Of a DNA stretch of 64,000 nt, positions 1-64,000 are shown one piece after another. The stretch spans positions 11,342 through 75,341 of the forward strand of contig JAAZXH010000004.1 of assembly GCA_014240275.1 (NCBI GenBank), written 5' to 3'. Under the pieces are notes generated by a model. It was not told the origin of the DNA, searched no databases, and was given only the letters and a program-made list of their open reading frames with translations. Source of the DNA: Candidatus Peregrinibacteria bacterium. Lineage in GTDB: Bacteria > Patescibacteriota > Gracilibacteria > UBA1369 > GCA-2718715. Position 1 is the stretch's first letter, and the number at the start of each line of letters is the position of its first letter. The translations under genes were made by a program, and so were the position numbers.

Positions 1-96
1 AAACTATTTTTACAAGAAAAAGGTACTGGTTCTTTTAAATTTTTTAATGTTCCGTTTGGCCCAAATGCAAAACAATTTTTAGCTTCAGGGACGGAT

Positions 97-915
97 ATGA
101 CTTACATTTCTGATAAGGATAATTTGTTAGAAATTGTGGTTGAAAAAGAACCCGGGTTTGCTGAGTTGTGGAGCTTGATTTCTTATCATTTACTATATAA
201 TATAGATGATTATTTACATGATATTATAGATTTATTCCAAAGAATAAAAATAGATAAATCTTCTAAAATTTTGGATACCTGTGTGGGTGGAGGTTTTTTA
301 ACAACAGAATTAATAGAAAAAGGTTTTGATATAACAGCGGCTGATATAAACCCTATAAACATGCAGGTGTTTAAGAATAAGTTAGAAAAAAAAGGTTTAC
401 AGGCTAAACTTGTAGAGTCCTCTTGGATGGACTTAGAAAAGAAGTTTAAGCGCGCATCTTTTGATATGCTGTTTAATCGTGGCAACGTGATAATATATGC
501 AAATGGGGGCTGGAACCAACCTACCGACATCAACAGGAAGAATTCTATTAAAATGCTAAAAAAAACACTACAAGTTTACTTTGAGCTTTTAAAACCAGGA
601 GGTTATTTGTATGTAGACAAGCACAAAGATAATGAGGTTCCCTCCAAGAAAGTGGTGGCAAAACTTAGGATTAAAGAGACCAAAGAAAAAAAAGATGTGG
701 TTTTTTACGTAGAAAAAAAACCATTAAAGAATTATAGATATGCTGCAGCTCTCTTAAGAAATAAAAATGGTCAAGAGGAGGGCTTGCCAAATATGGCTTA
801 CGATTTAAGTGAAGAAGAAATGGAAGCTATCTTGCAAGAGGTAGGGTTTGAATGTCAGAAATTGAAGTTAAAATCAGAAAGGCACTTTGTGTGTTGGTTG
901 GCACGAAAACCATAA
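97..915 (+). CDS. class I SAM-dependent methyltransferase
   Basis: 272-aa ORF with SAM motif I 'KILDTCVGGGFLT', 'ITAADIN' and 'LLKPGGYLYVD'. The frame stays open back to nt 1, so the true start may lie upstream of the window. Confidence 0.7.
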   Translation: MTYISDKDNLLEIVVEKEPGFAELWSLISYHLLYNIDDYLHDIIDLFQRIKIDKSSKILDTCVGGGFLTTELIEKGFDITAADINPINMQVFKNKLEKKGLQAKLVESSWMDLEKKFKRASFDMLFNRGNVIIYANGGWNQPTDINRKNSIKMLKKTLQVYFELLKPGGYLYVDKHKDNEVPSKKVVAKLRIKETKEKKDVVFYVEKKPLKNYRYAAALLRNKNGQEEGLPNMAYDLSEEEMEAILQEVGFECQKLKLKSERHFVCWLARKP

Positions 916-920
916 ACTAA

Positions 921-942
921 AGACCTTCAAATGAAGGCCTTT
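921..942. terminator. weak bidirectional hairpin between convergent genes
   Basis: AGACCTTC-aaat-GAAGGCCT stem (8 bp, one mismatch) lies between the stops at 915 (+) and 970 (-). The T-tract is poor. Confidence 0.3.
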
Positions 943-969
943 AGAAAATACGTTTTAAGGAGTCTAGCT

Positions 970-1788
970 TTAAGAGATTTTAATTGGAAAATTATCTATT
1001 GCAAAACTTTCAGAACAATTAAGAACAAGCGGACCAAATTTCTGAATCTCTCCATTGTGTTTAATTGTACCATTTCTTAAATTCACTGTGCCATTGTTAA
1101 ATTCTTGAATACTATATGAGGTTTCTCCGTTTCCAATATTGACAGTGTGACTGTTTATAACCTTTACTTCATTAATTGATTCAGGAAGCAATATTTGATC
1201 AGCCCCAGTAATACTCACTTGTTCACAACCCTCTGTTACGTGAAAGCTTGATTGAGAGTCTCCAGGTTTTACATTACAGACATTACCGCGAGCACTGTAA
1301 TCCTGTAGATAAATTTCAGGAGTCACATACCCTGCGAATTTTCTTGTTTGAGGAGATGTAAAATTACCATTAACGTTTAACAAATGGAATCTAGAGGAAC
1401 CTACTTCTAGAGAAGATAAATCAAACGGATGAAAGGCACCATGTATCCACAGTGCGCCAACTCCATTAAACAAGTCTAGGTTCAACAATGGAATATAAGA
1501 CCTGTGGTCTAAATTGTTAATTACTACCCTTGTTTTCTCGTTTATTAATTGAGAAATCTCCTCTGGGGAGTACGGCTTGTAATAATCTGGCCTTATACCA
1601 CGGGTTAAACCTTCGTAACTTGGACACCCTTCTTCTGTTAAGTGTACTACATTGAGAGTTTCGTTATCTGCTCGATAATGATAAAACCAATTTTTTGTGT
1701 TTACAGTTTTCATATATAAATGATTAATTGTTAACTTATTTATAGCTGGTTTGTAAACAAATGTCAATAAAAGCCCCGCCGTATTCAT
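970..1788 (-). CDS. hypothetical protein
   Basis: 272-aa ORF with no family motif I recognise. An alternative start is Met26 (MKTVNTKNWFY). It looks slightly GC-richer than its surroundings by eye. Confidence 0.5.
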   Translation of the reverse strand: MNTAGLLLTFVYKPAINKLTINHLYMKTVNTKNWFYHYRADNETLNVVHLTEEGCPSYEGLTRGIRPDYYKPYSPEEISQLINEKTRVVINNLDHRSYIPLLNLDLFNGVGALWIHGAFHPFDLSSLEVGSSRFHLLNVNGNFTSPQTRKFAGYVTPEIYLQDYSARGNVCNVKPGDSQSSFHVTEGCEQVSITGADQILLPESINEVKVINSHTVNIGNGETSYSIQEFNNGTVNLRNGTIKHNGEIQKFGPLVLNCSESFAIDNFPIKIS

Positions 1789-1856
1789 TTAAACCTTTGT
1801 TTAAAACGATATTTGTTGTTATTTAATGACAAAATTTATATTAGAATCTATATTTT

Positions 1857-2072
1857 TCAATCACAAAAACCACGAACCCCAATAGCCTCTATCTCTTTTT
1901 GCAAAATATCTAAATCATTATCAGCGGATCCTCAAGGCTGCGATGCGCTATAAGCTCTAAAAAAAGTCACCGCAGCACCCCATCCGCTTTCAGCCAACTT
2001 CAAAGCAAAAGCAGGCCCAACTCCAAACTTTCTACTAACACCTGTTATCAAGGCAGCTGATCTATTTAACAT
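1857..2072 (-). pseudogene. truncated short-chain dehydrogenase/reductase (SDR) gene remnant
   Basis: The minus strand from ATG 2072 reads MLNRSAALITGVSRKFGVGPAFALKLAESGWGAAVTFFRAYSASQP*. After the in-frame TGA (1932-1934) the same frame continues as GSADNDLDILQKEIEAIGVRGFCD*. This matches the Rossmann N-terminus of SDRs (TGxxxGxG ... E.ieaaGg.a..v.aD), which breaks off after about 70 of an expected ~250 codons. Confidence 0.45.
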
Positions 2073-2168
2073 AGTTATTTTTAGATTTACAAAAACGCTA
2101 CATTAAAAACACTCAAAACAAAAAAATCTACCTTTAAACCGTCGCAACCTAAAAATCCGACGAGTCTG

Positions 2169-2603
2169 TGGTGGAGATGCCGGGAGTCGAACCCGGGTCT
2201 TTAAGTGGAGATAGTAAACTTCTACCATGATAGTTTAATTTTTTAAAATTCGAATTCTTACTATAAAACTAAACAAAACATAAGAATTTATAGCTCTAAG
2301 TTTCAACCAAAGTGCGAGCGGGTTTTGGTCTATCCTCTAAATTGCCCTAAGTAAACTCGAGGAGCGCATACTTAAGGTCGAACCCACTATAGGGGTTCTA
2401 AGCTAAGTGTAAGAAAACTAAGCTGCAACAGCAGCTAATTTTTGACCAGCAAAAAGTTGTGCCGCTTTTGCGTAAGCGCTTAAGTTTCCTTCTTCAGTTT
2501 TAGCATTTGTGTTTGCATTGACGGATCTACCGGGGGACAATGCAACCCCGACATGGCCATTTAGTACCTCGAATCACTCAAATCGAGAACCAATTTCATC
2601 CCC
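2169..2603 (-). ncRNA. ssrA: tmRNA (transfer-messenger RNA)
   Basis: The minus strand starts GGGGATGAAATTGGTTCTCGA and ends GGGTTCGACTCCCGGCATCTCCACCA. The acceptor stem GGGGATG/CATCTCC includes the G3-U70 alanine identity pair. The T-arm is tRNA-like and CCA is encoded. An internal tag frame (2516->2418) begins GCA AAC and ends GCT GCT GTT GCA GCT TAG. Confidence 0.85.
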
Positions 2604-2639
2604 AATATTTTAAAGGCCTAACTTTATTATATCGTAGTT

Positions 2640-3164
2640 TTATGAGCCGTCAAGTCTTTGTTTCAATTTGTTAATTAAAGAAATGTAAGCTAAGGCTTTG
2701 TTTGCATGGTCTAAAATTTCTTTGCGTTTCCCTGGAAACTCTAAACTAAGTTGTGAAAAAACCGGTACGTTTGTGATCTTTGGTTCAAACAAACGGGTGA
2801 TTTGCTCTTGAATCCGTGGGTCACACAAGGCTGGGTTGGTGCTAGCCTTGAGGTCTTGGACGAATTGATGGCTTTGCAGAACATACTGAGAGCGTAAATA
2901 CGTATATAAGATCGTTTCGAAGGCTTTAATTTGCTCTACTTTATTGAGTTCTCTGATGCTTGGATCCAAACCTCTTAAAATCTTTTTGATTTGCGGGTGA
3001 AAGCCTCGCGGTATTTGTAATTGTGCCACGTATTCTTCTAAGGTGAATTGTTTGTTCTGAGTAAGCGCAGGAGGGTCAATGTTTTCTACACAGGCGGGCG
3101 TAGTTAATAAGCTGGCTGCTGATAAACCAATAGCTGAAATAAAACTTTTAGGACTTAGCTTCAT
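2640..3164 (-). CDS. hypothetical exported protein
   Basis: 174-aa ORF with a signal-peptide-like N-terminus, MKLSPKSFISAIGLSAASLLTTPAC. It overlaps the mfd 3' end by 17 nt, which suggests co-transcription. Confidence 0.55.
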   Translation of the reverse strand: MKLSPKSFISAIGLSAASLLTTPACVENIDPPALTQNKQFTLEEYVAQLQIPRGFHPQIKKILRGLDPSIRELNKVEQIKAFETILYTYLRSQYVLQSHQFVQDLKASTNPALCDPRIQEQITRLFEPKITNVPVFSQLSLEFPGKRKEILDHANKALAYISLINKLKQRLDGS

Positions 3165-6100
3165 AGTTTAGGGATAGTGCTTGTAATGATTTTATCAAAG
3201 CTTCTATCCAATGTACACCTAAATCGCTGATTAGGACCTTCAGCGTTTCGGAGGAAATTTGCCATTTGTTGTTTGTCTCTAGCATATTCATGATGTTTTC
3301 GGGCTTTACTTGGCCTGACATGGTCAGAACTATTTGCTGTCCTAGCCTAGCATTACCTAAATTTACCAATTTGACATTTTTTAAGTTTGCCTTTTTAGCT
3401 AAGATTTTTATGTGAATAATTTTGAACAAATTGTAAACTTCGCTTGGAATCCGGCCGTGTTCTTCTTGAATGTCTTCTTCTATTTCTTTTAAATACTCTA
3501 AAGTGTCGGCGGAGGATAGTTTTTGGTATAAAGATATTTTGTCTTTTGAGTTACTGATAAAGGAATCTGGAATAAAGGCTGTAATTGGCAATTCGATGGT
3601 TACATCTGTTTCTTGTTGGCTTTCGGTTTTCTTTCCGGACTGGAGTTCAAGAACTGCCTTATTGAGCATTCTTAAGAAGTGTGAAACTCCAACTACGTTC
3701 ATGGCGCCGGACTGTGAAGCTCCGAGAATTTCACCGGCTCCTCGGATTTCTAGATCTTTCATGGCTATTTGGAACCCAGAACCAAGCTCAGAGGCTTCTA
3801 CGATGGCCTTAAGGCGTTTTTTTGCGTCTATCTTGAGTCTTTGTCCGTGGTAGAGTAAATACGCGTATGCCTGGGTCTTACCACGCCCAACTCGTCCTCT
3901 TAGTTGGTACAGTTGTGAAAGGCCAAATTGTTCAGCCCGATTTACAATTAGAGTGTTAGCGTTTGGTAAGTCGATTCCGTTTTCAATAATAGTTGAACTG
4001 ATTAATACGTGAAACTCACCTTTGGTGAAAGACATAATTCTTTTTTCGAGTTCTTGCGGAGCAAGTTGTCCGTGAGCTACTATGAACTTCACGCCTGGCA
4101 TGATTGAGCGTAATTTGTTGGCGAAGGTTTCAATGGTTTGTACCCGATTGTGTAAAATATAAACTTGGCCTTTTCTGGCAATTTCGTTTTCGACAGCTTG
4201 CTTGATTAAGTTTTCGGAAAACTTGCGAACTTCGGTAATTACGGGTAGTCGTCCGTGGGGTGGAGTGGTGATAGTGGTAATGTCTCGTAATTTGTGGAGA
4301 CAAATATTTAAAGTTCTTGGAATTGGTGTGGCGGTTAAGGTGAGGATATCAACAGCGGAGCGAATTTTTTTCAGTTTTTCTTTTTGCTCTACCCCGAACC
4401 TTTGTTCTTCATCAACAATTAATAAACCTAAATTTTTAAATTTGACGTCAGCTTGTAATAAACGGTGGGTTCCGATAATAATGTCTATTTCGCCTTTGGC
4501 AAGTTTTTCTAAAATTTTCTTTTGTTCGGCCTTGGTTTTAAAGCGTGATAAAAGATCCACGCGTACATGAAAATCTGCCATTCTTTTTTGGAAAGATTTG
4601 TAGTGCTGGTCAGCTAAAATAGTGATTGGTGAAATAAAGGCAACCTGTTTTTTATTAGTGAAAGCTTTGAAGGCGGCTCGCATAGCTACCTCGGTTTTAC
4701 CAAACCCTACGTCTCCACAAACTAGCCTGTCCATAGGTTGATCGGTTTCCATATCTTTTTTTACGTCCATGATGGCTTTGATTTGGCCTGGTGTTTCTTC
4801 GTATGGAAAGGTTTCTTCAAACTGGTCTTGCAGGTCGTTATCTGGTCCAAAGCTGTGGCCTTTGGCGGCTTGTCTTTCTGCAAAAAGTTTTAATAGTTCT
4901 TTAGCAATTTTTTGGGTTTCTTTATTAACTTTCTTTTGTATATTGGCCCATTCTGTTCCGCCTAAACGGGTTAGTTTTGGGGCATCTTCTTCGGAACCTA
5001 TATATTTAGAAATTCGGTCGGCCTGATCAACTGGAACAAATAGTTTATCGCCTTGGGCATAAGCTAGTTCAATATATTCTTTAGTAATGTCTTGAACTTT
5101 ACGGGTTTGCATGCTGGTAAATCTGCCGATGCCGTGGTCTGCATGGACTATTAGATCCGAAACCTTTAGTGAGGTAAGTAGGTCGAGATATATTTGTTGG
5201 TTGTTTTTAATTTTTTTAACTTTACCTAAAACTCCTGGAATATCTTTGTCTGTAATAACTAGGGTTTGGGTTGGGGCATGTGAAAAAGCGTTTGGGTAGT
5301 TATCTTTTTCATCCAGTTGGTGTAGGTATAAGCCAGCTTGATTCTTTTTTAAGTTTACTAGGTTCTTTTCGTATACTACGTTATGATCATCTAAAAGCTG
5401 CTCTATTGATTTATTTTGCTTGCTTAAAATAATGGTTTGATATCCTTGTTTTTTCTTAAGTTGCATATCTGAAATAAAGTCGAAGGAGCTATGATATTTT
5501 AAAACGGAGGCAAAGCCAGCATGCCTGTGATTTGTTTCGTCTTCGCTAAAACTTACTAAGCTGAATTTTTTATTATCATTTAAACCGTCTAAAAAGTGTT
5601 TATAGAGTTTAAAATCTTCTTCAATAATTTCTAGTTCTCCCTCAATGTAAATGGTGTTGCTTGTAATAAGATCCGAAATTTTGAATTCGGAACGGGCTTT
5701 TAAAATTGGCCGAACTTGAATAGAGTCTAGTTGCGTGAGTGATTTTTGGTAGTCTAAAGAACAAACTTCTATGCTTGTAATTTCTTCAAAGTCTAGGTGC
5801 AGGCGAATTGGGAAGTCTAAATTGACTGGGAAAATTGTAATAATGTCACCACGGCAGTAATATTGGCCTTGTTCGACTTCGATGGTTTGGCCAATTTGAT
5901 AACCTGCTTGAATTAAACTTTCAAATACTTCTGTGTTTTTCACCGTTTGACCCGTGCTAAAGTCTAAACTATTTGCAAAAGCCTTTGGATCATAACCGTC
6001 AGATAGAGCGTCAACGTAATTTGCTATAAACAAGCCTTTTTCACCTTGGTGCAGTTTAGAAATGAAGTTTAATAATTCTAGGTTGTTTTGTTCTTGAATC

Positions 6101-6381
6101 TGTTTGTCGGTGTGTGGGTTGGCTTCCAAGTTTAGAATGTGCAAAGCAGTAGCTGAAAATAATTCCAAATTTTGGATGTGTTCCTTTAAGTCTCCGTTGG
6201 CATTTACCATTAAAAAGAAGTTTTGATCTTTAGCCTGGCGCACTAGGTTGCTGATTGTTAGGGCCTTGGAACTGGTGTTCGAAAACCCCGACATTGAAAG
6301 GTTAGCAAACTCTTCAAGCTCTTGATAAAGATTTGCTTGAAAAGATTTCGGCCAATTGCTTATAAGTGACTTAATGTTCAT
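3148..6381 (-). CDS. mfd: transcription-repair coupling factor
   Basis: 1077 aa. Carries a CarD-like 'HADHGIGRF', Walker A 'GDVGFGKTEVA', 'VDEEQRFGV', 'TATPIPRTL' and the superfamily-2 helicase C-terminal motif 'QLRGRVGRG'. Confidence 0.95.
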   Translation of the reverse strand: MNIKSLISNWPKSFQANLYQELEEFANLSMSGFSNTSSKALTISNLVRQAKDQNFFLMVNANGDLKEHIQNLELFSATALHILNLEANPHTDKQIQEQNNLELLNFISKLHQGEKGLFIANYVDALSDGYDPKAFANSLDFSTGQTVKNTEVFESLIQAGYQIGQTIEVEQGQYYCRGDIITIFPVNLDFPIRLHLDFEEITSIEVCSLDYQKSLTQLDSIQVRPILKARSEFKISDLITSNTIYIEGELEIIEEDFKLYKHFLDGLNDNKKFSLVSFSEDETNHRHAGFASVLKYHSSFDFISDMQLKKKQGYQTIILSKQNKSIEQLLDDHNVVYEKNLVNLKKNQAGLYLHQLDEKDNYPNAFSHAPTQTLVITDKDIPGVLGKVKKIKNNQQIYLDLLTSLKVSDLIVHADHGIGRFTSMQTRKVQDITKEYIELAYAQGDKLFVPVDQADRISKYIGSEEDAPKLTRLGGTEWANIQKKVNKETQKIAKELLKLFAERQAAKGHSFGPDNDLQDQFEETFPYEETPGQIKAIMDVKKDMETDQPMDRLVCGDVGFGKTEVAMRAAFKAFTNKKQVAFISPITILADQHYKSFQKRMADFHVRVDLLSRFKTKAEQKKILEKLAKGEIDIIIGTHRLLQADVKFKNLGLLIVDEEQRFGVEQKEKLKKIRSAVDILTLTATPIPRTLNICLHKLRDITTITTPPHGRLPVITEVRKFSENLIKQAVENEIARKGQVYILHNRVQTIETFANKLRSIMPGVKFIVAHGQLAPQELEKRIMSFTKGEFHVLISSTIIENGIDLPNANTLIVNRAEQFGLSQLYQLRGRVGRGKTQAYAYLLYHGQRLKIDAKKRLKAIVEASELGSGFQIAMKDLEIRGAGEILGASQSGAMNVVGVSHFLRMLNKAVLELQSGKKTESQQETDVTIELPITAFIPDSFISNSKDKISLYQKLSSADTLEYLKEIEEDIQEEHGRIPSEVYNLFKIIHIKILAKKANLKNVKLVNLGNARLGQQIVLTMSGQVKPENIMNMLETNNKWQISSETLKVLISDLGVHWIEALIKSLQALSLNYEAKS

Positions 6382-7491
6382 TTAAACCCTAAGAGGCATT
6401 ATTATATATAAAAAGTTGGAATTATCTGGTTCGGTAATCTTGACAGGGGTTGTTTTTTCATTTACGGACATGTTGATTTCTAAAACGTTTAAGGCTGATA
6501 AAAGGTCTGTTAGATATTGAGAGTTAATAGAAATTTGATTATCACTACCAGAAGCTGCAACTGGTATTTCGCTTAATTCTTGCCCAACTCGCGTTTGATC
6601 AGACTTGATGATCAAAGTTTGCTTAGCTTGGTCTAGGTTGATGTGAATAGAATTATTGGCTTCTTTTGCAAATAAATTAACTCTTTTTAAAGCAATGTTT
6701 AGCTCTTCTTTATCGATTTTTGCTTCTGTGTTAGCTTCTTTTGGTAAAATTTTACTGTATTCTGGATACTTTCCGTCGATAAGTCGAGAGATCAACGTGA
6801 CGTTTTCGATTTGAAAACTAACCTGGTTTTTAGAAAGATAAATTGTTATGTCGTTAGGATTGATGCTGGTAATAATGCGGCTGAGTTCTTGCAAAGCTCT
6901 TTGCGGAATAATTACTTGCAGGTTTTCTTCAACGGCTATGGCCTGTGGAATTTTATATTCTGATAAGCGGTAAGAGTCTGTAGCTGCAAAGGTTAGATTT
7001 TCTTTAGATATTTCAAGAAAAACACCGGCTAAAACAGGTTGGGTAGTGTTAATAGAACATGCAAAACTTGTGTAATTTAAGGCTTTTAAGAGTTCTGCAG
7101 CTTGTAAGCTTAAGGAAATATCCGATTCTATTTTTGGAATATTTGGGTAGTCTAAGGCTTCAATTGTGTTGATCGTTGTTGAAGATTTGCTACTTTCTAT
7201 TGAAAGGAGTTTGTTGTCGTTGAGAGTTAAGGAGAGGTCTTCGTTTTTGAGTAAAGAGACGTAAGATTGCAAAAGTTTTGCTGGAACTGTGATAGAACCT
7301 TCTTGGATGATTTCGGCTTGAATTGGTTCTACGATAGCAATTTCTAGGTTGGTTGCAGATAAAGTTAGGGTTTGATCTTTCGCTACTAGCAAAAGATTGT
7401 TCAAAATTGGCAAAGTATTGTTGTTGTTTACTGCTTTTGAAACTATGTTTAGAGCTGCACCGAGATTTTTTTGATTAACCTTTACTTGCAT
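6382..7491 (-). CDS. dnaN: DNA polymerase III beta sliding clamp
   Basis: 369 aa with a typical clamp N-terminus 'LNIVSKAV..NTLPILNNLLLVA' and a three-domain length. Its stop codon abuts the mfd start with a 0-nt gap. Confidence 0.93.
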   Translation of the reverse strand: MQVKVNQKNLGAALNIVSKAVNNNNTLPILNNLLLVAKDQTLTLSATNLEIAIVEPIQAEIIQEGSITVPAKLLQSYVSLLKNEDLSLTLNDNKLLSIESSKSSTTINTIEALDYPNIPKIESDISLSLQAAELLKALNYTSFACSINTTQPVLAGVFLEISKENLTFAATDSYRLSEYKIPQAIAVEENLQVIIPQRALQELSRIITSINPNDITIYLSKNQVSFQIENVTLISRLIDGKYPEYSKILPKEANTEAKIDKEELNIALKRVNLFAKEANNSIHINLDQAKQTLIIKSDQTRVGQELSEIPVAASGSDNQISINSQYLTDLLSALNVLEINMSVNEKTTPVKITEPDNSNFLYIIMPLRV

Positions 7492-7560
7492 TAATTCAGG
7501 TGAAATTTGTATATCTATATTAGATTTATTTTAAGAAAATGCAAGCTATTTTTGTTTTGT

Positions 7561-8165
7561 TTAAGCTTTTTTATGTATTATTAAAGATATATATATAAAT
7601 ATAAAAACAAATTAGTAGTAGTAATAATAGTACTCTGGATTGTGGAAAAGTTTTGAGTATGAGTTTTGCTTTATTTTAAGCGGGTGTGTTTTTGTAATAA
7701 TTTGTATGATTGCACTTCTAGAAGCTGAAATCAAGGGTTGGTTGTGGAAAAGTTTGTTGGTTTTGGTGAGTGAGATTTGTCAAAAGCCTAAAGTTTTTAT
7801 ATTAGAAAAGCGAGAATTTATGGTGAGGGAGTTTTAAACATATATGTTGAAATTATGTGTAAAACCTGTGGATAAACTCTTGATTAATCATATGAATGTA
7901 GGTTTGTATAGTCAGTGGGGTGTTCAAAAGCTTATGGATTGTATTGCCTTTTTAAAAGCGGTTTTAACGAAAGAAAGCCAAAAAGATTTGCAGGGTTTTT
8001 GAACTACATATTAAGTATTGTTGTTGATAAAGTTTTGCACAAAGTTTTCGAAACTTGTGGATAAGTTTGTTTTGCACAAAGTTATGCACGGGTTTTTGCA
8101 CATTCTATACAAGCTTTATTTGGCTTTTTATAAACAAAAAAAAAGTTATGCACATAATATGCACA
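7561..8165. promoter_or_regulatory. candidate replication origin: AT-rich tract plus DnaA-box cluster
   Basis: Perfect TGTGGATAA boxes (complement of TTATCCACA) at 7867-7875 and 8056-8064. TGTGGAAAA at 7641-7649 and 7743-7751. TTTTGCACA at 8033-8041, 8070-8078 and 8094-8102. TTATGCACG at 8082-8090, TTATGCACA at 8146-8154 and ATATGCACA at 8157-8165. A nearly pure A/T stretch runs 7561-7635. The region is non-coding and lies directly upstream of dnaN. Confidence 0.55.
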
Positions 8166-8189
8166 ACTTATAAATAGTCTTGTTTACGA

Positions 8190-9980
8190 CTATACAAAAT
8201 TAACAATTGGGGTTATAAGCGGTTTTCTGTGGAGTTTTCTTTGTAAATATCGCTCTAGGTTTTTCTTAAGTAGCTTTTCAACTTCATTAGTTTTGGTAAT
8301 TTTTGTATTAGTTTTGAGGGTTTTACAATGTTTTTCAATTTGTGTGTTAAGGATTTTTAGAATTTTTGAACTTTGATTCATATATATAAACCCGTGTGAT
8401 TGAGTGTTTACGTTTTCTAGGGCCATGGTTTTTTTGCGAATTGTGATGTTGAAAATAATAATTCCGTTGTTACCCATGGACTGGCGTTCTTGAATGAGGT
8501 GGTTGGCAATAGAGGAGAGGGTGTTGGTTTGATTATCTACCATTATTAGCTTGTTTGAAGCTTGTTCTTTAGAAAGGTGGCAAGTTTTATTTTTGATTTC
8601 TAGGATTTCACTGTCATTTAGCAGAAGAATGTTGTCTTTTTTAATTCCTAGTTCAATGGCGGCTTGTTTTAAGATAGAGCGGTAGTAATATTCCCCATGG
8701 ACTGGAACCAAATATTTTGGACGTATGTAATTGATCATACGTTTTAGGTCTTCTAGGTTTCCGTGTCCGGTGGTATGAACATCCATATGTTTATTGGTGA
8801 TGATGTTAGCCCCAGTTCGCGCTATTTCATTTAATAGAGCTGTTACTGCCTTTTCGTTTCCTACGATCGGTGAAGACGAGAAAACTATAGTGTCAGAAGG
8901 AATAATTTTTAAATGAGCATGTTCGTTAAAAGCCATTCTAGTTAAGGCTGCTAAAGGCTCCCCTTGGCTACCAGTTGTTAGAATTAAGGCATTGGCCTTA
9001 TGAGACTGTGTACCTGCTTTTTTAAGCTGTTGGATAAGACCTTCTGGGTATTTTATGTAGCCTAGCTTATAGGCAGTTTCAATATTTCTTATCATGGAAC
9101 GACCGGAAACAAAGATTTTGCGTTTATTCTTTTTGGCAGAGTCTATGATTTGCTGCATTCGCCCTATCAAGGACGATGTACAGGCAATTACCAACCGCCC
9201 TTTGGTATTTGTAATAATTGAATCTAGGGTTTCTCCAATGACTTTTTCTGAGACGGTGTGTCCAGGCCGGTTAGCATTAGTTGATTCACACATCATTAAC
9301 AGGACGTTAGATTTACCGAGTTCTTCTAGAACTTTGTAGTCAGCTTGAAGGCCATCGGCTGGGGTTTCGTCGAACTTAAAGTCTCCGGTGTGAACAATTT
9401 TACCTTCTTTGGTGTCGATAATAATTCCACACGAATCTGAAATTGAATGATTAACTCTAAAAAAAGTTATTTTAAAGCTACCTAAAGTAAAAGGGGTGCG
9501 TGGCTTTACGTCTATAAGCTTGCTTTTACCATTGAGCTTATATTCTTTAAGCTGGTTGGCGATAAAACCGTTGGTTAGCTTTAGGCTGTAAATTTTTGGG
9601 TTATTTAGTTTTGGTAATATGTATGATATCGCCCCAATATGGTCTAGGTGACCATGTGTTACTAGAATACCTTTGATTTTATGTTTGTTTTTTTCAAGGT
9701 AGGTGCTATCTGGTACTATGTAGTCCACTCCTAGCATATCGTCGGGAGGGAACATTAGCCCCATGTCGATTACGATGATATCGTTTTTGTATTCGATAGC
9801 CATCATGTTTTTACCTCCGGTTTCATCTAAACCACCCAAAAACACTAGTTTTAATTTGCTATTTGAAAAGTTTTTTTTGAAAAACGTTTTCAACTTTTGT
9901 TTTTTGTTTGGTGTGGCCTGTTGTTTGTTTTTTAGGTTTTTATCTAGCCATTTATCTAGAATGTTTTCGTTCGTATTCAT
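8190..9980 (-). CDS. rnj: ribonuclease J (metallo-beta-lactamase/beta-CASP)
   Basis: 596 aa with 'THGHLDHIG' and beta-CASP-like spacing of later Asp/His residues. It has a Lys-rich N-terminal extension of about 45 aa. Confidence 0.9.
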   Translation of the reverse strand: MNTNENILDKWLDKNLKNKQQATPNKKQKLKTFFKKNFSNSKLKLVFLGGLDETGGKNMMAIEYKNDIIVIDMGLMFPPDDMLGVDYIVPDSTYLEKNKHKIKGILVTHGHLDHIGAISYILPKLNNPKIYSLKLTNGFIANQLKEYKLNGKSKLIDVKPRTPFTLGSFKITFFRVNHSISDSCGIIIDTKEGKIVHTGDFKFDETPADGLQADYKVLEELGKSNVLLMMCESTNANRPGHTVSEKVIGETLDSIITNTKGRLVIACTSSLIGRMQQIIDSAKKNKRKIFVSGRSMIRNIETAYKLGYIKYPEGLIQQLKKAGTQSHKANALILTTGSQGEPLAALTRMAFNEHAHLKIIPSDTIVFSSSPIVGNEKAVTALLNEIARTGANIITNKHMDVHTTGHGNLEDLKRMINYIRPKYLVPVHGEYYYRSILKQAAIELGIKKDNILLLNDSEILEIKNKTCHLSKEQASNKLIMVDNQTNTLSSIANHLIQERQSMGNNGIIIFNITIRKKTMALENVNTQSHGFIYMNQSSKILKILNTQIEKHCKTLKTNTKITKTNEVEKLLKKNLERYLQRKLHRKPLITPIVNFV

Positions 9981-10056
9981 TACGTTAATTTAAGTATAAG
10001 TTAGTTCCAAAACTGCTAGGTTTTGAAAATTTTTTTGGATCCTTGTGCACAGGATT

Positions 10057-11412
10057 TTATTGGTTTTGTTTATACTCTTCCACAAGAGTTTTATAGCTTT
10101 CATAATCTTTGTTCGTTTCTTTCTTTGCAAAGTAAGGTCCATATTCGCAGGCGGGTGAAAACAAAATGTTACTTTGTTTGTGATTCTTACTTGCTTTAAT
10201 TATAGCTTTTTCAACCGCCATTGTCAAACTTGGTACAATGTCAACAAGCTTTGTTTGTGACAATTCTTTGGTGACCGGGCTTTGAATTCCAATTGGGTGA
10301 ATGTTTGGGTTTTGAAAAACTTCAATTAGTGGTTTTAGGTCTGCGTCTTTAGTGGCACCACCAAAAATTAAAAAAGTATCTTCGTTTTTGAGGTGTTTTA
10401 AAACCTGGAGTGTTGAGTCTACGCTGGTGCCCTGTCTGTCGTTGTAGAAATTAATGTTGTTAACTTTGTATAGAAATTCGAATCTATCTGGCAAGGGTGT
10501 TAGGTTGTGGAGGCTTTCCAAAATAGCTTCTTCAGAATAGTTAAGTTCTTTTAAAATTGTAAAAACTAAGCTGTAGTTAGCTTGTTCAAAGCTGCTTTTT
10601 TTTGGGAAATTTGTTTGGATAGGCAAAAGGGCCTTGTATTGAACCGTTCGGGCTTTACTGGCTGTATTGTTAAGTGTTTTAGGGAGGATGAATACGTCGG
10701 AGCTGGTTTGGTTTTGTGTGATTTTGAGTTTGGCCTGTTTGTAGTTTTCAAAACTGCCGTGTTCAGAAATGTGGTTGGAACTAATGTTTGTAATTGCTGC
10801 AATTTTAGGTTTGAAGTATTTAATGTATTTGAGTTGTCGGTTAGAAACTTCGAGAATTAAAACGTCATCGCTGCTTAAGTTTTCTTTTGAAAGGATGGGT
10901 TGGTTTTTTCTGTCATTTCCAGCGAGCAGAATTTGATTTTGGTTGAGCTTTTGTAGACTTTTTTGTAAATAATGTGTGATACTAGATTTTCCTGAGGAGC
11001 CGGTTATAGCTATGATTTGCCCTGGGAAAAAGTCTTGATAAAGCTCGATAATGTTGTATATCTTGCCTTTGTATTGATGTAGAACTTGGTTTTTTTCGTA
11101 CATATCCCAAGATTGTGGTGCAAAAATTAGGTCTGCCTCTGCGATGTTTGTTAGGTAGTCTTTTGCTAAAAATAATTTAGCATTGCAGTTTTCGAGTTTT
11201 TGGCTTCGAGATTGAATTTCTTCTTTTGGGAATGCAATGTTGGATTTGTGGATGTTTTTCGTGAAATTTTCTTTGGTACAAGCGTCGTGAAAGCTAAGTT
11301 TTTTACAGCCTAATTTTAGGCAATATAGAGCAAGAGAACTGCCTTCGAGGCCAGTTACCCCAACTATGTGGATGTTTTTGTCGCTTAAGTTTTGAAAAGG
11401 AGAGTTAGACAT
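10057..11412 (-). CDS. murD: UDP-N-acetylmuramoylalanine--D-glutamate ligase (Mur ligase family)
   Basis: 451 aa with a Rossmann-like N-terminus 'IHIVGVTGLEGSS', P-loop 'IAITGSSGKSS', 'LILEVSNRQL', 'ITNISSNHISEHGSFENYKQAK' and 'NDRQGTSVDST'. Confidence 0.75.
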   Translation of the reverse strand: MSNSPFQNLSDKNIHIVGVTGLEGSSLALYCLKLGCKKLSFHDACTKENFTKNIHKSNIAFPKEEIQSRSQKLENCNAKLFLAKDYLTNIAEADLIFAPQSWDMYEKNQVLHQYKGKIYNIIELYQDFFPGQIIAITGSSGKSSITHYLQKSLQKLNQNQILLAGNDRKNQPILSKENLSSDDVLILEVSNRQLKYIKYFKPKIAAITNISSNHISEHGSFENYKQAKLKITQNQTSSDVFILPKTLNNTASKARTVQYKALLPIQTNFPKKSSFEQANYSLVFTILKELNYSEEAILESLHNLTPLPDRFEFLYKVNNINFYNDRQGTSVDSTLQVLKHLKNEDTFLIFGGATKDADLKPLIEVFQNPNIHPIGIQSPVTKELSQTKLVDIVPSLTMAVEKAIIKASKNHKQSNILFSPACEYGPYFAKKETNKDYESYKTLVEEYKQNQ

Positions 11413-13000
11413 TCCGTAAGGTTTTTAGCTTTTTTAGATTGATGGCTCCAAGCATGTGCATGCTTATGAAATAGAAACAAGCTGCACTTGGAATAATTAA
11501 TAAAAGGTTTAGGTTTTGCATCCAGCTATATGTAATAGGTTGAAGGAGGTAAATGAACCCGCCCATTAGTATACTTGCAAAATAGGTTTTGCCAAGTGTT
11601 TTTAAGTTCAGTTGAATACCGGAGTGTTGTTTGTAGCAGTAAAAAGCCAACATAAAGACGCACAGCTCACAGAAGGCTGTGGTGGTACTGGCAGCTAAAA
11701 TGCCATATTTGGGTATGAAGATGAGGTTGAGCACAACATTAATTAGAAACCCAGTGAAGTTGATTTTTAGTAAGGTGGTATTTCTGTCGGTTGCTACTAG
11801 GCTAAAGGCAAAAATGGTATTTAAGAACGAAAAATATAATCCAATTAAAATTATTTTGAAGGCTATGTCAGATCCAGTTTGGTAAAAGTAGCTATTTGTT
11901 GGGCTTTGTTTAAAGCTTTGATTAATAGGGGTTTGGGCACATTGGATTTCCGCTTCGGCCTGTTGATGGTAAACAACTTGGCTGTTGTTGGTACAGTGGT
12001 ATCCGCTTAAAAATTGAGGGGAGCTAATGCTAAAAATAATTGGAAAGGCCAGTAAAACGCCTCCAATTAGGATAGGTGCCGCAAGACCATGGAGGACTTT
12101 AAAGATGTTTTGTAGGCTGGCGTTGAGTTTTTGGTATCCAGATTGGAAGTTCTTTGTCAGGGTTGGAAGAGCTGAGTTCATAAAAAATACTGAAATTACC
12201 GAAAGTATTTCCATGAGTTTTAGAGGTACGGCATAGATTCCAGCGGCGCTGTTGCCGCTAAAATATTGTAAAAGAATGATGTCTACTTTGAAATAAAAGG
12301 TCATTAAAATTAATGCTAGTCCATACGGTAAGGCGGTTTTCAATAAGTTTTTGGCGTATATATGGTCGAAATGAAAGCGAAAGGGAAGTTCTTTTTTGAT
12401 AATAAAAATTGTGCAAAGCAACATGACTAGATTGGCGCCAAGGGCGCTTAAAATTAGGAAGTTGAACCCGTGTTCGAGGTTGCTGGGTTTAAGAATTAAA
12501 ATAATAAATGCAATGAGTCCAATGTTTATAATTTTGCCTAATACTTGGGCAATCGTTGCGAGATGCATTTTAAGTCTATATTGTAGGAGGCTCGTTAAGG
12601 TTCCGTTTATTAAAACAAAAGCCGTGGCCAGGCTTACTAGGCTAATACTTTTGGCTACCAAGGTACCAGCGTATTTGGGGATGAGAGGGATTATAATGTT
12701 GGAGGAACCAAGTAAAAGGGTGATTAAAATGAGTCTTAAGGTTAGAATGTGGCTTAAAACAAAGCTTTCGGAGTTGTTGTTTTTGGACATTTCTTGCACA
12801 CCTATGGTATATAGGCCAAAGTCGGCTATAATTGCGAAGAACCCTATTAGCTCAAATACGGTTGTATATTGACCATAAACTTCTAGCGGCAGGTAGGAGG
12901 TAATAAGTTTAATTGAGATTAAACCAATGATGGCTTGGGCCAGTCGTCCGAAAATTTGCCAAAAGGTGTTGGTGAAAATTTTGAAAGAAAGTCGATTCAT
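11405..13000 (-). CDS. MOP-superfamily oligosaccharide/polysaccharide flippase (Wzx-like)
   Basis: 531 aa that is hydrophobic throughout, with many predicted TM segments. The N-terminus 'NTFWQIFGRLAQAIIGLISIKLITSYLPLEVYGQY' is typical of polysaccharide-biosynthesis flippases. It overlaps murD by 8 nt. Confidence 0.7.
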   Translation of the reverse strand: MNRLSFKIFTNTFWQIFGRLAQAIIGLISIKLITSYLPLEVYGQYTTVFELIGFFAIIADFGLYTIGVQEMSKNNNSESFVLSHILTLRLILITLLLGSSNIIIPLIPKYAGTLVAKSISLVSLATAFVLINGTLTSLLQYRLKMHLATIAQVLGKIINIGLIAFIILILKPSNLEHGFNFLILSALGANLVMLLCTIFIIKKELPFRFHFDHIYAKNLLKTALPYGLALILMTFYFKVDIILLQYFSGNSAAGIYAVPLKLMEILSVISVFFMNSALPTLTKNFQSGYQKLNASLQNIFKVLHGLAAPILIGGVLLAFPIIFSISSPQFLSGYHCTNNSQVVYHQQAEAEIQCAQTPINQSFKQSPTNSYFYQTGSDIAFKIILIGLYFSFLNTIFAFSLVATDRNTTLLKINFTGFLINVVLNLIFIPKYGILAASTTTAFCELCVFMLAFYCYKQHSGIQLNLKTLGKTYFASILMGGFIYLLQPITYSWMQNLNLLLIIPSAACFYFISMHMLGAINLKKLKTLRNV

Positions 13001-13314
13001 GCTATATTTTTATAGATTGATTATATTAGAAAATGGAAATTTTAACAAATTGGAATGCATGAGTTTAAAAAACGTTTAGATATTTTACAAGAATTGTTTG
13101 AAAACGCAGTTGAAACCACAAAAAAAGTTTCTAATTTAGACTCGGTGATTACACGTTTTAAAAAGTTAGCTGAAGAAATGTTAGGGGACCCGTTGCTCGA
13201 TGATAAGGATCACGAGGTTGTTGTTTCAAATTTGGAGGCAAAGTTTGATAAGTTACATACAGGCAAGTTCGACAAAAATAATGCAATCCTGTCAGTAATT
13301 TCTGGTATGGGAGG
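12925..13314. repeat. left copy of direct duplication (flippase 5' end + intergenic + decayed prfB 5' part)
   Basis: Aligns with 15428-15938. A 41-nt identical run (13061-13101 = 15556-15596) is flanked by substitutions. Relative to the right copy there are three deletions of 96, 18 and 15 nt. Confidence 0.85.
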
Positions 13315-15382
13315 TGGGCCTGCTTGTTCTATCGCCAATGGTGAAGTAGTAACAGATCTTGGCGTGAATCAAGCGAGAGGTGTTAGCGTGGAATCTTGGC
13401 CTCCTTCTCAAGTTAGCCTAAAACCTGAAAAAAGGGTGCTTTTTTTGACAAAGGATCTTGAGTTGATTCGCAAGCAACTTTATGAAGGTGTTAATCTTCG
13501 AATGGAAGATTTTACAGTTGATGACTTGTTGGATGACATTAATACCGATGTTATGACTCCTGCTTGGGTATGTTTTGATCATGACCCTGCAATATTGGCA
13601 GAGAATGCCTATGCTGGACTTCTGCATGAAGGTCGTCGTGTTTTTGAGTCTCGAGCATTGATGGACGGAGGATTCGAAGTAATTGTTAGCGGCCATCGAA
13701 AAGGAACTGGGAGCAGCAGAGAAACTGCGGCTCAATGTGAAAGATGGTCTGGCATTCGGATTGTGATTGCCGCATCTTTTGCACCTATCCATGAGAGGAA
13801 TAACATCAATCTCGGTCAGTTGATGGGTAATTATGAGGTTCTAGAGCGTCTACAGAACGGCGAAAGTATTGAATTAGATGAGTTTGTGGGAAAATACGAC
13901 CCGGTGACCAAACTAATTGTGGAAAATGTTGGGCTTTTTCCATTCGCTAAGAGAATGAAGGCTGGCGATATTGAGTTACCTGAAGTGGGTAGTGAGCCAG
14001 TTCCAATGACCATGGCTGAGAAGATGATTTCCAACAAATTGCTAGGTCAGAATGGTGTGCCCGGTTACGTTAAGCCGGGGGAGGCGGTACTGGCTCAAGT
14101 TGATGGAGGTTATTCTCATGAATTCACCACTGCTCAGGTACATAACTTTTTAGTTGCAGAATATGGTGAGGATTATTCGTTACCAAATCCACCAAAGTTT
14201 GCGGTGTTCGAAGATCATTTGTTGTATGCGACGGGGGTCGCAAGGTTCGTTCGTTTTGAGCAAAAGATCCAGATCTTACGTGATTTGCAAGTAGCTTTCC
14301 AGCTGCATACGGGAGTGAGGGATTATTCTGCAGTGAATGGGGTTAGCCCGGGAATATGTCATCAAGTTGCTCGAGAGGAATTTATTGATGTTGGTGATTT
14401 CATCCAAGCAACCGATAGTCACACCTGCATGGGTGGGGCAAGTAATGCTCTGACATACGGAGTTGGTTCAACTGAATACGCAAACTTGGTATATAACCAA
14501 TTCGCATTCGTGAAAGTCCCAGAGAGTATCCGCTTTGAATTTGTTGGAAGTTTAGATTCGGGTTGCACTGCAAAGGATGTAATTCTGCACATCCTTTGGA
14601 AATATGCAGCACAATCAGATACTCTCGACCGCTCGATGGAATTTGGTGGTCCTGGGTTGGCATCACTTTCTATGGATGAAAGAGCAACTCTTTGCAATAT
14701 GGCCACAGAGTGTTCGGCAAAGACTGGCATCTGTGAACCAGATGATTTGACTGTTGAATGGTTAATGGCAAGACGGGATGATTTGACTGAAAATGAGATT
14801 CGTTCGGCCTTTGTTCTTCCTGATGAGAATGCTGTTTACCACGGAGGTGTGCATGAAATTGACCTGTCTGCAATTAGACCGATGGTAGCACACCCTGGAG
14901 ACCCAGATGCTGGAGTCCCATCAGACCCTACAAACGGAGCATACATCGAGGATCTAGGAGATGTGATGATTGATATTGCATACGCTGGCTCATGTACTGC
15001 AGGTAAGGAAGATGACTTTGCATATTACGCAATGGTAACTCAAGCCGCTCTTGATGCTGGTTTGACAGTAGCGCCGCATGTAGACTGTTATATCCAATTT
15101 GGTTCTAAGGTTGTTAAGGATTTGTCGGTGCGAAATGGATGGAGTGAGTTGTTTGAGCGGGCTGGAGTCAAACTACTTGATCCGGGTTGTGGTGCCTGTA
15201 TTGGTGCTGGGCCTGGTGTTTCTGAACTAGAAAGTCAAGTCACGGTATCAGCGATAAACCGTAATTTTCAAGGCCGCTCTGGACCAGGAAAGTTGTACCT
15301 TGCAAGCCCTCTGACGGTAATGGCGAGCGCCTTCACGGGAAAGATTACGGCTTGGCGTCCAGATTTGTTTGAACAGAGTTAA
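13055..15382 (+). CDS. chimeric ORF: RF2 N-terminal remnant fused to a single-chain aconitase-superfamily hydro-lyase (LeuD-like swivel domain followed by LeuC-like domains)
   Basis: 775 aa. Residues 1-86 align to the PrfB encoded at 15550. The remainder carries LeuD-type motifs 'DINTDVMTPA', 'GTGSSRETAAQ' and 'ASFAPIHERNNINLGQL'. These are followed by LeuC-type motifs 'MTMAEKM', 'TDSHTCMGGA', 'GSCTAGKEDD', 'PGCGACIGAGPG' and 'NRNFQGRSG'. Composition is markedly GC-richer than the flanks. Confidence 0.85.
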   Translation: MHEFKKRLDILQELFENAVETTKKVSNLDSVITRFKKLAEEMLGDPLLDDKDHEVVVSNLEAKFDKLHTGKFDKNNAILSVISGMGGGPACSIANGEVVTDLGVNQARGVSVESWPPSQVSLKPEKRVLFLTKDLELIRKQLYEGVNLRMEDFTVDDLLDDINTDVMTPAWVCFDHDPAILAENAYAGLLHEGRRVFESRALMDGGFEVIVSGHRKGTGSSRETAAQCERWSGIRIVIAASFAPIHERNNINLGQLMGNYEVLERLQNGESIELDEFVGKYDPVTKLIVENVGLFPFAKRMKAGDIELPEVGSEPVPMTMAEKMISNKLLGQNGVPGYVKPGEAVLAQVDGGYSHEFTTAQVHNFLVAEYGEDYSLPNPPKFAVFEDHLLYATGVARFVRFEQKIQILRDLQVAFQLHTGVRDYSAVNGVSPGICHQVAREEFIDVGDFIQATDSHTCMGGASNALTYGVGSTEYANLVYNQFAFVKVPESIRFEFVGSLDSGCTAKDVILHILWKYAAQSDTLDRSMEFGGPGLASLSMDERATLCNMATECSAKTGICEPDDLTVEWLMARRDDLTENEIRSAFVLPDENAVYHGGVHEIDLSAIRPMVAHPGDPDAGVPSDPTNGAYIEDLGDVMIDIAYAGSCTAGKEDDFAYYAMVTQAALDAGLTVAPHVDCYIQFGSKVVKDLSVRNGWSELFERAGVKLLDPGCGACIGAGPGVSELESQVTVSAINRNFQGRSGPGKLYLASPLTVMASAFTGKITAWRPDLFEQS

Positions 15383-15427
15383 AGGCCCTGAACACATGAG
15401 CGAGAAACTAGAATTTATTTGTTAAGA
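13315..15427. other. compositionally foreign insert (probable horizontal acquisition)
   Basis: The 60 nt at 14041-14100 contain 36 G+C, against 15 G+C in the 60 nt at 15541-15600. The segment is bounded on both sides by the direct duplication. No integrase or transposase is present. Confidence 0.7.
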
Positions 15428-15495
15428 CAATGGGCTAGTTGTCTGAAAATTTGCCAAAAGGTGTTGGTGAAAACTTTGAAAGAAAGTCAATTCAT
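15428..15495 (-). pseudogene. dead 5' fragment of the flippase gene inside the right repeat copy
   Basis: The minus strand reads ATG AAT TGA, where the intact gene at 13000 has ATG AAT CGA. Homology then continues for about 20 codons and stops abruptly near 15428. Confidence 0.75.
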
Positions 15496-15938
15496 GCTAT
15501 ATTTTTATAGTTAGATTATATTAGATAATCGAAATTTTAATAAATTGGAATGCACGAGTTTAAAAAACGTTTAGATATTTTACAAGAATTGTTTGATAAG
15601 GCACTAGAAGTTGTAAATCTAGAGCAACTAAAACAGGAGAAATTAGAACTAGAAGAGGCTATGCAAGATCCTCATTTTTGGGATCAGGCCGAAAAGGCAG
15701 CTGAAATTACTAAAAAAGTTTCTAATTTAGATTCGGAGATTACGCATTTTGAAAAGTTAGCTGAAGAAATTAGTTTTGCTAAAGAAATGGTAGGGGAGCA
15801 GTTGCTCGATGACAAAGAGTTAGATGCTGCTGTTTCAAATTTGGAAGCAAAGTTTGATAAGTTACAAATCGCGACTTTTTTTACAGGAAAGTTCGACAAA
15901 AACAACGTAATTTTGACGGTAATTTGTGGTATGGGAGG
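15428..15938. repeat. right copy of direct duplication (flippase 5' fragment + intergenic + intact prfB 5' part)
   Basis: See the left copy. Homology ends at GGTATGGGAGG (13304-13314 = 15928-15938). Confidence 0.85.
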
Positions 15939-16632
15939 CAAGGATGCTCAGGATTTTACTAAGCTTATTACTCAAATGTACCAAAAATACTGTGAAAAAT
16001 CGGATTTTGATTGTCAGGTTTTGGATATTTCTTATGCTGAAGCTGGATTTAAGTCTGCGACTTTAAAGATCAGCGGACAATTCGCTTATGGTTGGTTGAA
16101 GTTTGAGCACGGGGTACACAGGTTGATTCGTTTGAGCCCTTTTAATACTGGTAATACCAGAGAAACATCTTTTGTAATGGTTGATGTGTTGCCAGAGGTT
16201 GATTTTGATGACAGTGTTAAGTTAGAAGAAAAAGATTTGCGAATTGATGCGTTTAAAAGCTCTGGCCCTGGAGGTCAGTCGGTTAACACGACAGATTCTG
16301 CTGTGCGGATTACGCATTTGCCAACATCGATTGTAGTTAGTTGTCAGAATGAACGTAGTCAGCACCAAAACAAAGAAAATGCAATGCGCCTTCTAACTGC
16401 GAAATTAGTTAAGCTGATGCATGACAAGCAAGCTCAAACCTTAGATGATTTGCGAGGTCATAAAAATGAAATTTCCTTTGGAAACCAAATTCGAACTTAT
16501 ACTATGCACCCTTATCAATTGGTAAAGGACCATAGAACAAATTTTGAATTTAAAAATATCGCGGCGGTATTGGAGGGTAATATAGATGAGTTTTTACGTG
16601 CTGAGGTTGAAAATTTAACAGAAATCAGGTAA
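15550..16632 (+). CDS. prfB: peptide chain release factor 2
   Basis: 360 aa with the RF2-specific 'SPF' tripeptide (RLSPFNTGNTRETSF) and the GGQ motif (SGPGGQSVNTTDSAVR). It is a single uninterrupted ORF with no programmed +1 frameshift site. Confidence 0.95.
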   Translation: MHEFKKRLDILQELFDKALEVVNLEQLKQEKLELEEAMQDPHFWDQAEKAAEITKKVSNLDSEITHFEKLAEEISFAKEMVGEQLLDDKELDAAVSNLEAKFDKLQIATFFTGKFDKNNVILTVICGMGGKDAQDFTKLITQMYQKYCEKSDFDCQVLDISYAEAGFKSATLKISGQFAYGWLKFEHGVHRLIRLSPFNTGNTRETSFVMVDVLPEVDFDDSVKLEEKDLRIDAFKSSGPGGQSVNTTDSAVRITHLPTSIVVSCQNERSQHQNKENAMRLLTAKLVKLMHDKQAQTLDDLRGHKNEISFGNQIRTYTMHPYQLVKDHRTNFEFKNIAAVLEGNIDEFLRAEVENLTEIR

Positions 16633-16656
16633 AATTAAAGGATATTAAATATTATT

Positions 16657-17532
16657 ATGGTAAGAGAAAAAAGAAATCTAGAAAGTCAAAATAATGAAAC
16701 GGGTTCGCAGGACGTTAAAAGTACATCTTTAGCTAAGAGCGAAGAGCAAAAATCAAACCCTGAAACACAAAATCAACAATCGGCTTTAAATGAGGTTGAA
16801 AGTGCTACACCAGACCAATTGATAAAAATTGCACGTGTGAGTTTGAGTGACCCCAAGTATCGTGGTCTGTCTTATGAAGTTCAATCTTTAAGTAAAGATG
16901 GAAGGGAAGTAGATTTGTTAGATCCAGAAACTGGAAAGACTTTTACTCAGCCAGTTAAAAATATTACCGGTATAGAATATGATCCTACTTTATTACCTTT
17001 GAATCAAGAAGTTACCAAAAGATCTGAAATAAGCGAAGAGCAACTTGAAAAGAATCAACAAGGTAGGATACGCGTTCCAGGCCAATATGTTTGTTGTGGA
17101 GATAGTGTAGCAGTTGGTCAGAACATGTGTGCAGGTTCACCTAAAGACGTTCTTAGTTTTGGTGGGTGGGGAACTCTACCGATTTTGAAGCGTTTAAAAA
17201 AATATACTTTCGAGCCCGGAGCAAAAGTGCCTGTATTGTGTGGTTTTAATGATTGCCATAAAGGTTTTAAGGGCACCGCAGATAATATTATTGCGATGTG
17301 TGAGTATATTCGCTCGCAAGGAGCTGTTCCGGTTTGTTGTATTCCACATGATGTGCTTGGGAATAAAAATATAGCTAGAGTTAATGATAAATTTTTAGCA
17401 ATGAAAGATGAGTTAAGGGTAGAAGCTAAGCGTAGAGGCATTAAAGTTGCGGATTTTAGTGATATTCGTGCTCGATTACATCCGCCTTTTAAAACTCACC
17501 GTGTATTTAGAAATAGAATAGAAGCTGCTTAA
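16657..17532 (+). CDS. SGNH/GDSL-like hydrolase with low-complexity N-terminal region (tentative)
   Basis: 291 aa. The C-terminal half has a block I-like 'CCGDSVAVGQ', a block III-like 'LCGFNDC' and a terminal 'D..IRARLHP'. The N-terminal ~50 aa are polar and low in complexity. Confidence 0.45.
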   Translation: MVREKRNLESQNNETGSQDVKSTSLAKSEEQKSNPETQNQQSALNEVESATPDQLIKIARVSLSDPKYRGLSYEVQSLSKDGREVDLLDPETGKTFTQPVKNITGIEYDPTLLPLNQEVTKRSEISEEQLEKNQQGRIRVPGQYVCCGDSVAVGQNMCAGSPKDVLSFGGWGTLPILKRLKKYTFEPGAKVPVLCGFNDCHKGFKGTADNIIAMCEYIRSQGAVPVCCIPHDVLGNKNIARVNDKFLAMKDELRVEAKRRGIKVADFSDIRARLHPPFKTHRVFRNRIEAA

Positions 17533-17541
17533 TTTAAACAT

Positions 17542-18012
17542 ATGAAACTAAATGTAGTAACAGGCCAGGACACACCAATTTTAAGAATTGTTTGTGATAA
17601 AGTTGAAAACTTTGATAAAGATTTAAAAAAGTTGGCTAAAGACATGATAGAAACTATGCATGCAACAAATGGAATTGGTATTGCGGCTCCTCAGGTTGGT
17701 GTAAATGCTAGAATTTTTATTTCTGCTATTAATTCCGATACTAGAAAGCCAAAGGAGTTGGTGTGTGTGAATCCTGAAGTGTTGTATCGAAGTCCGGAGC
17801 AAGTGGTTGCTGAGGAAGGTTGTTTAAGTTTGCCCCAAAAATTTGGTAACGTTAAACGAGCCAGTGAAATTTTTGTACGCTTTTATGACTTGAAAGGGAA
17901 AGAGCAAAACTTACGTTTAATTGGTATGGATGCGCGCGTGTTTCTCCATGAGCTCGATCATCTAAATGGAGTTCTTTTTATTGATAAGTTAGAAAAATTT
18001 AAGATTTTTTAA
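17542..18012 (+). CDS. def: peptide deformylase
   Basis: 156 aa carrying all three signature motifs: 'GIGIAAPQVG', 'EGCLS' and 'HELDHLNG'. Confidence 0.93.
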   Translation: MKLNVVTGQDTPILRIVCDKVENFDKDLKKLAKDMIETMHATNGIGIAAPQVGVNARIFISAINSDTRKPKELVCVNPEVLYRSPEQVVAEEGCLSLPQKFGNVKRASEIFVRFYDLKGKEQNLRLIGMDARVFLHELDHLNGVLFIDKLEKFKIF

Positions 18013-18864
18013 AAGTTTACGAATTTTCATTAAAATAAATATTGGCCAATTATAAATTTTAATTTGGCCTTTTTGAAAATAAATTATATCTCCTCCAAAT
18101 TTGCGTTTAAATTCGCTGACCCCTTGGAGTTTGTTGCTTTTGTCTAGTGGGTTTTGTACTCCTAAAAAGTCGTAAAACTCTAGCTGGTTATGTTTGGCAT
18201 CCAAGATTGCTTCCCATTGGAGTGCATAAGGGGCCATTAGTTTGCGAAATTTGTGATCTGAGGCTCCGTAAAGATAAAAGCGGGTGTTTTTACCGTCTAG
18301 AGCAATGAGGCCGGCTATGGGCTTTTTTTCATGGTAGGCTAGGTAGAGAGTGGCGTTTTGTAAATTTTTAAAAACTTTTTCTAAATATTTTAGGCTGTGG
18401 ATTGCAAATTCGTCTCGTTGGCTTGTTTGTTGCCAAAGCTGGTAGAAGGTTTTGAGGTCTTGTGATTTTTTAACTGTGATTTGATTTTTTTTTGCGACCT
18501 TGATGTTATAGCGACCTTTTGGATGCATGGCTTTCAGCAGTTCTTCTTGGCTTTGGTTGAGGTTTAGAATGCGGGTTGCTCTTGGGTTAATTTCTTTAAA
18601 GCACGGTGTGGCTGGTTTTTTTTGTGCTATAGAGGCTTCGCTCAGACTATATAGTAAGTGCTTAGCTTTAAGTTGGCCCGCCTTTAAGATGGCACTCAGG
18701 CTTGTAGAATGAATTGTTTGTGGGCTGTAGAGCATGTAAAAATTTTTGAAAATTTTAAACACATAAAATTTTTGTTTTTTGTATTCAAAAACATTGAGTA
18801 GTTGTTGGCTTTTTTGTTGGGCGTGAAAATAGTTTTGGCAACTATAAATGGATTCGTAGATCAA
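17989..18864 (-). CDS. FemAB-family peptidoglycan interpeptide-bridge aminoacyltransferase
   Basis: 291 aa with 'HPKGRYNIKVAKKN', 'RFYLYGASD' and 'KRKFGG'. The annotated start is TTG and overlaps the ftsZ terminator. The protein is shorter than typical family members. Its 3' end overlaps def by 24 nt. Confidence 0.7.
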   Translation of the reverse strand: MIYESIYSCQNYFHAQQKSQQLLNVFEYKKQKFYVFKIFKNFYMLYSPQTIHSTSLSAILKAGQLKAKHLLYSLSEASIAQKKPATPCFKEINPRATRILNLNQSQEELLKAMHPKGRYNIKVAKKNQITVKKSQDLKTFYQLWQQTSQRDEFAIHSLKYLEKVFKNLQNATLYLAYHEKKPIAGLIALDGKNTRFYLYGASDHKFRKLMAPYALQWEAILDAKHNQLEFYDFLGVQNPLDKSNKLQGVSEFKRKFGGDIIYFQKGQIKIYNWPIFILMKIRKLLKNLKFF

Positions 18865-18900
18865 AAAAACTAGCTAAATTGTTTATATTCTAGCTAGTTT
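18863..18900 (-). terminator. rho-independent terminator after ftsZ
   Basis: The minus strand reads AAACTAGCTA-(14 nt loop)-TAGCTAGTTT followed by a T-run, forming a 10-bp perfect stem. Confidence 0.6.
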
Positions 18901-18927
18901 TGTGTAGAAAGGCAAAGATTTTCACGT

Positions 18928-20142
18928 TTATTTACCTAAACGTTTTCTTATGAAGGCGGGGATATCTAATTCGTTTTCGGTTTCAGTTTGTAGTCCTTGA
19001 GGCGCTTGTTGAGCGTGGCTAACGTGTGACTCTGGTCGGTTTTGTTCTGGAGCTTGATTGTTGAGTTGGTTGGCTTGGAAACCTCTTTCTTTAAGTTTTT
19101 TCTTTTTAGCTGCTTCGTCGAATCCAGTAGCCACTACCGTGATTTTTACTTCTCCAGTGTAGCTTTCGTTGATAACAGAACCAAAAATGATTGTGGCGTC
19201 TGGGTCAGCGGCTTCGGTAATGATGCGGGCGGCTTCGTCTACTTCAAACATAGAAAGGTCAGATCCACCTGTGATGTTGAATAAGATTCCTTTGGCTCCT
19301 TCGATATCCACTTCAAGAAGAGGGCTAGAGATAGCGGCGCGGGCGGCTTCGGAGGCACGGTCTTCGCCAGTGCCGTAACCAATACCCATAAGGGCAGAAC
19401 CAGCGTTTTCCATTACCGTTTTAACGTCGGCGAAGTCCACATTGATCATACCGTGAATAGTAATTAAGTCTGAAATACCTTGGACGCCTTGGCATAGTAC
19501 GTCGTCTACCACCATGAAGGCTTCAGTTAGGGGGGTTTTTTTGTCTATAATATCTTTAATTCTGTCGTTTGGAATAACAATTAGGGTGTCTACTTTTTGC
19601 TTGAAAGCTTGTAATCCTTCGTCAGCTTGGTTTTTACGGCGAGGCCCTTCGAAGGTAAAAGGTCTAGTAACTACGCCAACCGTTAGTATGCCCATTTCTT
19701 TTGCTATGTCTGCGATAATTGGAGCTGCTCCTGTTCCTGTTCCACCTCCAAGTCCGCAGGTGATAAAGACCATATCAGCTCCGTCGAGTAGTTGTTTGAT
19801 GTCTTCGGTAGATTCTTCGGCAGCTGATTTACCAACGCTTGGGTCTGAGCCTGCTCCGAGTCCGCGCGTGGTAACTTTACCGATATTGATTTTGTTGGCA
19901 GCTTCGTTGTGGTAAAGAGCTTGGGCGTCAGTGTTTACAGCGATAAATTCTACTCCTTTGAGACTAGAGCGTATCATGCGATTGATGGCGTTGGATCCAC
20001 CTCCTCCTACACCAATAACTTTGATGTTGGCGATTGGATTGATTTGATCATCAATCACTTTTTTAGAATTTTGAGTTTTGGATTTCCCACCGGAGAAAAG
20101 CTGTTTGAGTCTTTCTTCTGTGTGGTTGTCTTTTGTTGTCAT
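18928..20142 (-). CDS. ftsZ: cell division GTPase FtsZ
   Basis: 404 aa with '[15 protein letters not shown]' and the tubulin signature '[13 protein letters not shown]'. The C-terminal tail ends '[10 protein letters not shown]'. Confidence 0.97.
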
Positions 20143-20167
20143 TCGATTTTAAGATTTAAATGTTTGA

Positions 20168-21412
20168 TTATGGCATTAGGTTTTTGAGCCAACCCTTTAC
20201 TGAACCGATGGTTTTTTGCCAGTCGAGGTTTGGAACACCAATTTTGAAGTTCATATCGGATGTGGCAAATCTGGAACCCCATACTACAAGTCCTAGGGCT
20301 GTTGAGTAACCTGGGTCATCAACTTTTTCTACTAAACCTTCGAAACTTCTTGGGAATCCAATTTGAACTGGAAGTTTGAGGGTTTCGCGAGCTAGTTCTA
20401 GTAAGTGTGGAATTTTGGCACTACCACCGGTGATAATTATCCCGGCTGGTAACATTCCGTCTCTTTCGCATTTAATAAGTTCTTCTTGCACCATTTGTAA
20501 TATTTCTTGGTATCTGGCGTGGACGATTTCGCAAAGAGTTTTACGAGATACTTGGTGCATGTCCATTTTTGAAATTAAGGAAAGATCTATCATTTCTTTT
20601 GAGTCAATCGAGTTTGGGTTGCAGTTTGCGTATTCTAGTTTGATTCTTTCTGCTGCATCAATTGAACATTTGAGTCCGATGGCTATGTCGTTGGTTACGT
20701 TTTCACCTCCGAGTGGTACCATGTTGGTGTGTAGAATTGTTCCTTCTTCGTATACAGAAACTCCTGTGGTTCCGTGTCCAATATCTACGACTGCTACACC
20801 GAGTTCCTTTTGTCTTTTTGACAGCACTCCGTCTCCGGCCGCTAAGTTGTTTGGAATCATATCTTCAATATCTATGCCGCTGTTGATTACACATTTTTCT
20901 AGGTTGCGAATGCACGGAGCTAATCCTGTTACAATGTGAGCGTCTACTTCTAGGCGAATACCTGTCATACCGACTGGGTATTTGATGCCGGTTTGGTCAT
21001 CTACGGAAAATGATTGTGGTATAATTCTGAGAATTTTGCGGTTTGGAGGAATGTTCATTGCTTGAGCTGCTTCGAGTGAGCGGTCGATGTCGTCTTCTTG
21101 AATTTCTCCTACTGGGTTAGAAATAGCAACTACACCTTTGGAGTTGATAGCATTTAAGTGATGTCCGCCAATTCCTAAAAATACGGAGTGAATTGGTTCT
21201 CCGGATATTCTCTCGGCTTCTTCTAGAGATTTAGAAATAGAATTAATTGCCTCTTCTACGTCTATAACTAGGCCCTTTCTAAAACCTGAGGCTTCGTGAG
21301 TACCCACTCCTATAATGGATGGAGTCTTTGAGTTTTCGTCGATACTTGCAACTACTGTGCGGATCTCAGAGCTACCTACATCTAAACCGACTATAATACG
21401 GTGTGCATTCAT
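20168..21412 (-). CDS. ftsA: cell division protein FtsA (actin-like ATPase)
   Basis: 414 aa with 'VGLDVGSSEIR', 'VVDIGHGTT' and 'IITGGSAKIP'. It lies immediately upstream of ftsZ. Confidence 0.93.
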   Translation of the reverse strand: MNAHRIIVGLDVGSSEIRTVVASIDENSKTPSIIGVGTHEASGFRKGLVIDVEEAINSISKSLEEAERISGEPIHSVFLGIGGHHLNAINSKGVVAISNPVGEIQEDDIDRSLEAAQAMNIPPNRKILRIIPQSFSVDDQTGIKYPVGMTGIRLEVDAHIVTGLAPCIRNLEKCVINSGIDIEDMIPNNLAAGDGVLSKRQKELGVAVVDIGHGTTGVSVYEEGTILHTNMVPLGGENVTNDIAIGLKCSIDAAERIKLEYANCNPNSIDSKEMIDLSLISKMDMHQVSRKTLCEIVHARYQEILQMVQEELIKCERDGMLPAGIIITGGSAKIPHLLELARETLKLPVQIGFPRSFEGLVEKVDDPGYSTALGLVVWGSRFATSDMNFKIGVPNLDWQKTIGSVKGWLKNLMP

Positions 21413-21577
21413 ATATGTGCTTTTACAATTAATTATAATTTAACTAAAGAATGCTTTTTTGACAAACTTTTTTATTCAATTACACAAGTATTTATAATTC
21501 TTGCATATAATTTGTGTTCACCTGGGGTGACTTCTAAAAGCCTTCTTGTCGAAAGGAGAGGGTTTTTTTAGAACCAT

Positions 21578-21605
21578 AAAAACCCATTGACATCCATGGG
21601 TTTTT
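21578..21605 (-). terminator. hairpin terminator downstream of the 594-aa ORF
   Basis: AAAAACCCAT-(8 nt)-ATGGGTTTTT, a 10-bp perfect stem that includes its own T-run on either strand. Confidence 0.5.
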
Positions 21606-21654
21606 GTTAGTCTACTTTTGTTTGCGTAATTGCTGAAAGTGCTTTGCGTTAATT

Positions 21655-23439
21655 TTAATTGGAAATGTGTTTTCTATATTTTCGTGTTATATGGCAGCGT
21701 GGTATTAAAAGGTGTTTTCCCGCCTTGATGTTTTTAGAACTGTTTGCAATCGCTTTCGCATATTTTTCTGCGATGTCTCGAGGCCAGTGTTTTGGGTTTT
21801 TAACAACCTGATCATACTGTTGATCGTTGATTTTATTGACATTGAAGATTACCAGCTCTTTGTCTCGGTATGCTTGTTTAAAACTGCTATTTGTTATATT
21901 AATAGTTTTGCCAATTTTTTGTTTGTATTTTAAACATGTGTTGAGCTCAGGTGTTACCTTGACTTTCATACGCCGTGGTTTGGTAAACGGTAAAGATTTT
22001 TGAACGACTTTTTCAAGTTGTGATAGATTTTCCTTTTGTGATGGTTTTTTGACTTCTTCGAAGAGTTTTTTAATGCTAGGTTTCTTTTTTGGAGTTTTTT
22101 TATAGTCGAAGAGTTCTTCTTTCGTGATTTTCTTTTTTGTGGGTTTTTCTTTGGCTTCTTGAGCATGTTCTTCTTTGATTTTTTCTTTAAGTTTGTTGGT
22201 TTTTTGTTTAGTTGTTGTTTTAATTTTTGATATTTCTGTAAGTTTTGATTGAGTATTGTTTTTAGATTCTTTGATTTTATTCTGTATTAGTATTAGTTCA
22301 TTTTTTAAGTTATCTATTAGTTTTTGTCTGGAATTTTTGGATAAGTTAGAATCATTATTTTTTAGAGTGTTGATGTTTTTTTGAACTTGTTCTGCTTTTT
22401 CTTGAAGTTTTGTTAGTTTATTTGATCTTAAGGCTGGTTTATTTGATCTTAAGGCTGTTTGATAGGCTAGAGTTGTTAAGGTGTATTTCACTGCGTTACT
22501 CGATATTATGTTTTTTTTGCGGAGCATTGTTAGTAAGTCAATTAGTGGGTTGGTAGAGTTTTTTAAGCTATTTTGTGATTTAATTAATTCTGCTGCTGAT
22601 TTTTTTGCGATAGAGGCACCAGATTTATAACCAATTAATAAGATGCACTTACGAAGTAGTTTACCTTGTTTAGTTTGGTCTGAAACCGGCGATGTTTGGA
22701 AGTGCTTACGACAGCTGTCTATGATTCTTTGAAGTTGGAGTGATGCGAGTACTGGAATGTGCTCTGGGTTGGTGGGATTGAGTGTCCTCATTTTTTTGAG
22801 TTCTTTTGCGCGATTTTTTTTGGTTAGTTCACAGCTTTCTGAACCATTGATGATAGTAAAGTATCTGTTTCCATATGTGGTTAGAACTTTTTGACGTCCT
22901 TCTTTTGCAATTAAATGATAGAGGTTGTATTGTCTGTTTTCTTTCTGATCTTCACTAAGAGTTATGTTTTTTAGGTCTCGCATGAAAGATTGTCGAAATT
23001 GAAAGGGCCCACTTTCTTTTCTGTCTTTTAAAGTCTTTTTAGATAAGCCTTTGATGTTAAAGGTTCCATAAGTGCTTTCTAATGGGCAAATTCCGTTAAC
23101 AAAGAGATTACTAATCTCTTGTAATTCTTGGTCAGAACAATATTTTTTGGCTTCTGACAGTTTGAAGTAGTGCAAGAGAGTTTTTTCTAAGTTGGGGTTT
23201 TCTTTTAAGAACCGTTGTTTTAATTTTGCCATTTTTTTAAGGTTGCCTGCGGTATTGATGCTTGCAACCGTGGTGTCGTAAATTTTAACGCTTTGGTTTG
23301 CTATTAATAGTTTAGCAATTGTTTTTTTGTGTTTTGGAAAATCTACTCCTGGTTTTATTCCGTTTGATGGTGTTTGACTAAGTTTATATAAAAACTTGCT
23401 TGTTTTAGCTTCTAGAAACTCTTTGAACCTAATTAACAT
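21655..23439 (-). CDS. hypothetical Lys-rich, probably coiled-coil protein
   Basis: 594-aa ORF that is very Lys/Asn/Gln-rich, especially residues ~330-470. I see no obvious TM segment or known motif. It sits upstream of ftsA, separated by a 242-nt spacer with a hairpin. Confidence 0.6.
   Translation of the reverse strand: MLIRFKEFLEAKTSKFLYKLSQTPSNGIKPGVDFPKHKKTIAKLLIANQSVKIYDTTVASINTAGNLKKMAKLKQRFLKENPNLEKTLLHYFKLSEAKKYCSDQELQEISNLFVNGICPLESTYGTFNIKGLSKKTLKDRKESGPFQFRQSFMRDLKNITLSEDQKENRQYNLYHLIAKEGRQKVLTTYGNRYFTIINGSESCELTKKNRAKELKKMRTLNPTNPEHIPVLASLQLQRIIDSCRKHFQTSPVSDQTKQGKLLRKCILLIGYKSGASIAKKSAAELIKSQNSLKNSTNPLIDLLTMLRKKNIISSNAVKYTLTTLAYQTALRSNKPALRSNKLTKLQEKAEQVQKNINTLKNNDSNLSKNSRQKLIDNLKNELILIQNKIKESKNNTQSKLTEISKIKTTTKQKTNKLKEKIKEEHAQEAKEKPTKKKITKEELFDYKKTPKKKPSIKKLFEEVKKPSQKENLSQLEKVVQKSLPFTKPRRMKVKVTPELNTCLKYKQKIGKTINITNSSFKQAYRDKELVIFNVNKINDQQYDQVVKNPKHWPRDIAEKYAKAIANSSKNIKAGKHLLIPRCHITRKYRKHISN
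22416..22457. repeat. perfect 21-bp tandem duplication inside the 594-aa ORF
   Basis: GTTTATTTGATCTTAAGGCTG occurs twice back to back and encodes ALRSNKP-ALRSNK. Confidence 0.9.
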
Positions 23440-23480
23440 GTATGGGGAATTAATCTTATAATTCTACCATAAATTATGCT

Positions 23481-24380
23481 TTAAGTAAACAGAGAGCTTT
23501 GTTTGGAGAGGTTTGGCATTATGACTTTAAGGGTCTTGAGTTTTTTGAAGATGGTTTTGAATTCTAGATTTTCGAATGCTTCCTGGAGTTTTTCATATTG
23601 AATGTGGTTGTTTTGAAACTCTTCTAGGGGAGGACAGTTGTTGATTTTGTGGTTTAGGGTAGCTAGGCGTTTGCACATCAGGGCGGTATCTTTGTCTTGA
23701 ATAAATTTTTCTTGCATTTTGGGTTTAAGGTCATTGAGGTTTTCGTAGATTGCCTCTAGGGATCCGTATTGATTTAGAAGCTTAGTGGCGGTTTTGTCGC
23801 CGACTCCGTGGACGCCTTTGAGGTTGTCGGAACTGTCTCCGCGAATGCCTTTGTAGTCTATAATTTGAGTTGGGGTGAGTTGGTATTTTTCATAAATTTT
23901 TTCGGGTGTGAAGTAGGTGTCTACAATTTTGGAATTACCAGGTTTGATAATGGTAGTATTTTGATCTGCTAGTTGCAGTAAGTCTAGGTCTGAGGAGTAG
24001 ACGTATACTTGGTCGCTAGCTGTTTTTTGAGCGTTGAGGCAGGCGATTAGGTCGTCGGCTTCGTCTCCTGGGCTTTCTGTTATGTTTAAGCCGTTTTTCA
24101 GGATTTCTTTAATAAGCCTGATTTGTTCGTAAAGATCATCTGGTGCTTTGCTTCGGTTAGCTTTATATTCTGGATATTCGATTTTGCGATGGGTTGGTTC
24201 TGGTCGATCAAAACAAAGGGCAAAATGGCTGGGCTTGTGGTTAATAAGTTCTTTGAACAGTATATTAAAAAAACCTAAAATACCTCCTACGGCCTGGCCT
24301 TTGGAGTTCTCTAGGTTACGTAGAGCATAGTATCCTCTATATACCATGCCGGTGCCATCAAATAGGAGAATTTTACGCAT
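23481..24380 (-). CDS. stand-alone 5'-3' exonuclease (FEN / Pol I N-terminal domain family)
   Basis: 299 aa with 'LLFDGTGMVYRGYYA', 'GDEADDLIA' and the H3TH motif 'GVHGVGDKTATKLL'. No polymerase domain follows. Confidence 0.88.
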   Translation of the reverse strand: MRKILLFDGTGMVYRGYYALRNLENSKGQAVGGILGFFNILFKELINHKPSHFALCFDRPEPTHRKIEYPEYKANRSKAPDDLYEQIRLIKEILKNGLNITESPGDEADDLIACLNAQKTASDQVYVYSSDLDLLQLADQNTTIIKPGNSKIVDTYFTPEKIYEKYQLTPTQIIDYKGIRGDSSDNLKGVHGVGDKTATKLLNQYGSLEAIYENLNDLKPKMQEKFIQDKDTALMCKRLATLNHKINNCPPLEEFQNNHIQYEKLQEAFENLEFKTIFKKLKTLKVIMPNLSKQSSLFT

Positions 24381-24475
24381 ATAAATTGATTATGTGTATG
24401 CATTCTACCGGAAATCTTTAAGAGACTAAAGCTTTATACTTTTTATTCTTGGTAAAATGTGATATAATTTATTAA

Positions 24476-24874
24476 TTGTTTAAATTAATGAAATTGAAGA
24501 AACTGAAAATTTTTGTAAATGGAACCGCAAGTGCCTTATTAAATAATTTTATTGCTGACCAAGGTTTGGTATTGGTAGAGAGTATTTTGGAGGCAGACTT
24601 AGTGGTGAATTTAGAATCTTCTTTTATAGATGACTCTAAGTTTTTGCGTGCTTTAGCTGGAAAGGTGCTAGTTTCAAAGTTGGATTTTGAGTTTTTGGGC
24701 GCTAAACCATTTGATATCATTTCGGAAACGGGGGAGTATATTACTTATGATGACAGTGAGTTTGGTTTAATTGTAGCTATAGTTAAAGCTCGTGATTTTT
24801 ATGAGTTTGATCATGATTGGAGAACGATGGTGAATAATTTATTATCTTTTTTAGACGAAAAGGGCTTAGTTTAG
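24476..24874 (+). CDS. hypothetical protein
   Basis: 132-aa acidic ORF with no recognisable motif. Its 3' end overlaps the convergent pilin-like gene by 9 nt. Confidence 0.45.
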   Translation: MFKLMKLKKLKIFVNGTASALLNNFIADQGLVLVESILEADLVVNLESSFIDDSKFLRALAGKVLVSKLDFEFLGAKPFDIISETGEYITYDDSEFGLIVAIVKARDFYEFDHDWRTMVNNLLSFLDEKGLV

Positions 24875-25249
24875 GCTACGAGGACCACCACCACCGCCAG
24901 ATACACTTGAACCTATGGATTTTATTAGATCTAAAATTTCAGTAAAGCGAATATATTCAATGGTGTTGATTCCGATGATTTGCCCAACCGCGTTAACTAT
25001 AATTACTGCCAAAACCGTTACAATTAGACCGATAATAGCGTAGCGAATGGTGTCTACTGCGCTGGTGATTTTTTCACTTTCGCCACCTGATAGTATAAAT
25101 GAAATTCCTCCTACGAAAATAAACACTACCGAAAGTAAACCGGCTGCGAGTATTGCAAAGGCAATGCCTTTGTTGATTAAGTCTATGAGGGTCAGGTTTT
25201 CTGCATTATCTAGCAGGCTACCTTTTGCTACGTTTAAAATATGAAACAT
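24866..25249 (-). CDS. TrbC/VirB2-like (T4SS-pilin-like) small membrane protein
   Basis: 127 aa with two hydrophobic helices around 'VGGISFILSGGESEKITSAVDTIRYAIIGLIVTVLAVIIVNAV'. This matches the GG..y.tSgG....i..Ak..i.yAiiGL pattern of small pilin-like proteins common in CPR genomes. The tail ends in a GGGGG run. Confidence 0.55.
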   Translation of the reverse strand: MFHILNVAKGSLLDNAENLTLIDLINKGIAFAILAAGLLSVVFIFVGGISFILSGGESEKITSAVDTIRYAIIGLIVTVLAVIIVNAVGQIIGINTIEYIRFTEILDLIKSIGSSVSGGGGGPRSLN

Positions 25250-25264
25250 GATGTGTGAGGAATT

Positions 25265-25296
25265 AAAAAACTCATCAGTACGTGCCTGATGAGTTT
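25265..25296 (-). terminator. rho-independent terminator after the KH-domain gene
   Basis: The minus strand reads AAACTCATCAG-(7 nt)-CTGATGAGTTT followed by TTTTTT, forming an 11-bp perfect stem. Confidence 0.65.
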
Positions 25297-25321
25297 ACCA
25301 CAAAGACTATGTGTATGCAAA

Positions 25322-25627
25322 TTAGATATCTAATTCGTCTTCAATTGATCCACCTGGTAAGGAAACTTCGCTACCATCTGGTTCTAAAATTTTAAGATTT
25401 ACTCTTTCTTCGTTTTTAGATCCAATTAAACGTAGTAAAACGCGCATAGCTTTCGCTGTTTGTCCGTTTTTACCAATGATTTTACCCATATCTTCTTTGT
25501 TGACTTTAAGAGTGATAAGTACTCCTAGATCGTCAATAACTCTATCGATTACTACTTCGTCTGGGTTGTCTACGATAGATTTAACTATAAATTCGATAAA
25601 ATCTCTATCTTTATGTGCATTAGTCAT
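25322..25627 (-). CDS. KH-domain RNA-binding protein (YlqC/UPF0109-like)
   Basis: 101 aa with 'GKIIGKNGQTAKAMRVLL'. It lies directly downstream of rpsP, as in many bacteria. Confidence 0.85.
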   Translation of the reverse strand: MTNAHKDRDFIEFIVKSIVDNPDEVVIDRVIDDLGVLITLKVNKEDMGKIIGKNGQTAKAMRVLLRLIGSKNEERVNLKILEPDGSEVSLPGGSIEDELDI

Positions 25628-25652
25628 ATAATTTTCGTTAATTTATGTTTTT

Positions 25653-25958
25653 TTAACTTTCTTGGTCCTCTTTTTTCTTTTTAAGTTGACGCTTACCTTT
25701 AGACATGTATTTTTCCATGTCTTTAGCACCAAGGCTTTTGCATAAAGATGCAACAGTTTCACTTGGTTTGGCACCTTGAGAAATCCAATGTTGAACTCTT
25801 TCAAGGTTAACTTCTAAAACTTTTGGGTTTTGAGTTGGCAAGTAATGACCAACTGATTCGATAAACTTTTTTTTCACTGCGCGCGCTTTTTCAGCAACTA
25901 CTACACGGTATGCAGGTAGGTTGCGGCGGCCAGTTCGTTGTAATCTTATAACTAACAA
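25653..25958 (-). CDS. rpsP: 30S ribosomal protein S16
   Basis: 101 aa with the N-terminus 'MLVIRLQRTGRRNLPAYRVVVAE', plus a basic C-terminal extension. Confidence 0.95.
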   Translation of the reverse strand: MLVIRLQRTGRRNLPAYRVVVAEKARAVKKKFIESVGHYLPTQNPKVLEVNLERVQHWISQGAKPSETVASLCKSLGAKDMEKYMSKGKRQLKKKKEDQES

Positions 25959-26018
25959 TTTAGTCGCGGTTAAATAATAGTTTGTGGCTAATAGATAATA
26001 GCGAAAAAATACTGCTTG

Positions 26019-26315
26019 TCAATAAGTAATTAGAATTTGGATACTTTTGATATTTGGTTTGATTCCAAGTTTTTCGTAGCTTTCTAAGATCTGAGATTTT
26101 TTTTCAAGTATTTTTTGTGTGAGTGCTGGATGTTCGGCGTCTATTTTTAATAGCCCGTTTTTGATTCCTACCGCTTTGATGTGAGGACTAATCTCTGGCA
26201 GAAGCTCTTTGAGGATGGGCCTGAGTTTGTAAAGTGCGTATGAAGAATCAATAGTCTTTTTAAAACTAATTTTGTTGGCGTGTTTTAAAAATGGATTTTT
26301 TATTTGTTCAAACAT
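26019..26315 (-). CDS. small DUF721/DciA-like protein (tentative)
   Basis: 98 aa. 'HIKAVGIKNGLLKIDAEHPALTQKILEKKSQILE' resembles the DUF721 core (.g.L.v.v.s.a.a.el...k..il). It overlaps the GT4 gene by 16 nt. Confidence 0.35.
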   Translation of the reverse strand: MFEQIKNPFLKHANKISFKKTIDSSYALYKLRPILKELLPEISPHIKAVGIKNGLLKIDAEHPALTQKILEKKSQILESYEKLGIKPNIKSIQILITY

Positions 26316-27391
26316 GCTTGGTAGAGTTTATAGGTTTGATCTGCATTGTGTTGCCAGTCGTACTGTTTTAAAAGTTTGCTAGTGTGACCCAGGTTTGGTT
26401 TTTTGTCTAAATTTTGTTTGATTGTCTTTGCCATTTCTTCTGGTGAGTTTGGGTCAAAGTATTTGGCACAGTTTTGAGCAATTTCTGGTAGGCAAGAAGT
26501 TTTTGAGGCACATACGCTGGTGTTTTGTGATAGAGCCTCTAATACTGGCAGTCCAAAACCTTCGTAAAAAGATGGCTGTACATAAACAGAGGCGTTTTGA
26601 AACAACCAGGTTAGCTTGGAGTTTTCTACAAGACCAGCTAGGAATGTAGCTTTTTGCAGCTTGAATTTTTTGATTAACTTTTGAGTTTCGGGGTAGAGAG
26701 GATTGGGCTTTCCGGTTAGAACTAGTTTGTGTGGGATCTTGTGTTTGTTTTTTAAAATATTAAAGGCTCGTATTAGATTAGGTAGGTTTTTGTGTTCTCG
26801 CCAGTTACCGGTATAAAGGATAAATTTATCTTTGATTAATTCTTTAACGCTTGTGGCTTTAAGTTGAATTTGTTTGAAGCCAAGGTAAATAACCTGGCTT
26901 TTTTGTTTGGTATTCGGGAATTTTTTAGCAAGGTCTGTTTGGGTGTGTTTGGATACACAAATAATTTTGGTACTGCAGATTGTGCTTTTTAGGAAGACCA
27001 AGTAAAACATAAGTCTGGAGAAAATGTTTTTATGTTTTTTACCCTTATAAAAAAACAAGGTTAAATCGTGGATAGTTGTAATTTGTTTTTTGAAATAAAG
27101 TAAAGGTTGGTTAAAATTAGTAAAGTGTACTAGGTCAGCTTTTAATTTGTATAAAATTTTTACTAATTTTATTTGTTCACTTAGGGAATATACTGGGCAA
27201 TTAACCTGTTTGGTTTTGAAGTTTGTAGGTAGTTGTTTAAAAAATGGGTGTGTTTGATTAATCAGCAGGGTGTACTGGTTGAGAGTATCGATTTTAATAA
27301 GTTCTTTGACTAGCATAAGGTTGTATACTCCAATGCCTGTGAATTTTTCACCAAACATTCGGCAATCAATAATGATATGTTTAGCTTTCAT
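26300..27391 (-). CDS. family 4 glycosyltransferase
   Basis: 363 aa with the GT4 C-terminal signature 'QPSFYEGFGLPVLEAL'. Confidence 0.85.
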   Translation of the reverse strand: MKAKHIIIDCRMFGEKFTGIGVYNLMLVKELIKIDTLNQYTLLINQTHPFFKQLPTNFKTKQVNCPVYSLSEQIKLVKILYKLKADLVHFTNFNQPLLYFKKQITTIHDLTLFFYKGKKHKNIFSRLMFYLVFLKSTICSTKIICVSKHTQTDLAKKFPNTKQKSQVIYLGFKQIQLKATSVKELIKDKFILYTGNWREHKNLPNLIRAFNILKNKHKIPHKLVLTGKPNPLYPETQKLIKKFKLQKATFLAGLVENSKLTWLFQNASVYVQPSFYEGFGLPVLEALSQNTSVCASKTSCLPEIAQNCAKYFDPNSPEEMAKTIKQNLDKKPNLGHTSKLLKQYDWQHNADQTYKLYQACLNK

Positions 27392-27449
27392 ATTTTAAAC
27401 CTTAAAAGTGTTAATAAGTTAACACATTTTTCATAATTTTAAAATCGGT

Positions 27450-27477
27450 TTGACTTTAGGATAATTTTTTTTATAAT
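27450..27477 (+). promoter_or_regulatory. sigma70-like promoter for tRNA-Asp
   Basis: TTGACT (27450-27455), a 16-nt spacer, then TATAAT (27472-27477). The tRNA begins 19 nt downstream. Confidence 0.45.
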
Positions 27478-27495
27478 AAGGAAGCTTAAATATTG

Positions 27496-27572
27496 GGGGT
27501 CGTAGTTCAGTTGGTTAGAACGCCTGCCTGTCACGCAGGAGGTCGCGGGTTCAAATCCCGTCGATCCCGCCA
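27496..27572 (+). tRNA. tRNA-Asp (anticodon GTC)
   Basis: 77 nt with a full cloverleaf: acceptor GGGGTCG/CGATCCC, D-arm GTTC/GAAC, anticodon stem CCTGC/GCAGG with loop CTGTCAC, and T-arm GCGGG-TTCAAAT-CCCGT. CCA is encoded. Confidence 0.95.
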
Positions 27573-28039
27573 CCACAAAAGCTTTGAAATAAAGGCTTTT
27601 TTTTTTGAGTATCTGTAATTTGCTTTTTAATATTGTCAATTGTAATGCGTATACTCGTTAATACGATTTCAGGAGTAAAGAGAACTCCTGCTGTGGCTAA
27701 ACTTATCTGTTCTGCTGTGCCGTGAGGTACTCCAAGTGGTTCAAGTATTATGTGACCGCATGGTATCATTACCATTGCTATTGCTGTTCTAAAGGCTACT
27801 GTTTTTTGATAAATAGTACTGTCTTTTTCAAATGTGGGATTGCTTATTGTAAGGGTTTCTCTTGTTTGAGGTGTTTTGTTTTGCTCTGATTGTTTCATGG
27901 TTCCATAATTTCTAATTGGTGGTATTATTTTAGCATTGTTTTTAGTAAGTGCAACTAGGTTGCACTTCTTGGTGTTAATATTAAAAAAAGACAACCTTTA
28001 TTGATTAGGCTGTCTTTAAACTTTTTGAAGAATTTATGT

Positions 28040-28990
28040 TTATAAATTATGATTTCTTTGTTCTAGCCAATAGTGTAATTCTGAAGATCTGACTCTTTTC
28101 ATCCATAATATAATTAACGTTTCAGGGTTTGTTTCGAAAGCTTTTTCTAAAAATTCTTCATCTGTTTTAAGTGATCTGGATATATATGAAATAAATTCAG
28201 GATGGTCTTGAAGCAGGTTGAGAATAAACTCTTTATCAGATTTAATTTCTCTCGTTGTGTTACTAAATATCAAGTAGTGAGTGGCGTAAGTTAAGATTAA
28301 TTCTTTATTACCCCTTATATTTCTTGAAAAATAACCAAAAATTTTTGCTGTACTAGTAATTTTATCTGATCGTTCTAATGCGGCTTTTGCTATATCTAGA
28401 TCATCTTTTAAATCATCTGACGCAAAATAAACTGCTAATGGAAAAGTTTTGATTGCTTCTAAAACGATATCTTTATTATTTTGTAATTCATCTGATGCCC
28501 ATTGTAAAGCACCTCCATTTTCTTGTACCGCTTGAAAGACTGTATTGTAATCGTTTTTTGATTCTTCAGTTGGAAAAAAATGTCTTTCTGGAGTATTAAT
28601 ATAGCAATTAAGGTTTTTCAGTTTTACTAAAGCTAGAGTATCATCTCCCCAAATCTCTTCCCGTATATGTCTTATGCTTAATTGGCTTGCTAAAGCTAGT
28701 AATAGACCTGGGATTTTTGCATGAGCTAATTGAACGAAATCTGGATCTTGTCTCAGTTCTTTAGAAGTTTTCTTAACGTTTTTCGCTAATTCATCAGTGT
28801 TTTGACTAAGTTCTGATATGACTTGGTTGTATTCTGACTCTTTTCCCGAATTTGCTATTGTTTGCTCTGATGCTGCAGATGTTAATTCACGCCTTTCAGA
28901 TATTTGTTGTGATGGCTTTTGGCTTGTTGATGTTTCAGCTTGATTGACTTGATTAATATTTCTATCAGCTGGGGTTTTAACGTTTGACAT
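28040..28990 (-). CDS. DUF4116 repeat-containing protein
   Basis: 316 aa with repeated 'A(L/V)..(n)g.aL.(w/f)AS(D/E)(E/D)L(q/k)(n/d)(n/d)k(d/e)i(v/a)l.A(i/l)' units. Examples are 'ALQWASDELQNNKDIVLEAI' and 'AVYFASDDLKDDLDIAKAAL'. Confidence 0.55.
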   Translation of the reverse strand: MSNVKTPADRNINQVNQAETSTSQKPSQQISERRELTSAASEQTIANSGKESEYNQVISELSQNTDELAKNVKKTSKELRQDPDFVQLAHAKIPGLLLALASQLSIRHIREEIWGDDTLALVKLKNLNCYINTPERHFFPTEESKNDYNTVFQAVQENGGALQWASDELQNNKDIVLEAIKTFPLAVYFASDDLKDDLDIAKAALERSDKITSTAKIFGYFSRNIRGNKELILTYATHYLIFSNTTREIKSDKEFILNLLQDHPEFISYISRSLKTDEEFLEKAFETNPETLIILWMKRVRSSELHYWLEQRNHNL

Positions 28991-29043
28991 GTTTAGTTTT
29001 TAATGACCTTTGTTAAATATCATGGGTTTTTGTTTTTGTCAAA

Positions 29044-29751
29044 TTGTTTTATGTTTTATATTTTTTTGTTATAATGGTTTTGTATAATTTTTTATTTATG
29101 AAAATTTTAGGAGCAATAGTCATATTATTGTGTAGTTTGTATTTTGGTTTTATTTATTTTTTTGATTATTCAATTGAAAGCCCTACCTATGAGGTTGTTG
29201 ATCAGTTGTCGAAAAATATTGATGTAAGACAGTATGGAGAATATTACCAAGCTTATGTTTCGTACGATGAGGCTAGTGAGAACTCTGCTTTTTCGAAGTT
29301 GTTTAATTTTATTTCGGGGAGCAATACTTTGGAAGATAGTTTGGATATGACAGCTCCGGTTAAAATCCCTATGACTACTCCGGTTAAGATACCTATGACG
29401 GCTCCGATAAAACTGCCAATGACTGTGCCTGTAAAATTGCCAATGACAAGTACCGCGAAAAATTTGAGCTTTCAGGGTATGGCCTTTGTGATGCCGGATG
29501 ATTTTAACCCACAAATTAAACCTTTGGATCCAGCTGTAGAGATTCAAAAAATTGAACCAAAAAAATATGCGGTTTTGCGATATTCTGGTTTGATGCGTAG
29601 AGCTTTGATGCAAGAAAAAACATCGCAATTAAAAGTGGCCTTAGATGCTAAAGGTTATGAGTATTATCCAACGGCGATTTTTGCAGCTTATAACGGGCCT
29701 TATACCTTGCCATTTTTAAGAAGGAATGAGGTTTGGATAGAGTTAAAATAA
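29044..29751 (+). CDS. SOUL/heme-binding-protein family protein, membrane-anchored
   Basis: 235 aa with 'YEVV..L...IDVRQY', 'PMT.PVK', 'MAFVMP', 'KKYAVLRYSG' and a C-terminal 'YNGPYTLPFLRRNEVWIEL'. The listed start is TTG. In-frame ATGs at 29074 or 29098 are more likely starts. Confidence 0.7.
   Translation: MFYVLYFFVIMVLYNFLFMKILGAIVILLCSLYFGFIYFFDYSIESPTYEVVDQLSKNIDVRQYGEYYQAYVSYDEASENSAFSKLFNFISGSNTLEDSLDMTAPVKIPMTTPVKIPMTAPIKLPMTVPVKLPMTSTAKNLSFQGMAFVMPDDFNPQIKPLDPAVEIQKIEPKKYAVLRYSGLMRRALMQEKTSQLKVALDAKGYEYYPTAIFAAYNGPYTLPFLRRNEVWIELK
29347..29457 (+). repeat. 24-nt (octapeptide) tandem repeat within the SOUL-family gene
   Basis: Four full units plus one partial unit encode MTAPVKIP / MTTPVKIP / MTAPIKLP / MTVPVKLP / MTSTA. 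Confidence 0.9.
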
Positions 29752-29755
29752 GTTC

Positions 29756-29783
29756 TTGCTTAAATCAATTTTATTAATATAAT
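29756..29783 (+). promoter_or_regulatory. sigma70-like promoter for tRNA-Val
   Basis: TTGCTT (29756-29761), a 16-nt spacer, then TATAAT (29778-29783). The tRNA begins 13 nt downstream. Confidence 0.4.
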
Positions 29784-29795
29784 AAGTTTAATAAT

Positions 29796-29871
29796 GTGCG
29801 ATTAGCTCAGTTGGTAGAGCGCATCGTTGACTCCGATGAGGTCACAGGTTCGACTCCTGTATCGCACACCA
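29796..29871 (+). tRNA. tRNA-Val (anticodon GAC)
   Basis: 76 nt: acceptor GTGCGAT/ATCGCAC, D-arm GCTC/GAGC, anticodon stem CATCG/CGATG with loop TTGACTC, and T-arm ACAGG-TTCGACT-CCTGT. CCA is encoded. Confidence 0.9.
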
Positions 29872-30006
29872 GAGTTTGTGTTGTCTAATATGCCTAGACA
29901 CTTAATTTTAGGGCTCTCCATTTTTATACTGGGTTTTTCAGCTTGTGCAAGTTGTTTTTCTTGTCTGTTTTTAGGCTTAGGTGTAGATTTAGGTATGTTT
30001 TAATTT

Positions 30007-31107
30007 ATGTATATGAAAAAAATAATAAGTCTAATAGTTATGTTTGCTTTGGTTGGGTGTTCTACTCCAGCAGAAGAAATTGTAGCTGATGATATTTCAG
30101 TGAAAGTTGGAGTTATAACTCCAATGTCTGGTGGACTTGCTGGGTATGGTGAAGAGACACAACTAATTTTAGCTGAAACTATTAAAAGAAATTTTGGAGA
30201 AGGAAGTGGAATTGAACTAGTTTATGAAGATAGTAAGTGTACTGGTCAAGATGCTGTGACGGCTTATCAAAAGCTTGTTAATGTAGACCAGGTTGATGTG
30301 ATACTGGGTGGTTTATGTTCTTCAGAAAGTTTAGCTTTTGCTCCCTTACTGGAAGCAGATGGTATGGTGGCAATTTCTAACGTGAGTACTAGTCCAAAAC
30401 TTGAAGGTTTGAGCTCTAACTTTTTTACTTTATCTTTTAGTGATATAGAACTGGCTAAGTTGATTTCTGCTGAGGCAGATTTCAGTGATAAAATTGCTAT
30501 TATTACAGAACAAAATAACTGGAATATCGGAATTTTAAAGGTTTTGGAACAGGAGTTGGGTGATAAGATTGTTAGTAACGAAATTTTTGAAAACGGCGCT
30601 AATGATATGCGGAATATCATTGCTAAAACTTTAAAGGCTGATCCTGAGGTTATAGTACTTAATCCAAATGCTGGCCCGACTAGTACTACTTTAATTACTC
30701 AGTTGGCTGAATCAAAAGATCAGCTTGAAGGTATTGCCTTGGTTTCTCAAATGATGTCTTATTTAACAGATAGCGTAATTGAGCAGGCTCCGGGTGTTGC
30801 TGACACCGTTCGCGTAATTGATACTGCTACTGTTCAAACTGATGAGTTTAAAGATTTTAAAACTAGTGTAGGTGAAATTGTTTTTTATACCGACTATTTG
30901 GTTGCGAGTACGCATGATGCATTGTTGAATTTAGTAAATGTATACCGAAGTGCAATTCAAAATGATACTGATATGGCTGAAGAGTTAAGAAATGCTAAAT
31001 TGCAAGGTTATATAGCAGAAGGTAAATCCTTTGGTGATTCATCTTTTATTAAGGGAATTAAGTATAGTACTTTTGTATTAGAAGACGGTCAAATTATCGA
31101 ACGGTAA
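30007..31107 (+). CDS. ABC transporter substrate-binding lipoprotein (LivJ/K-like, HAAT family), paralog 1
   Basis: 366 aa with the lipobox 'ALVGCS', 'VKVGVITPMSGGLAGYGEE' and 'ELVYEDSKCTGQDAVTAYQKLVNVDQVDVILGGLCSSES'. Confidence 0.85.
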   Translation: MYMKKIISLIVMFALVGCSTPAEEIVADDISVKVGVITPMSGGLAGYGEETQLILAETIKRNFGEGSGIELVYEDSKCTGQDAVTAYQKLVNVDQVDVILGGLCSSESLAFAPLLEADGMVAISNVSTSPKLEGLSSNFFTLSFSDIELAKLISAEADFSDKIAIITEQNNWNIGILKVLEQELGDKIVSNEIFENGANDMRNIIAKTLKADPEVIVLNPNAGPTSTTLITQLAESKDQLEGIALVSQMMSYLTDSVIEQAPGVADTVRVIDTATVQTDEFKDFKTSVGEIVFYTDYLVASTHDALLNLVNVYRSAIQNDTDMAEELRNAKLQGYIAEGKSFGDSSFIKGIKYSTFVLEDGQIIER

Positions 31108-31124
31108 TAATTTTATAAAAGTTT

Positions 31125-31153
31125 AAAGAGCCTCATTATATGGGGCTCTTTTT
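31125..31153 (+). terminator. rho-independent terminator
   Basis: AGAGCC-TC-attatat-GG-GGCTCT followed by TTTTT. The element is identical to the one at 32334-32364. Confidence 0.65.
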
Positions 31154-31221
31154 AAATCAATCATATATGCTTAATCTTTGGGGCTTTTACAATATAATAT
31201 GTATGTTTTTAACTTTATTTT

Positions 31222-32316
31222 ATGAAGAAATTTTTTGCAGCTTTTGTGCTTTTGAGTTTAGTTGGATGTTCTTCTCCAGCTGAGACGGTTGATATGGAGA
31301 ATATTCCAGTAAAAGTTGGGGTTGTAACACCTATGTCTGGTGGTTTTGCAGCTTGGGGAGAGGAAACACAATCTATTTTAAATCAAACTATTTTAAATAA
31401 CTTTGGGACAGAATCAAATATTGAGCTAGTGTATGAAGATAGTAAGTGTAATGGTCAAGATGCAGTGTTGGCTTATCAAAAACTTGTAAACGTTGATCAG
31501 GTTGATGTGATTTTGGGAGGCTTATGTTCGTCTGAAAGTTTAGCCATTGCACCTTTATTGGAAGCTGATGGTATGGTTGCTATGTCTGGTGTTAGTGCTA
31601 ATATGAAGCTTGATGGATTGAGTCCAAATTTCATGACACTTTCTTATATTAGTAGTGCTATGGCTAAAAATATGGCTGAGGAAGTTATGGACTATGAAAA
31701 AGTTGCGATCATTACTGAAGAAAATGATTGGAATATTGGTATGCTTGAAGTTATTGAGCAAGAGCTTGGAGAAAAAATTGTGAGTAACGAAGTGTTTGAA
31801 AAAGGCTCAAAAGATATCCGGAATACTATTTTGAAAGCCTTAAAAAGTGAACCAGATGTGTTACTTTTGAACCCTAATTCTGGTCCTACTAGTGGTACTT
31901 TATTTAAACAATTGGCAGAAGTTAAGGATCAGCTTGAGGATATCGATTTGGTTTCTCAACTACTAGTATATTTAAAGGAAGATATGCGAACAATGGCACC
32001 TGAGCTTTCTAGCAAAATAAAAATAGTAGAAGCAGCGCTTTTAGATGATCCAGAATTTCAAAACTTTAAGGCGAGTGCCGGTGATATTGTGAACTATACT
32101 GAGTTTTTAACTGCTAATACGCACAATGCTTTATTAAACCTAGTTTTGGCTCATAGACGGTCAGTTGCAAATGAGACAGATGTTTTGTCTGAACTAAGAA
32201 ATAATCCGTTGCAAGGTTTTGTGACTTCTGGTTCTCAATTTAACGACGATACTTTCTTGGGTGGTGTTGAATTTAGTACTTTTGTATTAGAAGATGGTCA
32301 AATTATCGAACGGTAA
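31222..32316 (+). CDS. ABC transporter substrate-binding lipoprotein, paralog 2
   Basis: 364 aa with the lipobox 'SLVGCS' and the same conserved blocks as paralog 1. Confidence 0.85.
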   Translation: MKKFFAAFVLLSLVGCSSPAETVDMENIPVKVGVVTPMSGGFAAWGEETQSILNQTILNNFGTESNIELVYEDSKCNGQDAVLAYQKLVNVDQVDVILGGLCSSESLAIAPLLEADGMVAMSGVSANMKLDGLSPNFMTLSYISSAMAKNMAEEVMDYEKVAIITEENDWNIGMLEVIEQELGEKIVSNEVFEKGSKDIRNTILKALKSEPDVLLLNPNSGPTSGTLFKQLAEVKDQLEDIDLVSQLLVYLKEDMRTMAPELSSKIKIVEAALLDDPEFQNFKASAGDIVNYTEFLTANTHNALLNLVLAHRRSVANETDVLSELRNNPLQGFVTSGSQFNDDTFLGGVEFSTFVLEDGQIIER

Positions 32317-32333
32317 TAATTTTATAAAAGTTT

Positions 32334-32364
32334 AAAGAGCCTCATTATATGGGGCTCTTTTTTT
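32334..32364 (+). terminator. rho-independent terminator (between convergent genes)
   Basis: Same hairpin as at 31125-31153, followed by TTTTTTT. Confidence 0.65.
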
Positions 32365-32388
32365 GTGTGCGTTATGGTTGTTTGAAAA

Positions 32389-33138
32389 TTAGCCGAAATA
32401 TACTTCTTTGAGGCGTGGGTCGTTTTGGACTTCTTTGGGCAAGCCTTCCATATATTTTTTCCCATCTACGAATACGATGATCCGGTCAACTAGACCAAAT
32501 AGAAATTTCAGGTCGTGTTCGATAATCACTATTGTTTTTCCGTGTTGGTCTGTAAGGCTTTTAATTGCGTTTGAGAGTTCGTTTCTTAAGACGGGTGATA
32601 CTCCGGCTGTTGGCTCGTCAATAAGGAGCAGGTTGGCGTTTGAAAGTTTTAGTTTGGCCATTTCAAGTAGTCGTAGTTGTCCACCTGATAAAACTCCTGC
32701 AAGGGAATGTTTGTGGCTAGAAAGTGCAAATTCTTCTAGCGCTAGATCGATTTTTTTGTTGATGCGACGTTTGTGTTTTTTAGAAAACATCCAGTGCCAT
32801 GGAAGTTCTTCTGCGTTTTCGATGGCCATAATTAGGTTTTCTTCTAAAGTCATTTCTTTAAATACACCCACGTTTTGGAATCCTCTGGCTAGACCTACTT
32901 TGGTTCTTTTGTTGGCCGAAAGGGGGTTGAGTTCAACTCCGTTTAGGCTTATAAGTCCTGTATCGATTGGTACAAAGCCAGAAATTGCATTGAAGAAAGT
33001 GGTTTTGCCACAGCCGTTTGGTCCAACTATGCCAACAATTTCTCCTTCTTTAATATCGAGAGAAATATCTTCGTTGATCATGCGTTTGCCAAGTTGTACG
33101 TGTAGGTTTTCAATTTGAAGGATGGTCTTTTTTTTCAT
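32389..33138 (-). CDS. livG: branched-chain amino acid-type ABC transporter ATP-binding protein
   Basis: 249 aa with Walker A 'GPNGCGKTT', the signature 'LSGGQLRLLE' and Walker B 'LLLIDEPTAGV'. Confidence 0.9.
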   Translation of the reverse strand: MKKKTILQIENLHVQLGKRMINEDISLDIKEGEIVGIVGPNGCGKTTFFNAISGFVPIDTGLISLNGVELNPLSANKRTKVGLARGFQNVGVFKEMTLEENLIMAIENAEELPWHWMFSKKHKRRINKKIDLALEEFALSSHKHSLAGVLSGGQLRLLEMAKLKLSNANLLLIDEPTAGVSPVLRNELSNAIKSLTDQHGKTIVIIEHDLKFLFGLVDRIIVFVDGKKYMEGLPKEVQNDPRLKEVYFG

Positions 33139-33148
33139 AAATTTGGGG

Positions 33149-34006
33149 TTAGGCTTCGCGGTTTTGTACGTTGAATTTGCCGCTGATATTTCTAAGTAAT
33201 ATAATAAGGATTGCTGTATACATTAAGACTCTCATGTGTCCGAGTAAGGCGCTTGGGAATTTTAGGAAACTAATAAGTTCTGGTAAAAAGATTACAAAAG
33301 CGGTGGCTAGTATTAAGTTGCGAACTTGGGCTTTGACACATAAAATTGCAATTGAAACTAGTATGATTAAATTTGGGATCCCGCCAAAGCTTGGGTCGAG
33401 AAATTGGATTCGTAGAATTTCTAGGATACCGGCAATTCCACTTAGTATAGATCCGCTAATAATAATAAAATATGCGGTAGATTTAGTAGAAACTCCTAGG
33501 GATTCTAACGCTACTGGGTGTTCTTTGAGGGCACGGATTTTACGCCCCATTGGGCTTTGGATAATAAGGTATTGAACTAGAACTATAATTAGCATTATGA
33601 CTAAGCTGAATATTATAAGTTTTGGTAGGGTTTTAATAAAACTTGGTCTTATGATTCCAGAGATCCCTAAAACTCCTCCTGTTAGTTCGTCAAAGGATTT
33701 TACGAAGGCTTCAAAGGCTAAAATGCTACCAAGGCTTAAAATTGTAAAGCTATCTTTAGAGACTTTGGTGTATAGGTAGCTAAAGACACATCCTAAAAGG
33801 GTAGTTAGTACTATAGCTATTAGCATTGCGTTTGGCATGCTGAGACCAAATTTTTTGTAACTGATACCTAAACTATAGGCTGCAAAACTATAGCAAACTG
33901 GCAGGCTTAATAGGAATATACCAGCCATAGAAAGGCTTAATTGACCAGCAGCACCTTGCATGATGCTAGCAAAAAATCTGGCGAGTATAGTATATAGATA
34001 TCCCAT
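33149..34006 (-). CDS. livM: HAAT-family ABC transporter permease (LivM-like)
   Basis: 285-aa polytopic membrane protein positioned between the livH-like and livG-like genes. Confidence 0.8.
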   Translation of the reverse strand: MGYLYTILARFFASIMQGAAGQLSLSMAGIFLLSLPVCYSFAAYSLGISYKKFGLSMPNAMLIAIVLTTLLGCVFSYLYTKVSKDSFTILSLGSILAFEAFVKSFDELTGGVLGISGIIRPSFIKTLPKLIIFSLVIMLIIVLVQYLIIQSPMGRKIRALKEHPVALESLGVSTKSTAYFIIISGSILSGIAGILEILRIQFLDPSFGGIPNLIILVSIAILCVKAQVRNLILATAFVIFLPELISFLKFPSALLGHMRVLMYTAILIILLRNISGKFNVQNREA

Positions 34007-34011
34007 AGTTT

Positions 34012-34896
34012 TTAGGTGTTACGTGTGTATTTGCTGAAGATTCCGTTTGGCTTGTAGCTTAAAATTAATAAGGCAATGATGAAGATAAAAAACATGCGGT
34101 AAGAATTGGTAAAATTTAGGCTAGCTGGAGAATAGTTGATTAAAAATTCTGGAATTAAAATTATTAGATAGCTGGCTAAAATGGTTCCTCGGATGTCTTT
34201 GGCTCCGCCAACAAAGAGGGCTATAAAGGCAATCATAATATAGTTAAAGCCAAGAGTTGGAGTTAAAGAGGCATTCATAGCAACTAGTATACCTACGATA
34301 CCGGCTATAATAGAGGCACCAATGTATACGTATTTGCGGATTTTCACTTGGTTTACCCCAAGGCTTGCAACTAGCGAGGAGTTTTCGGAAATGCTTCGTA
34401 AAACTCTGCCGTATGGGGTTTTGTTGACTATAATATAGGTAAAGAATGCTAAAACCACACCTATCAATATGGTGTAAATGCCAGGCAGGGTAAACTGGAT
34501 ATTTCCGAAGGAAATTGTTGGTAAAACTCCTTCAATTATGTTTTTGGCTTGGCTACTAAAAACGATGGCTACGAGGCTTTCAAGTCCGAGGGCAAAGGCC
34601 AGACTTAAAAGTAGAGCTAAGAGAATGTCTTTGTTTTTGTAGAGCTTTTCTAATAAATGAAAAGATATGAGCCCAAGTATAGTGGCTGTGATCAAGGCAA
34701 TGATCACAGCGATTGTGTAGCTTTGGTTGAGATTTAGTCCATAGTAGAACCCGTAGGCTACGGTTGTGCCAATAGCTCCGAGAGCGACATGTTCTATTTT
34801 TGAAACTGCTTTGATAAGGTAAAGTGAAATTGCTAGAAATAGAATTTGAGTACCTAGTACTAAGCTGTTAGCGAGAATTTGTAGGAAAAAATCCAT
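34012..34896 (-). CDS. livH: HAAT-family ABC transporter permease (LivH-like)
   Basis: 294-aa polytopic membrane protein with an N-terminus of the LivH type, 'FLQILANSLVLGTQILFLAISLYLI'. Confidence 0.8.
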   Translation of the reverse strand: MDFFLQILANSLVLGTQILFLAISLYLIKAVSKIEHVALGAIGTTVAYGFYYGLNLNQSYTIAVIIALITATILGLISFHLLEKLYKNKDILLALLLSLAFALGLESLVAIVFSSQAKNIIEGVLPTISFGNIQFTLPGIYTILIGVVLAFFTYIIVNKTPYGRVLRSISENSSLVASLGVNQVKIRKYVYIGASIIAGIVGILVAMNASLTPTLGFNYIMIAFIALFVGGAKDIRGTILASYLIILIPEFLINYSPASLNFTNSYRMFFIFIIALLILSYKPNGIFSKYTRNT

Positions 34897-34905
34897 AGGT
34901 TTTGA

Positions 34906-36015
34906 TTAGTCTTGATAAACTGCCTCTTCTTCTTGAACGATGTAAAGGCCGGTTTTGATTCCTTGAAGGAAGTTTTTATCTTCAAAGCTTTTGCCTCCTG
35001 CCACAATTCCTTGGAGTGGGTTTTCTGTTAGTTCTTGGCGGAGGGTTGTACCGTTTGAGTAAGAGTCGTTGTAGGCTCTAACTAAATTGATTAGGGCATC
35101 GTGGCTTGTTGCTGTCATAAAGTCTCCTAAGTAGTTGGTTGGAGCTGAGAGGCTTTTTTTGAGTTGATTCATTTCTTCAGATTGGATGCTTGGTGCGTCT
35201 ATGATCATCATTCCTTCACTTAGGCTTGATGCGTCTTGTCTGGCTTCTGCACTCATGTAAGCTATTTGGCTGATAAGTTGAACACCTTCGAGTTCTGATT
35301 CAAACTCTGCAAGTTGGCGCAGTAAAACTTGAGCGGTGGTACCAACATTTGGGTTTAGGATCAATGCTTCTGGTTTTTGGCTAAGAGCCTTTTGAATAAT
35401 ATTACGCATATCTGTTGCACCTTTTTCGAATACTTCGTTTGAAACTACAGATTTACCTAAGTTTGTTTCTAGGATTTTTTGTATTCCGATGTTGTAGTCA
35501 TTTTGTTCAGTAATGATTGCAACCTTAGTAAATTTTTCGGCTTGTTCTGTCATACCATCTGCTGTGATGTAATCGTTGTAGGCTAAAGTGAACAGGTTTG
35601 GGCTAGCACCTTCGATGTTTGGGTTCGAGCTTGCTGCCGATAAAGCCACCATATTGTTTGTTTCTAATAAGGGTGCAATTGCAAGGCTTTCAGATGAGCA
35701 TGTTCCACCTAAAATCACATCAACACCGTCAATGTCGATAAGTTTTTGATAGGCGGTTACTGCGTCTTGCCCAGTACATTTACTGTCTTCGTACACTAAT
35801 TCAACTTGAGTTTCTGTTGTGTTGAGTTGTGCGGCGGTTTGGGTGAGTACGATTTGGATTTCTTCACCATAGCTTGCGGCATCACCAGAAAACGGTGCTA
35901 GAACACCAACTTTAAGAGGAGTTTTAGCTTCTTTTTCAACTGCTGGTGCGCTACTACATCCACTTAAAAGCGCGGCAAGTGTAAGCATGCCAACTGTTTT
36001 TTTGTAAATAGACAT
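34906..36015 (-). CDS. ABC transporter substrate-binding lipoprotein, paralog 3 (operon-encoded)
   Basis: 369 aa with the lipobox 'LLSGCS', 'LKVGVLAPFSGDAASYGEE' and 'ELVYEDSKCTGQDAVTAYQKLIDIDGVDVILGGTCSSES'. Confidence 0.85.
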   Translation of the reverse strand: MSIYKKTVGMLTLAALLSGCSSAPAVEKEAKTPLKVGVLAPFSGDAASYGEEIQIVLTQTAAQLNTTETQVELVYEDSKCTGQDAVTAYQKLIDIDGVDVILGGTCSSESLAIAPLLETNNMVALSAASSNPNIEGASPNLFTLAYNDYITADGMTEQAEKFTKVAIITEQNDYNIGIQKILETNLGKSVVSNEVFEKGATDMRNIIQKALSQKPEALILNPNVGTTAQVLLRQLAEFESELEGVQLISQIAYMSAEARQDASSLSEGMMIIDAPSIQSEEMNQLKKSLSAPTNYLGDFMTATSHDALINLVRAYNDSYSNGTTLRQELTENPLQGIVAGGKSFEDKNFLQGIKTGLYIVQEEEAVYQD

Positions 36016-36071
36016 TTTGGTAAAGTTTAAAGTGTGTCTATTATAACAGATGTGATTTTCAGTGCAACTTA

Positions 36072-37499
36072 TTAGTTAGGGCCTTGAACTGTGAGTGCGA
36101 ATCTGTAAACGCTTCGTACGTGTTTTAAGCCTTTGGCTGCTGTTTTGTAGTGAAGTAGATATTTGTATGTTTCAAAACTTCTATGGTCTAGAGGCTGTTT
36201 TTTGCAAGCCTCTAAGAAGTTTATGAACTTGGGTGCTCCATATGGACCTTCGTGGTGAATTAAGTAGTAAACCAAACCTTGTTTCGGATGGTTTTGAAAT
36301 TGCGGGTTTCTATTCATTGCTGTTCGTATGTTCCAGCAAGTGGCTTCTAGATTATGCATAGGATTTAAAACGTTGAAGTTTGAGCCAAAATGTTTTTTAA
36401 CATCCTCCCAGGTGCTATCTAGAAATTGACCTAATCCTTTGGCGCTTGAGTTTTTGTTAGCAGCTGTGGGGTCCCATTGACTTTCTTTGTAAATTAGCCT
36501 GTAAATAGAGTTGTAGTCTAGTTCGTATTTTTTACACATAGATTTTAGGTGTCTGTGAAGCTCAGGTTTGCCGTGTGTGTCGATTGCTGGAAAACTTTTG
36601 ATTGCAAGTTCAGGTAGGGTTGGTATTTGGGATTGAAAGGTTTTATCAAAGTCAAAACTAGTTCCATAATTTTGTTCAGAATATTGTTGGTATTTATCAA
36701 TAAAGTCCTTAACTTTTTCTTTTTGATATAAAAAAGTGTTGGTTAAATTTAACCTGGAGTAACAGTAAGTTAAAAACTCAGGGGTGTAGGTAGGTTGTTG
36801 TGTATTGGTGTTTAATTTTTTGTTTGGATAGTCTCTTTTCCAGGTTTGAGTTGCGTTTTGAATATATCTTGCAACTAAGGCTAGGGATGTGTTGGGTTGT
36901 AGTTCGCTTGCGACTTTGAGTGTGTTTGGACAAATACCTAGGTTGTTTGCTATGGCGATGTGTGGAGCTGGTTTTTCACCTGTTTTAGTTTTTTCTTTTG
37001 CGATGAAGGGGTTGGTTGGAGCGGAGTACTGTGCTTGATACCCTTTTATTTGTACTTGGGTGCCGTTGATTGCTGGTAGGTACCGCCCTTTGTTGTCAAA
37101 AAAACCACCGTTGTTGACTCGGGTATAGGTTGTTCCGTTGTTGGTTAGACTCCTGACTTGTGGTGGAAAAATATCAGCAAACCCAATGTGTTTTAAAAGG
37201 ATTTTATTTGGAAAGTTTGTAGTATAGATTTTGTTTTTGTTGTTTGGTTCTAATTCGGTTTTGCAGATTATTTGTAGTCTTTCTGTCGAAGTTAATGAAT
37301 AAAAGCTTTCTAGGCTGTGTTGGTTTAGTTGGGTTTCAGTGTGAATTTTTTGTTGGAGAGAGGCTGTTTTTTGGTTGGTTTTAACTTGAGTTTTGATTTG
37401 TTTGGTTCCCTGAGTAACCTCTCTGCTTTTTTGAGGTTTTTTTTGTTGTTTTTTAGATTTGGTTTGCTTTTCTTCTTGTTGTGGTTTTTTGTCTGTCAT
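36072..37499 (-). CDS. lytic transglycosylase (SLT domain) with long N-terminal region
   Basis: 475 aa. The C-terminal SLT core 'IYKESQWDPTAANKNSSAKGLGQFLDSTW' has the catalytic E-S and a GLGQ in place of GLMQ. The N-terminus is Lys/Gln-rich. Confidence 0.7.
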   Translation of the reverse strand: MTDKKPQQEEKQTKSKKQQKKPQKSREVTQGTKQIKTQVKTNQKTASLQQKIHTETQLNQHSLESFYSLTSTERLQIICKTELEPNNKNKIYTTNFPNKILLKHIGFADIFPPQVRSLTNNGTTYTRVNNGGFFDNKGRYLPAINGTQVQIKGYQAQYSAPTNPFIAKEKTKTGEKPAPHIAIANNLGICPNTLKVASELQPNTSLALVARYIQNATQTWKRDYPNKKLNTNTQQPTYTPEFLTYCYSRLNLTNTFLYQKEKVKDFIDKYQQYSEQNYGTSFDFDKTFQSQIPTLPELAIKSFPAIDTHGKPELHRHLKSMCKKYELDYNSIYRLIYKESQWDPTAANKNSSAKGLGQFLDSTWEDVKKHFGSNFNVLNPMHNLEATCWNIRTAMNRNPQFQNHPKQGLVYYLIHHEGPYGAPKFINFLEACKKQPLDHRSFETYKYLLHYKTAAKGLKHVRSVYRFALTVQGPN

Positions 37500-37539
37500 T
37501 GAGCTTGGTTTTATCTTATAATTATATCAAATTACTTTA

Positions 37540-38202
37540 ATGTTTTCAATGCAAAATCAGCTAAAATCAATTTTAGCAAAGCAAGCTTTGTCGCTTTTAA
37601 AGCCGAATATGGTTTTGGGTCTTGGTTCTGGTAGTACTTTGGAGGTTTTTGCACAAATGTTGGTTGGTTTTTTAAGAGAGAATCCAATGCCAATTAGAGT
37701 GGTTAGTTCGTCTGATCGTATTTCGAACACTGTGGCTAGTTTAAGTGTTGTACCTCTTGACCAAGTGGATGAAATTGATTTAACTATTGATGGTTTAGAT
37801 TATGTAAATTTGCAAACCGGTTTAGTTTTAAAGGGGAACGGGGGAGCATTATATTTAGAGAAAAAGTTAGCGATTAAGTCTAAACGAGTACTGTTGATGG
37901 CCGATGAGCGTAAGTTGCAGTTTAGTTATAGCCCGAAGTTGATGGTGGAGTTTTCACCTGATTTTATTGAAGAATTGAATCAGCTTGGTTTTAAGGCTCG
38001 AGAGCAAATTTCGGATTCTGGTAATTTGGTTGTGGAGTGTCCCTTAAAACACGAGTTAGAAATATTTAAATTAAGAGATAAGTTGATAACCACGCAAGGT
38101 TATTTGGATGATGGAGATTTTTCTGGTTTGGTTAATGAGGTCTGGATAGCTTATAATGGCGGAGAGATTAAAACATTTAAATTGAAAGATGAATACAATT
38201 AA
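37540..38202 (+). CDS. rpiA: ribose-5-phosphate isomerase A
   Basis: 220 aa with 'GLGSGST', 'IDGLDYV' and 'KGNGGALYLEKK'. These correspond to GxGTGST, DGADE and KGGGGAxxREK of RpiA. Confidence 0.85.
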   Translation: MFSMQNQLKSILAKQALSLLKPNMVLGLGSGSTLEVFAQMLVGFLRENPMPIRVVSSSDRISNTVASLSVVPLDQVDEIDLTIDGLDYVNLQTGLVLKGNGGALYLEKKLAIKSKRVLLMADERKLQFSYSPKLMVEFSPDFIEELNQLGFKAREQISDSGNLVVECPLKHELEIFKLRDKLITTQGYLDDGDFSGLVNEVWIAYNGGEIKTFKLKDEYN

Positions 38203-38833
38203 AGAGCTTCATTTAGATCCAGATCATTTTAGGGTAGCAATTTTTGGTTCTTCAAGATTAGAGAAAGATTCTGATACATATAAAGGTATTTTTGAACTAG
38301 CCTATGAATTAGGAAAGGTCGATATGGATGTAGTAACTGGAGGTGGGCCAGGTTTGATGGAAGCTGCTAATAATGGTCATCACAAGGGTTTAGATGAGGT
38401 TGGTAGCGACGCAAAATCGATTGGTCTACGTATAGAGTTGCCTTTTGAAGAATATGCCAATAAACATTTAGATGTACAAAAAGACTTTAAAAGATTTTCG
38501 GGGCGTTTAGATGCTTTTATGGAGGTTTCAAATTTGGTTGTTGTGGCTCCAGGTGGGGTTGGCACTTTGCTTGAGTTAGTTTATACATGGCAATTGATGC
38601 AGGTTGGTCATATATGTAAGACGCCAATCATTTTAATTGGTGATATGTGGCACAAGTTTTATGACTGGGCGGCTTCTACTTTTATAAAAGAGGGCCTTGC
38701 GAACCGTGAAGACTTGGATATTTTAATTCCAGCCCCAAATTATGAGGCTGCTTTAACCTTGATAAAAGCAATGCACAAAGACTTTGAACAAGAAGGGAAT
38801 GTTTGTAAGAATATTGGTCAGTATAAAGTTTAA
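38189..38833 (+). CDS. LOG-family (TIGR00730-type) nucleotide phosphoribohydrolase
   Basis: 214 aa with 'VAIFGSSR', 'TGGGPGLMEAAN' and 'PGGVGTLLEL'. It overlaps rpiA by 14 nt. Confidence 0.85.
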   Translation: MNTIKELHLDPDHFRVAIFGSSRLEKDSDTYKGIFELAYELGKVDMDVVTGGGPGLMEAANNGHHKGLDEVGSDAKSIGLRIELPFEEYANKHLDVQKDFKRFSGRLDAFMEVSNLVVVAPGGVGTLLELVYTWQLMQVGHICKTPIILIGDMWHKFYDWAASTFIKEGLANREDLDILIPAPNYEAALTLIKAMHKDFEQEGNVCKNIGQYKV

Positions 38834-38901
38834 GAATTTAAATTTAGTTTGATTTGTTTATAAAACGCGAGTATTTTAATTTTAGTATTTAATTTGATGA
38901 T

Positions 38902-41340
38902 TTGAAGTTAGTAATAGTGGAATCCCCAGCCAAGGCCAAAACAATTTCTAAAATTCTTGGAAAAGAGTTTGTAGTTGAAAGTTCAATTGGACACGTGAGA
39001 GATCTGCCTAGAAGTGCCAAAGAAATTCCGGCTAAGTATAAGGATCAAAAATGGGCTAGACTTGGTGTAGATATCGAAAATGATTTTAAGCCTTTGTATA
39101 TAGTATCGACCGATAAGAAAAAACAAGTTAAAAAATTGAAAGAATTATTAACTAAGGCGTCTGAGCTTTACCTGGCAACGGATGAAGATCGCGAAGGAGA
39201 GTCAATTAGTTGGCATTTGATGGATATTTTAAAGCCAAAGGTTCCAACTTTTCGTTTGGCCTTTCATGAAATCACCAAGACAGCTATTTTAAAAGCATTG
39301 GATGAGCCTAGAGAAATTGATCAAAACTTAGTAAAGGCTCAAGAAGCACGTCGAGTTTTAGACAGACTTTATGGTTATGAGGTTTCACCTTTGTTATGGC
39401 GAAAGGTAGCGCCAAAACTTTCAGCTGGTAGGGTGCAATCTGTAGCCTTAAGGGTTTTGGTGGACAGAGAAAGGGAGAGAATGTTTTTTAAGAAGGCAGA
39501 TTTTGCGCAAATTAATGGTAAGTTTGAATCCGATAAGCTTGAGTTTGAAGCTCCGTTGGTAGAGTACGAGAAAAAACAATTGCCTGTCGCAAAAGATTTT
39601 GATCCAGCAACAGGAGAATTAAAATCTAAGAAAAAATTAATTTTAGGCAAGGATGAAAAAGAAGACGTTTTGAGTGCTTTAAAAGCATCTGACTATAAGG
39701 TTGATTCTTTGGAAGACAAGCCAACTAAAGTTTATCCAAAACCTCCTTTTACTACCTCTACTTTGCAGCAAGCTGCGTCTAGTAAGTTAAATATGGGGGC
39801 AAAGAAAACTATGATGGCAGCTCAAAAATTATATGAAAATGGTTATATTACATACATGCGTACAGATTCGGTAGCTTTGTCGAAAGAAGCTTTGGGAGCT
39901 GCTCGCGATTTTGTATCAAGTGAGTACGGAGAAGATTATTTGCCTGCTAAGCCAATTTTCTATAAGTCAAAAGTTAAGAACGCTCAGGAGGCGCATGAAG
40001 CCATTCGTCCAACTGGAAGTAAATGGAAGCATCCAAAAACTTTGGCAGCTAAATTGGAGTCAGATCAGTTAAGGCTGTATAGTTTGATTTTTAGTCGTAG
40101 TTTAGCTTCGCAAATGAAGCCTGCTGAATATTTAGTAACTAAATTGGGGTTAGAAAATGAAAAAGCCCGTTTTGAAGTTAATGGAAGAATTGAAACTTTT
40201 CCAGGATTTACTAAAGCCTATGGTGATGATGTTTCAAAAGAGGTTAAATTGCCTGCCCTTAAGGTTGGGGACACTGTTAATGCAAAGTCTTTTGATTATA
40301 AATTGACAAATACTAAGCCTCCAAATAGATATTCAGAAGCTAGTTTGATTAAAACTCTAGAAGCTAAAGGCATTGGTCGTCCTTCAACGTATGCGTCAAT
40401 TATTGAAACTATTTTAAGGAAATATGTGTTTAAGGATGGTAAAGCTTTGGTCCCAAGTTTTTTGGCAATGGCGGTTGTACAGTTAATGGAAAAACATTTT
40501 GGTCGGCTAGTAGATTATGATTATACAGCTTCTATGGAAGAAGACTTAGATGAAATTTCGCATGGTAATCAAAAGTCAGTTGAATATTTGAAGCAGTTTT
40601 ATTTTGGTCAAAATGATTTTGCTGGTCTTGTAAATTTAATTAAGGCCGATATAGATGCTAAGGAAGTTTGTACTATTCATATGCCTTATGAAAAGCTGAT
40701 TAGGGTAGGAAAGTATGGTCCTTATATTGAGACCGAAGATAGTTCTTTCTCGATAGATCCTAATCTTTCACCATCTGAGGTTACTGAGGAAAAATACGTA
40801 GAATTTTTAAAGAATGGTAAAAAAATGGATACCCAAGATGCTCTTGGTATGGATAAAGAAACTGGTTTACCAATTTATAAAAAAATTGGGCGTTTTGGTC
40901 CTTATGTTCAGCTTTCTGATGATGCTAAAACAGGAAAATTAAAAGGAATCCCTTCGAGTTGGTCTTTTGATGACTTAACATTAGAGCAAGCTCAATTTTT
41001 GGTTACTTTACCTAAAGATCTAGGAGAAGAAACCTTTTTGGATATTGGGCGTTTTGGTCCTTATGTTAAATCTAAGTTAGGTAATGTTTCAATTACTGAA
41101 GATATGCTTTTAGATATTGATTTAGAACAGGCTAAAAAACTAATTGACGCTAATCCTAAAAAACGTGGTTCTGCTAGCTTGAAAACTTTTGAAGGTTCTA
41201 AAATTGAAGTAAAATCTGGACGTTATGGTGCGTACATTACTAATGGTAAAGTAAATGTAAAAATGCCTAAAGACAAGAAACCTGAAGATTTGACTTTAGA
41301 AGAATGTGAAAAGTTGATTGCAGATAAGAAGAAGAAATAA
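38902..41340 (+). CDS. topA: DNA topoisomerase I
   Basis: 812 aa with a TTG start. TOPRIM motifs are 'VIVESPAKAKTI' and 'DEDREGE', and the active-site Tyr lies in 'GYITYMRTDS'. The C-terminus has four Cys-less 'G(K/R)(Y/F)G(P/A)Y' repeats instead of zinc ribbons. Confidence 0.95.
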   Translation: MKLVIVESPAKAKTISKILGKEFVVESSIGHVRDLPRSAKEIPAKYKDQKWARLGVDIENDFKPLYIVSTDKKKQVKKLKELLTKASELYLATDEDREGESISWHLMDILKPKVPTFRLAFHEITKTAILKALDEPREIDQNLVKAQEARRVLDRLYGYEVSPLLWRKVAPKLSAGRVQSVALRVLVDRERERMFFKKADFAQINGKFESDKLEFEAPLVEYEKKQLPVAKDFDPATGELKSKKKLILGKDEKEDVLSALKASDYKVDSLEDKPTKVYPKPPFTTSTLQQAASSKLNMGAKKTMMAAQKLYENGYITYMRTDSVALSKEALGAARDFVSSEYGEDYLPAKPIFYKSKVKNAQEAHEAIRPTGSKWKHPKTLAAKLESDQLRLYSLIFSRSLASQMKPAEYLVTKLGLENEKARFEVNGRIETFPGFTKAYGDDVSKEVKLPALKVGDTVNAKSFDYKLTNTKPPNRYSEASLIKTLEAKGIGRPSTYASIIETILRKYVFKDGKALVPSFLAMAVVQLMEKHFGRLVDYDYTASMEEDLDEISHGNQKSVEYLKQFYFGQNDFAGLVNLIKADIDAKEVCTIHMPYEKLIRVGKYGPYIETEDSSFSIDPNLSPSEVTEEKYVEFLKNGKKMDTQDALGMDKETGLPIYKKIGRFGPYVQLSDDAKTGKLKGIPSSWSFDDLTLEQAQFLVTLPKDLGEETFLDIGRFGPYVKSKLGNVSITEDMLLDIDLEQAKKLIDANPKKRGSASLKTFEGSKIEVKSGRYGAYITNGKVNVKMPKDKKPEDLTLEECEKLIADKKKK

Positions 41341-42869
41341 TGTGGGCTTTTTTTAAAAGACGGTTTAAGCCAATTTCTTTGCAGAGAGCGAGTTTGGTTT
41401 TAGCCTTAGCTTCGGTGTTGAGTTATGTAGCTGGCTTGTTGCGCGATGTTTTGATTACCTATTACTTTGGTGCTAGTCAGGTAACCGATGTTTTTTATAG
41501 CTCTTTTATGATTCCAGATTTGATTTTTTCGCTTACGACTGCGGGAGCTTTAAGTGGTGTGTTTTTACCAATGTTCCGAGATAAATTCATTGATAGTGAG
41601 AAGGAAGCCTTTAGATTTGCAGGTAGTTTTTTGCTTTGGGCGATGGTGATTATTTTATTGGTTTCTGCTTTGGCTTTTTCGATGATGCCGTGGCTAGTTG
41701 AGTTCTTTTTTGCTCAAGCTTCTTTGAATAGTCAAAGTCAAATTGTGGAATTTTCTAGAATTATGTTGTTGTCCCCAATTTTGTTTACTTTATCGAATTT
41801 TTTTGGATCCAGCTTGATGACTTTTAAGCATTATTTAAGTTATGCTATTTCACCATTTTTGTATAATGCAGGGATTATTTTTACTTTGATTGTTTGGCAG
41901 AATGAATTAGGTGTTAAATCTGCTGTGTATGGTGTGGTAGTTGGTTTAATTTTGCATGCCGGTATACGTTTTATAGATATGTTTTTTACTGGTTTTGAGT
42001 GGAAGTTTCGTTTGTTTGATAAGGATTTATGGAAGGTAGCAAAACTTACTAGTTTCAAAATGGTTTCAATGATGAGTTTGGTATTGAGTATGTTGTTTTT
42101 TAGTTCAAAGGCTTTTGGAATGACAGATGGAGCTGTTACTTCTTTTAATTTAGCTCGGAACTTACAAAGTTTTGTGGTTAGTTTATTTGGGATTTCTTTG
42201 GCCACTGCTGCTTTTCCATTTATTGTTGATTTTAAGAAGAAGAATGAATTAAAAAAGCTAAAAAAATGTCTCTCTGATACGGTTTTAAAGATTTTGATTT
42301 GGAGTTTGCCAGCAATGTTTGGAATGGCTTTGGTTGGATTTGATATGGTCCAGGTGTTTTTTGAACGAGGTTCTTTTGATGCAGCAGCAACGAATTTAAC
42401 AGTTTTAATTTTGACTGTGTTTGTGGTTAGTATTCCTTTAGAGTCTGTAAATCATTTGTTGGCTCGTATTTATTATGCAAGTTTAAATACATGGAAGCCA
42501 GCTTTAGCTAGTTTTGTTTTTTTACTGTTTAATATTTTTGGCGCCAGTTTTGTACAAGATTTTGGAAGTCCAGCATATTTGGCACTGGTTTTTGTATTAG
42601 CTGTTGTTTTGCAGTTTATGTTGTTACTTTTGATGTTACCAAAGGACTACCATGTTTTTGATACCGACTTCCTGTATGTTTTTGGAAAAATGTTTATAGC
42701 TTCAGTTTTAATGGCTTTTGCTGTTTATAGTGTTGAATTATTAAGTTTACATAGTGTGTTAGCTTTGTGTTTGAAGGTTGTGGTAGGTGCTATTGTCTAT
42801 GGATTGTTGCTTTTATATTTTAGGATTTTTGAGTATACTGGAATTAATTTAAAGAAATTTTATGGTTGA
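41340..42869 (+). CDS. murJ: lipid II flippase MurJ (MviN)
   Basis: 509-aa polytopic protein with the N-terminus 'LALASVLSYVAGLLRDVLITYYFGASQVTDVFYSSFMIPDL'. The start overlaps the topA stop (TAATG). It ends with TGA. Confidence 0.88.
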   Translation: MWAFFKRRFKPISLQRASLVLALASVLSYVAGLLRDVLITYYFGASQVTDVFYSSFMIPDLIFSLTTAGALSGVFLPMFRDKFIDSEKEAFRFAGSFLLWAMVIILLVSALAFSMMPWLVEFFFAQASLNSQSQIVEFSRIMLLSPILFTLSNFFGSSLMTFKHYLSYAISPFLYNAGIIFTLIVWQNELGVKSAVYGVVVGLILHAGIRFIDMFFTGFEWKFRLFDKDLWKVAKLTSFKMVSMMSLVLSMLFFSSKAFGMTDGAVTSFNLARNLQSFVVSLFGISLATAAFPFIVDFKKKNELKKLKKCLSDTVLKILIWSLPAMFGMALVGFDMVQVFFERGSFDAAATNLTVLILTVFVVSIPLESVNHLLARIYYASLNTWKPALASFVFLLFNIFGASFVQDFGSPAYLALVFVLAVVLQFMLLLLMLPKDYHVFDTDFLYVFGKMFIASVLMAFAVYSVELLSLHSVLALCLKVVVGAIVYGLLLLYFRIFEYTGINLKKFYG

Positions 42870-43356
42870 TTTTTTAACAAAAATGTTTGGATTGTTGGTT
42901 TTTGGGATTTTTGTAGTAGCTTTTGTGTTTCAATCTTTGTCTATTAATGACAAGCAATTAGGAGCTATAAGTCAACAAAAAATTCCTATTGAGCAAGAGG
43001 TGCGTGATATTGAAAAGCCAAAGACTGTTTTAGATAAACCAGAGATGCTAGCTAGTAATTCTCAGTTGGTTGTAGAGCAAAAGTCTAAGGTAGACTTGGT
43101 TATCTTACAAAACCTGCAGAACTTACGTAGTTTGTTAAATAGTGGGTATCAAGTCTTTGTAATGTTAGATAATTCGAATTTAGATGAAAAGCTTTATTTA
43201 CAAAAAAAGCCAGTTTTGGCTGAAGTTTTTTATATTGATAAAATGGTTTTTACTAGTCACGGAGGAATTAAACATGGTGAAGATACTGCATATTTTGTAG
43301 ATGATTTTGTGAATGCTTTTGAGAAAGCTGGTAGGCAAGCTGTGATTTATAACTAA
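42862..43356 (+). CDS. hypothetical membrane-anchored protein
   Basis: 164 aa with one N-terminal TM helix (FGLLVFGIFVVAFVF). The start overlaps the murJ stop. Confidence 0.5.
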   Translation: MVDFLTKMFGLLVFGIFVVAFVFQSLSINDKQLGAISQQKIPIEQEVRDIEKPKTVLDKPEMLASNSQLVVEQKSKVDLVILQNLQNLRSLLNSGYQVFVMLDNSNLDEKLYLQKKPVLAEVFYIDKMVFTSHGGIKHGEDTAYFVDDFVNAFEKAGRQAVIYN

Positions 43357-44105
43357 AGCTTGTTGTGTCCGAGTATTTCAATGTGTCCGTGTTGTAGGTC
43401 TTGTTCGTAGTGATATATAGCTTTACGGGTTTTGTTTTGAGTAAAGTGTGTATTGAGTTTGAGATATAATTGGTTGCAGTGTGGTCTTAAATGCATGTGG
43501 CTAATTTCAATATTTTGATTATAAAAAGGATGTAGCAAGTTGTTAATATTAACGTCTCGGTTAGGGTTGAAGTTTAAGATCAAATGAGTTTGATCTTTGA
43601 TGTTTTTTGGTTGGCTGGCATTACAAATATGGATGCTAGCTTGTTTGGTAGAGTAAATTTTTTGGACTGGAAGGTCTAGCTGTTCTATAAAGTTTTGGTG
43701 GCAGATTAGACCGTGTTTTGGATTCTGGGTAGCTTTTTTGCAAGCTTCGTATAGGTTGTGACAAATTTTTAATTTTGCGCCTTCAAAGTTATGTTCTAAA
43801 AGGTGATAGCTCATATAGTCGACCCAAATTGTTTCTGGAGTTGGTTCAAGTGAAAGTTGGCAGAGGTTGAATTTTTTTTGAATTAAATCATGGATATGCA
43901 GTTTGTTTTCTACCAAAAAGTCGAAATGTTTGGGAATGACCTGTCCATTTAAATCAAAAATTGGTAAAACTAAGCTGACTTCTTCTGTATTGTAGTGGAG
44001 GTATTCGTTAAGATTGTCGCCACAAATTATTTGTTCAGGGTCGCAAACCTCGCTGAGAAGTTGAAAAAGTAGGCTGTGTTTTTGAGCAGGAATAAAATTC
44101 AGCAT
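43353..44105 (-). CDS. hypothetical protein
   Basis: 250-aa His/Asn-rich ORF with no recognised motif. Confidence 0.5.
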   Translation of the reverse strand: MLNFIPAQKHSLLFQLLSEVCDPEQIICGDNLNEYLHYNTEEVSLVLPIFDLNGQVIPKHFDFLVENKLHIHDLIQKKFNLCQLSLEPTPETIWVDYMSYHLLEHNFEGAKLKICHNLYEACKKATQNPKHGLICHQNFIEQLDLPVQKIYSTKQASIHICNASQPKNIKDQTHLILNFNPNRDVNINNLLHPFYNQNIEISHMHLRPHCNQLYLKLNTHFTQNKTRKAIYHYEQDLQHGHIEILGHNKL

Positions 44106-44219
44106 GCAAAATGTTATTTAGCTATAGTATATCTTGAAAATTAGTTAAAAAAAATTGACAGTAAAATGCTTTGATGACTGGTAGGTTTTTTGTTAGAATT
44201 GTCTATATAAGTTTATAAA

Positions 44220-44699
44220 ATGGAAGTATTAAAACATTTAAAGATAGATTTTACAAGATACGAGCATCCACCATTACATTCGGTAGAAGATATTGAAAAG
44301 TACGGTGTAAATTTGCCAGGTTTGGATACCAAAAACTTATTTTTAGTTGATAAAAAAACTGGAAGGTTTGTTTTGGTAACTATGCAGGGAAGTGCTCGTA
44401 TGAGAATTTCTGATTTACAAAAAGCTTTAGGCTTAAAGAAATTGAGTTTTGCATCTACTGAGCAGTTACTGGAGGTTTTAGGTGTTCCAGCTGGTACCGT
44501 TTCGATTTTGTGTTTGTTAGAAAAAAAGCCTGATCTATTATTGGTAATTGATGAGGCTTTCAAATCGGCTGCGCAAATTGGTTTTCACCCTCCGGGTGAT
44601 AATACCCAGACTTTAGTTTTTGATAAGGTTGAGTTTGCTAAAATTTTGGATGTTGTAGATTTAAATTTTAAAACTCGTTACATGAACTTTTCACCATAG
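44220..44699 (+). CDS. YbaK/ProX-like aminoacyl-tRNA trans-editing domain protein
   Basis: 159 aa with 'FTRYEHPPLHSVED' and 'TKNLFLVDKK.GRFVLVTM.G..R....L.K.LG...LSFAS.E.L...LGV.AG.VS', typical of prolyl-tRNA editing (YbaK/ProX) proteins. Confidence 0.7.
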   Translation: MEVLKHLKIDFTRYEHPPLHSVEDIEKYGVNLPGLDTKNLFLVDKKTGRFVLVTMQGSARMRISDLQKALGLKKLSFASTEQLLEVLGVPAGTVSILCLLEKKPDLLLVIDEAFKSAAQIGFHPPGDNTQTLVFDKVEFAKILDVVDLNFKTRYMNFSP

Positions 44700-47542
44700 A
44701 GCCCTTTAGACCAAAGGTCGTAGATGACTAGTATTGCTTGTTTCCGAGTTAATTGAGTGTTAGGAGGTGTGAGTTTACCTACGCCGTTTATTTTTTTGTA
44801 ATTGGATATGATATCTTGGTGCCACGGATCTTTTTTAGTGTTACCAACTAGTTCTGGTTGTATTGATGTTTTAAGCGCAATTGAAAGAGTTTCGGCAAAG
44901 CTGATTGTGTTTTCTGGTAAGAATTTTCCAAAGTTTAATTCGTCTTTATATCCGCTTACAAATTTATTGTTTGTAGCGGTGTATAGAAAGTCATAATACC
45001 ACTCTTGGTTGTCTTTTGGCACATCTTTATATAGGTTTTTAGACCTATCACTAACTAGTAATTGTGACTGGCTTAGCATGACTCCAATTTTAGTGAATTC
45101 GGCACGATTAAAGTTGGCATTTGGATCTAGTTTTCTAGAACCGTCTTCCATGATTTTTCCTGTAAATATGTTTGCGCAGTAGGCCCAAACGTATTTGTAG
45201 AAATTTGGATCATCTGCTGATATGTCTAGATATGGTAAGTTGATTGTACAAGGCTGATAAGCCTCTTCGGTTTCAGTTTGTGGGATTGATCCGCTTCCAC
45301 GGCGTCCACCACCGCCGCCACCGCCACCGCGATTGTTTGCAATTTCATCGTTGTTGTTTTGATTGTTATCATTATTGTTTTCGTCGTTGTTATCATTATT
45401 GTTTTCGTCGTTGTTGAGGTCAATATCACCTTCAAAAATTCCATCTGCATTTTGAATAAAGGGTACTTGAGCTTCTAAATTTCTTCCAAACAGAATATTA
45501 CCTATAAAAGGTGGGATGAGTAAGTTTTGGTTTTCAATTATTAATGGCCTGATGAATGGTGGAGCGGGGAATACATTTCTATTTCTTGAAATAAATGGTG
45601 GTTCAAGCAATTCTTCGAGTGGAGAAATAAATGGAACTTGAATCACCCTTGGTTGGATTCTAATAAAAGGTACAATTGGATTATCTCTATCGTTTATAGC
45701 TTCTTCGAGCAAGGCTGGAACCTCTATGTCTTCTTCTAGGGCTGGAACCTCTAGAATTTCTTCAATATTGATTAATTCTTCTAGGGCTGGAACTTCTAGA
45801 ATTTCTTCTAATTCTAAGGCTGGAACTTCTATGTCTTCTTCTATAAGGTCTTCTGGAGCTGGTGGTTCCTCAGGATTAAAGGCTTGTGCTGATGGAATAA
45901 GCAGGCTTAGTAAATTGGTTTCAGATTTAGGACTGACTTCTATAATTTGTAATTGGTCGTTTTGAGTTCCAATTAGGTAGTGAAAATTAGCTTTTGAATT
46001 TGTTGTGCAGGTTTTGGATCCTAAAATTTGACAACTATGGATTGTTTTTATTAATTTTTCTCCTGTGTATTGGTTGATATCAAAAGCACTGTTGGAGTCG
46101 ATTTGCCTTACAATTTTAAGTTGTAAATTACTAAAAGCGTCGTTCAATTTTTGAATATCTTGAATATGGAACAGTGGGTCTTGAGTTACTTTCATTGCTT
46201 GGATACGTTTGTTCTGTAGGGTATAGATATTGACTAGTTCTGTGAGATCTGAGTTGGAGTTAATATAAAAACCTTGAAAATTAGGTAGTTTGATTTGTAA
46301 ATTAGTATCTTTTGAATACTCTGCTTTTTTAACTTGAATATTCATGAGCTGATCACAATTTTTTAATAGTTTGCTTTCTTGGCAAAGATGACTTAGATCA
46401 ATATTGCCTTGTTTTTTTGTAACTAGTTGAGTTGTGTTTTCAATTTTATTATTAACTGGGCTTTGGAAAAGTTGCACGTTTGAGTTTGCTAATAAATGAG
46501 CAAAACTTGGATCAAATGATGTTAACTCTTTTTGTTGGAATAATATTTTTTTTCTTAAGTTGCTAAAGTTGCTATTGAGTTTAAAAGTGATTAATGTTTG
46601 ATCTAGAACGCTAAGGCCTGTTTGAAAATACTGTTTCGTGAGATACATTTTTTGAAGATCAAATTGGCTTTTAAGTCGGCTGAGGTTGTTTAAAAATAAA
46701 TATTGTTTGTATGGGCTTAGATTGTTTTTTTTAAAAATTTGAGGATATTGGCTTAAGTCTTGTTTGAGGTCTTTGATGTTTTCAGAATTATATATTCCGT
46801 TAATTAAAAACTTTAGATTGGTTTTTTTGCTAGTTAGTAGATTGCTAAGTAGATTTTTGTGTATATTTGATTGTTCTTTAAAATCCTTTGGTGAGTTTTT
46901 GGCAAGATCAAAGTAGCTAGCTGCTTTGTTTAAGTTATGTACTTTGTTTATTAATAGGCTAGTAAATTCACTAGGCATTAGATCGTTGTTTTTTTCGATC
47001 TGGATTGCAAATAAATGCGGATATGTACTTTTGTAGTTTTGAAACGATAGATTACTCGAGTTTGGTTGTTTGATTTGGATGAAATCAATTAAATTAAAAC
47101 TCTTCCAGGCGGTATTTTGTATATCTAATTTTGGATTTTTTAACTGTGATAGAATCGTTTGTAAGGGATTTTGACTTTCAAAAACTAATACTATGCTTGG
47201 GGTTTGGATGTCTGGGTCTTGATGATAGATTATTTGTGTTTTTTGACTTATAAGATCGTAGAGTGCTAAATTATTGAAAACGGAATATTTGTTTTCAGTT
47301 TGATTTAGAAACTTAGTGAATTCTTTAATGCTGAGTTTGTTGATTTTTTTAGATTGAGCAGAGCTTAATTTTTCAATTTTATTTTTTGATTGTGGGGTGT
47401 TGTTTTGTAGAGATCCTTGTAAGTTTTCAAATTTCGGGTTTAATAAATATATCCCAGCAATTATGAATCCAATTATTATAGTAGTAAGTGTCTGTTTTTT
47501 AGTAATATGCATATACTTGTTTAAATCTTTATATTGTATCAT
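44678..47542 (-). CDS. large cell-surface protein: N-terminal TM anchor, long Asn/Gln/Lys-rich region, three low-complexity repeat blocks, C-terminal SLH-like domains
   Basis: 954 aa. The TM helix is 'TLTTIIIGFIIAGIYLL'. Repeat blocks are (E)EI(L/E)VPALE x5, PPFI/VPFI x6, an N/D-rich block and a G8 run. The C-terminal 'DIS.DDP.FYKYVWAYCANIFTGK....FNRAEFTKIGVML' and 'YKDVPKDNQEWYYDFLYTATNNKFVSGYKD....F.PENTISFAETLSIALK' fit the SLH consensus. Confidence 0.7.
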   Translation of the reverse strand: MIQYKDLNKYMHITKKQTLTTIIIGFIIAGIYLLNPKFENLQGSLQNNTPQSKNKIEKLSSAQSKKINKLSIKEFTKFLNQTENKYSVFNNLALYDLISQKTQIIYHQDPDIQTPSIVLVFESQNPLQTILSQLKNPKLDIQNTAWKSFNLIDFIQIKQPNSSNLSFQNYKSTYPHLFAIQIEKNNDLMPSEFTSLLINKVHNLNKAASYFDLAKNSPKDFKEQSNIHKNLLSNLLTSKKTNLKFLINGIYNSENIKDLKQDLSQYPQIFKKNNLSPYKQYLFLNNLSRLKSQFDLQKMYLTKQYFQTGLSVLDQTLITFKLNSNFSNLRKKILFQQKELTSFDPSFAHLLANSNVQLFQSPVNNKIENTTQLVTKKQGNIDLSHLCQESKLLKNCDQLMNIQVKKAEYSKDTNLQIKLPNFQGFYINSNSDLTELVNIYTLQNKRIQAMKVTQDPLFHIQDIQKLNDAFSNLQLKIVRQIDSNSAFDINQYTGEKLIKTIHSCQILGSKTCTTNSKANFHYLIGTQNDQLQIIEVSPKSETNLLSLLIPSAQAFNPEEPPAPEDLIEEDIEVPALELEEILEVPALEELINIEEILEVPALEEDIEVPALLEEAINDRDNPIVPFIRIQPRVIQVPFISPLEELLEPPFISRNRNVFPAPPFIRPLIIENQNLLIPPFIGNILFGRNLEAQVPFIQNADGIFEGDIDLNNDENNNDNNDENNNDNNQNNNDEIANNRGGGGGGGGRRGSGSIPQTETEEAYQPCTINLPYLDISADDPNFYKYVWAYCANIFTGKIMEDGSRKLDPNANFNRAEFTKIGVMLSQSQLLVSDRSKNLYKDVPKDNQEWYYDFLYTATNNKFVSGYKDELNFGKFLPENTISFAETLSIALKTSIQPELVGNTKKDPWHQDIISNYKKINGVGKLTPPNTQLTRKQAILVIYDLWSKGLYGEKFM

Positions 47543-47606
47543 TTTTTAATAAAAATAACAAGTTGTTTACTTCATTTTGAGTTTGGTTATATAATTAACG
47601 TACGTA

Positions 47607-48170
47607 ATGTCATTTATGAAAATTTATACAAAAACTGGAGATAAAGGTCAAAGTTCACTTTTTAGTGGTGAAAGAGTTTCAAAAAATCATTTACGGTTGC
47701 AGGTTTATGGAGAGTTGGATCACTTAAATGTGGTAGTAGCACAGTTGGGTTTACTAGTACCTGCTAGTGAAAAGGAATTGCTTGCTGAATTGCAATTTGT
47801 GCAAGACAGGGTGTTTACGGCTTCGAGTCAGTTGGCTACGGTTGATCAAACTCGTTTACCTGCTAGTTTTAGACCAATTGCTGAGGAAGACATTGTACAG
47901 TTGGAGCGCTTTATTGATCAGCTTTCTGAACAATTACCGGTTTTAAGTTCATTTGTGATTCCTGGTGGGAATCAAGCTAATGTTTCGGCTAATTTGGCTC
48001 GGGTAATAACCCGTAAAACTGAAAGGTTGTTAGTTGAACTAATGAAACAGGAAGAATTGCCGGCTGTGATTTTACAATTTTTAAACCGTTTGTCGGATTG
48101 GTTTTTCACAGTATCAAGGTTTGTAATTCATATTTCTCAGGAGCAAGAGGTAATGTGGAGGGCGAAATAA
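47607..48170 (+). CDS. PduO-type ATP:cob(I)alamin adenosyltransferase family protein
   Basis: 187 aa with 'MKIYTKTGDKGQSSLFSGERVSKN..R...YGE.DHLN'. Confidence 0.85.
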   Translation: MSFMKIYTKTGDKGQSSLFSGERVSKNHLRLQVYGELDHLNVVVAQLGLLVPASEKELLAELQFVQDRVFTASSQLATVDQTRLPASFRPIAEEDIVQLERFIDQLSEQLPVLSSFVIPGGNQANVSANLARVITRKTERLLVELMKQEELPAVILQFLNRLSDWFFTVSRFVIHISQEQEVMWRAK

Positions 48171-48189
48171 ACTTGCTAAATACAGGTTT

Positions 48190-48960
48190 TTGTATTATCC
48201 TTTGCTGGTAATAATGAGACTTATGTTGAGCTTAAAAAATTTATCTGTTTCGGCCGATTCTAAACAAATTTTACAGGATATTAATTTAGAAATTGGCCCT
48301 TCTGAAATTCACTGTGTAATGGGGCCAAATGGTTCTGGTAAGTCTACGTTGGTAAATAGTTTGATGGGTCACCCGAAATATAGTGTTGATGCAGAGCAAA
48401 TGAGTTTTCAGGGTAAAGACTTGCAGGAGCTTGAACCTTTTGAACGTGCACGTTTGGGTATTTTTTTAGCCCAGCAGTATCCAAAAGAAATTCCGGGAGT
48501 TAATTTTTTAAACTTTTTAACAGCAGCTTTTAATGGTTGTCATTCTGAAATTGAGAGTTTTAAACCTATGAAGGCTTTTAAAATGAAAAAAAAGATTATG
48601 CCATTGCTTGAAGATTTGAATTTAAATCCAGATTTTTTAAAGCGATATTTGAATCATGGTTTTTCTGGAGGAGAAAAAAAGAAGGCAGAAATTTTACAAC
48701 TGCAACTTTTAGATCCAAACTTAGCATTGTTAGATGAAACTGATTCTGGGCTTGATGTCGATGCCTTGAGAATAGTTGGAGAAGGAGTTTCTAAGTTTGT
48801 AAATTCTGAGAAGTCAGTTTTAATTGTGACTCATTACCAAAGGATTTTAGAATACTTAAAGCCAGATTTTGTTCATATTATTAAGGATGGTCGTTTGGTA
48901 AAAAGTGGTGGAGCTGATTTGGCTAGAAAAATTGAAAAAGAAGGATTTAACTGGGTTTAA
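48190..48960 (+). CDS. sufC: Fe-S cluster assembly ATPase SufC
   Basis: Walker A 'GPNGSGKST', 'GFSGGEKKKAEILQL' and 'LDETDSGLD'. The real start is probably Met12 (MLSLKNLSV, about nt 48223). Confidence 0.93.
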   Translation: MYYPLLVIMRLMLSLKNLSVSADSKQILQDINLEIGPSEIHCVMGPNGSGKSTLVNSLMGHPKYSVDAEQMSFQGKDLQELEPFERARLGIFLAQQYPKEIPGVNFLNFLTAAFNGCHSEIESFKPMKAFKMKKKIMPLLEDLNLNPDFLKRYLNHGFSGGEKKKAEILQLQLLDPNLALLDETDSGLDVDALRIVGEGVSKFVNSEKSVLIVTHYQRILEYLKPDFVHIIKDGRLVKSGGADLARKIEKEGFNWV

Positions 48961-50363
48961 TGAATGATGCAATTTTTGCAGGTTTAGATCGGGAGGTTTT
49001 TGATAAGCACAATGATTATGCTTACCAAGATCAATTTGATAAAGGATTGAATGAACAGTTGATTCGCTCTATTTCTAAAGATAAAGAAGAGCCTGAATGG
49101 ATGTTGGAATTTCGTTTAAAAGCTTTGCAAGAATTTAGAGAACTAAAGTTTCCAAAATGGGGTCCTGATTTGCAAGATTTAGATTTAGAACAAATTACTT
49201 ATTTTGCTAAGGCGGATGCAAATAAAAATGCTAAAAGTTGGGATGAAGTTCCAGATGATATTAAGGAAACTTTTGAGAAGCTTGGAATTCCAGAGGCTGA
49301 GCGTAAGGTTTTGGCAGGAGTTGGAGCTCAATATGAAAGTGAGGTGGTGTATCATAAATTAAAAGAGGAGTGGGAAGGTCAGGGTGTTATTTTTGAAGAT
49401 TGTGATATTGCGATTAAAAAATATCCAGAGCTTTTTAAAAAACACTTTATGAAATGTGTACCAGTTCGTGATCATAAGTTTGCAGCTTTGCATGCAGCTG
49501 TATGGAGTGGGGGAACTTTCTTATATGTACCAAAGGGTGTGAAGTTGACAGAACCTTTACAGGCTTACTTTCGAATGAATGCTCCTGGACAGGGTCAATT
49601 TGAACATACTTTGATTATTATTGAAGATGAGGCCGAAGCTCATTATATTGAAGGTTGTTCAGCTCCGAAATATGGAGAAAATGCCTTGCATGCTGGTTGT
49701 GTTGAAATTTTTGTGGGTAAAAATGCAAAAATGCGTTACTCTAGTGTGGAAAACTGGAGTAAAGATACTTACAACTTAAATACTAAGCGAGCTGTGGTTG
49801 CTGAAAACTCAACTATGGAATGGGTAGGCGGCAATATGGGTTCAGGAGTTACGATGTTGTATCCATGTACTATTTTGAAAGGTCGGGGAGCGCACGCTGA
49901 CCATTTAGGAATTGCCTTTGCAAATGAAGGTCAATTACAAGACACTGGAGCGAAAGTGATTTGTGCAGCCGATGATACTAGTTGTAATGTGGTGATGAAA
50001 TCTCTTTCAAAAGCTGGTGGTATTTCGGTTTACCGAGGACTGTTAAAAGTTATGCCAAATTGTAAAAATGTAGCTTGTCGAGTTGAATGTGATGCTTTGA
50101 TTTTAGATGAAATTTCTCGTTCTGATACTATTCCGGATATGCAAATTTTGTCGGATGATGTTTCGATTGCTCATGAGGCGCGAGCCGGTAAAATTAACGA
50201 AGATGATTTATTTTATTTGATGAGTAAGGGGATCGAAGAAGAAACAGCTATGGCTATGATCGTTAATGGTTTTATAGATCCAATTGTACGTGAACTTCCT
50301 ATGGAATATGCTGTAGAAATGAATCGCTTAATAGAACTTGAAATGGAAGGCTCGGTTGGCTAA
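48960..50363 (+). CDS. sufB: Fe-S cluster assembly scaffold SufB
   Basis: 467 aa with a conserved SufB N-terminal region and beta-helix core, plus the C-terminal 'HEARAGKINEDDLFYLMSKGI'. The start overlaps the sufC stop (TAATG). Confidence 0.93.
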   Translation: MNDAIFAGLDREVFDKHNDYAYQDQFDKGLNEQLIRSISKDKEEPEWMLEFRLKALQEFRELKFPKWGPDLQDLDLEQITYFAKADANKNAKSWDEVPDDIKETFEKLGIPEAERKVLAGVGAQYESEVVYHKLKEEWEGQGVIFEDCDIAIKKYPELFKKHFMKCVPVRDHKFAALHAAVWSGGTFLYVPKGVKLTEPLQAYFRMNAPGQGQFEHTLIIIEDEAEAHYIEGCSAPKYGENALHAGCVEIFVGKNAKMRYSSVENWSKDTYNLNTKRAVVAENSTMEWVGGNMGSGVTMLYPCTILKGRGAHADHLGIAFANEGQLQDTGAKVICAADDTSCNVVMKSLSKAGGISVYRGLLKVMPNCKNVACRVECDALILDEISRSDTIPDMQILSDDVSIAHEARAGKINEDDLFYLMSKGIEEETAMAMIVNGFIDPIVRELPMEYAVEMNRLIELEMEGSVG

Positions 50364-50372
50364 TTACAATTT

Positions 50373-51230
50373 ATGAATGATAAAAAATTATTAAAATCTC
50401 CGATCAAGAATTTGCTTGAAATTTATGATATAAAGCCTTTTTTAAAGGTTGCGGGTAATCAAAAAATAGACTTGTGTCAGCAGGGTATAAGTTTTGAAAA
50501 TAAGGAGATGAAAATTTTGGCTGGGGAGCCGGTGAGTCTAGATTTATCAGAGTCTGATTATTCAGGTTTACAGATTTCATTAGATAAAAATGCAGTTTTG
50601 AATTTGAATGTTTTTGAAAATCAATACTTGAGTAATTTAAATATTGAAATTTTAGATGGAGCCTCTTTAAAATTGAATATTATTAAAAAAGCTTCAGAGC
50701 AGATTTTGAATTTGCAAATTAAAATTGCAAGTAATGCCAGGCTTGAGTTAAATACTCTTGGGGTTTGTGATCATATGCAGGTGTTTGATGTACAAGTTTT
50801 GTGTGAAGGAAAAAATTCCACATTAGATATTGCTCATTTGAGTTCTTGTAGTGCTAAGGCCAAGGCATCTGATAGATTTAGTTTAAATTTTTTGAACCAA
50901 AATAATAAGGCGGATATGTTATTGCAAACTTTGGCTATGGACTATTCTAAGGTCCAAAGTTTAGGAAAGATCAATATATCTGAGAAGGCACGTTTAACTG
51001 ATTCTAATATGAAGCAGGAAGTCTTATTGTTAGATAAATCTGCGACAGCTTTAGCTGTTCCGGAATTAGTGATTTGTACAAATGATGTTAAGGCTGGTCA
51101 CGGAGTTAGTATTGCTAAAATTGATGCTGAGAAATTATTTTATTTGATGAGTCGAGGTTTGAGTCGAAGTCAATCTTTTGATTTAATTGTTGAGTCTTAT
51201 AGACAAGTGATGTTAGAAAGAATGCAGTAA
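50373..51230 (+). CDS. sufD: Fe-S cluster assembly protein SufD (short form)
   Basis: 285 aa with the SufB/D C-terminal core 'AGHGVSIAKIDAEKLFYLMSRGL', in the operon position after sufB. Confidence 0.7.
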   Translation: MNDKKLLKSPIKNLLEIYDIKPFLKVAGNQKIDLCQQGISFENKEMKILAGEPVSLDLSESDYSGLQISLDKNAVLNLNVFENQYLSNLNIEILDGASLKLNIIKKASEQILNLQIKIASNARLELNTLGVCDHMQVFDVQVLCEGKNSTLDIAHLSSCSAKAKASDRFSLNFLNQNNKADMLLQTLAMDYSKVQSLGKINISEKARLTDSNMKQEVLLLDKSATALAVPELVICTNDVKAGHGVSIAKIDAEKLFYLMSRGLSRSQSFDLIVESYRQVMLERMQ

Positions 51231-51288
51231 TTAGCTTTGGTTTGCATAATTTAAAATTTATGTTACTATAGCAGGGCTAAATAAAGTT

Positions 51289-52473
51289 ATGTTCAAACAA
51301 TATTTTCCAATTTTTAAAAACCAAGAGGATTTAGTTTATCTGGATTCTGCTGCTACGACTTTAAAGCCAGCCGTTTTATTGCAAAGTTTGGAAGGTTATT
51401 ATGAAAATTATACGGCAAATGTTCATCGAGGTTTGTATCCAAACGCAGAAAAAGTAACAGAGGAGTTTGATCAAGCTCGAACTGTTGTTGCTAATTTAAT
51501 TAATGCCAATTCGAATGAAATTGTTTTTACCCACAATGCAACTGATGCGTTAAATACTATTGCTTTGGCTTTGGATAGTCAGCAGTTACAAGGTCGAAAA
51601 GTTTTAATTTCTGAATCTGAGCATCATAGTAATTTAGTGGTATGGCAGGAGTTTGCAAAACGTAACAAGCTAGAACTTTGTATAGTAGAATATGCCGAAA
51701 ATTGGGAACAAGATTTATTAGACCAGATAGATGATTCAGTTGCTTTGCTTGGACTTTCTTTGATGAGCAACGTGACAGGGTTGAGACCTCAAAGTTTAGA
51801 TAAAATTATGAAAAAGGCCTCAGGATCTAAGGTTATAACTGTTTTAGATGCTTGTCAGTCGATTGTGCATCAGCAAGATGATGTGAAAGCTTTAAATTGT
51901 GATTTTTTGGTTTTTTCAGCTCATAAACTGTATGGTCCAACTGGTCTTGGGATTTTGTATATTAAATCAAATTTAATGCAGCTTTTAAATCCAGTCCGAT
52001 TTGGTGGTGGAATGGTGGAAGATGTTCAACGGTCTCAAAGTTCTTATCTTGAAGGCCCTATGAAGTTTGAGGCCGGTACTCCAAATATTGCTGCGGTTTT
52101 GGCTTTTGCAAAGGTCTTGGAGTTTTTAAGAGAAATTAGTTTTGAAAAAATTTATATTTATGAACTAGAATTAGCAAAATATTTACACCAGCAATTATCT
52201 CAGTTATCTGGCTTTAAAGTTTTGGGAGGTTTGCAGTCTGTTCGAACTTTATATGCTTTAGATTTTGATATGGTTCATTCCCATGACTTAGCTTATGGTT
52301 TAGGTATGAAAAACATTTGTGTTAGAGCTGGTCAGCATTGTACTAACCCCTTACATGCTAGTTTGGATAGTCGAGCAAGTTTGCGAGTTAGTTTGGGGAT
52401 GTATAATACTTGTGAAGATATTGATAAATTTGTTTTGGAGCTTAAAAAAGTACTTAATTTTTTTAAGAAATAG
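51289..52473 (+). CDS. sufS: cysteine desulfurase SufS (class II aminotransferase V)
   Basis: 394 aa with the PLP lysine in 'FSAHKLYGPTG' and the active-site Cys in 'RAGQHCTNPL'. Confidence 0.9.
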   Translation: MFKQYFPIFKNQEDLVYLDSAATTLKPAVLLQSLEGYYENYTANVHRGLYPNAEKVTEEFDQARTVVANLINANSNEIVFTHNATDALNTIALALDSQQLQGRKVLISESEHHSNLVVWQEFAKRNKLELCIVEYAENWEQDLLDQIDDSVALLGLSLMSNVTGLRPQSLDKIMKKASGSKVITVLDACQSIVHQQDDVKALNCDFLVFSAHKLYGPTGLGILYIKSNLMQLLNPVRFGGGMVEDVQRSQSSYLEGPMKFEAGTPNIAAVLAFAKVLEFLREISFEKIYIYELELAKYLHQQLSQLSGFKVLGGLQSVRTLYALDFDMVHSHDLAYGLGMKNICVRAGQHCTNPLHASLDSRASLRVSLGMYNTCEDIDKFVLELKKVLNFFKK

Positions 52474-52476
52474 TTT

Positions 52477-52839
52477 ATGAATATTTATTACCAAAATATT
52501 ATGGATCATTTTCATAACCCTGAGTGTTATGTTAAGTTAACTGATTATACAACTTGTTTTGAATTAAAAAACTTAAGTTGTGGTGATCAAATTAAAGTTT
52601 ATTTAAAGTTAGAAGGTGATATTTTAAAAGATGTAAGTTTTGAAGGAGAAGGTTGTGCTATATCTCAGGCAGCAGCCTCTATGTTTTTAAGTGAAATTAT
52701 TGGTAAGTCTAAAAAAGAAATTTTAGATTTGGATAAGCAGTTTATTCTTGATTTAATAGAAATGCACCTTTCTCCAGTAAGATTGAAGTGTGCTTTGTTG
52801 TGTATGGAAGCTGTTAAAAAGGCAATTCTTAGTTTATAA
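52477..52839 (+). CDS. sufU: SufU/IscU-like sulfur-transfer protein
   Basis: 120 aa with 'SCGDQIKVYL', 'GEGCAISQAAASM' and a C-terminal 'RLKCALL'. Confidence 0.85.
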   Translation: MNIYYQNIMDHFHNPECYVKLTDYTTCFELKNLSCGDQIKVYLKLEGDILKDVSFEGEGCAISQAAASMFLSEIIGKSKKEILDLDKQFILDLIEMHLSPVRLKCALLCMEAVKKAILSL

Positions 52840-53932
52840 ATTTTTCGTGATATTTTTGAATGTACTCTGTTGCGAATTCCTCGTACTGGTCTATTTCCGG
52901 TATGTAGGCTTTTTCGTTATTACCGTGTGAGTTTTCTTTTTTAATTCCGTTAATAATGCATGGTATTGCTTTTTTTTGGAAGTATCTTGCATCTGACCCC
53001 CCGTGTTCTTTAATGATTGCAATTTCGGTATTTAAAAGTTTGTTTAGCATTTCTTTGGCTAGATCAATGTGTGGGTGTCCAGAGGAAATATTGAAGGCTG
53101 GAGATTCAAAAATGTCAATTTTTACAGTTTCTGAATGATATTTATTTAAGATGTTTAAAATATTATTGTGCTCTTTGCTGCTGCAAGTTCTAATGTCTAG
53201 AGTAAGTTTGGCTTGGTTTGGAATTTGGTTCACGGATTCTCCAGAGTGAATTTGAGTAGGCGCGATTGTACTGTGATAGTCTGAGTTTTGATTATTTGGA
53301 AATTCTTTTTGTATATTATGAAAAACTTCAATCAGTTTTGGGATTGGGTTTTTTCCTTCCCAGGGACGGGAACTGTGACAAGAAAAACCTTTGCAAGAAA
53401 TGGTTGCAACTATAAAGCCTTTTTGACCGATTACTATTTTGTCTAGGCCAGAACCACTGTCTGGCATTAAAACGCTTTCAGGATTGTATTTGAAGCTTTC
53501 TAGGCAGTGTTTTGTGCCGTGACTACCTCCTATTTCTTCGTCGCATGGCAAGAAGAGTCCAATGTTTAAATTTGGATTTTTGTTAAATAGTTTAATAAAG
53601 GTGTTGATCGAGGCTGCGGCAGCACCTAACATATCGCCACTACCTCTTCCTATTAGCCAGTTATCTTCAATTTTTGCTTCAAATTGTTCTAGACTTGCAT
53701 CTACTACATCTAAGTGGGCATATAGGCAAACGCTAGGGTTTAGTAAGTTTTGACTGCCTACAATTAGGCTTGGATATTGTTTGTGAATAATTTTTTGAAT
53801 TTTAGGTAGTTGGTGGCAATTTTTTTGAATATATTCACTGACGAAGTCGCAGATTTTTGAGAGATTATCTTGTTGGCTAGATATGGGTTTTAGCTTGATC
53901 AGCTCGATACATAAATTGACGTTACTTAGCAT
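52829..53932 (-). CDS. M20-family metallopeptidase/deacylase (ArgE/DapE-like)
   Basis: 367 aa with 'YAHLDVV', 'GRGSGDMLG' and 'CDEEIGGSHG'. The 3' end overlaps sufU by 11 nt. Confidence 0.8.
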   Translation of the reverse strand: MLSNVNLCIELIKLKPISSQQDNLSKICDFVSEYIQKNCHQLPKIQKIIHKQYPSLIVGSQNLLNPSVCLYAHLDVVDASLEQFEAKIEDNWLIGRGSGDMLGAAAASINTFIKLFNKNPNLNIGLFLPCDEEIGGSHGTKHCLESFKYNPESVLMPDSGSGLDKIVIGQKGFIVATISCKGFSCHSSRPWEGKNPIPKLIEVFHNIQKEFPNNQNSDYHSTIAPTQIHSGESVNQIPNQAKLTLDIRTCSSKEHNNILNILNKYHSETVKIDIFESPAFNISSGHPHIDLAKEMLNKLLNTEIAIIKEHGGSDARYFQKKAIPCIINGIKKENSHGNNEKAYIPEIDQYEEFATEYIQKYHEKFIN

Positions 53933-53948
53933 AATAAAATGTTAATGA

Positions 53949-54803
53949 TTACCAACTTGAACTTGATCCACCTCCCCCGAATGAGCCACCGCCTCCGCCT
54001 CCGAATGATCCTCCGCCTCCGCCGCTGCCGAATGATCCTCCGCCTCCAAAAAATCCTCCTCCAGAAGAGTTTCCAAGTTTTCCGTGAGAATAAAGGTAGT
54101 CAAATAATAGTCCAAGTAAACTTCCAAAGATAGTCATTCCAATTATGAAGACAAAGGTTCCTGCTAGGTAAATGCTGACTAAAAGAAAGCTTACTCCTCC
54201 AAGTATACCTCCGAGCCAGATGCTTTTGGTTTTACCTAAAATTCTTCCAATTACTGATAATAGAAATATAACAAAGTAAATTATGAAACCTATAATGTTA
54301 TCTGACGAGTTTGAGGTTTTGGTTGGGGGTGCAATATATTCCCCCTTTGTAGCTGCAATCATATTGTTTATAACTTCGCTAATAGCTTGATCATAATTAC
54401 TTGATTTTAGTAGAGGTTTAACGTCTTGTTGTATGTTAAACGTAGCTGCGTCGGTGAGGGAACCTTCTAGACCGTACCCCACTTCGATTCTGGTTTTTTT
54501 GTCATCGATGGCTAAAATGTAAAGGGCACCGGTATCTTTGTCTTTCAGCCCGATGCTATTTTTTCTTCCAAGTTCTATTCCAAATTGATCAAGTGGGTAT
54601 CCTTCAAGCGTGTCTATTGTAAAAACTCCTATCTCTATGCCAGTATTTTGTTTAAGTTGCTTTAACTGATTGGTGATTTCTGTCTTTGTTACTTGTGAAA
54701 TTACGTTTGCTTGATCGGTAACAAAAGTGTTGAGTTTTGGTATTTCAATTGCAAAGCAAGTGTTAATTAAAAGGCAAAGAGTAAGAAGGATTTTTTTACT
54801 CAT
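53949..54803 (-). CDS. TPM-domain (YgcG-like) membrane protein
   Basis: 284 aa with a signal peptide, 'VTDQANVIS' and 'TRIEVGYGLEGSLTDA'. Two TM helices are followed by a Gly-rich tail (GGGGSFGGGG repeats). Confidence 0.8.
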   Translation of the reverse strand: MSKKILLTLCLLINTCFAIEIPKLNTFVTDQANVISQVTKTEITNQLKQLKQNTGIEIGVFTIDTLEGYPLDQFGIELGRKNSIGLKDKDTGALYILAIDDKKTRIEVGYGLEGSLTDAATFNIQQDVKPLLKSSNYDQAISEVINNMIAATKGEYIAPPTKTSNSSDNIIGFIIYFVIFLLSVIGRILGKTKSIWLGGILGGVSFLLVSIYLAGTFVFIIGMTIFGSLLGLLFDYLYSHGKLGNSSGGGFFGGGGSFGSGGGGGSFGGGGGGSFGGGGSSSSW

Positions 54804-55368
54804 TTAAAATTGCTTTTAGGTCTGGGGCGGTTGTAGCTTTTTCTGGTGCTTCAAACAAAGGTTGTTTTTTAAAATTAAATATCCCGGCAATAATATTACT
54901 TGGGAATTTCATTACAACATTATTGAGTTTTAAGGTTGTTTCGTTGAAGTCTTTTCTGGCAACTCTTAGTCTGTTTTCAACTCCTTCTAGTTGAGATTGA
55001 AAGGTGAGATAACCTTTGGTTGCAGTAAGTTGTGGATAGTTTTCAAAAGTTCCTAGTAGTCTAGAAAAGACGGTGTCGAATCTTTGCCCTGCTGCAATTT
55101 TGGCGTTTGTGTTGCCAGCGTTTTGCCAGGCGCTTCTAGCTTCTGCAATTTCTGTGAAGGTTGATTTTTCAAAATCTGCTGCTTTGTTGGCTATGGCAGC
55201 TAGGTTTGGAATGAGGTCGAATCTGGATTGAAAATTGTTTTCTACTTGAGACCAAGCTGTGTCTCTGGCGTTGCTTTTTCCAATTAAGTTATTGTAGGTG
55301 CCTCCTGTATATAAAAGAATGATAAGGATGATACCTAAAAGAACATGTGACGTCTTAAATTTTGGCAT
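54796..55368 (-). CDS. LemA family protein
   Basis: 190 aa with an N-terminal TM helix and 'YNNLIGKSNARDTAWSQVENNFQSRFDLIPNL'. It overlaps the TPM gene by 8 nt, the usual LemA-TPM pairing. Confidence 0.9.
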   Translation of the reverse strand: MPKFKTSHVLLGIILIILLYTGGTYNNLIGKSNARDTAWSQVENNFQSRFDLIPNLAAIANKAADFEKSTFTEIAEARSAWQNAGNTNAKIAAGQRFDTVFSRLLGTFENYPQLTATKGYLTFQSQLEGVENRLRVARKDFNETTLKLNNVVMKFPSNIIAGIFNFKKQPLFEAPEKATTAPDLKAILNE

Positions 55369-55427
55369 TTTGTTTTATTAATAAAGTGATTTTATTTTAT
55401 CACAATTTTAATATTTGGTACAAGTGC

Positions 55428-56363
55428 TTATAGGCAGATGTGTTTGTATTCGATTAGATCTGGGTTTGCAATTTGGATTTTGGAAATTGTTTTTTGGCAT
55501 TGTCCGATCCCAAAAACATATTCGTTTTGTTTGATGAGGTTATGCGGGTTTAGAGCAATTATGTACCCTTCAATTGGGCTTTGGATTTCAATTGGATTAT
55601 GAATATTGTTTTCGTATGCGATTGCTATGGTATCACCTTTTTTGATAGTTTGCCCAAGTTTGACTTTAGGGTAAATGAGTAGGGTTGTTTTGGCTTTAAA
55701 TCTGTATCTTTGATAAATTGGAATAGTTTTGTTGCGTTTGGCTAAACCTTCTAGATTTCCGTTATATTTTAAGATGTTTAAGATTAAATTGATTTGTTTT
55801 TCAATTTGTTCTGGATTCACTTGGTAATTACCACCAGATTCGATTGTTACAAAAGGTTTATTGAGTTTGTTCATAAAGTCGTTGATCATGCCATTTTTGT
55901 GATCTCGAATAAAGCAAAATGGAACTTCTAGGTGATTCATAAAGTCTTTCAAATGGCATTGGTTTTTAGGTATGCGAGCGTGTAAGACTAAATTATAGGT
56001 GCTTCCGGAATCGTGAAAATCAATTCCGTAATCGATTTTTTTAAGGATCTCTTGGTTGATTTGTTTGCTTAGTGGGTGTTCTAATTTGTCGGTGAAGGTG
56101 CGGTTTAAATCAGTTTCATCGTATCTACGATTGCGTTTTTTAAAGCCTTCTGGATTCAGGTGTGGGGCAACAATAATGGTTCCTGAAAATAGTTCGCTAT
56201 GTTTTTTGAGATATTGAAAAAACTCTAAGGCTACAAACATACCGTTGGCTTCGTTACCGTGGATACCCCCAGATATTAAAACTGTTTTACCTGGTTTGTT
56301 TGATTTGTAGACATAATAGTTGAGTTGGGTATTCCTATATTGCAAAGTGTGATTGGAGAACAT
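55428..56363 (-). CDS. succinylglutamate desuccinylase/aspartoacylase (AstE/AspA) family zinc hydrolase
   Basis: 311 aa with 'ISGGIHGNEANG' and a later 'DFHD'. Confidence 0.75.
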   Translation of the reverse strand: MFSNHTLQYRNTQLNYYVYKSNKPGKTVLISGGIHGNEANGMFVALEFFQYLKKHSELFSGTIIVAPHLNPEGFKKRNRRYDETDLNRTFTDKLEHPLSKQINQEILKKIDYGIDFHDSGSTYNLVLHARIPKNQCHLKDFMNHLEVPFCFIRDHKNGMINDFMNKLNKPFVTIESGGNYQVNPEQIEKQINLILNILKYNGNLEGLAKRNKTIPIYQRYRFKAKTTLLIYPKVKLGQTIKKGDTIAIAYENNIHNPIEIQSPIEGYIIALNPHNLIKQNEYVFGIGQCQKTISKIQIANPDLIEYKHICL

Positions 56364-56391
56364 ATTTAATTTATAACATTTGTTTATTATA

Positions 56392-57474
56392 TCATATTTT
56401 TTGGTAATTTGGAATGTTTTTTTGTAGTTCTTTTAAAGCCCACTGGGCATGTTCTTGAATTATTGGGTCTGAGTCTTGGCACAGAAGCTGGATTTCTGGT
56501 AGTAGGTCTAGTCGCTTGAGGTTGCTTGTGACTATACAGGCGTTTCTAAGAAGTTTACTTCGTTTGGCTCTCATTAAAGGAGAACCCGCAAATTTTTGAG
56601 TGAATGTTTCGTCATTTGGAATGGATAAAATTTCTTTTAAATTTAGGCTTTCTCCAGCAATTGGTTTTAGAAAGTCGGGTTCTTGGCTGACTTTGGCTCG
56701 AAAATTGTGTGGGCAGACTTCTTGGCAAATATCACATCCAAATAACCAGTTACCAATTTTGGGTCTGAGTTCTACAGGAATAGACCCAGAATGTTCGATG
56801 GTTAGGTAGGAAATGCATTTGCTGGCATCAATTTTGTAGTCTTGGCTAAGTGCGTTGGTTGGGCAGGCGGTTTGGCATTTTTGGCATGATCCGCAGACCA
56901 TTTTCTTTCGATCAAATGCTAGGTCGTAATCTAACTTAGCGTCTGTTATGATTTCGCCTAGTAGGATCCATGATCCGTATTTTTTACTTATAAGCATGGT
57001 GTTTTTACCAATATAGCCTAAGCCCGAGAGTTCAGCATATTGTCTTTCAAGTAGAGGGCCTGAGTCTGCAAAGAAGCGAAAATTTTGATGATTAGCAGTT
57101 AATGTTTGGCTAAGGATTTTAAGTTTTTTACGAAAGACTTTGTGATAGTCTCTACCAAAGGCGTATCGCGCTACTTGCCCTTCACGATGTTGTGGAATAT
57201 GGAGTTTTGGAGCCCAGTTGTTGGCGTTTTTTCGAGCTTGAAAATAATTTAGGCTGACTAAAATAATACTTTTGGCATTTGGGACAATTTGGCAAGGATT
57301 GGTTTTTAGGCTTTGGTGTTTGCGTAAATAGTCCATTTCCCCATGTTGTTTTTTATCTAGAAAATTTTGATAGTGTTTTTGGTAACTATCTAAATTATCG
57401 GCAGGGCAAATTTTGCATTGCGAAAAGTTGAGTGATAAGGCGGAATCTTTGATTTGTTGACTAAGGCTTGGCAT
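56392..57474 (-). CDS. queG: tRNA epoxyqueuosine(34) reductase
   Basis: 360 aa with two ferredoxin-type clusters, 'CGSCQKCQTACPTNAL' and 'CDICQEVCPHN', and a C-terminal HEAT-like segment. Confidence 0.88.
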   Translation of the reverse strand: MPSLSQQIKDSALSLNFSQCKICPADNLDSYQKHYQNFLDKKQHGEMDYLRKHQSLKTNPCQIVPNAKSIILVSLNYFQARKNANNWAPKLHIPQHREGQVARYAFGRDYHKVFRKKLKILSQTLTANHQNFRFFADSGPLLERQYAELSGLGYIGKNTMLISKKYGSWILLGEIITDAKLDYDLAFDRKKMVCGSCQKCQTACPTNALSQDYKIDASKCISYLTIEHSGSIPVELRPKIGNWLFGCDICQEVCPHNFRAKVSQEPDFLKPIAGESLNLKEILSIPNDETFTQKFAGSPLMRAKRSKLLRNACIVTSNLKRLDLLPEIQLLCQDSDPIIQEHAQWALKELQKNIPNYQKI

Positions 57475-57517
57475 TTTTCTCCCAAAATATAATATTTGGT
57501 TTGCTTTGTCAATTTAT

Positions 57518-59905
57518 TTAGGCTTGTCTGACTTCGGCTTTGATTTTTTTGAGTTGAGCAAGGCAGGCTTGAATAGCATTTTCTTGGTCTTGACTAGTTA
57601 AGGTCTGGTTTGGGTCTTGCAGAGTAATTTGATAACTTAAAGCCTTTTTGTCGGCTGGAATATTACTTCCTTCGTAAGTATCAAACAGTTTAACTTGGCA
57701 AATTAATTTGGAGGCTTTGAGTAGGCAACTGTGAATTTCTTGATGGTATTGTTGCTTGTTACAGAGAATTGAAAGGTCGAAGGAAATACTTGGGAAGCGT
57801 GAAAATTCTTGAAGATTTACAGTTTTGAGATGTAAGTGAGAGAATAATCCGAAGTTGATTTCTGAGTAAGCTATCGCTTCTTCTGCTAAGTCGTATTGTT
57901 TAAGTACTTTCGGGTTGATTAGGTAAATTTGTCCGATAGTTTGGCCTTGAATTATGATGTCGGCACAACAGTTTGGGTGGGCAGATTGGTTTGGAGCGGT
58001 ACTTGGTTTAAATTGGTACTTGAGATTGTAACCTTGTATGATGTTTTCGAGGGCACCTTTGAGTTTTAAGAAAGCCTGTGGTCCATTTTGCATGATAGAA
58101 AGGTGAGTTTCTTCGGCTGGCATGAAGTTTTCTGTTTTAAGGTAAATTCTGCCAAATTCAAATGTCTGGATTTTAGTTTGATTTTTTAAATTGAGTTTTA
58201 GGTTTTTAAGCATGTTTGGAATCAGACTAGTACGTAGGTGGCTTTGCTCTAAGGATAGGTAATTTTTCATTTTGAGAGCTTGGTCTTTGCGGTCTGAGCA
58301 AGCTAGGTCTTGTTGATTGAAGAAAGAGTAATTTTTGACTTCAAAGTATCCGTAATCAGCTAATTTATGTCGGATTTGATTACTTAAATTACGATGTTTG
58401 TATTGGAGGGGAGGTTGGCAACTGTCTTGAGGTAGGACGCTTGGAATTTTATTATATCCGTAAATTCGCCCGATTTCTTCAATTAGGTCGTAGTCATAGT
58501 TGACGTCGTTTTGGCTACGAAAACTAGGGACTTTTACTAGAATATGGTCGCTGAGGTCTTGGGTTTCGAATCCGAGTCTGTTTAATATGTCTTGAATTTC
58601 TTGGTTAGGAATTTTGATGCCAAGGTAAGATTCGACTTTTTGAGTTGAAAGTTTAATTGTTTTTTCGTCTAATTTGTTTTGAAAATTATCGTAGAGTTGA
58701 GAGCTGATTTCTAGGTTTGGACAGGTTAATTTAAGGATTTCGATAAAGCGATTCAGGGCTTTTGTTGCTTGGGTAGGGTCGATTTGCTTTTCTTGTCTTT
58801 GAACTCCATCGGTGCGAATTTTGTGTTTATTGGCACTTTTACGAATTATGTTAAATTGGAAACAACCTACTTCGGCTAGAATTTCGCTAGTATCTTGGGT
58901 AATTGCTGATTCTTGGCTGCCAATTATACCAAGTAGGGATTGAGGTTTGGCATTAGACTTTAAGATTGGGTCAAACTCTGTTAGTTGGTAGGTTTTTTGG
59001 TCGAGGGCTGCAAATTCAGTTTGGTCTTTAGCATAGCAGATTTCTAGGTCTTCAAAGTTGATTTTTTGGGTGTCGTAGGCGTGCATAGGTTGGCCCATCT
59101 CGTGCAGTACGTAATTTGTAGCATCTACAATATTGTTGATAGTTTTAATTCCACAGTGGTTGAGTTTGTCTTGAATTTCTTTTGGAGAATCACAGATTGT
59201 AAGATTAGAAATTTTTAGTAGTAGGATGCGTTGTAAGATTTCTGGGTTGTTGATTTGTACTTTTAAAATTTCGCTAGCGGTATTGTCAGCTAGAAAGTTT
59301 GGTACTTCAAGATCGTTAAATTCAGTGGAGGTAATTGCTGCTAATTCTCGTGCAAGTCCGATTACGGACCATAAGTCTGGTCGGTTAGTAATGGATTTGT
59401 TATCGATGTCTAAAATGAGATTTGGCATGTTTAGAGCGCTGTGAAGGTCTTGGCCGACTGTGAGGTTTAGAGCAGTTAGGTCTAGAATTTCGTTGTTTTG
59501 GCTAGGACCGAGCCCGATTTCGTCGCTGGCGGCTATCATTCCGAAACTCTCTACATCTCTAATTTTGGTGTTTTTAATAGTTACTTCGTCTGTACCGTGC
59601 CAAAGGACTTTGGCGCCTTCTTGGCAGTATGCAATGATTTGATTTTCTGATAAATTGCTTCCACCGCAAACTACTTGGTGGGTTTTTGCGCCATCTGAAA
59701 CTTGGCAGATTTTGAGTTTGTCTGCTTTGGGGTGTTTTTCAATGCTGATAATTTTTCCTACAATAATATGTTGGAGTTTTTGATTTAAGTCTTCGTATCC
59801 GTCAATTTCAAAACTGTGAAAGGTAAAAAGTTGGCGGATTTCTTCTGGGCTTAGATTTTGGTCGAAATTAGTATGGCTTTTGAGCCAGTCATAAATCATT
59901 AACAT
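57518..59905 (-). CDS. pheT: phenylalanine--tRNA ligase beta subunit
   Basis: 795 aa with the N-terminal tRNA-binding domain 'VGKIISIEKHPKADKLKICQV' and B3/4 and B5 regions. It lies directly after pheS. Confidence 0.93.
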   Translation of the reverse strand: MLMIYDWLKSHTNFDQNLSPEEIRQLFTFHSFEIDGYEDLNQKLQHIIVGKIISIEKHPKADKLKICQVSDGAKTHQVVCGGSNLSENQIIAYCQEGAKVLWHGTDEVTIKNTKIRDVESFGMIAASDEIGLGPSQNNEILDLTALNLTVGQDLHSALNMPNLILDIDNKSITNRPDLWSVIGLARELAAITSTEFNDLEVPNFLADNTASEILKVQINNPEILQRILLLKISNLTICDSPKEIQDKLNHCGIKTINNIVDATNYVLHEMGQPMHAYDTQKINFEDLEICYAKDQTEFAALDQKTYQLTEFDPILKSNAKPQSLLGIIGSQESAITQDTSEILAEVGCFQFNIIRKSANKHKIRTDGVQRQEKQIDPTQATKALNRFIEILKLTCPNLEISSQLYDNFQNKLDEKTIKLSTQKVESYLGIKIPNQEIQDILNRLGFETQDLSDHILVKVPSFRSQNDVNYDYDLIEEIGRIYGYNKIPSVLPQDSCQPPLQYKHRNLSNQIRHKLADYGYFEVKNYSFFNQQDLACSDRKDQALKMKNYLSLEQSHLRTSLIPNMLKNLKLNLKNQTKIQTFEFGRIYLKTENFMPAEETHLSIMQNGPQAFLKLKGALENIIQGYNLKYQFKPSTAPNQSAHPNCCADIIIQGQTIGQIYLINPKVLKQYDLAEEAIAYSEINFGLFSHLHLKTVNLQEFSRFPSISFDLSILCNKQQYHQEIHSCLLKASKLICQVKLFDTYEGSNIPADKKALSYQITLQDPNQTLTSQDQENAIQACLAQLKKIKAEVRQA

Positions 59906-59906
59906 A

Positions 59907-60941
59907 TTAGAATTGTTTTAAAAATCGAATGTCGTTTTCACGGAAGTGTTTGATGTTTTGAATGTTGTGATAAAGCATTGCAAGGCGATCGAGTCCAAAT
60001 CCGAAGGCAAAACCTTGGTATTCGTTAGGGTCTACTTTGGCACTTTTAAGTACGTTTGGGTGGACCATTCCGGCTCCAGCTAACTCAATAAATTTAGTAT
60101 ATTTACAAACTCGGCAGCCGTCTTTGCAGAAAGGGCAAGAAAAGTCGAATTCTACGCTTGGTTCTGTAAAAGGGAAGTAGCCGGGGCGCATTTGAATTTC
60201 AATTTTTTTCTCAAAAAGTTTAGTAAGGAATTCTTGAAAAATTCCTTTAAGATTGGCAATGCTAATGTTTTTGTCTATATATAAACCTTCGATTTGAAAG
60301 AGTGTGTGTTCATGAGTTGCGTCTTGGTCTTCATATCTAAAACATCGTCCAGGAATTATAGCTTTAATTGGAACTTTATGTTGTAGCATTCCACGAACTT
60401 GGACTGGTGAGGTATGAGTTCTAAGTAGCAGTTTGTCGCCGTCTTTGTTTTGTGGTTCACCTACAAAATAGGTGTCGTGCATGTCCCGGGCTGGGTGGTC
60501 TTTTTTAAAATTTAGTGCGTCGAAGTTGAAGTAATCACTTTCTACTTCTGGTCCGTCTAAGATCATAAATCCCATTTTCTGAAAAATTTCTTCGACCTTT
60601 TCTTGTATTAAAGAAAGTGGATGAACAGCTCCTTTTTGGGGTTTTATTCCTGGAAGAGTGACGTCATGCCATTGTTCTAAAATTGCATCTAGAGCTTTGT
60701 CTTGAATGTTTTGTTTTTGGTTTTGGATGTGAGTGTTGATGTCTTGTTTGACTTGGTTGGCAAGTTTTCCGATTTCTGCTCTATCTTCTTTTGGTAGGTC
60801 TTTTACACCTTTTAAAATTTCGTTTAAGGAGCCTTTTTTACCTAGGAAGCTTTTTTCAGTTTCTAGTAGTTCTGCTTCAGTATTACATTTGTTAATTTTC
60901 TCAATGGCTTGTTTGAGAATATCTTGAATTTGATTTTGCAT
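59907..60941 (-). CDS. pheS: phenylalanine--tRNA ligase alpha subunit
   Basis: 344 aa with class II motifs 'HPARDMHDTYF', 'FPFTEPS' and 'GFAFGFGLDRLAML'. Confidence 0.95.
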   Translation of the reverse strand: MQNQIQDILKQAIEKINKCNTEAELLETEKSFLGKKGSLNEILKGVKDLPKEDRAEIGKLANQVKQDINTHIQNQKQNIQDKALDAILEQWHDVTLPGIKPQKGAVHPLSLIQEKVEEIFQKMGFMILDGPEVESDYFNFDALNFKKDHPARDMHDTYFVGEPQNKDGDKLLLRTHTSPVQVRGMLQHKVPIKAIIPGRCFRYEDQDATHEHTLFQIEGLYIDKNISIANLKGIFQEFLTKLFEKKIEIQMRPGYFPFTEPSVEFDFSCPFCKDGCRVCKYTKFIELAGAGMVHPNVLKSAKVDPNEYQGFAFGFGLDRLAMLYHNIQNIKHFRENDIRFLKQF

Positions 60942-60959
60942 ACAAAAAATTACCTTTTT

Positions 60960-60988
60960 ATATTAAACTTTAAATTCATGTTTTGCAA
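60960..60988 (-). promoter_or_regulatory. possible sigma70-like promoter for pheST
   Basis: The minus strand has TTGCAA (60988-60983), a 17-nt spacer, then TAATAT (60965-60960), 18 nt before the pheS ATG. Confidence 0.35.
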
Positions 60989-60993
60989 TATAT

Positions 60994-61020
60994 AAAAAAC
61001 ACCCCATTGGATGAGGTGTT
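60994..61020 (-). terminator. rho-independent terminator after the HU gene
   Basis: The minus strand reads AACACCTC-atccaat-GGGGTGTT followed by TTTTTATA. Confidence 0.6.
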
Positions 61021-61043
61021 TTGCTCTTTTAGCTTGTTTGAGA

Positions 61044-61319
61044 TTATCTAACAGCGTCTTTAAGAGTTTTACCAGGTTTGAAAGCTGGAAGCTTCATAGC
61101 TGGGATATCGATAGTTTGTTGTGGATTTCTTGGGTTAACACCTTTGCGGGCAGCACGGTGAGAAATTCTGAAAGTTCCAAAACCAGTAATTGTTACTGAT
61201 TCGCCTTTTTGAAGGCTTGCAGTTACGCTGTCAAGCATAGCATCGATTATAGCTTGAGCGTCTTTTTTGGTAACACCTGCAGCAGCTGCTGAAGCGTTGA
61301 TCAAGTCTTGTTTAGTCAT
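61044..61319 (-). CDS. hup: HU-family DNA-binding protein
   Basis: 91 aa with 'MTKQDLI' and 'GFGTFRISHRAARKGVNPRNPQ..I.IPA...P.FK.GK.LKDAV'. Confidence 0.93.
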   Translation of the reverse strand: MTKQDLINASAAAAGVTKKDAQAIIDAMLDSVTASLQKGESVTITGFGTFRISHRAARKGVNPRNPQQTIDIPAMKLPAFKPGKTLKDAVR

Positions 61320-61537
61320 TTTAAAATAGGTTAAAACAAGTCAATTATAGTTTAAGTTAGCTAATTTACAAGTAAAACTTCTGAAACCCCCCTAAATAAA
61401 TAGGTATTATGGCTCTTTTGAGCCATTTGTAAATATATAATCAGTCTCTATACAGCTTTGTACATGGTTTTTTGGTGAAATTTTATGTTTAATATTTATG
61501 GAAAATATGATAGAATAATATTTTGTGAGATAAATAT

Positions 61538-63937
61538 ATGAATAGTTTGTTAAAAAAAGTAGTATGTGGAAAGTTGTTAGGGCTTTTGGTAACTACCGTA
61601 ATTTGGCAAACTAATTTAACAGCCCATGCCGCTGAGAATCCTGTTTTGGAAGATTGTGTTAACTTGCAAGGAAATAGCACTTTGCTCCCTGGTAATCGTG
61701 CTGATTTAGATGTCGGTGTTATATCAGCTTCGCCACCCTTTTTAGACGATCAGTATCGGGTTTGTGTAAAACCACAAACTTTTGTTGATGCTCCTATGGA
61801 AATGCATGGTTGGGGTTTTAATACTAATCTAGGTTGGGTGAGTTTTAGAAATCATAACCCTGGAGCTGGTTTTGAAAATAGGGGAGTAGCAATTAGTAGT
61901 AATATTGAATATGGTGCCAACATATATAAAGAAGCAAATGGTTATAGTATTCGGGGTTATATTTGGGGTGATAACTTAGGTTGGGTCAAAATGAATTGTA
62001 AGAGCGACCCTACTTTAAATTATGATAAGGATTTATGTTTAGATTCTAATTTTGGAGTTTCGATTACAAACAAACCCGATAAAAATGGGGATTATCTTTT
62101 CTCTGGTTTAGCTTGGAGTGAAACTTTTAAACAATGGATAAATTTTAAAGGTATGAAAGTAAAGTTGCCTTTAAGTAAGTTGAATTTGAATCCTGTTATT
62201 ACAGCTAGGCCCTATGCTTCTTCGAATAATGCTATGCGACAAGGGTCTAAGGTTGTAGCAAATGGAAGGCAAGGGTATAGGTTGAAGTTAGAGTTCTTTT
62301 CTGATAATGGAGAAAACAAAACTGCTGATTTTGAGGAGGCGGGTTTAGATTTTTGTTTTATTTTTGATGATCAAAGAAAGTTAAATTTGTCTGACTCTGA
62401 TACGCAATTGGCTGAGAGTTGTACTGATCATCCTAATCAAAATTGGCCAATTGATTTAGATTCATTTAATTCGGTTGATTTTAGTTTTGCTAGAACCTCT
62501 TATATATCTTCGTTATTTACATCGATGGTTCCGGCTAACAATGAGCTTGCTATTAAGGCTATCGTTATGAGTGATGGTGTGAATGAGCGAAGGGTGGATA
62601 TTGAAAAGGTTTTGAATTTTGAAAGTCCAATTCAGTTTTTTGTTGATATGCAAACTAATATTGATAATCCTCTAAGTTTGAATAACTGTGAGAGGAATTC
62701 GCTTCAAGCTTCGGAATATCTTTTTGAATATGGAGAAAACAATTTTTTCTTTTGTAATGATTTTATAAAAGGTGGTTTGGATTCTTATGAGGTAGACTTG
62801 GCAATGGAGTCGAATGTAGTGAGCCCAGCTTTAAATTTAGATTTTTACGAGGCCCCGATTTTAGAAGAGGGCCCTGTTAATTTAGATGTTGATACCCCGG
62901 TAGAAGGTGTTTTTGTGGATATCCCTAATCAAAATATTCCGTTAGCTGACTTAAGGTTACGTTTAACTGGTGAATATAAGATTGGTTTTGGTGGGGTTGA
63001 GTATCAAAGGCCGGTTCCAAATTTTGGTTCGCTGATAGAGCGTTATGGTTTAAATGTTAGGGGTTTGGTTAAAGCACGGGGTCAAGGTGCTGCTAATGGT
63101 GCTACTATGAGTACTGCGGTTTCGCGTTTGAAAAAGCAAGTTGCAACTTTGAAAGCCAGTAAATTTAAATGTGAGTTTCCTTTAAGAAATCGTGATTTAA
63201 AGCTTTGTGAAAGTGACTTTGAAGACAATTTGTTTTTTATTCAAAACTCTACAGATAATCAAAGGTATATTCGCGTATCTATTTTGGAGCAATTTTTAGC
63301 TGAGAATCCAAATGCAGTTGTAGTTTTGAAAGGTTTGGATTTGTATTTTGATAAAAATTTAAATTTTGCTCCGGGTCATACAAATGGTTTTGTGGTTTTA
63401 GATAGTGATGTTTATATTAAAGCGGAAGTTACAGATATTAGAGCTCATTTGTATGCAGATGGTTTGATTAAAACCGTCGTTAGTTTACCTTATGAAAGAG
63501 TGTTAGAGGAAGATGCGAGTTTGTATTCTCAGTTGGCTTTTGTGGGCTCCTTAATAGTTGATAACTGTATTAAGTGTTCACAGTTAGAACAAAAGCGTTT
63601 GGCAGATGGTAAGTTAGTTCAAACTGATTCAGATGAACAAAAGTTGCGTGAGCAAGATTTATGGTATTTGCGTCGTTCTCCTATGGAGTTTAAGTTTATA
63701 AAACTTGATCCTCTTCCTCTTCCTTTTTATGCTGATTGTGAAAGTGGTGCTAGTACTGGTGTTCCGGTTGCAGAGCCCTTGAATTATAGATGGGCTTGTG
63801 CAATGGATTCAGTTGCGGGTGAGGAAGTTTTGCTTTCTGAGATTTTGCCAGATTATAATTTTACCTTTCCTTTTTCGACTAATTTGATTTACTCTGTGCC
63901 TCCTGCTGACATGCCAGTGTTTGGTGTAAAAAGGTAA
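61538..63937 (+). CDS. large secreted hypothetical protein with aromatic GW-type motifs
   Basis: 799 aa with the signal peptide 'LLGLLVTTVIWQTNLTAHA|AE'. Three N-terminal motifs are 'GWGFNTNLGWVSF', 'GYIWGDNLGWVKM' and 'GLAWSETFKQWINF'. The remainder has no family I recognise. Confidence 0.65.
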   Translation: MNSLLKKVVCGKLLGLLVTTVIWQTNLTAHAAENPVLEDCVNLQGNSTLLPGNRADLDVGVISASPPFLDDQYRVCVKPQTFVDAPMEMHGWGFNTNLGWVSFRNHNPGAGFENRGVAISSNIEYGANIYKEANGYSIRGYIWGDNLGWVKMNCKSDPTLNYDKDLCLDSNFGVSITNKPDKNGDYLFSGLAWSETFKQWINFKGMKVKLPLSKLNLNPVITARPYASSNNAMRQGSKVVANGRQGYRLKLEFFSDNGENKTADFEEAGLDFCFIFDDQRKLNLSDSDTQLAESCTDHPNQNWPIDLDSFNSVDFSFARTSYISSLFTSMVPANNELAIKAIVMSDGVNERRVDIEKVLNFESPIQFFVDMQTNIDNPLSLNNCERNSLQASEYLFEYGENNFFFCNDFIKGGLDSYEVDLAMESNVVSPALNLDFYEAPILEEGPVNLDVDTPVEGVFVDIPNQNIPLADLRLRLTGEYKIGFGGVEYQRPVPNFGSLIERYGLNVRGLVKARGQGAANGATMSTAVSRLKKQVATLKASKFKCEFPLRNRDLKLCESDFEDNLFFIQNSTDNQRYIRVSILEQFLAENPNAVVVLKGLDLYFDKNLNFAPGHTNGFVVLDSDVYIKAEVTDIRAHLYADGLIKTVVSLPYERVLEEDASLYSQLAFVGSLIVDNCIKCSQLEQKRLADGKLVQTDSDEQKLREQDLWYLRRSPMEFKFIKLDPLPLPFYADCESGASTGVPVAEPLNYRWACAMDSVAGEEVLLSEILPDYNFTFPFSTNLIYSVPPADMPVFGVKR

Positions 63938-63941
63938 TAAA

Positions 63942-63966
63942 AAAACTCACCTTGTTTGGTGAGTTT
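63942..63966 (+). terminator. rho-independent terminator
   Basis: AAACTCACC-ttgttt-GGTGAGTTT followed by T, forming a 9-bp perfect stem. Confidence 0.65.
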
Positions 63967-64000
63967 TGGATAGTCTATTTGGCTTTTTAGCTTTCTTTTT

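What the first reader, a model, noticed from the sequence alone, without database searches (positions are those of the whole stretch)
12925..15938. GC-rich aconitase-superfamily gene integrated between a flippase gene and prfB, bracketed by a diverged direct duplication of the target locus
Seen: 12925-13314 and 15428-15938 are direct repeats. Each carries the first ~20 codons of the minus-strand flippase gene, the ~54-nt intergenic region and the 5' part of prfB. The left copy is continuous with the intact flippase gene (11405-13000). The right copy is continuous with intact prfB (15550-16632). Between them lie ~2.1 kb of different composition (36 G+C in the 60 nt at 14041-14100 versus 15 in 15541-15600) encoding an aconitase-family enzyme. 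The copies are not identical. A 41-nt identical run (13061-13101 = 15556-15596) is flanked by scattered substitutions and indels. The right copy's flippase fragment starts abruptly and is dead (ATG AAT TGA). Inference: the topology A-[H]-insert-[H']-B is what a Campbell-type single crossover of a circular element carrying a homeologous copy of this locus would produce. No integrase, transposase or terminal inverted repeats are visible, so homologous recombination is the most economical mechanism. The identical run is a plausible crossover zone.
Basis: partly seen in the sequence, partly recalled or inferred. Interest (0 to 1): 0.85.

Follow-up and report, generated by a model that had tools for sequence, protein, structure and literature searches.

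The report
Archaeal aconitase gene captured by prfB promoter
A tiny marine bacterium of the Peregrinibacteria group has taken a single enzyme gene from Marine Group II archaea and switched it on by wedging it, in frame, behind a duplicated copy of the promoter and first codons of its own release-factor gene, and the scars of that event are still readable.

Summary
12936-13314 and 15431-15938 are direct repeats, 88% identical over 379 alignable nt. They bracket a 2,086-nt segment (13318-15403) plus about 30 nt of filler.

- The insert is 91-93% identical in protein, and 84% in DNA without gaps, to the aconitase-family gene of Marine Group II archaea (Poseidoniales). There it sits between the TFB and topoisomerase VI genes.
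- The transferred piece lacks the TATA-like element seen upstream in the archaeal contigs.
- It is fused in frame to the left copy's prfB start, giving one 775-aa ORF.

The host is a Peregrinibacteria-like CPR bacterium with almost no Shine-Dalgarno sites. Three relatives have the flippase gene directly beside prfB. A second public assembly carries the right junction.

The redundant halves have decayed. The flippase fragment has a nonsense codon. The prfB leader lost RF2-conserved residues and 129 nt through three in-frame deletions. The aconitase part has no indels and dN/dS of about 0.05.

Best reading: one illegitimate duplication-insertion gave promoter and leader capture, and the copies then diverged in place. 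The 41-nt identical run is not statistically special. The case is a well-preserved new member of a known kind.

The parts
11405..13000 (-). Intact native flippase gene (Polysacc_synt / Wzx-MurJ-like, 531 aa). Its first 22 codons lie inside the left repeat copy.
   Evidence: ORF. Pfam PF01943 at 3e-22. Orthologues sit next to prfB in L004, L005 and L050.
12936..13314 (.). Left copy of the duplicated target: flippase codons 1-22, the 54-nt divergent promoter region, and a prfB 5' fragment reduced to 87 codons.
   Evidence: Alignment and repeat families D1-D4. Block statistics.
12981..13008 (+). Promoter-like site TTGAAA-16-(TG)TATATT upstream of the fusion ORF. It duplicates the prfB promoter-like site.
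   Evidence: Consensus scan, 10 of 12 matches plus an extended -10. The same site occurs at 15476-15503. This is a consensus match only and is not shown to be active.
13055..15382 (+). Single 775-aa ORF: prfB-derived leader, linker from the former archaeal 5' region, aconitase swivel domain, aconitase catalytic domain.
   Evidence: ORF. Pfam Aconitase_C at residues 209-256 and Aconitase at 349-762. NCBIfam LeuD-like at 160-276 and LeuC/HacA-like at 318-766. Only this frame is open across 13055-13400.
13055..13314 (+). prfB-derived leader. Codons 1-15 are identical in protein to prfB. The rest is diverged, with in-frame deletions of 96, 18 and 15 nt after 13099, 13174 and 13258.
   Evidence: dN 0.099, dS 0.39 against the right copy. 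Conserved RF2 residues are lost relative to L004 and L050.
13315..13317 (+). Left junction. TGG lies between the last prfB-homologous base and the first base homologous to the Marine Group II (MGII) gene.
   Evidence: Three-way register comparison. Any microhomology is short at best (GGTATG / GCAAG-like) and cannot be fixed without the true donor.
13318..15403 (+). Segment of Marine Group II archaeal origin (2,086 nt): 70 nt of the former 5' region, the aconitase-family ORF, and about 20 nt past the stop codon.
   Evidence: Ungapped blastn at 84% identity to L001 1071-3148 and L002 4883-6959. 91-93% aa identity to MGII/Poseidoniales proteins. Nested in the MGII clade.
13318..13387 (+). Former archaeal upstream or N-terminal region, now read through as a linker. 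The GTG at 13388 aligns with the ATG of the 664-aa MGII proteins and is preceded by GAGAGGTG.
   Evidence: The TATA-like TTATTTAAA of L001 (1020-1030) lies outside the transferred piece.
15404..15430 (.). Filler of unknown origin at the right junction. MGII similarity fades between 15396 and 15403.
   Evidence: No match in the window or in any fetched locus other than L003.
15431..15938 (.). Right copy of the duplicated target: dead flippase fragment, intergenic region, and prfB codons 1-130, continuous with the rest of prfB.
15431..15495 (-). Dead flippase 5' fragment (M N stop ...). Changes are R3stop, I8V, G18R, R19Q and one synonymous change.
   Evidence: R19 is conserved in L004, L005 and L050.
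15476..15503 (+). Promoter-like site of the intact prfB. Its hexamers are identical to those of the left copy.
15550..16632 (+). Intact prfB (RF2, 360 aa, one uninterrupted ORF).
   Evidence: TIGR00020 at 416 bits, above its cutoff. PCRF and RF-1 domains. 99% identical copy in L049 and an identical copy in L003.

Best explanation
A promoterless, gene-sized piece of Marine Group II (Poseidoniales) archaeal DNA carries an aconitase-superfamily enzyme in which a LeuD-like swivel domain is fused ahead of a LeuC/HacA-like Fe-S catalytic domain. This piece was joined into the chromosome of a marine Peregrinibacteria-like CPR bacterium by one illegitimate duplication-insertion event.

One end was joined at prfB codon 130. 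The other end, through about 30 nt of filler, was joined 0.5 kb upstream at flippase codon 22. That 0.5-kb target therefore lies on both sides of the insert.

The right copy keeps the essential prfB whole, with its promoter. The left copy keeps the flippase gene whole. It also places the prfB promoter, the leader that lacks a Shine-Dalgarno site, the start codon and the first codons in frame ahead of the archaeal ORF. That supplies bacterial transcription and translation signals (promoter and leader capture).

Afterwards the copies diverged in place. The two redundant halves decayed. The leader was shortened by three in-frame deletions. The enzyme part stayed under purifying selection.

Shown here: the archaeal origin, the anatomy, the in-frame fusion, the ancestral synteny, the direction of decay, and the constraint on the enzyme.

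Inferred, not shown: that the event was a single step, that the promoter and the fusion are actually used, and which substrate the enzyme acts on.
For: Origin:
- All 120 best protein hits are 80-93% identical. Every hit that carries a name is MGII, Poseidoniales or Thalassarchaeum.
- The archaeal contigs L001 and L002 show TFIIB | aconitase | topoisomerase VI B/A.
- DNA aligns without gaps at 84% over 13318-15403.
- The window protein nests inside the MGII clade in a neighbour-joining tree.

Host:
- The window carries dnaN, mfd, ftsZ, ftsA, murJ, def and tmRNA.
- The prfB relatives that carry names are Peregrinibacteria or Peribacteria.

The insert is derived: L004, L005 and L050-52 have the flippase gene 54-110 nt from prfB, with a full-length prfB N-terminus.

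The insert is real:
- An independently assembled contig, L003, covers 14280-16653 with one mismatch and includes the right junction.
- The protein matches no sampled MGII sequence above 92.6% identity. It has 7 private changes at 436 near-invariant columns, against a mean of 0.85 in controls.
- It shows about a two-fold rate increase over its nearest relatives.

Capture of expression signals:
- The TATA-like element of the donor lies outside the transferred piece.
- Identical promoter-like hexamers occur in both copies.
- Only 1 of 47 host genes has a GGAG/GAGG core upstream of its start.
- The junction is in frame, and only that frame is open.
- All three leader deletions are multiples of three, which has a chance of 1/27.

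Selection on the enzyme:
- dN/dS is 0.05-0.06.
- There are no indels in 2,064 nt, against 3 deletions in the 389-nt leader.
- The Fe-S cysteine ligands and the GSSRE and NRNFxGR motifs are invariant.
- The SUF Fe-S assembly genes lie in the same window.

Laboratory precedent: promoter capture by microhomology-mediated duplication or deletion has been shown in E. coli (PMC6614815).
Against: - No reads were available. The left junction is seen only in this window. Neither the 5.8-billion-protein search nor the JGI metagenome scan found a second instance.
- Divergence along the repeat is uneven: 11/164 differences left of 13100 against 33/215 to the right (Fisher p = 0.01). dS in the prfB fragment (0.39) is several times the roughly 8% divergence of the dead flippase fragment and the intergenic region. 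Simple clock-like divergence in place therefore needs an extra assumption, either constraint on both promoter regions or later gene conversion.
- dN/dS of the leader is 0.26-0.29, below the roughly 0.5 expected if the left copy were fully neutral. The confidence interval is wide.
- L003 carries a TCA>TAA nonsense change at 14664, so the enzyme may be dispensable in some cells.
- No partner TCA-cycle enzyme is present in the window.
- Promoter use, translation of the fusion and enzyme activity are untested.
Confidence: 0.7

Rival explanations
1. A small circular molecule carried the aconitase gene plus a homeologous copy of the flippase-prfB junction from another strain or species. It integrated by one homologous crossover (Campbell type), so most of the divergence between the repeats existed before integration.
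For: - The topology fits exactly.
- The copies differ by 12% while two sampled strains differ by 0.8%.
- dS in the prfB fragment is high (0.39) and dN/dS is below 0.5.
- No recombinase genes are present.
- Insertion-duplication by circular donors is known from pneumococcal transformation (my own knowledge).
Against: - Such a circle still needs two illegitimate joins between host-like and archaeal DNA, plus a homologous crossover and a second donor species.
- About 10 amino-acid differences against 1-2 are derived on the redundant left copy and hit RF2-conserved residues. The deletions remove the FWD and IATFF motifs, which are present in all relatives.
- Differences in the flippase fragment are 4 non-synonymous or nonsense to 1 synonymous, the reverse of what two working alleles would show.
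- A Campbell product should be evenly diverged along the repeat. It is not.
- The proposed crossover run is not significant (P = 0.13).
Confidence: 0.12
2. A two-step history. Either an unstable spontaneous tandem duplication of the 0.5-kb segment existed first and the archaeal DNA later landed in it, or the gene first sat silent nearby and a later duplication or deletion brought the prfB promoter to it.
For: - Spontaneous tandem duplications are common. Silent transferred genes are activated this way in E. coli (PMC6614815).
- The uneven divergence could reflect two events of different age.
Against: - The insert lies exactly at the novel joint of the duplication. Homology to the left copy stops at 13314, and homology to the right copy starts at 15431, with only filler between. 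A later random insertion would leave repeat sequence on both sides of the insert.
- The aconitase gene is present as a single copy. The duplication events in that study added extra copies of the transferred gene.
- A first insertion into single-copy prfB would presumably be lethal, given that RF2 is normally essential (my own knowledge), and one into the flippase gene would have disrupted it.
Confidence: 0.08
3. Assembly or binning artefact: reads from abundant Marine Group II archaea were wrongly joined into a CPR contig.
For: - The source appears to be a marine metagenome in which MGII are abundant.
- No reads could be checked.
- The left junction has no second witness.
Against: - A separately assembled contig has the same right junction.
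- Neither junction shares a k-mer of assembler size between the archaeal and host sequence.
- The left repeat copy is a diverged, internally deleted version that no mis-join of the native locus could create.
- The reading frame runs across the junction.
- The gene is at most 92.6% identical to any sampled MGII protein and carries excess private substitutions.
Confidence: 0.03
4. The gene is native to this bacterial lineage, or the transfer went from bacterium to archaeon.
For: GC3 of the gene lies within the host range.
Against: - Three relatives lack the gene at this site.
- No other close bacterial homologue was found among the 120 best hits.
- In MGII the gene sits in conserved archaeal synteny in two contigs that differ by dS 0.56.
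- The window sequence nests within MGII diversity.
Confidence: 0.01

Closest known systems
Promoter capture of a horizontally transferred gene by microhomology-mediated deletion or tandem duplication (Li & Bock 2019, Nucleic Acids Res, PMC6614815; follow-up PMC11111574)
   Same: A foreign gene with no usable promoter becomes expressed because an illegitimate rearrangement places a host promoter, often with the 5' part of a host gene, directly upstream. Duplication keeps the host gene intact. No recombinase is involved.
   Different: - That work is a laboratory selection in E. coli with an engineered eukaryotic cassette.
- This case is natural, archaeon to CPR bacterium, and old (the repeats are 12% diverged).
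- The foreign gene is single-copy and sits at the duplication joint itself.
- It is an in-frame translational fusion whose leader was later trimmed.
- Microhomology at the joints cannot be established here.
Campbell-type insertion-duplication (integration of a suicide plasmid or circular donor by a single crossover)
   Same: The product has the same topology: the insert is flanked by direct repeats of the target segment, with each flanking gene intact on one side only.
   Different: - No circular vector, origin or marker is present, and the insert is a single gene.
- The repeat ends coincide with illegitimate joints to archaeal DNA.
- The pattern of differences points to decay after the event rather than two pre-existing alleles.
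Homology-facilitated illegitimate recombination and double illegitimate recombination during natural transformation (Acinetobacter and Streptococcus work; my own knowledge, with SPDIR mentioned in bioRxiv 10.1101/2023.11.22.568220)
   Same: Foreign DNA with no overall homology is integrated through short or absent homology at the joints, sometimes with filler.
   Different: Those events usually replace or delete recipient DNA. They do not duplicate 0.5 kb of it. No homologous anchor is visible in the archaeal segment.
Marine Group II / Poseidoniales fused aconitase-family protein (P0015 'aconitate hydratase', MGII MED-G37; P0086, Ca. Thalassarchaeum)
   Same: 91-93% aa identity over residues 89-775. 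The domain order is the same (swivel, then catalytic), and all Fe-S ligand and active-site motifs are kept.
   Different: - The window protein has an extra 111-residue N-terminus made of an RF2 fragment plus a read-through linker.
- The native ATG is now GTG.
- There are 7 private changes at near-invariant positions.
- The gene sits in a bacterial chromosome.

Membership tests
Aconitase superfamily (aconitase / IPM isomerase / homoaconitase) | Catalytic domains 1-3 (PF00330) plus a swivel domain (PF00694) | tested here: met
   PF00330 at 3e-84 (residues 349-762) and PF00694 at 5e-12. The closest solved structures are the M. jannaschii HacA and IPMI large subunits (1e-49), then mitochondrial aconitase (1e-34).
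Aconitase superfamily (aconitase / IPM isomerase / homoaconitase) | Three cysteine ligands of the 4Fe-4S cluster and the conserved DSHT, GSSRE and NRNFxGR motifs | tested here: met
   C647, C712, C715, D454-S455-H456-T457, G219-S220-S221-R222-E223 and N735-R736-N737...G740-R741 are invariant in the 22-sequence alignment that includes the window protein. Their assignment as ligands rests on my knowledge of the family.
Any named aconitase subfamily (AcnA, AcnB, LeuC/LeuD, HacA/HacB, TIGR01342) | Score above the curated NCBIfam cutoff of that subfamily | tested here: not met
   The best hit, NF001614, scores 275 bits against a cutoff of 385. All 25 hits are below their cutoffs. The substrate is therefore not assigned.
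Inter-domain horizontal transfer from Marine Group II archaea | The sequence nests within the donor clade, and the donor shows vertical synteny | tested here: met
   Neighbour-joining tree. TFIIB-aconitase-TopoVI context in L001 and L002.
Inter-domain horizontal transfer from Marine Group II archaea | Absent at the orthologous site in relatives of the recipient | tested here: met
   L004, L005 and L050-52 have flippase directly beside prfB. The closest relatives are only 70% identical in prfB.
Inter-domain horizontal transfer from Marine Group II archaea | Both junctions physically real (spanning reads) | tested here: inconclusive
   The right junction is seen in an independent contig, L003. 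The left junction is seen only in the window. No reads were available.
Promoter capture by illegitimate duplication | The foreign gene arrives without its own promoter, and a host promoter lies directly upstream | tested here: met
   The donor's TATA-like element lies outside the transferred segment. A duplicated promoter-like site lies at 12981-13008. Activity was not measured.
Promoter capture by illegitimate duplication | Microhomology at the breakpoints | tested here: inconclusive
   Three unassigned nucleotides on the left and about 30 nt of filler on the right. The nearest donor is 16% diverged, so microhomology cannot be read.
Promoter capture by illegitimate duplication | Transcription and translation of the captured gene from the host signals | not testable with these tools
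   Only indirect evidence: the in-frame junction, three in-frame deletions and a host that lacks Shine-Dalgarno sites.
   This feature is not exclusive to the model.
   The polarity and type of the changes indicate decay of the redundant halves. Divergence is uneven (p = 0.01) and the identical run is not significant (P = 0.13).
Mobile element (IS, transposon, integron cassette, integrative element, prophage) | A recombinase gene, terminal inverted repeats, a short target duplication, or a tRNA/att site | tested here: not met
   The insert holds one gene and no recombinase. There are no inverted repeats at its ends. The duplication is 0.5 kb. The nearest tRNA is 12 kb away. No viral relative was found.

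The most novel reading that the evidence does not exclude
The transfer marks a physical association. On this reading, the marine Peregrinibacteria-like CPR bacterium lives attached to, or feeds on, Marine Group II archaea and takes up their DNA. The locus would then record how a bacterium that lacks Shine-Dalgarno sites domesticates an archaeal gene, by fusing it to the leader of an essential gene. Nothing here excludes this reading. Only the high identity to MGII genes and the published co-occurrence of the two groups in marine water columns (PMC5596340) speak for it.
Probability: 0.2. Interest if true: 0.8.

Novelty: new member of a known kind. Interest (0 to 1): 0.55.

Why it matters
Hosts of marine CPR bacteria are essentially unknown. 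A recent, single-gene transfer from Marine Group II archaea gives a concrete, testable candidate partner.

The locus is also a rare natural record of how a gene from another domain of life becomes expressible. The duplicated 0.5-kb target keeps an essential gene intact while lending its promoter, leader and start codon to the newcomer. Later in-frame trimming shows selection acting on the fusion. This matches what laboratory selections in E. coli predicted (promoter capture by illegitimate duplication), but here in an uncultured, genome-reduced bacterium.

It would also add an Fe-S hydro-lyase to a lineage described as purely fermentative, which bears on metabolic reconstructions of marine Peregrinibacteria.

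Tried and rejected
- Structure prediction of the 775-aa fusion from 22 close homologues gave mean pLDDT 45.8. It was unusable, so no fold search was run.
- A search for a second instance of the left junction found nothing. The protein search with the first 145 residues returned only partial MGII hits. Exact 26-mer and 31-mer scans of JGI metagenomes returned 0 hits.
- The exact fusion protein and the exact flippase protein are not on record.
- A viral vector was tested and not found: no relative in IMG/VR.
- The filler (15396-15430) and the divergent last 74 nt of L003 match nothing in the window or the fetched loci.
- Amelioration was tested. GC3 is 0.363 against 0.37-0.39 in MGII orthologues. 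Third-position changes from G/C to A/T against A/T to G/C are 116:96 and 108:101, which I judge not significant.
- GC alone as a marker of foreignness is weakened, because ftsZ has similar GC and the insert's GC3 is within the host range. Tetranucleotide distance does separate the insert.
- The 41-nt identical run as a crossover zone is rejected as not significant.
- L049 (99.2% identical strain) starts 49 nt upstream of prfB, so it cannot show whether that strain carries the insert.
- The BioSample identifiers were not found in the literature library, so no sampling site is claimed.
- Internal translation start at GTG 13388 behind GAGAGGTG was considered. It is unlikely in a host where 1 of 47 genes has such a motif, but it is not excluded.


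Full report
**1. Observation**

The region was read directly, aligned and scanned for repeats. 12936-13314 and 15431-15938 are direct repeats. A 179-nt block is 92% identical and three further blocks are 84-88% identical. These blocks are separated by gaps of 96, 18 and 15 nt in the left copy. Over the 379 alignable positions there are 44 differences.

Each copy holds three elements:
- the first 22 codons of the minus-strand flippase gene;
- a 54-nt intergenic region;
- the 5' part of prfB.

The left copy runs into the intact 531-aa flippase gene at 11405-13000. The right copy runs into the intact 360-aa prfB at 15550-16632.

**2. What lies between the repeats**

It is not. One ORF, 13055-15382 (775 aa), begins at the left copy's prfB start codon and runs through:
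- 87 prfB-derived codons;
- three junction nucleotides;
- about 23 codons of former archaeal upstream sequence;
- an Aconitase_C (swivel) domain followed by an Aconitase catalytic domain.

Only this frame is open.

A search of 5.8 billion proteins gave 120 best hits that are all 80-93% identical over residues 89-775. Every hit that carries a name is Marine Group II euryarchaeote, Poseidoniales or Ca. Thalassarchaeum.

Two of the encoding contigs (L001, L002) show the gene between a divergent TFIIB gene and the topoisomerase VI B and A genes, so the context is archaeal.

At the DNA level the window aligns to both contigs without a single gap, at 84% identity, from 13318 to 15395-15403.

In a neighbour-joining tree the window protein nests inside the MGII sequences. 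It is sister to a group that includes MGII MED-G37, and it has one of the longest terminal branches.

**3. The recipient**

The rest of the window is an ordinary bacterial chromosome. It carries dnaN, mfd, RNase J, a Mur ligase, def, FemAB, ftsZ, ftsA, topA, murJ, pheT, a SUF Fe-S assembly operon, a Liv-type ABC transporter and tmRNA.

The prfB product is 69-70% identical to that of a Ca. Peribacteria MAG and about 50% identical to many Peregrinibacteria.

In three relatives the flippase gene lies directly beside prfB, with no insert and a full-length prfB N-terminus:
- L004, at 69% identity;
- L050-52, at 70%;
- L005, at 53%.

**4. Is it an artefact?**

Reads were not available, but four points argue against a chimera.

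- A contig from a different public assembly (L003, 2,448 nt) matches 14280-16653 with one mismatch. It contains the end of the aconitase gene, the filler, the dead flippase fragment and prfB.
- Neither junction has an assembler-sized shared word between host and archaeal sequence.
- The left repeat copy is a diverged, internally deleted version of the locus. No mis-join of native reads could make it.
- The gene is not an ordinary MGII sequence. Its best identity is 92.6%. It has 7 private substitutions at 436 columns that are at least 98% invariant among 120 homologues, against a mean of 0.85 and a median of 0 in leave-one-out controls. It evolves about twice as fast as its nearest relatives.

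The left junction has no second witness.

**5. Anatomy of the joints**

On the left, prfB homology ends at 13314 (GGTATGGGAGG). Three bases (TGG) follow, and MGII homology starts at 13318.

In the donor contigs a TATA-like TTATTTAAA lies about 45 nt upstream of that point. The transferred piece therefore lacks that element.

On the right, MGII homology fades 14-22 nt after the stop codon. About 30 nt of filler with no detectable source follow, and the right repeat copy begins at 15431.

The transferred piece is thus almost exactly one gene (2,086 nt).

Nothing marks the site as a mobile element. There is no recombinase gene, inverted terminal repeat or nearby tRNA, and no relative in viral contigs.

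**6. How it most likely works**

Both repeat copies keep an identical promoter-like site, TTGAAA-16-(TG)TATATT, at 12981-13008 and 15476-15503. No terminator-like site lies between them.

The host almost never uses a Shine-Dalgarno sequence. Only 1 of 47 genes has a GGAG/GAGG core upstream of its start. The native archaeal start region does carry one (GAGAGGTG, then GTG at 13388).

I infer that the archaeal gene could be neither transcribed nor efficiently translated on its own. It is expressed because it is fused to the duplicated prfB promoter, AT-rich leader and start codon.

Three observations support selection on this fusion:
- the junction is in frame;
- the read-through linker has no stop codon;
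- all three deletions that shortened the leader (96, 18 and 15 nt) are multiples of three. Two of them lie between short direct repeats, 8 of 9 nt and 7 of 7 nt.

The enzyme part is clearly constrained:
- dN/dS is 0.05-0.06 against the MGII orthologues;
- there are no indels in 2,064 nt, while the 389-nt leader lost three segments;
- all Fe-S ligands and active-site motifs are invariant.

The SUF genes needed to mature such an enzyme are in the window.

The substrate is not assigned. Every NCBIfam subfamily score is below its cutoff, and the nearest solved structures are the archaeal homoaconitase and IPM isomerase large subunits.

**7.

The layout A-[H]-insert-[H']-B is produced equally by two routes:
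- a Campbell crossover of a circle carrying H plus the gene;
- one illegitimate event that duplicates H and places the foreign DNA at the novel joint, such as an unequal sister-chromosome join bridged by the fragment, or a replicative template switch.

Sequence alone cannot separate these. What can be tested is whether the divergence between H and H' existed beforehand (a homeologous donor) or arose in place.

*Evidence for divergence in place*
- In the prfB fragment, where outgroups allow polarisation, about 10 amino-acid differences are derived on the left, redundant copy, against 1-2 on the right. They include the Q of DKLQ and the T and C of LTVICG, which are conserved in all relatives. 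The deletions remove the FWD and IATFF motifs.
- In the dead flippase fragment, 4 of 5 differences are non-synonymous or nonsense, and they hit the conserved R19.

These are the marks of decay after duplication, not of a second working allele.

*The identical run*

The 41-nt run, proposed as the crossover zone, is not longer than expected (permutation P = 0.13).

*Two points that do not fit simple clock-like decay*
- Divergence is uneven: 6.7% left of 13100 against 15% to the right (p = 0.01).
- dS in the prfB fragment is 0.39 and dN/dS is 0.26-0.29.

Constraint on both promoter regions, or later gene conversion of the left part, would explain this. A partly homeologous origin cannot be excluded.

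*Further hints*

Four of the 9 differences between L049 and the window fall in the first 53 nt of L049 (49 nt of intergenic region plus the first prfB codons). Two of them equal the left-copy state, which hints at exchange between copies.

The repeats are far more diverged (12%) than the two sampled strains (0.8%). The event is therefore old relative to the species, and the insert has survived possible loop-out between the repeats. This is further indirect evidence that it is useful.

**8. Comparison with what is known**

The closest described process is promoter capture of a silent transferred gene by microhomology-mediated deletion or tandem duplication. It was shown by selection in E. coli (Li & Bock 2019, PMC6614815).

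This case shares the logic and the absence of any recombinase. It differs in several ways:
- it is natural and inter-domain;
- the foreign gene is single-copy and sits at the duplication joint;
- it is a translational fusion that was later trimmed.

It is not a member of any mobile-element class; the defining features were tested and not met.

Marine Peregrinibacteria have been reported alongside MGII in the water column and described as fermentative, without respiration (PMC5596340). I found no report of an MGII-CPR association or of this transfer.

**9. Verdict**

The gene is foreign and is bracketed by a target duplication with no recombinase involved. The Campbell crossover with a homeologous donor and the crossover zone are not supported.
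- The finding is a well-preserved natural example of inter-domain gene acquisition with promoter and leader capture, so a new member of a known kind.
- Its main wider value is as a lead to the unknown host or partner of marine Peregrinibacteria.

Noticed in passing
window 14664 (L003 position 385): The independent contig L003 differs from the window by a single base, C>A, which turns TCA into TAA inside the aconitase domain (about codon 537). It is either a sequencing error or a population variant in which the captured gene is already broken.
   Followed up: partly
L003 2375-2448, against window 16654 onward: The last 74 nt of L003 diverge completely from the window just after the prfB stop codon and match nothing in the window. 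This could be a structural variant downstream of prfB or an artefact at the contig end.
   Followed up: partly
window 7492-8189: An AT-rich (GC 0.28) 700-nt gap upstream of dnaN holds 6 of the window's 27 DnaA-box-like sites, including both perfect TTATCCACA matches. It is a candidate replication origin, although GC skew does not change sign there and no dnaA gene is adjacent.
   Followed up: partly
whole window (47 gene starts): Only 1 of 47 genes has a GGAG/GAGG core within 20 nt upstream of its start. The upstream regions are AT-rich and often contain TTTAA or TAA. This organism apparently initiates translation without Shine-Dalgarno pairing.
   Followed up: partly
window 15550-16632: prfB is a single uninterrupted ORF with no in-frame UGA or +1 frameshift site. 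The same holds in the relatives L004 and L005.
   Followed up: no
L049 1-53, against window 15501-15553 and 13006-13058: Differences between the 99.2%-identical strain L049 and the window cluster at the 5' end: 4 of 9 lie in the first 53 nt. Two equal the left-copy state, and one gives Tyr at prfB codon 2, as in L004. This is possible gene conversion between the repeat copies.
   Followed up: partly
window 2169-2603 (-): A tmRNA gene (Rfam 114 bits) with the predicted tag peptide AKTEEGNLSAYAKAAQLFAGQKLAAVAA, which is unusually long.
   Followed up: no
window 30007-36015: A Liv-type ABC transporter cluster with three paralogous Peripla_BP_6 binding proteins (30007-31107, 31222-32316, 34906-36015), two permeases and an ATPase.
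   Followed up: no
window 44678-47542 (-), 61538-63937 (+), 21655-23439 (-): Three large ORFs (954, 799 and 594 aa) have no Pfam match. A 316-aa protein at 28040-28990 consists of DUF4116 repeats.
   Followed up: no
L002 4920-4950: In the closest MGII contig, the position of the usual start codon of the 664-aa aconitase reads ATA, and the upstream frame contains a stop. The true start of the archaeal gene is therefore uncertain (645, 664 or 692 aa in different gene calls).
   Followed up: no

Follow-up and report, generated by a model that had tools for sequence, protein, structure and literature searches.

Several lines of evidence make it likely that a Peribacteria-type CPR bacterium captured one gene from an MGIIb archaeon, that the gene was fused to a leader derived from prfB, and that it encodes a swivel-first enzyme with the predicted activity of an alkylmalate-type hydro-lyase. 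The gene lies in a 64,000-nucleotide stretch of DNA, which is called the window here. The window is bacterial and belongs to a marine, Peribacteria-type CPR genome of small size; it contains a tmRNA (2169-2603) and the genes prfB, def, FemAB, and a Mur ligase, and the closest FtsZ relatives are found in Gracilibacteria, Peregrinibacteria, and Patescibacteria.

The gene is a single open reading frame on the plus strand (13055-15382; 775 amino acids), uninterrupted by a stop or a frameshift across 2.3 kb. An earlier reading of the DNA, referred to below as the sequence-only reading, had placed its beginning at 13315. This position proved to be the border of the archaeal-derived part, and the true start of the frame is 260 nt upstream, in the prfB-derived leader. 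A LeuD-like swivel domain is followed by LeuC-like domains 1 to 3 on one chain, and all of the motifs quoted previously were found verbatim in the translation of the frame, as listed here:

Residues ~113-300 (nt 13391-13954), plus strand: swivel domain
Residues 318-766 (nt 14006-15352), plus strand: domains 1 to 3
Nt 13712, plus strand: base Ser220
Nt 14993, 15188, and 15197, plus strand: Cys647, Cys712, and Cys715
Residues 161-170: motif DINTDVMTPA
Residues 217-227: motif GTGSSRETAAQ
Residues 240-256: motif ASFAPIHERNNINLGQL
Residues 318-324: motif MTMAEKM
Residues 453-462: motif TDSHTCMGGA
Residues 645-654: motif GSCTAGKEDD
Residues 710-721: motif PGCGACIGAGPG
Residues 735-743: motif NRNFQGRSG

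Membership of the protein in the aconitase superfamily was evident from Pfam, in which both parts exceeded the curated cut-offs. The order of the matches, Aconitase_C (PF00694) at residues 209-256 (46.6 bits; cut-off, 22.8) and then Aconitase (PF00330) at residues 349-762 (284.1 bits; cut-off, 28.7), confirmed the permuted, swivel-first chain described previously. In the alignment, Cys647, Cys712, and Cys715 correspond to mitochondrial aconitase residues C358, C421, and C424, and they are invariant across 36 family members, showing that the three cluster-ligand positions are intact, as had been proposed; the Cys within TDSHTC is not a cluster ligand. Also invariant in the 36 members are S220, R222, D387, H388, H436, D454, S455, H456, E552, R736, and R741, and at least 90% of the members retain N548 and N735. 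The sequence-only reading had allowed that key catalytic residues might turn out to be absent upon careful alignment; instead, every family-invariant residue is retained, and the full catalytic set (Ser and Arg of GSSR, DSH, DH, N..E, and NRNFxGR) is present. The AF2 model of the protein had a pLDDT of 87.7 and a pTM of 0.83, and the only full-length collinear matches obtained with Foldseek were AcnB and AcnX-I.

Within the superfamily, the protein is IPMI/HACN-like and not AcnB-like, in line with the earlier assessment: its best NCBIfam match was the LeuC/HacA subfamily (275 bits, against 48 for AcnB). All LeuC/LeuD cut-offs were nevertheless missed (NF001614, 275 bits with a cut-off of 385; TIGR02083, 211 with 610; TIGR00170, 142 with 560; and TIGR02084 leuD, 55 with 246), as were those for homoaconitase (NF040615, 191 with 550; NF040604, 50 with 230) and AcnB (TIGR00117, 47.8 with 1287). 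The closest solved relatives are HacA/HacB and LeuC/LeuD of M. jannaschii (PDB 4kp2, 4kp1, 2pkp, and 3vba). The large part matched these with an E value of 6e-49, ~30% identity, a Foldseek TM-score of 0.93 (to HacA), and an rmsd of 2.2 A, the small domain matched the swivel domain of the window protein with an E value of 2e-10, and the DSH, GSCT, CGxC, NRNFxGR, and GSSRE motifs are common to both. In contrast to the single chain of the window protein, in which the small domain comes first, the M. jannaschii enzymes consist of two subunits with the large gene first. They also differ in the recognition loop, which reads WVCFD in the window protein and YLRT in HACN. In the HacB loop, Arg26 and Thr27 are said to have been identified by Jeyakanthan et al. 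in 2010 as the specificity determinants for the distal carboxylate. When PAWVCFD of the window protein was aligned with GPYLRT of HacB, Phe-Asp occupied these two positions, with Phe where Arg lies, so that the Arg-Thr pair of homoaconitase is lacking; the sequence of the loop is variable among family members. Setting substrate specificity is a general role of the small-domain recognition loop (PMC7308503, where Jeyakanthan et al. are cited for this role).

E. coli AcnB (PDB 1l5j) has an equal domain order, 4-linker-1-2-3, and its structure matched collinearly across 715 columns, but its identity to the window protein is only 19%, and it possesses its own swivel (PF06434) and a HEAT-like N-terminal domain (PF11791), neither of which was matched in the window protein by Pfam. 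Because of this low identity, the separate swivel family, the HEAT-like domain, and the distance from the TIGR00117 cut-off, the swivel-first permutation most likely arose independently of AcnB. The sequence-only reading had called swivel-first the AcnB-type order, which holds insofar as AcnB has it, but the order is not restricted to AcnB. The large-then-small order given for fungal fusions in the sequence-only reading, and the arrangement of fungal Leu1, conflict with a published listing of fungal IPMI as swivel-first. That listing (PMC8184944) was not relied on here for fungal IPMI; the same source gives the swivel-first order for AcnX type I.

The gene is of archaeal (MGIIb) origin. Its closest homologues, at 80-91% identity, were all from Poseidoniales, and identity to MGIIb Thalassarchaeaceae loci was ~91% for the protein and ~84% for the DNA, with the DNA similarity confined to positions 13318-15403. 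In a quick LG+G4 tree search with support assessed by SH-aLRT only, the window protein nested inside the MGIIb O1 clade (SH-aLRT, 97-98), on an end branch of 0.094 compared with 0.01-0.06 in its archaeal sisters. The gene was absent from all nine same-family CPR genomes, three of which (G001, G004, and G005) have the empty site, with the flippase gene directly beside prfB. The GC3 of the window gene is 0.36, which is host-like, and the G+C content of the gene in sampled MGII donor loci is 0.46-0.52. Nesting in the donor clade, absence from relatives, the empty site, sharp borders, and real junctions therefore all agree with horizontal transfer, and with donor clade and integration site both demonstrated, the proposal that the gene had been acquired singly was substantiated. 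Separately, the host genome (G000) was scanned by composition for further archaeal genes. The most GC3-rich open reading frame was GalU-like (C6:69904-70755); it was rejected as archaeal, since G001 holds a 100% identical copy and G005 one of 61% identity, which marks it as native to the lineage. An S51 peptidase open reading frame is located at C10:20778-21467 of the same genome.

The integration site has the following structure:

11405-13000, minus strand: flippase-type gene (polysaccharide/lipid-II; Pfam Polysacc_synt), native left neighbour of prfB
12936-13054, plus strand: left copy of the prfB promoter and 5' untranslated region
13055-13317, plus strand: prfB-derived leader, consisting of the start codon and ~88 codons from prfB codons 1-129
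13318-15382, plus strand: coding sequence of MGIIb origin, with the stop codon at 15380-15382
15383-15403, plus strand: archaeal 3' flank of 21 nt, up to the end of MGII similarity at 15403
15404-15430, no strand: 27-nt filler separating the insert from the right repeat, matching neither MGII loci nor the left flank
15431-16632, plus strand: right repeat copy, with the promoter (15431-15549) and then intact prfB (15550-16632)

The two copies form a direct repeat (12936-13114 and 15431-15609) that is 92% identical over 179 nt. A sigma-70-like TTGAAA-16-TATATT is found at 12981-13008, with a second copy of this promoter-like site at 15476-15503. The downstream prfB scored 416 bits against TIGR00020 (cut-off, 370) and has the SPF and GGQ motifs. 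Relative to it, the leader lacks three segments of 96, 18, and 15 nt, each of them deleted in frame. An assembly or binning artefact, in which the assembler wrongly joined an archaeal gene to CPR sequence, might be suspected, since CPR bacteria and MGII are both low in GC and abundant in marine metagenomes and the region is flanked by a repeat, at which assemblers break (in run X5, contig ends lie near 13179, the loose end of contig 9, and near 15393). This explanation is largely refuted and, in our estimation, extremely improbable: CPR DNA is present on both flanks of a contig of >75 kb, exact contigs of run X1 bridge both junctions, and a contig of a ~4% diverged strain in X5, from another study, bridges the 5' junction. 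Drift of GC3 to the host value, DNA that is only 84% identical to any sampled archaeon, and the three in-frame deletions in the leader likewise argue against an artefact.

This structure suggests how the gene may have become expressible. In the most likely explanation, a Peribacteria-type CPR bacterium took up one gene from an MGIIb Thalassarchaeaceae archaeon, the archaeal DNA joining at an imperfect microhomology, ATGrrAGG, within the 5' part of prfB. The duplicated segment, of about 500 nt, covers the prfB promoter and 5' end, and intact prfB therefore remains downstream. The archaeal gene would then be read as an in-frame fusion, using the prfB promoter and start codon that the duplication supplied, with the ~88-residue leader later trimmed by the three deletions. 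Among RNA runs, none was found to contain the stretch. We infer that translation proceeds through the leader. A somewhat unlikely alternative is that the captured promoter is used but translation starts internally, at ATG 13307 or GTG 13388, and the leader is not part of the protein. MGII orthologues begin at the equivalents of these two codons, the leader is poorly modelled (helical in AF2, with modest confidence to approximately residue 84 and low confidence at residues 74-112), and its dN/dS against prfB of ~0.25-0.28 is relaxed. Translation through the leader is favored by the estimated chance of ~0.003 of an 84-codon open frame in DNA of 34% GC, by the lengths of the deletions, which are all multiples of three, and by the Met used by 664-aa MGII forms, which is Val (GTG) in the window.

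The gene is under purifying selection, with a dN/dS of 0.03 over a dS of 0.73 on the window lineage. Part of the dS may have accrued in an unsampled archaeal donor lineage, and the selection may for this reason partly predate the transfer. That the gene is a functionless passenger in the CPR host, heading to decay, appears very unlikely. It would fit the absence of pathway partners (see below), the replacement of a near-invariant glycine conserved in 30 of 31 distant relatives (G292V), and the end branch longer than those of the archaeal sisters. It is at odds with the low dN/dS and the open frame, with synonymous sites that have shifted to the composition of the host although the protein was conserved, with retention of the gene in strains ~4% apart from separate studies, and with leader deletions that preserve the frame. 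We conclude that the gene is a moderately recent acquisition that is intact and selectively maintained.

The sequence-only reading had considered the permuted fusion unusual. This view was not upheld: the architecture defines a large, widespread subfamily of swivel-first, IPMI/HACN-like single-chain proteins, which are named merely 'aconitase family protein' in databases. Of the 61 Poseidoniales (Marine Group II) genomes that were sampled, 59 carry a member, and further members were found in marine Planctomycetota, Acidobacteriota, Streptomyces, and Burkholderiales. Proteins from Streptomyces, Acidobacteriota (e.g., Pyrinomonas methylaliphatogenes), Myxococcota, Burkholderiales, and Roseomonas share the architecture (645-670 aa), are collinear at 35-45% identity, and have the same invariant residues, but differ from the window protein in clade and gene context. 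No described swivel-first IPMI-like enzyme, and no characterised member of the subfamily, was found in the limited collection of literature searched; the protein did not fall into a clade that is already characterised, has a known substrate, and occurs commonly in related genomes, and, in agreement with the earlier reading, it has no assigned substrate. MGII rank among the most numerous archaea in surface ocean waters.

Gene contexts within the subfamily are diverse. In MGII, the gene sits in conserved synteny between TFIIB and TopoVI; in Streptomyces, a trio of LeuA family, aconitase family, and Iso_dh genes is located inside an NRPS/PKS cluster; catabolic operons of Burkholderiales hold stand-alone members, and operons with an HMG-CoA-lyase-like gene, CaiB, and a transporter also occur. 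A LeuB-type dehydrogenase gene adjoins the subfamily gene in Planctomycetota and Myxococcota. In Planctomycetota, this neighbor is a LeuB equivalog (435 bits; cut-off, 393), and separate LeuC/LeuD are missing from those genomes. Together with the Phe that replaces the HACN Arg in the recognition loop and the JGI name 3-isopropylmalate/(R)-2-methylmalate dehydratase, this context would suit a canonical isopropylmalate isomerase of the leucine pathway, a LeuD-LeuC fusion, in both the donors and the window. We regard this as unlikely. Donor-type genomes encode a LeuB-like enzyme along with a short synthase (in MGII, an IPMDH-like enzyme at L093:7544-8758 and a short synthase at L094:6786-8042). 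IlvD, the source of 2-oxoisovalerate, was not found in three MGII and two Planctomycetota genomes but was found in 14 of 14 control genomes, and its absence weakens a simple leucine-pathway reading. The synthases that accompany subfamily genes were far under the IPMS cut-offs, LeuA and LeuB are both missing from the CPR host, and all LeuC/LeuD equivalog cut-offs were missed by the window protein. MGII are, moreover, reported to lack amino-acid biosynthesis (PMC6461757), so that, in the absence of IlvD, a leucine-type role is unproven even in the donors.

A role as the organism's aconitase, converting citrate to isocitrate, is suggested by the name 'aconitate hydratase' of some MGII orthologues at NCBI and by the retention of all aconitase catalytic residues. 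It was rejected as very improbable: MGII and Planctomycetota genomes also hold a separate AcnA-type enzyme (frame, 790-920 aa), neither citrate synthase nor isocitrate dehydrogenase was found in the host, aconitase models scored far under their cut-offs, and the recognition loop is without the Arg of enzymes that accept a third carboxylate.

The absence of partner enzymes, first noted for the window, was extended to the host genome, which is 79% complete. In all of it, the gene described here was the only PF00330 match, and neither citrate synthase nor an Iso_dh-family gene (LeuB or IDH type) nor a LeuA-type synthase was found; the host thus has neither partner of an isopropylmalate pathway. 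Given the completeness, the missing fifth of the genome could hold such partners. The window does contain the Suf operon that had been pointed out as a possible source of the cluster:

48190-52839, plus strand: sufC-sufB-sufD-sufS-sufU operon (NCBIfam)

SufC, SufB, and SufU exceeded their cut-offs (TIGR01978, TIGR01980, and TIGR01994), and SufD (136 bits; cut-off, 222) and SufS (410 bits; cut-off, 475) were best matches under the cut-off. The host Suf system could load the Fe-S cluster of the window enzyme.

Collectively, these findings suggest that the protein is most likely a [4Fe-4S] alkylmalate-type hydro-lyase that works alone. Since the host lacks synthase and dehydrogenase partners, the enzyme would probably act alone on an imported or host-derived acid, with an alkylmalate-type compound as the predicted class of substrate. 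In the single IPMI/HACN-like chain, arranged as 4-linker-1-2-3, Cys647, Cys712, and Cys715 would hold the [4Fe-4S] cluster, whose free iron would bind the hydroxyl and a carboxylate of a 2-hydroxy-dicarboxylate, and Ser220 of the GSSR motif in the swivel domain would take the proton. Dehydration and rehydration would amount to isomerisation of an alkyl-substituted malate via an alkylmaleate. Against this reading, it is not obvious which pathway an isolated isomerase would serve in a CPR cell.

Transfers into Patescibacteria have been described previously (mSystems 2025, PMC12455944), likewise involving gene gain by streamlined CPR bacteria and including a few inter-domain events, which were discussed as a possible trace of physical association. 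The archaeal partners in that study were DPANN (Micrarchaeota and Nanoarchaeota) from groundwater, whereas the donor here is a free-living planktonic MGII archaeon, and, unlike those transfers, the integration in the window is resolved to the base, including the capture of promoter and start codon. The gene could be the trace of a physical partnership in which marine Peribacteria attached to or fed on MGII, took a core enzyme, and process an archaeal acid of the alkylmalate/alkylmaleate type, although we consider this quite unlikely. A comparison of 4.6 kb of CPR DNA from the window with five MGII assemblies (including the single-cell assembly L047) gave no match; having no positive control, it carries no weight for or against an association.

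The locus provides an unusually clean natural case of a foreign inter-domain gene becoming expressible, by landing behind a promoter and start codon duplicated from an essential gene, with the leader then trimmed in frame. It also draws attention to a whole single-chain, swivel-first, IPMI-like branch of the aconitase superfamily that has no assigned substrate, yet is a core gene of MGII and has been recruited into natural-product clusters and catabolic operons. We know of no identified hosts of marine CPR bacteria. If the partnership were true, MGII would be the first candidate host named for a marine CPR bacterium and would gain a first symbiont, and an undescribed metabolite pathway core to MGII would be indicated. 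The moderately recent MGIIb gene offers a concrete Peribacteria-MGIIb pairing to examine.

The sequence-only reading had placed a permuted, LeuD-then-LeuC-like hydro-lyase at 13315-15382. The region holds a single ORF, on which Aconitase_C lies ahead of Aconitase; the small-subunit-like part is thus N-terminal to the large-subunit-like part within one chain. Every motif quoted in that reading was found letter for letter in the ORF protein, and the observation as a whole was confirmed. The catalytic set, read from an alignment to Methanocaldococcus jannaschii HacA and LeuC and to pig mitochondrial aconitase, is intact.

Domains (Pfam) and catalytic set (alignment) of the permuted enzyme
13055-15382, plus strand: the ORF, 775 codons, the only one in the region
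Residues 209-256: Aconitase_C (swivel)
Residues 349-762: Aconitase (catalytic domains)
Ser220, Arg222: GSSR on the swivel domain
D387, H388: DH
His436: catalytic-set histidine
Residues 454-456: DSH
N548, E552: catalytic-set residues
C647, C712, C715: ligand cysteines
N735, R736, R741: catalytic-set residues

E552 and the rest of the catalytic set were invariant across 36 collinear family members, except for N548 and N735, which were conserved in at least 90% of them. An AlphaFold2 model (mean pLDDT, 87.7; pTM, 0.83) was confident from residue 113 on, and its large part superposed on HacA with a TM-score of 0.93. The only collinear full-length structural matches were AcnB and AcnX type I, which are the known swivel-first architectures (PMC8184944). 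No NCBIfam model reached its cut-off for the ORF protein; the best was the LeuC/HacA-type subfamily NF001614 (275 bits; cut-off, 385), and the AcnB model scored 48 bits.

The architecture had also been called unusual. This needs qualifying: among 1.84 billion representatives, a search recovered dozens of 620- to 690-residue proteins aligning end to end with the query at 30 to 42% identity. The subfamily appears unstudied, as no published work on swivel-first IPMI-like (isopropylmalate isomerase-like) proteins was found in the literature searched. A search seeded with one relative recovered swivel-first proteins, named only "aconitase family protein" or "3-isopropylmalate dehydratase," in Pyrinomonadaceae (including the cultured Pyrinomonas methylaliphatogenes), Blastocatellia, Streptomyces, Catellatospora, and Sandaracinaceae. 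Full-length members were found by tblastn on plasmids of Paraburkholderia, Caballeronia, Burkholderia, Variovorax, Roseomonas, Microvirga, and Streptomyces. By homology, the ORF enzyme belongs to a large, widespread swivel-first subfamily and is not a singleton.

Gene context varied from clade to clade.

Contexts of swivel-first genes
Streptomyces sp. KN37 plasmid (L108), 5704-9972: LeuA family protein, swivel-first aconitase family protein, and isocitrate/isopropylmalate (Iso_dh)-family dehydrogenase, consecutive
Plasmids of Paraburkholderia (L106), Roseomonas (L107), and Caballeronia (L110), recurrent operon: LysR, HMG-CoA-lyase-like protein, CaiB CoA-transferase, MFS transporter, and swivel-first aconitase family protein
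Variovorax: TctC-type binding protein adjoining the aconitase family gene

The Streptomyces trio is surrounded by an NRPS/PKS cluster with two crotonyl-CoA carboxylase/reductases, a fatty acyl-AMP ligase, and KAS III, and looks like a chain-elongation module supplying a natural product. The recurrent operon may serve the breakdown of an unsaturated or hydroxy dicarboxylate. The Burkholderiales, Roseomonas, and Variovorax contexts provide a precedent for an enzyme of this kind that operates with no LeuA/LeuB-type partners.

Judged by its gene content, the window is bacterial. It encodes RNase J, a Mur ligase, a flippase, prfB, peptide deformylase, FemAB, and an FtsZ whose nearest named relatives are from Gracilibacteria, Peregrinibacteria, and Patescibacteria, and a tmRNA gene lends further support:

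2169-2603, minus strand: full-length tmRNA (Rfam RF00023, 114 bits)

The closest homologues of the enzyme, at 80 to 91% protein identity, were all from Marine Group II archaea (MGII; Poseidoniales), mostly Thalassarchaeaceae (MGIIb) of genus O1, followed by marine Planctomycetota at 66 to 70%. In a maximum-likelihood tree the window protein fell deep within the MGIIb O1 clade (SH-aLRT of the enclosing sets, 97 and 98). The gene was present in 59 of 61 Poseidoniales species genomes sampled across the order, with conserved synteny between TFIIB and topoisomerase VI, and absent from all nine genomes of the window's own family, including a 94%-complete genome of the same genus. DNA similarity to the window was limited to 13318-15403 in 78 of 80 related loci and was at best ~84%. 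On this evidence the transfer ran from an archaeon to the CPR bacterium. The MGII and marine Planctomycetota copies form neighbouring clades, 66 to 70% identical, and beyond them the swivel-first family is bacterial. An earlier transfer between the domains, probably from a bacterium to the MGII ancestor, may have preceded the recent one.

A contig filed under a Yoonia sp. MAG (CAXRJJ010000073.1) shows the archaeal synteny too, and in the tree its permuted enzyme pairs as sister with one from Poseidoniales; the contig appears to be archaeal and wrongly binned with an alphaproteobacterial genome. CPR DNA of the window was not found in the MGII assemblies searched. Elsewhere in the window's genome (contig C6, 69904-70755, minus strand), a GalU-like nucleotidyl-transferase gene has a GC3 of 0.51, the mean ORF G+C of the genome being 0.36. 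An MGII origin was ruled out for this gene because its protein is 100% identical in the same-genus genome G001 and 61% identical in the same-family genome G005; it is native or was exchanged recently within the genus. A physical association of marine Peribacteria with MGII archaea might lie behind the transfer, but a single gene is thin evidence for it.

The integration site lies beside the release-factor gene prfB, whose protein, used as a query, unexpectedly matched codons 1 to 90 of the ORF. Positions 12936-13314 directly repeat 15431-15938, the prfB promoter region with codons 1 to 129 (identity, 92% across the first 179 nt and 74% after). Both copies carry a sigma-70-like site with an extended -10 (TTGAAA-16-TATATT). 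The left copy has three deletions (96, 18, and 15 nt), each a multiple of three; the right copy runs on into an intact prfB (TIGR00020, 416 bits; SPF and GGQ motifs). At the left junction, prfB ...GGTATGGGAGG joins archaeal ...GCCTGCTTGTTC, with imperfect microhomology, exactly at the upstream ATG of the MGII reading frame (ATGAAGGT...). On the right, the archaeal similarity extends through 21 nt of 3' flank, and a filler of 27 nt that could not be assigned separates it from the repeat. In G001 and in the same-family genomes G004 and G005, the flippase gene is directly beside prfB, representing the empty site. The claim that the enzyme was an orphan acquired singly is thus strongly supported and now specific, given the MGIIb-nested tree, the absence from same-family genomes, the narrow extent of similarity, and this empty site.

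The ORF therefore reads through a prfB-derived leader of ~88 residues and 28 codons upstream of the usual MGII start into the enzyme; where the 664-residue MGII forms have their initiating internal Met, the window has Val (GTG). The dN/dS of the leader against prfB, ~0.25 to 0.28, indicates relaxed constraint. In metagenome run X5, from another study, a 5-kb contig (contig 9) of a ~4% diverged strain tracks the window between the flippase gene and position 13179, past which its letters match intact prfB, namely the 18 nt deleted from the leader; it represents either a leader still with these 18 nt or an allele without the insert.

That the gene was joined to the bacterial contig by chimeric assembly is unlikely. 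Logan contigs of run X1, possibly the source sample, matched exactly across both junctions (13133-13934 and 15175-15585), a ~4% diverged X5 contig bridged the 5' junction (13278-13748), and the gene with its flanks occurred in two further runs. Furthermore, its GC3, 0.36, is at the value of the CPR genome (gene G+C in sampled MGII loci, 0.46 to 0.52). A decaying passenger gene is likewise improbable. With the ancestral sequence inferred for its closest archaeal relatives as reference, the window lineage had a dS of 0.73, a dN of 0.023, and a dN/dS of 0.03, within the range of the archaeal branches (0.02 to 0.05), and none of 32 window-specific replacements fell at a catalytic or invariant residue. 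One replacement does favour decay: G292V (13928-13930), in the linker that joins the swivel domain to domain 1, alters a glycine that all 17 close archaeal sequences and 30 of 31 distant members of the family retain.

A role as TCA-cycle aconitase was rejected, since MGII and related Planctomycetota also have a separate AcnA-type enzyme and neither citrate synthase nor isocitrate dehydrogenase was found in the CPR assembly (851 kb, 28 contigs, 79% complete). In IPMI and homoaconitase, specificity is determined by a small-domain substrate-recognition loop (PMC7308503). This loop reads PAWVCFD in the window protein and GPYLRT in M. jannaschii HacB; where HacB has an Arg-Thr pair, the window enzyme has Phe-Asp, which argues against a substrate bearing an extra carboxylate. 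In Planctomycetota and Myxococcota, a LeuB-type dehydrogenase gene adjoins the gene or sits just downstream, one of them scoring 435 bits on the LeuB equivalog NF002898 (cut-off, 393). A short IPMS/homocitrate-synthase-like enzyme occurs in both MGII and Planctomycetota, and a divergent IPMDH-like enzyme occurs in MGII.

Candidate partner genes in MGII loci
L093, 7544-8758, minus strand: IPMDH-like enzyme
L094, 6786-8042, plus strand: short IPMS/homocitrate-synthase-like enzyme

Together with the Streptomyces trio, these genes suggest that the enzyme isomerises an alkylmalate within a 2-oxoacid chain-elongation module. A simple leucine-pathway reading, which the LeuB-type neighbours might invite, loses force: searches for IlvD were negative in three MGII and two Planctomycetota genomes but positive in 14 of 14 control genomes, and amino-acid biosynthesis is reported to be lacking in MGII (PMC6461757).

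No synthase or dehydrogenase partner was found in the CPR genome, so the enzyme would act alone, on an acid imported from outside or from a host cell, unless the fifth of the genome that is missing encodes such partners. The suggestion that sufCBDSU could mature its cluster stands in that the operon is present; that it supplies the Fe-S cluster is plausible. For the Poseidoniales, a core permuted enzyme accompanied by synthase- and IPMDH-like enzymes and no IlvD may represent an undescribed 2-oxoacid module in a very abundant archaeon.
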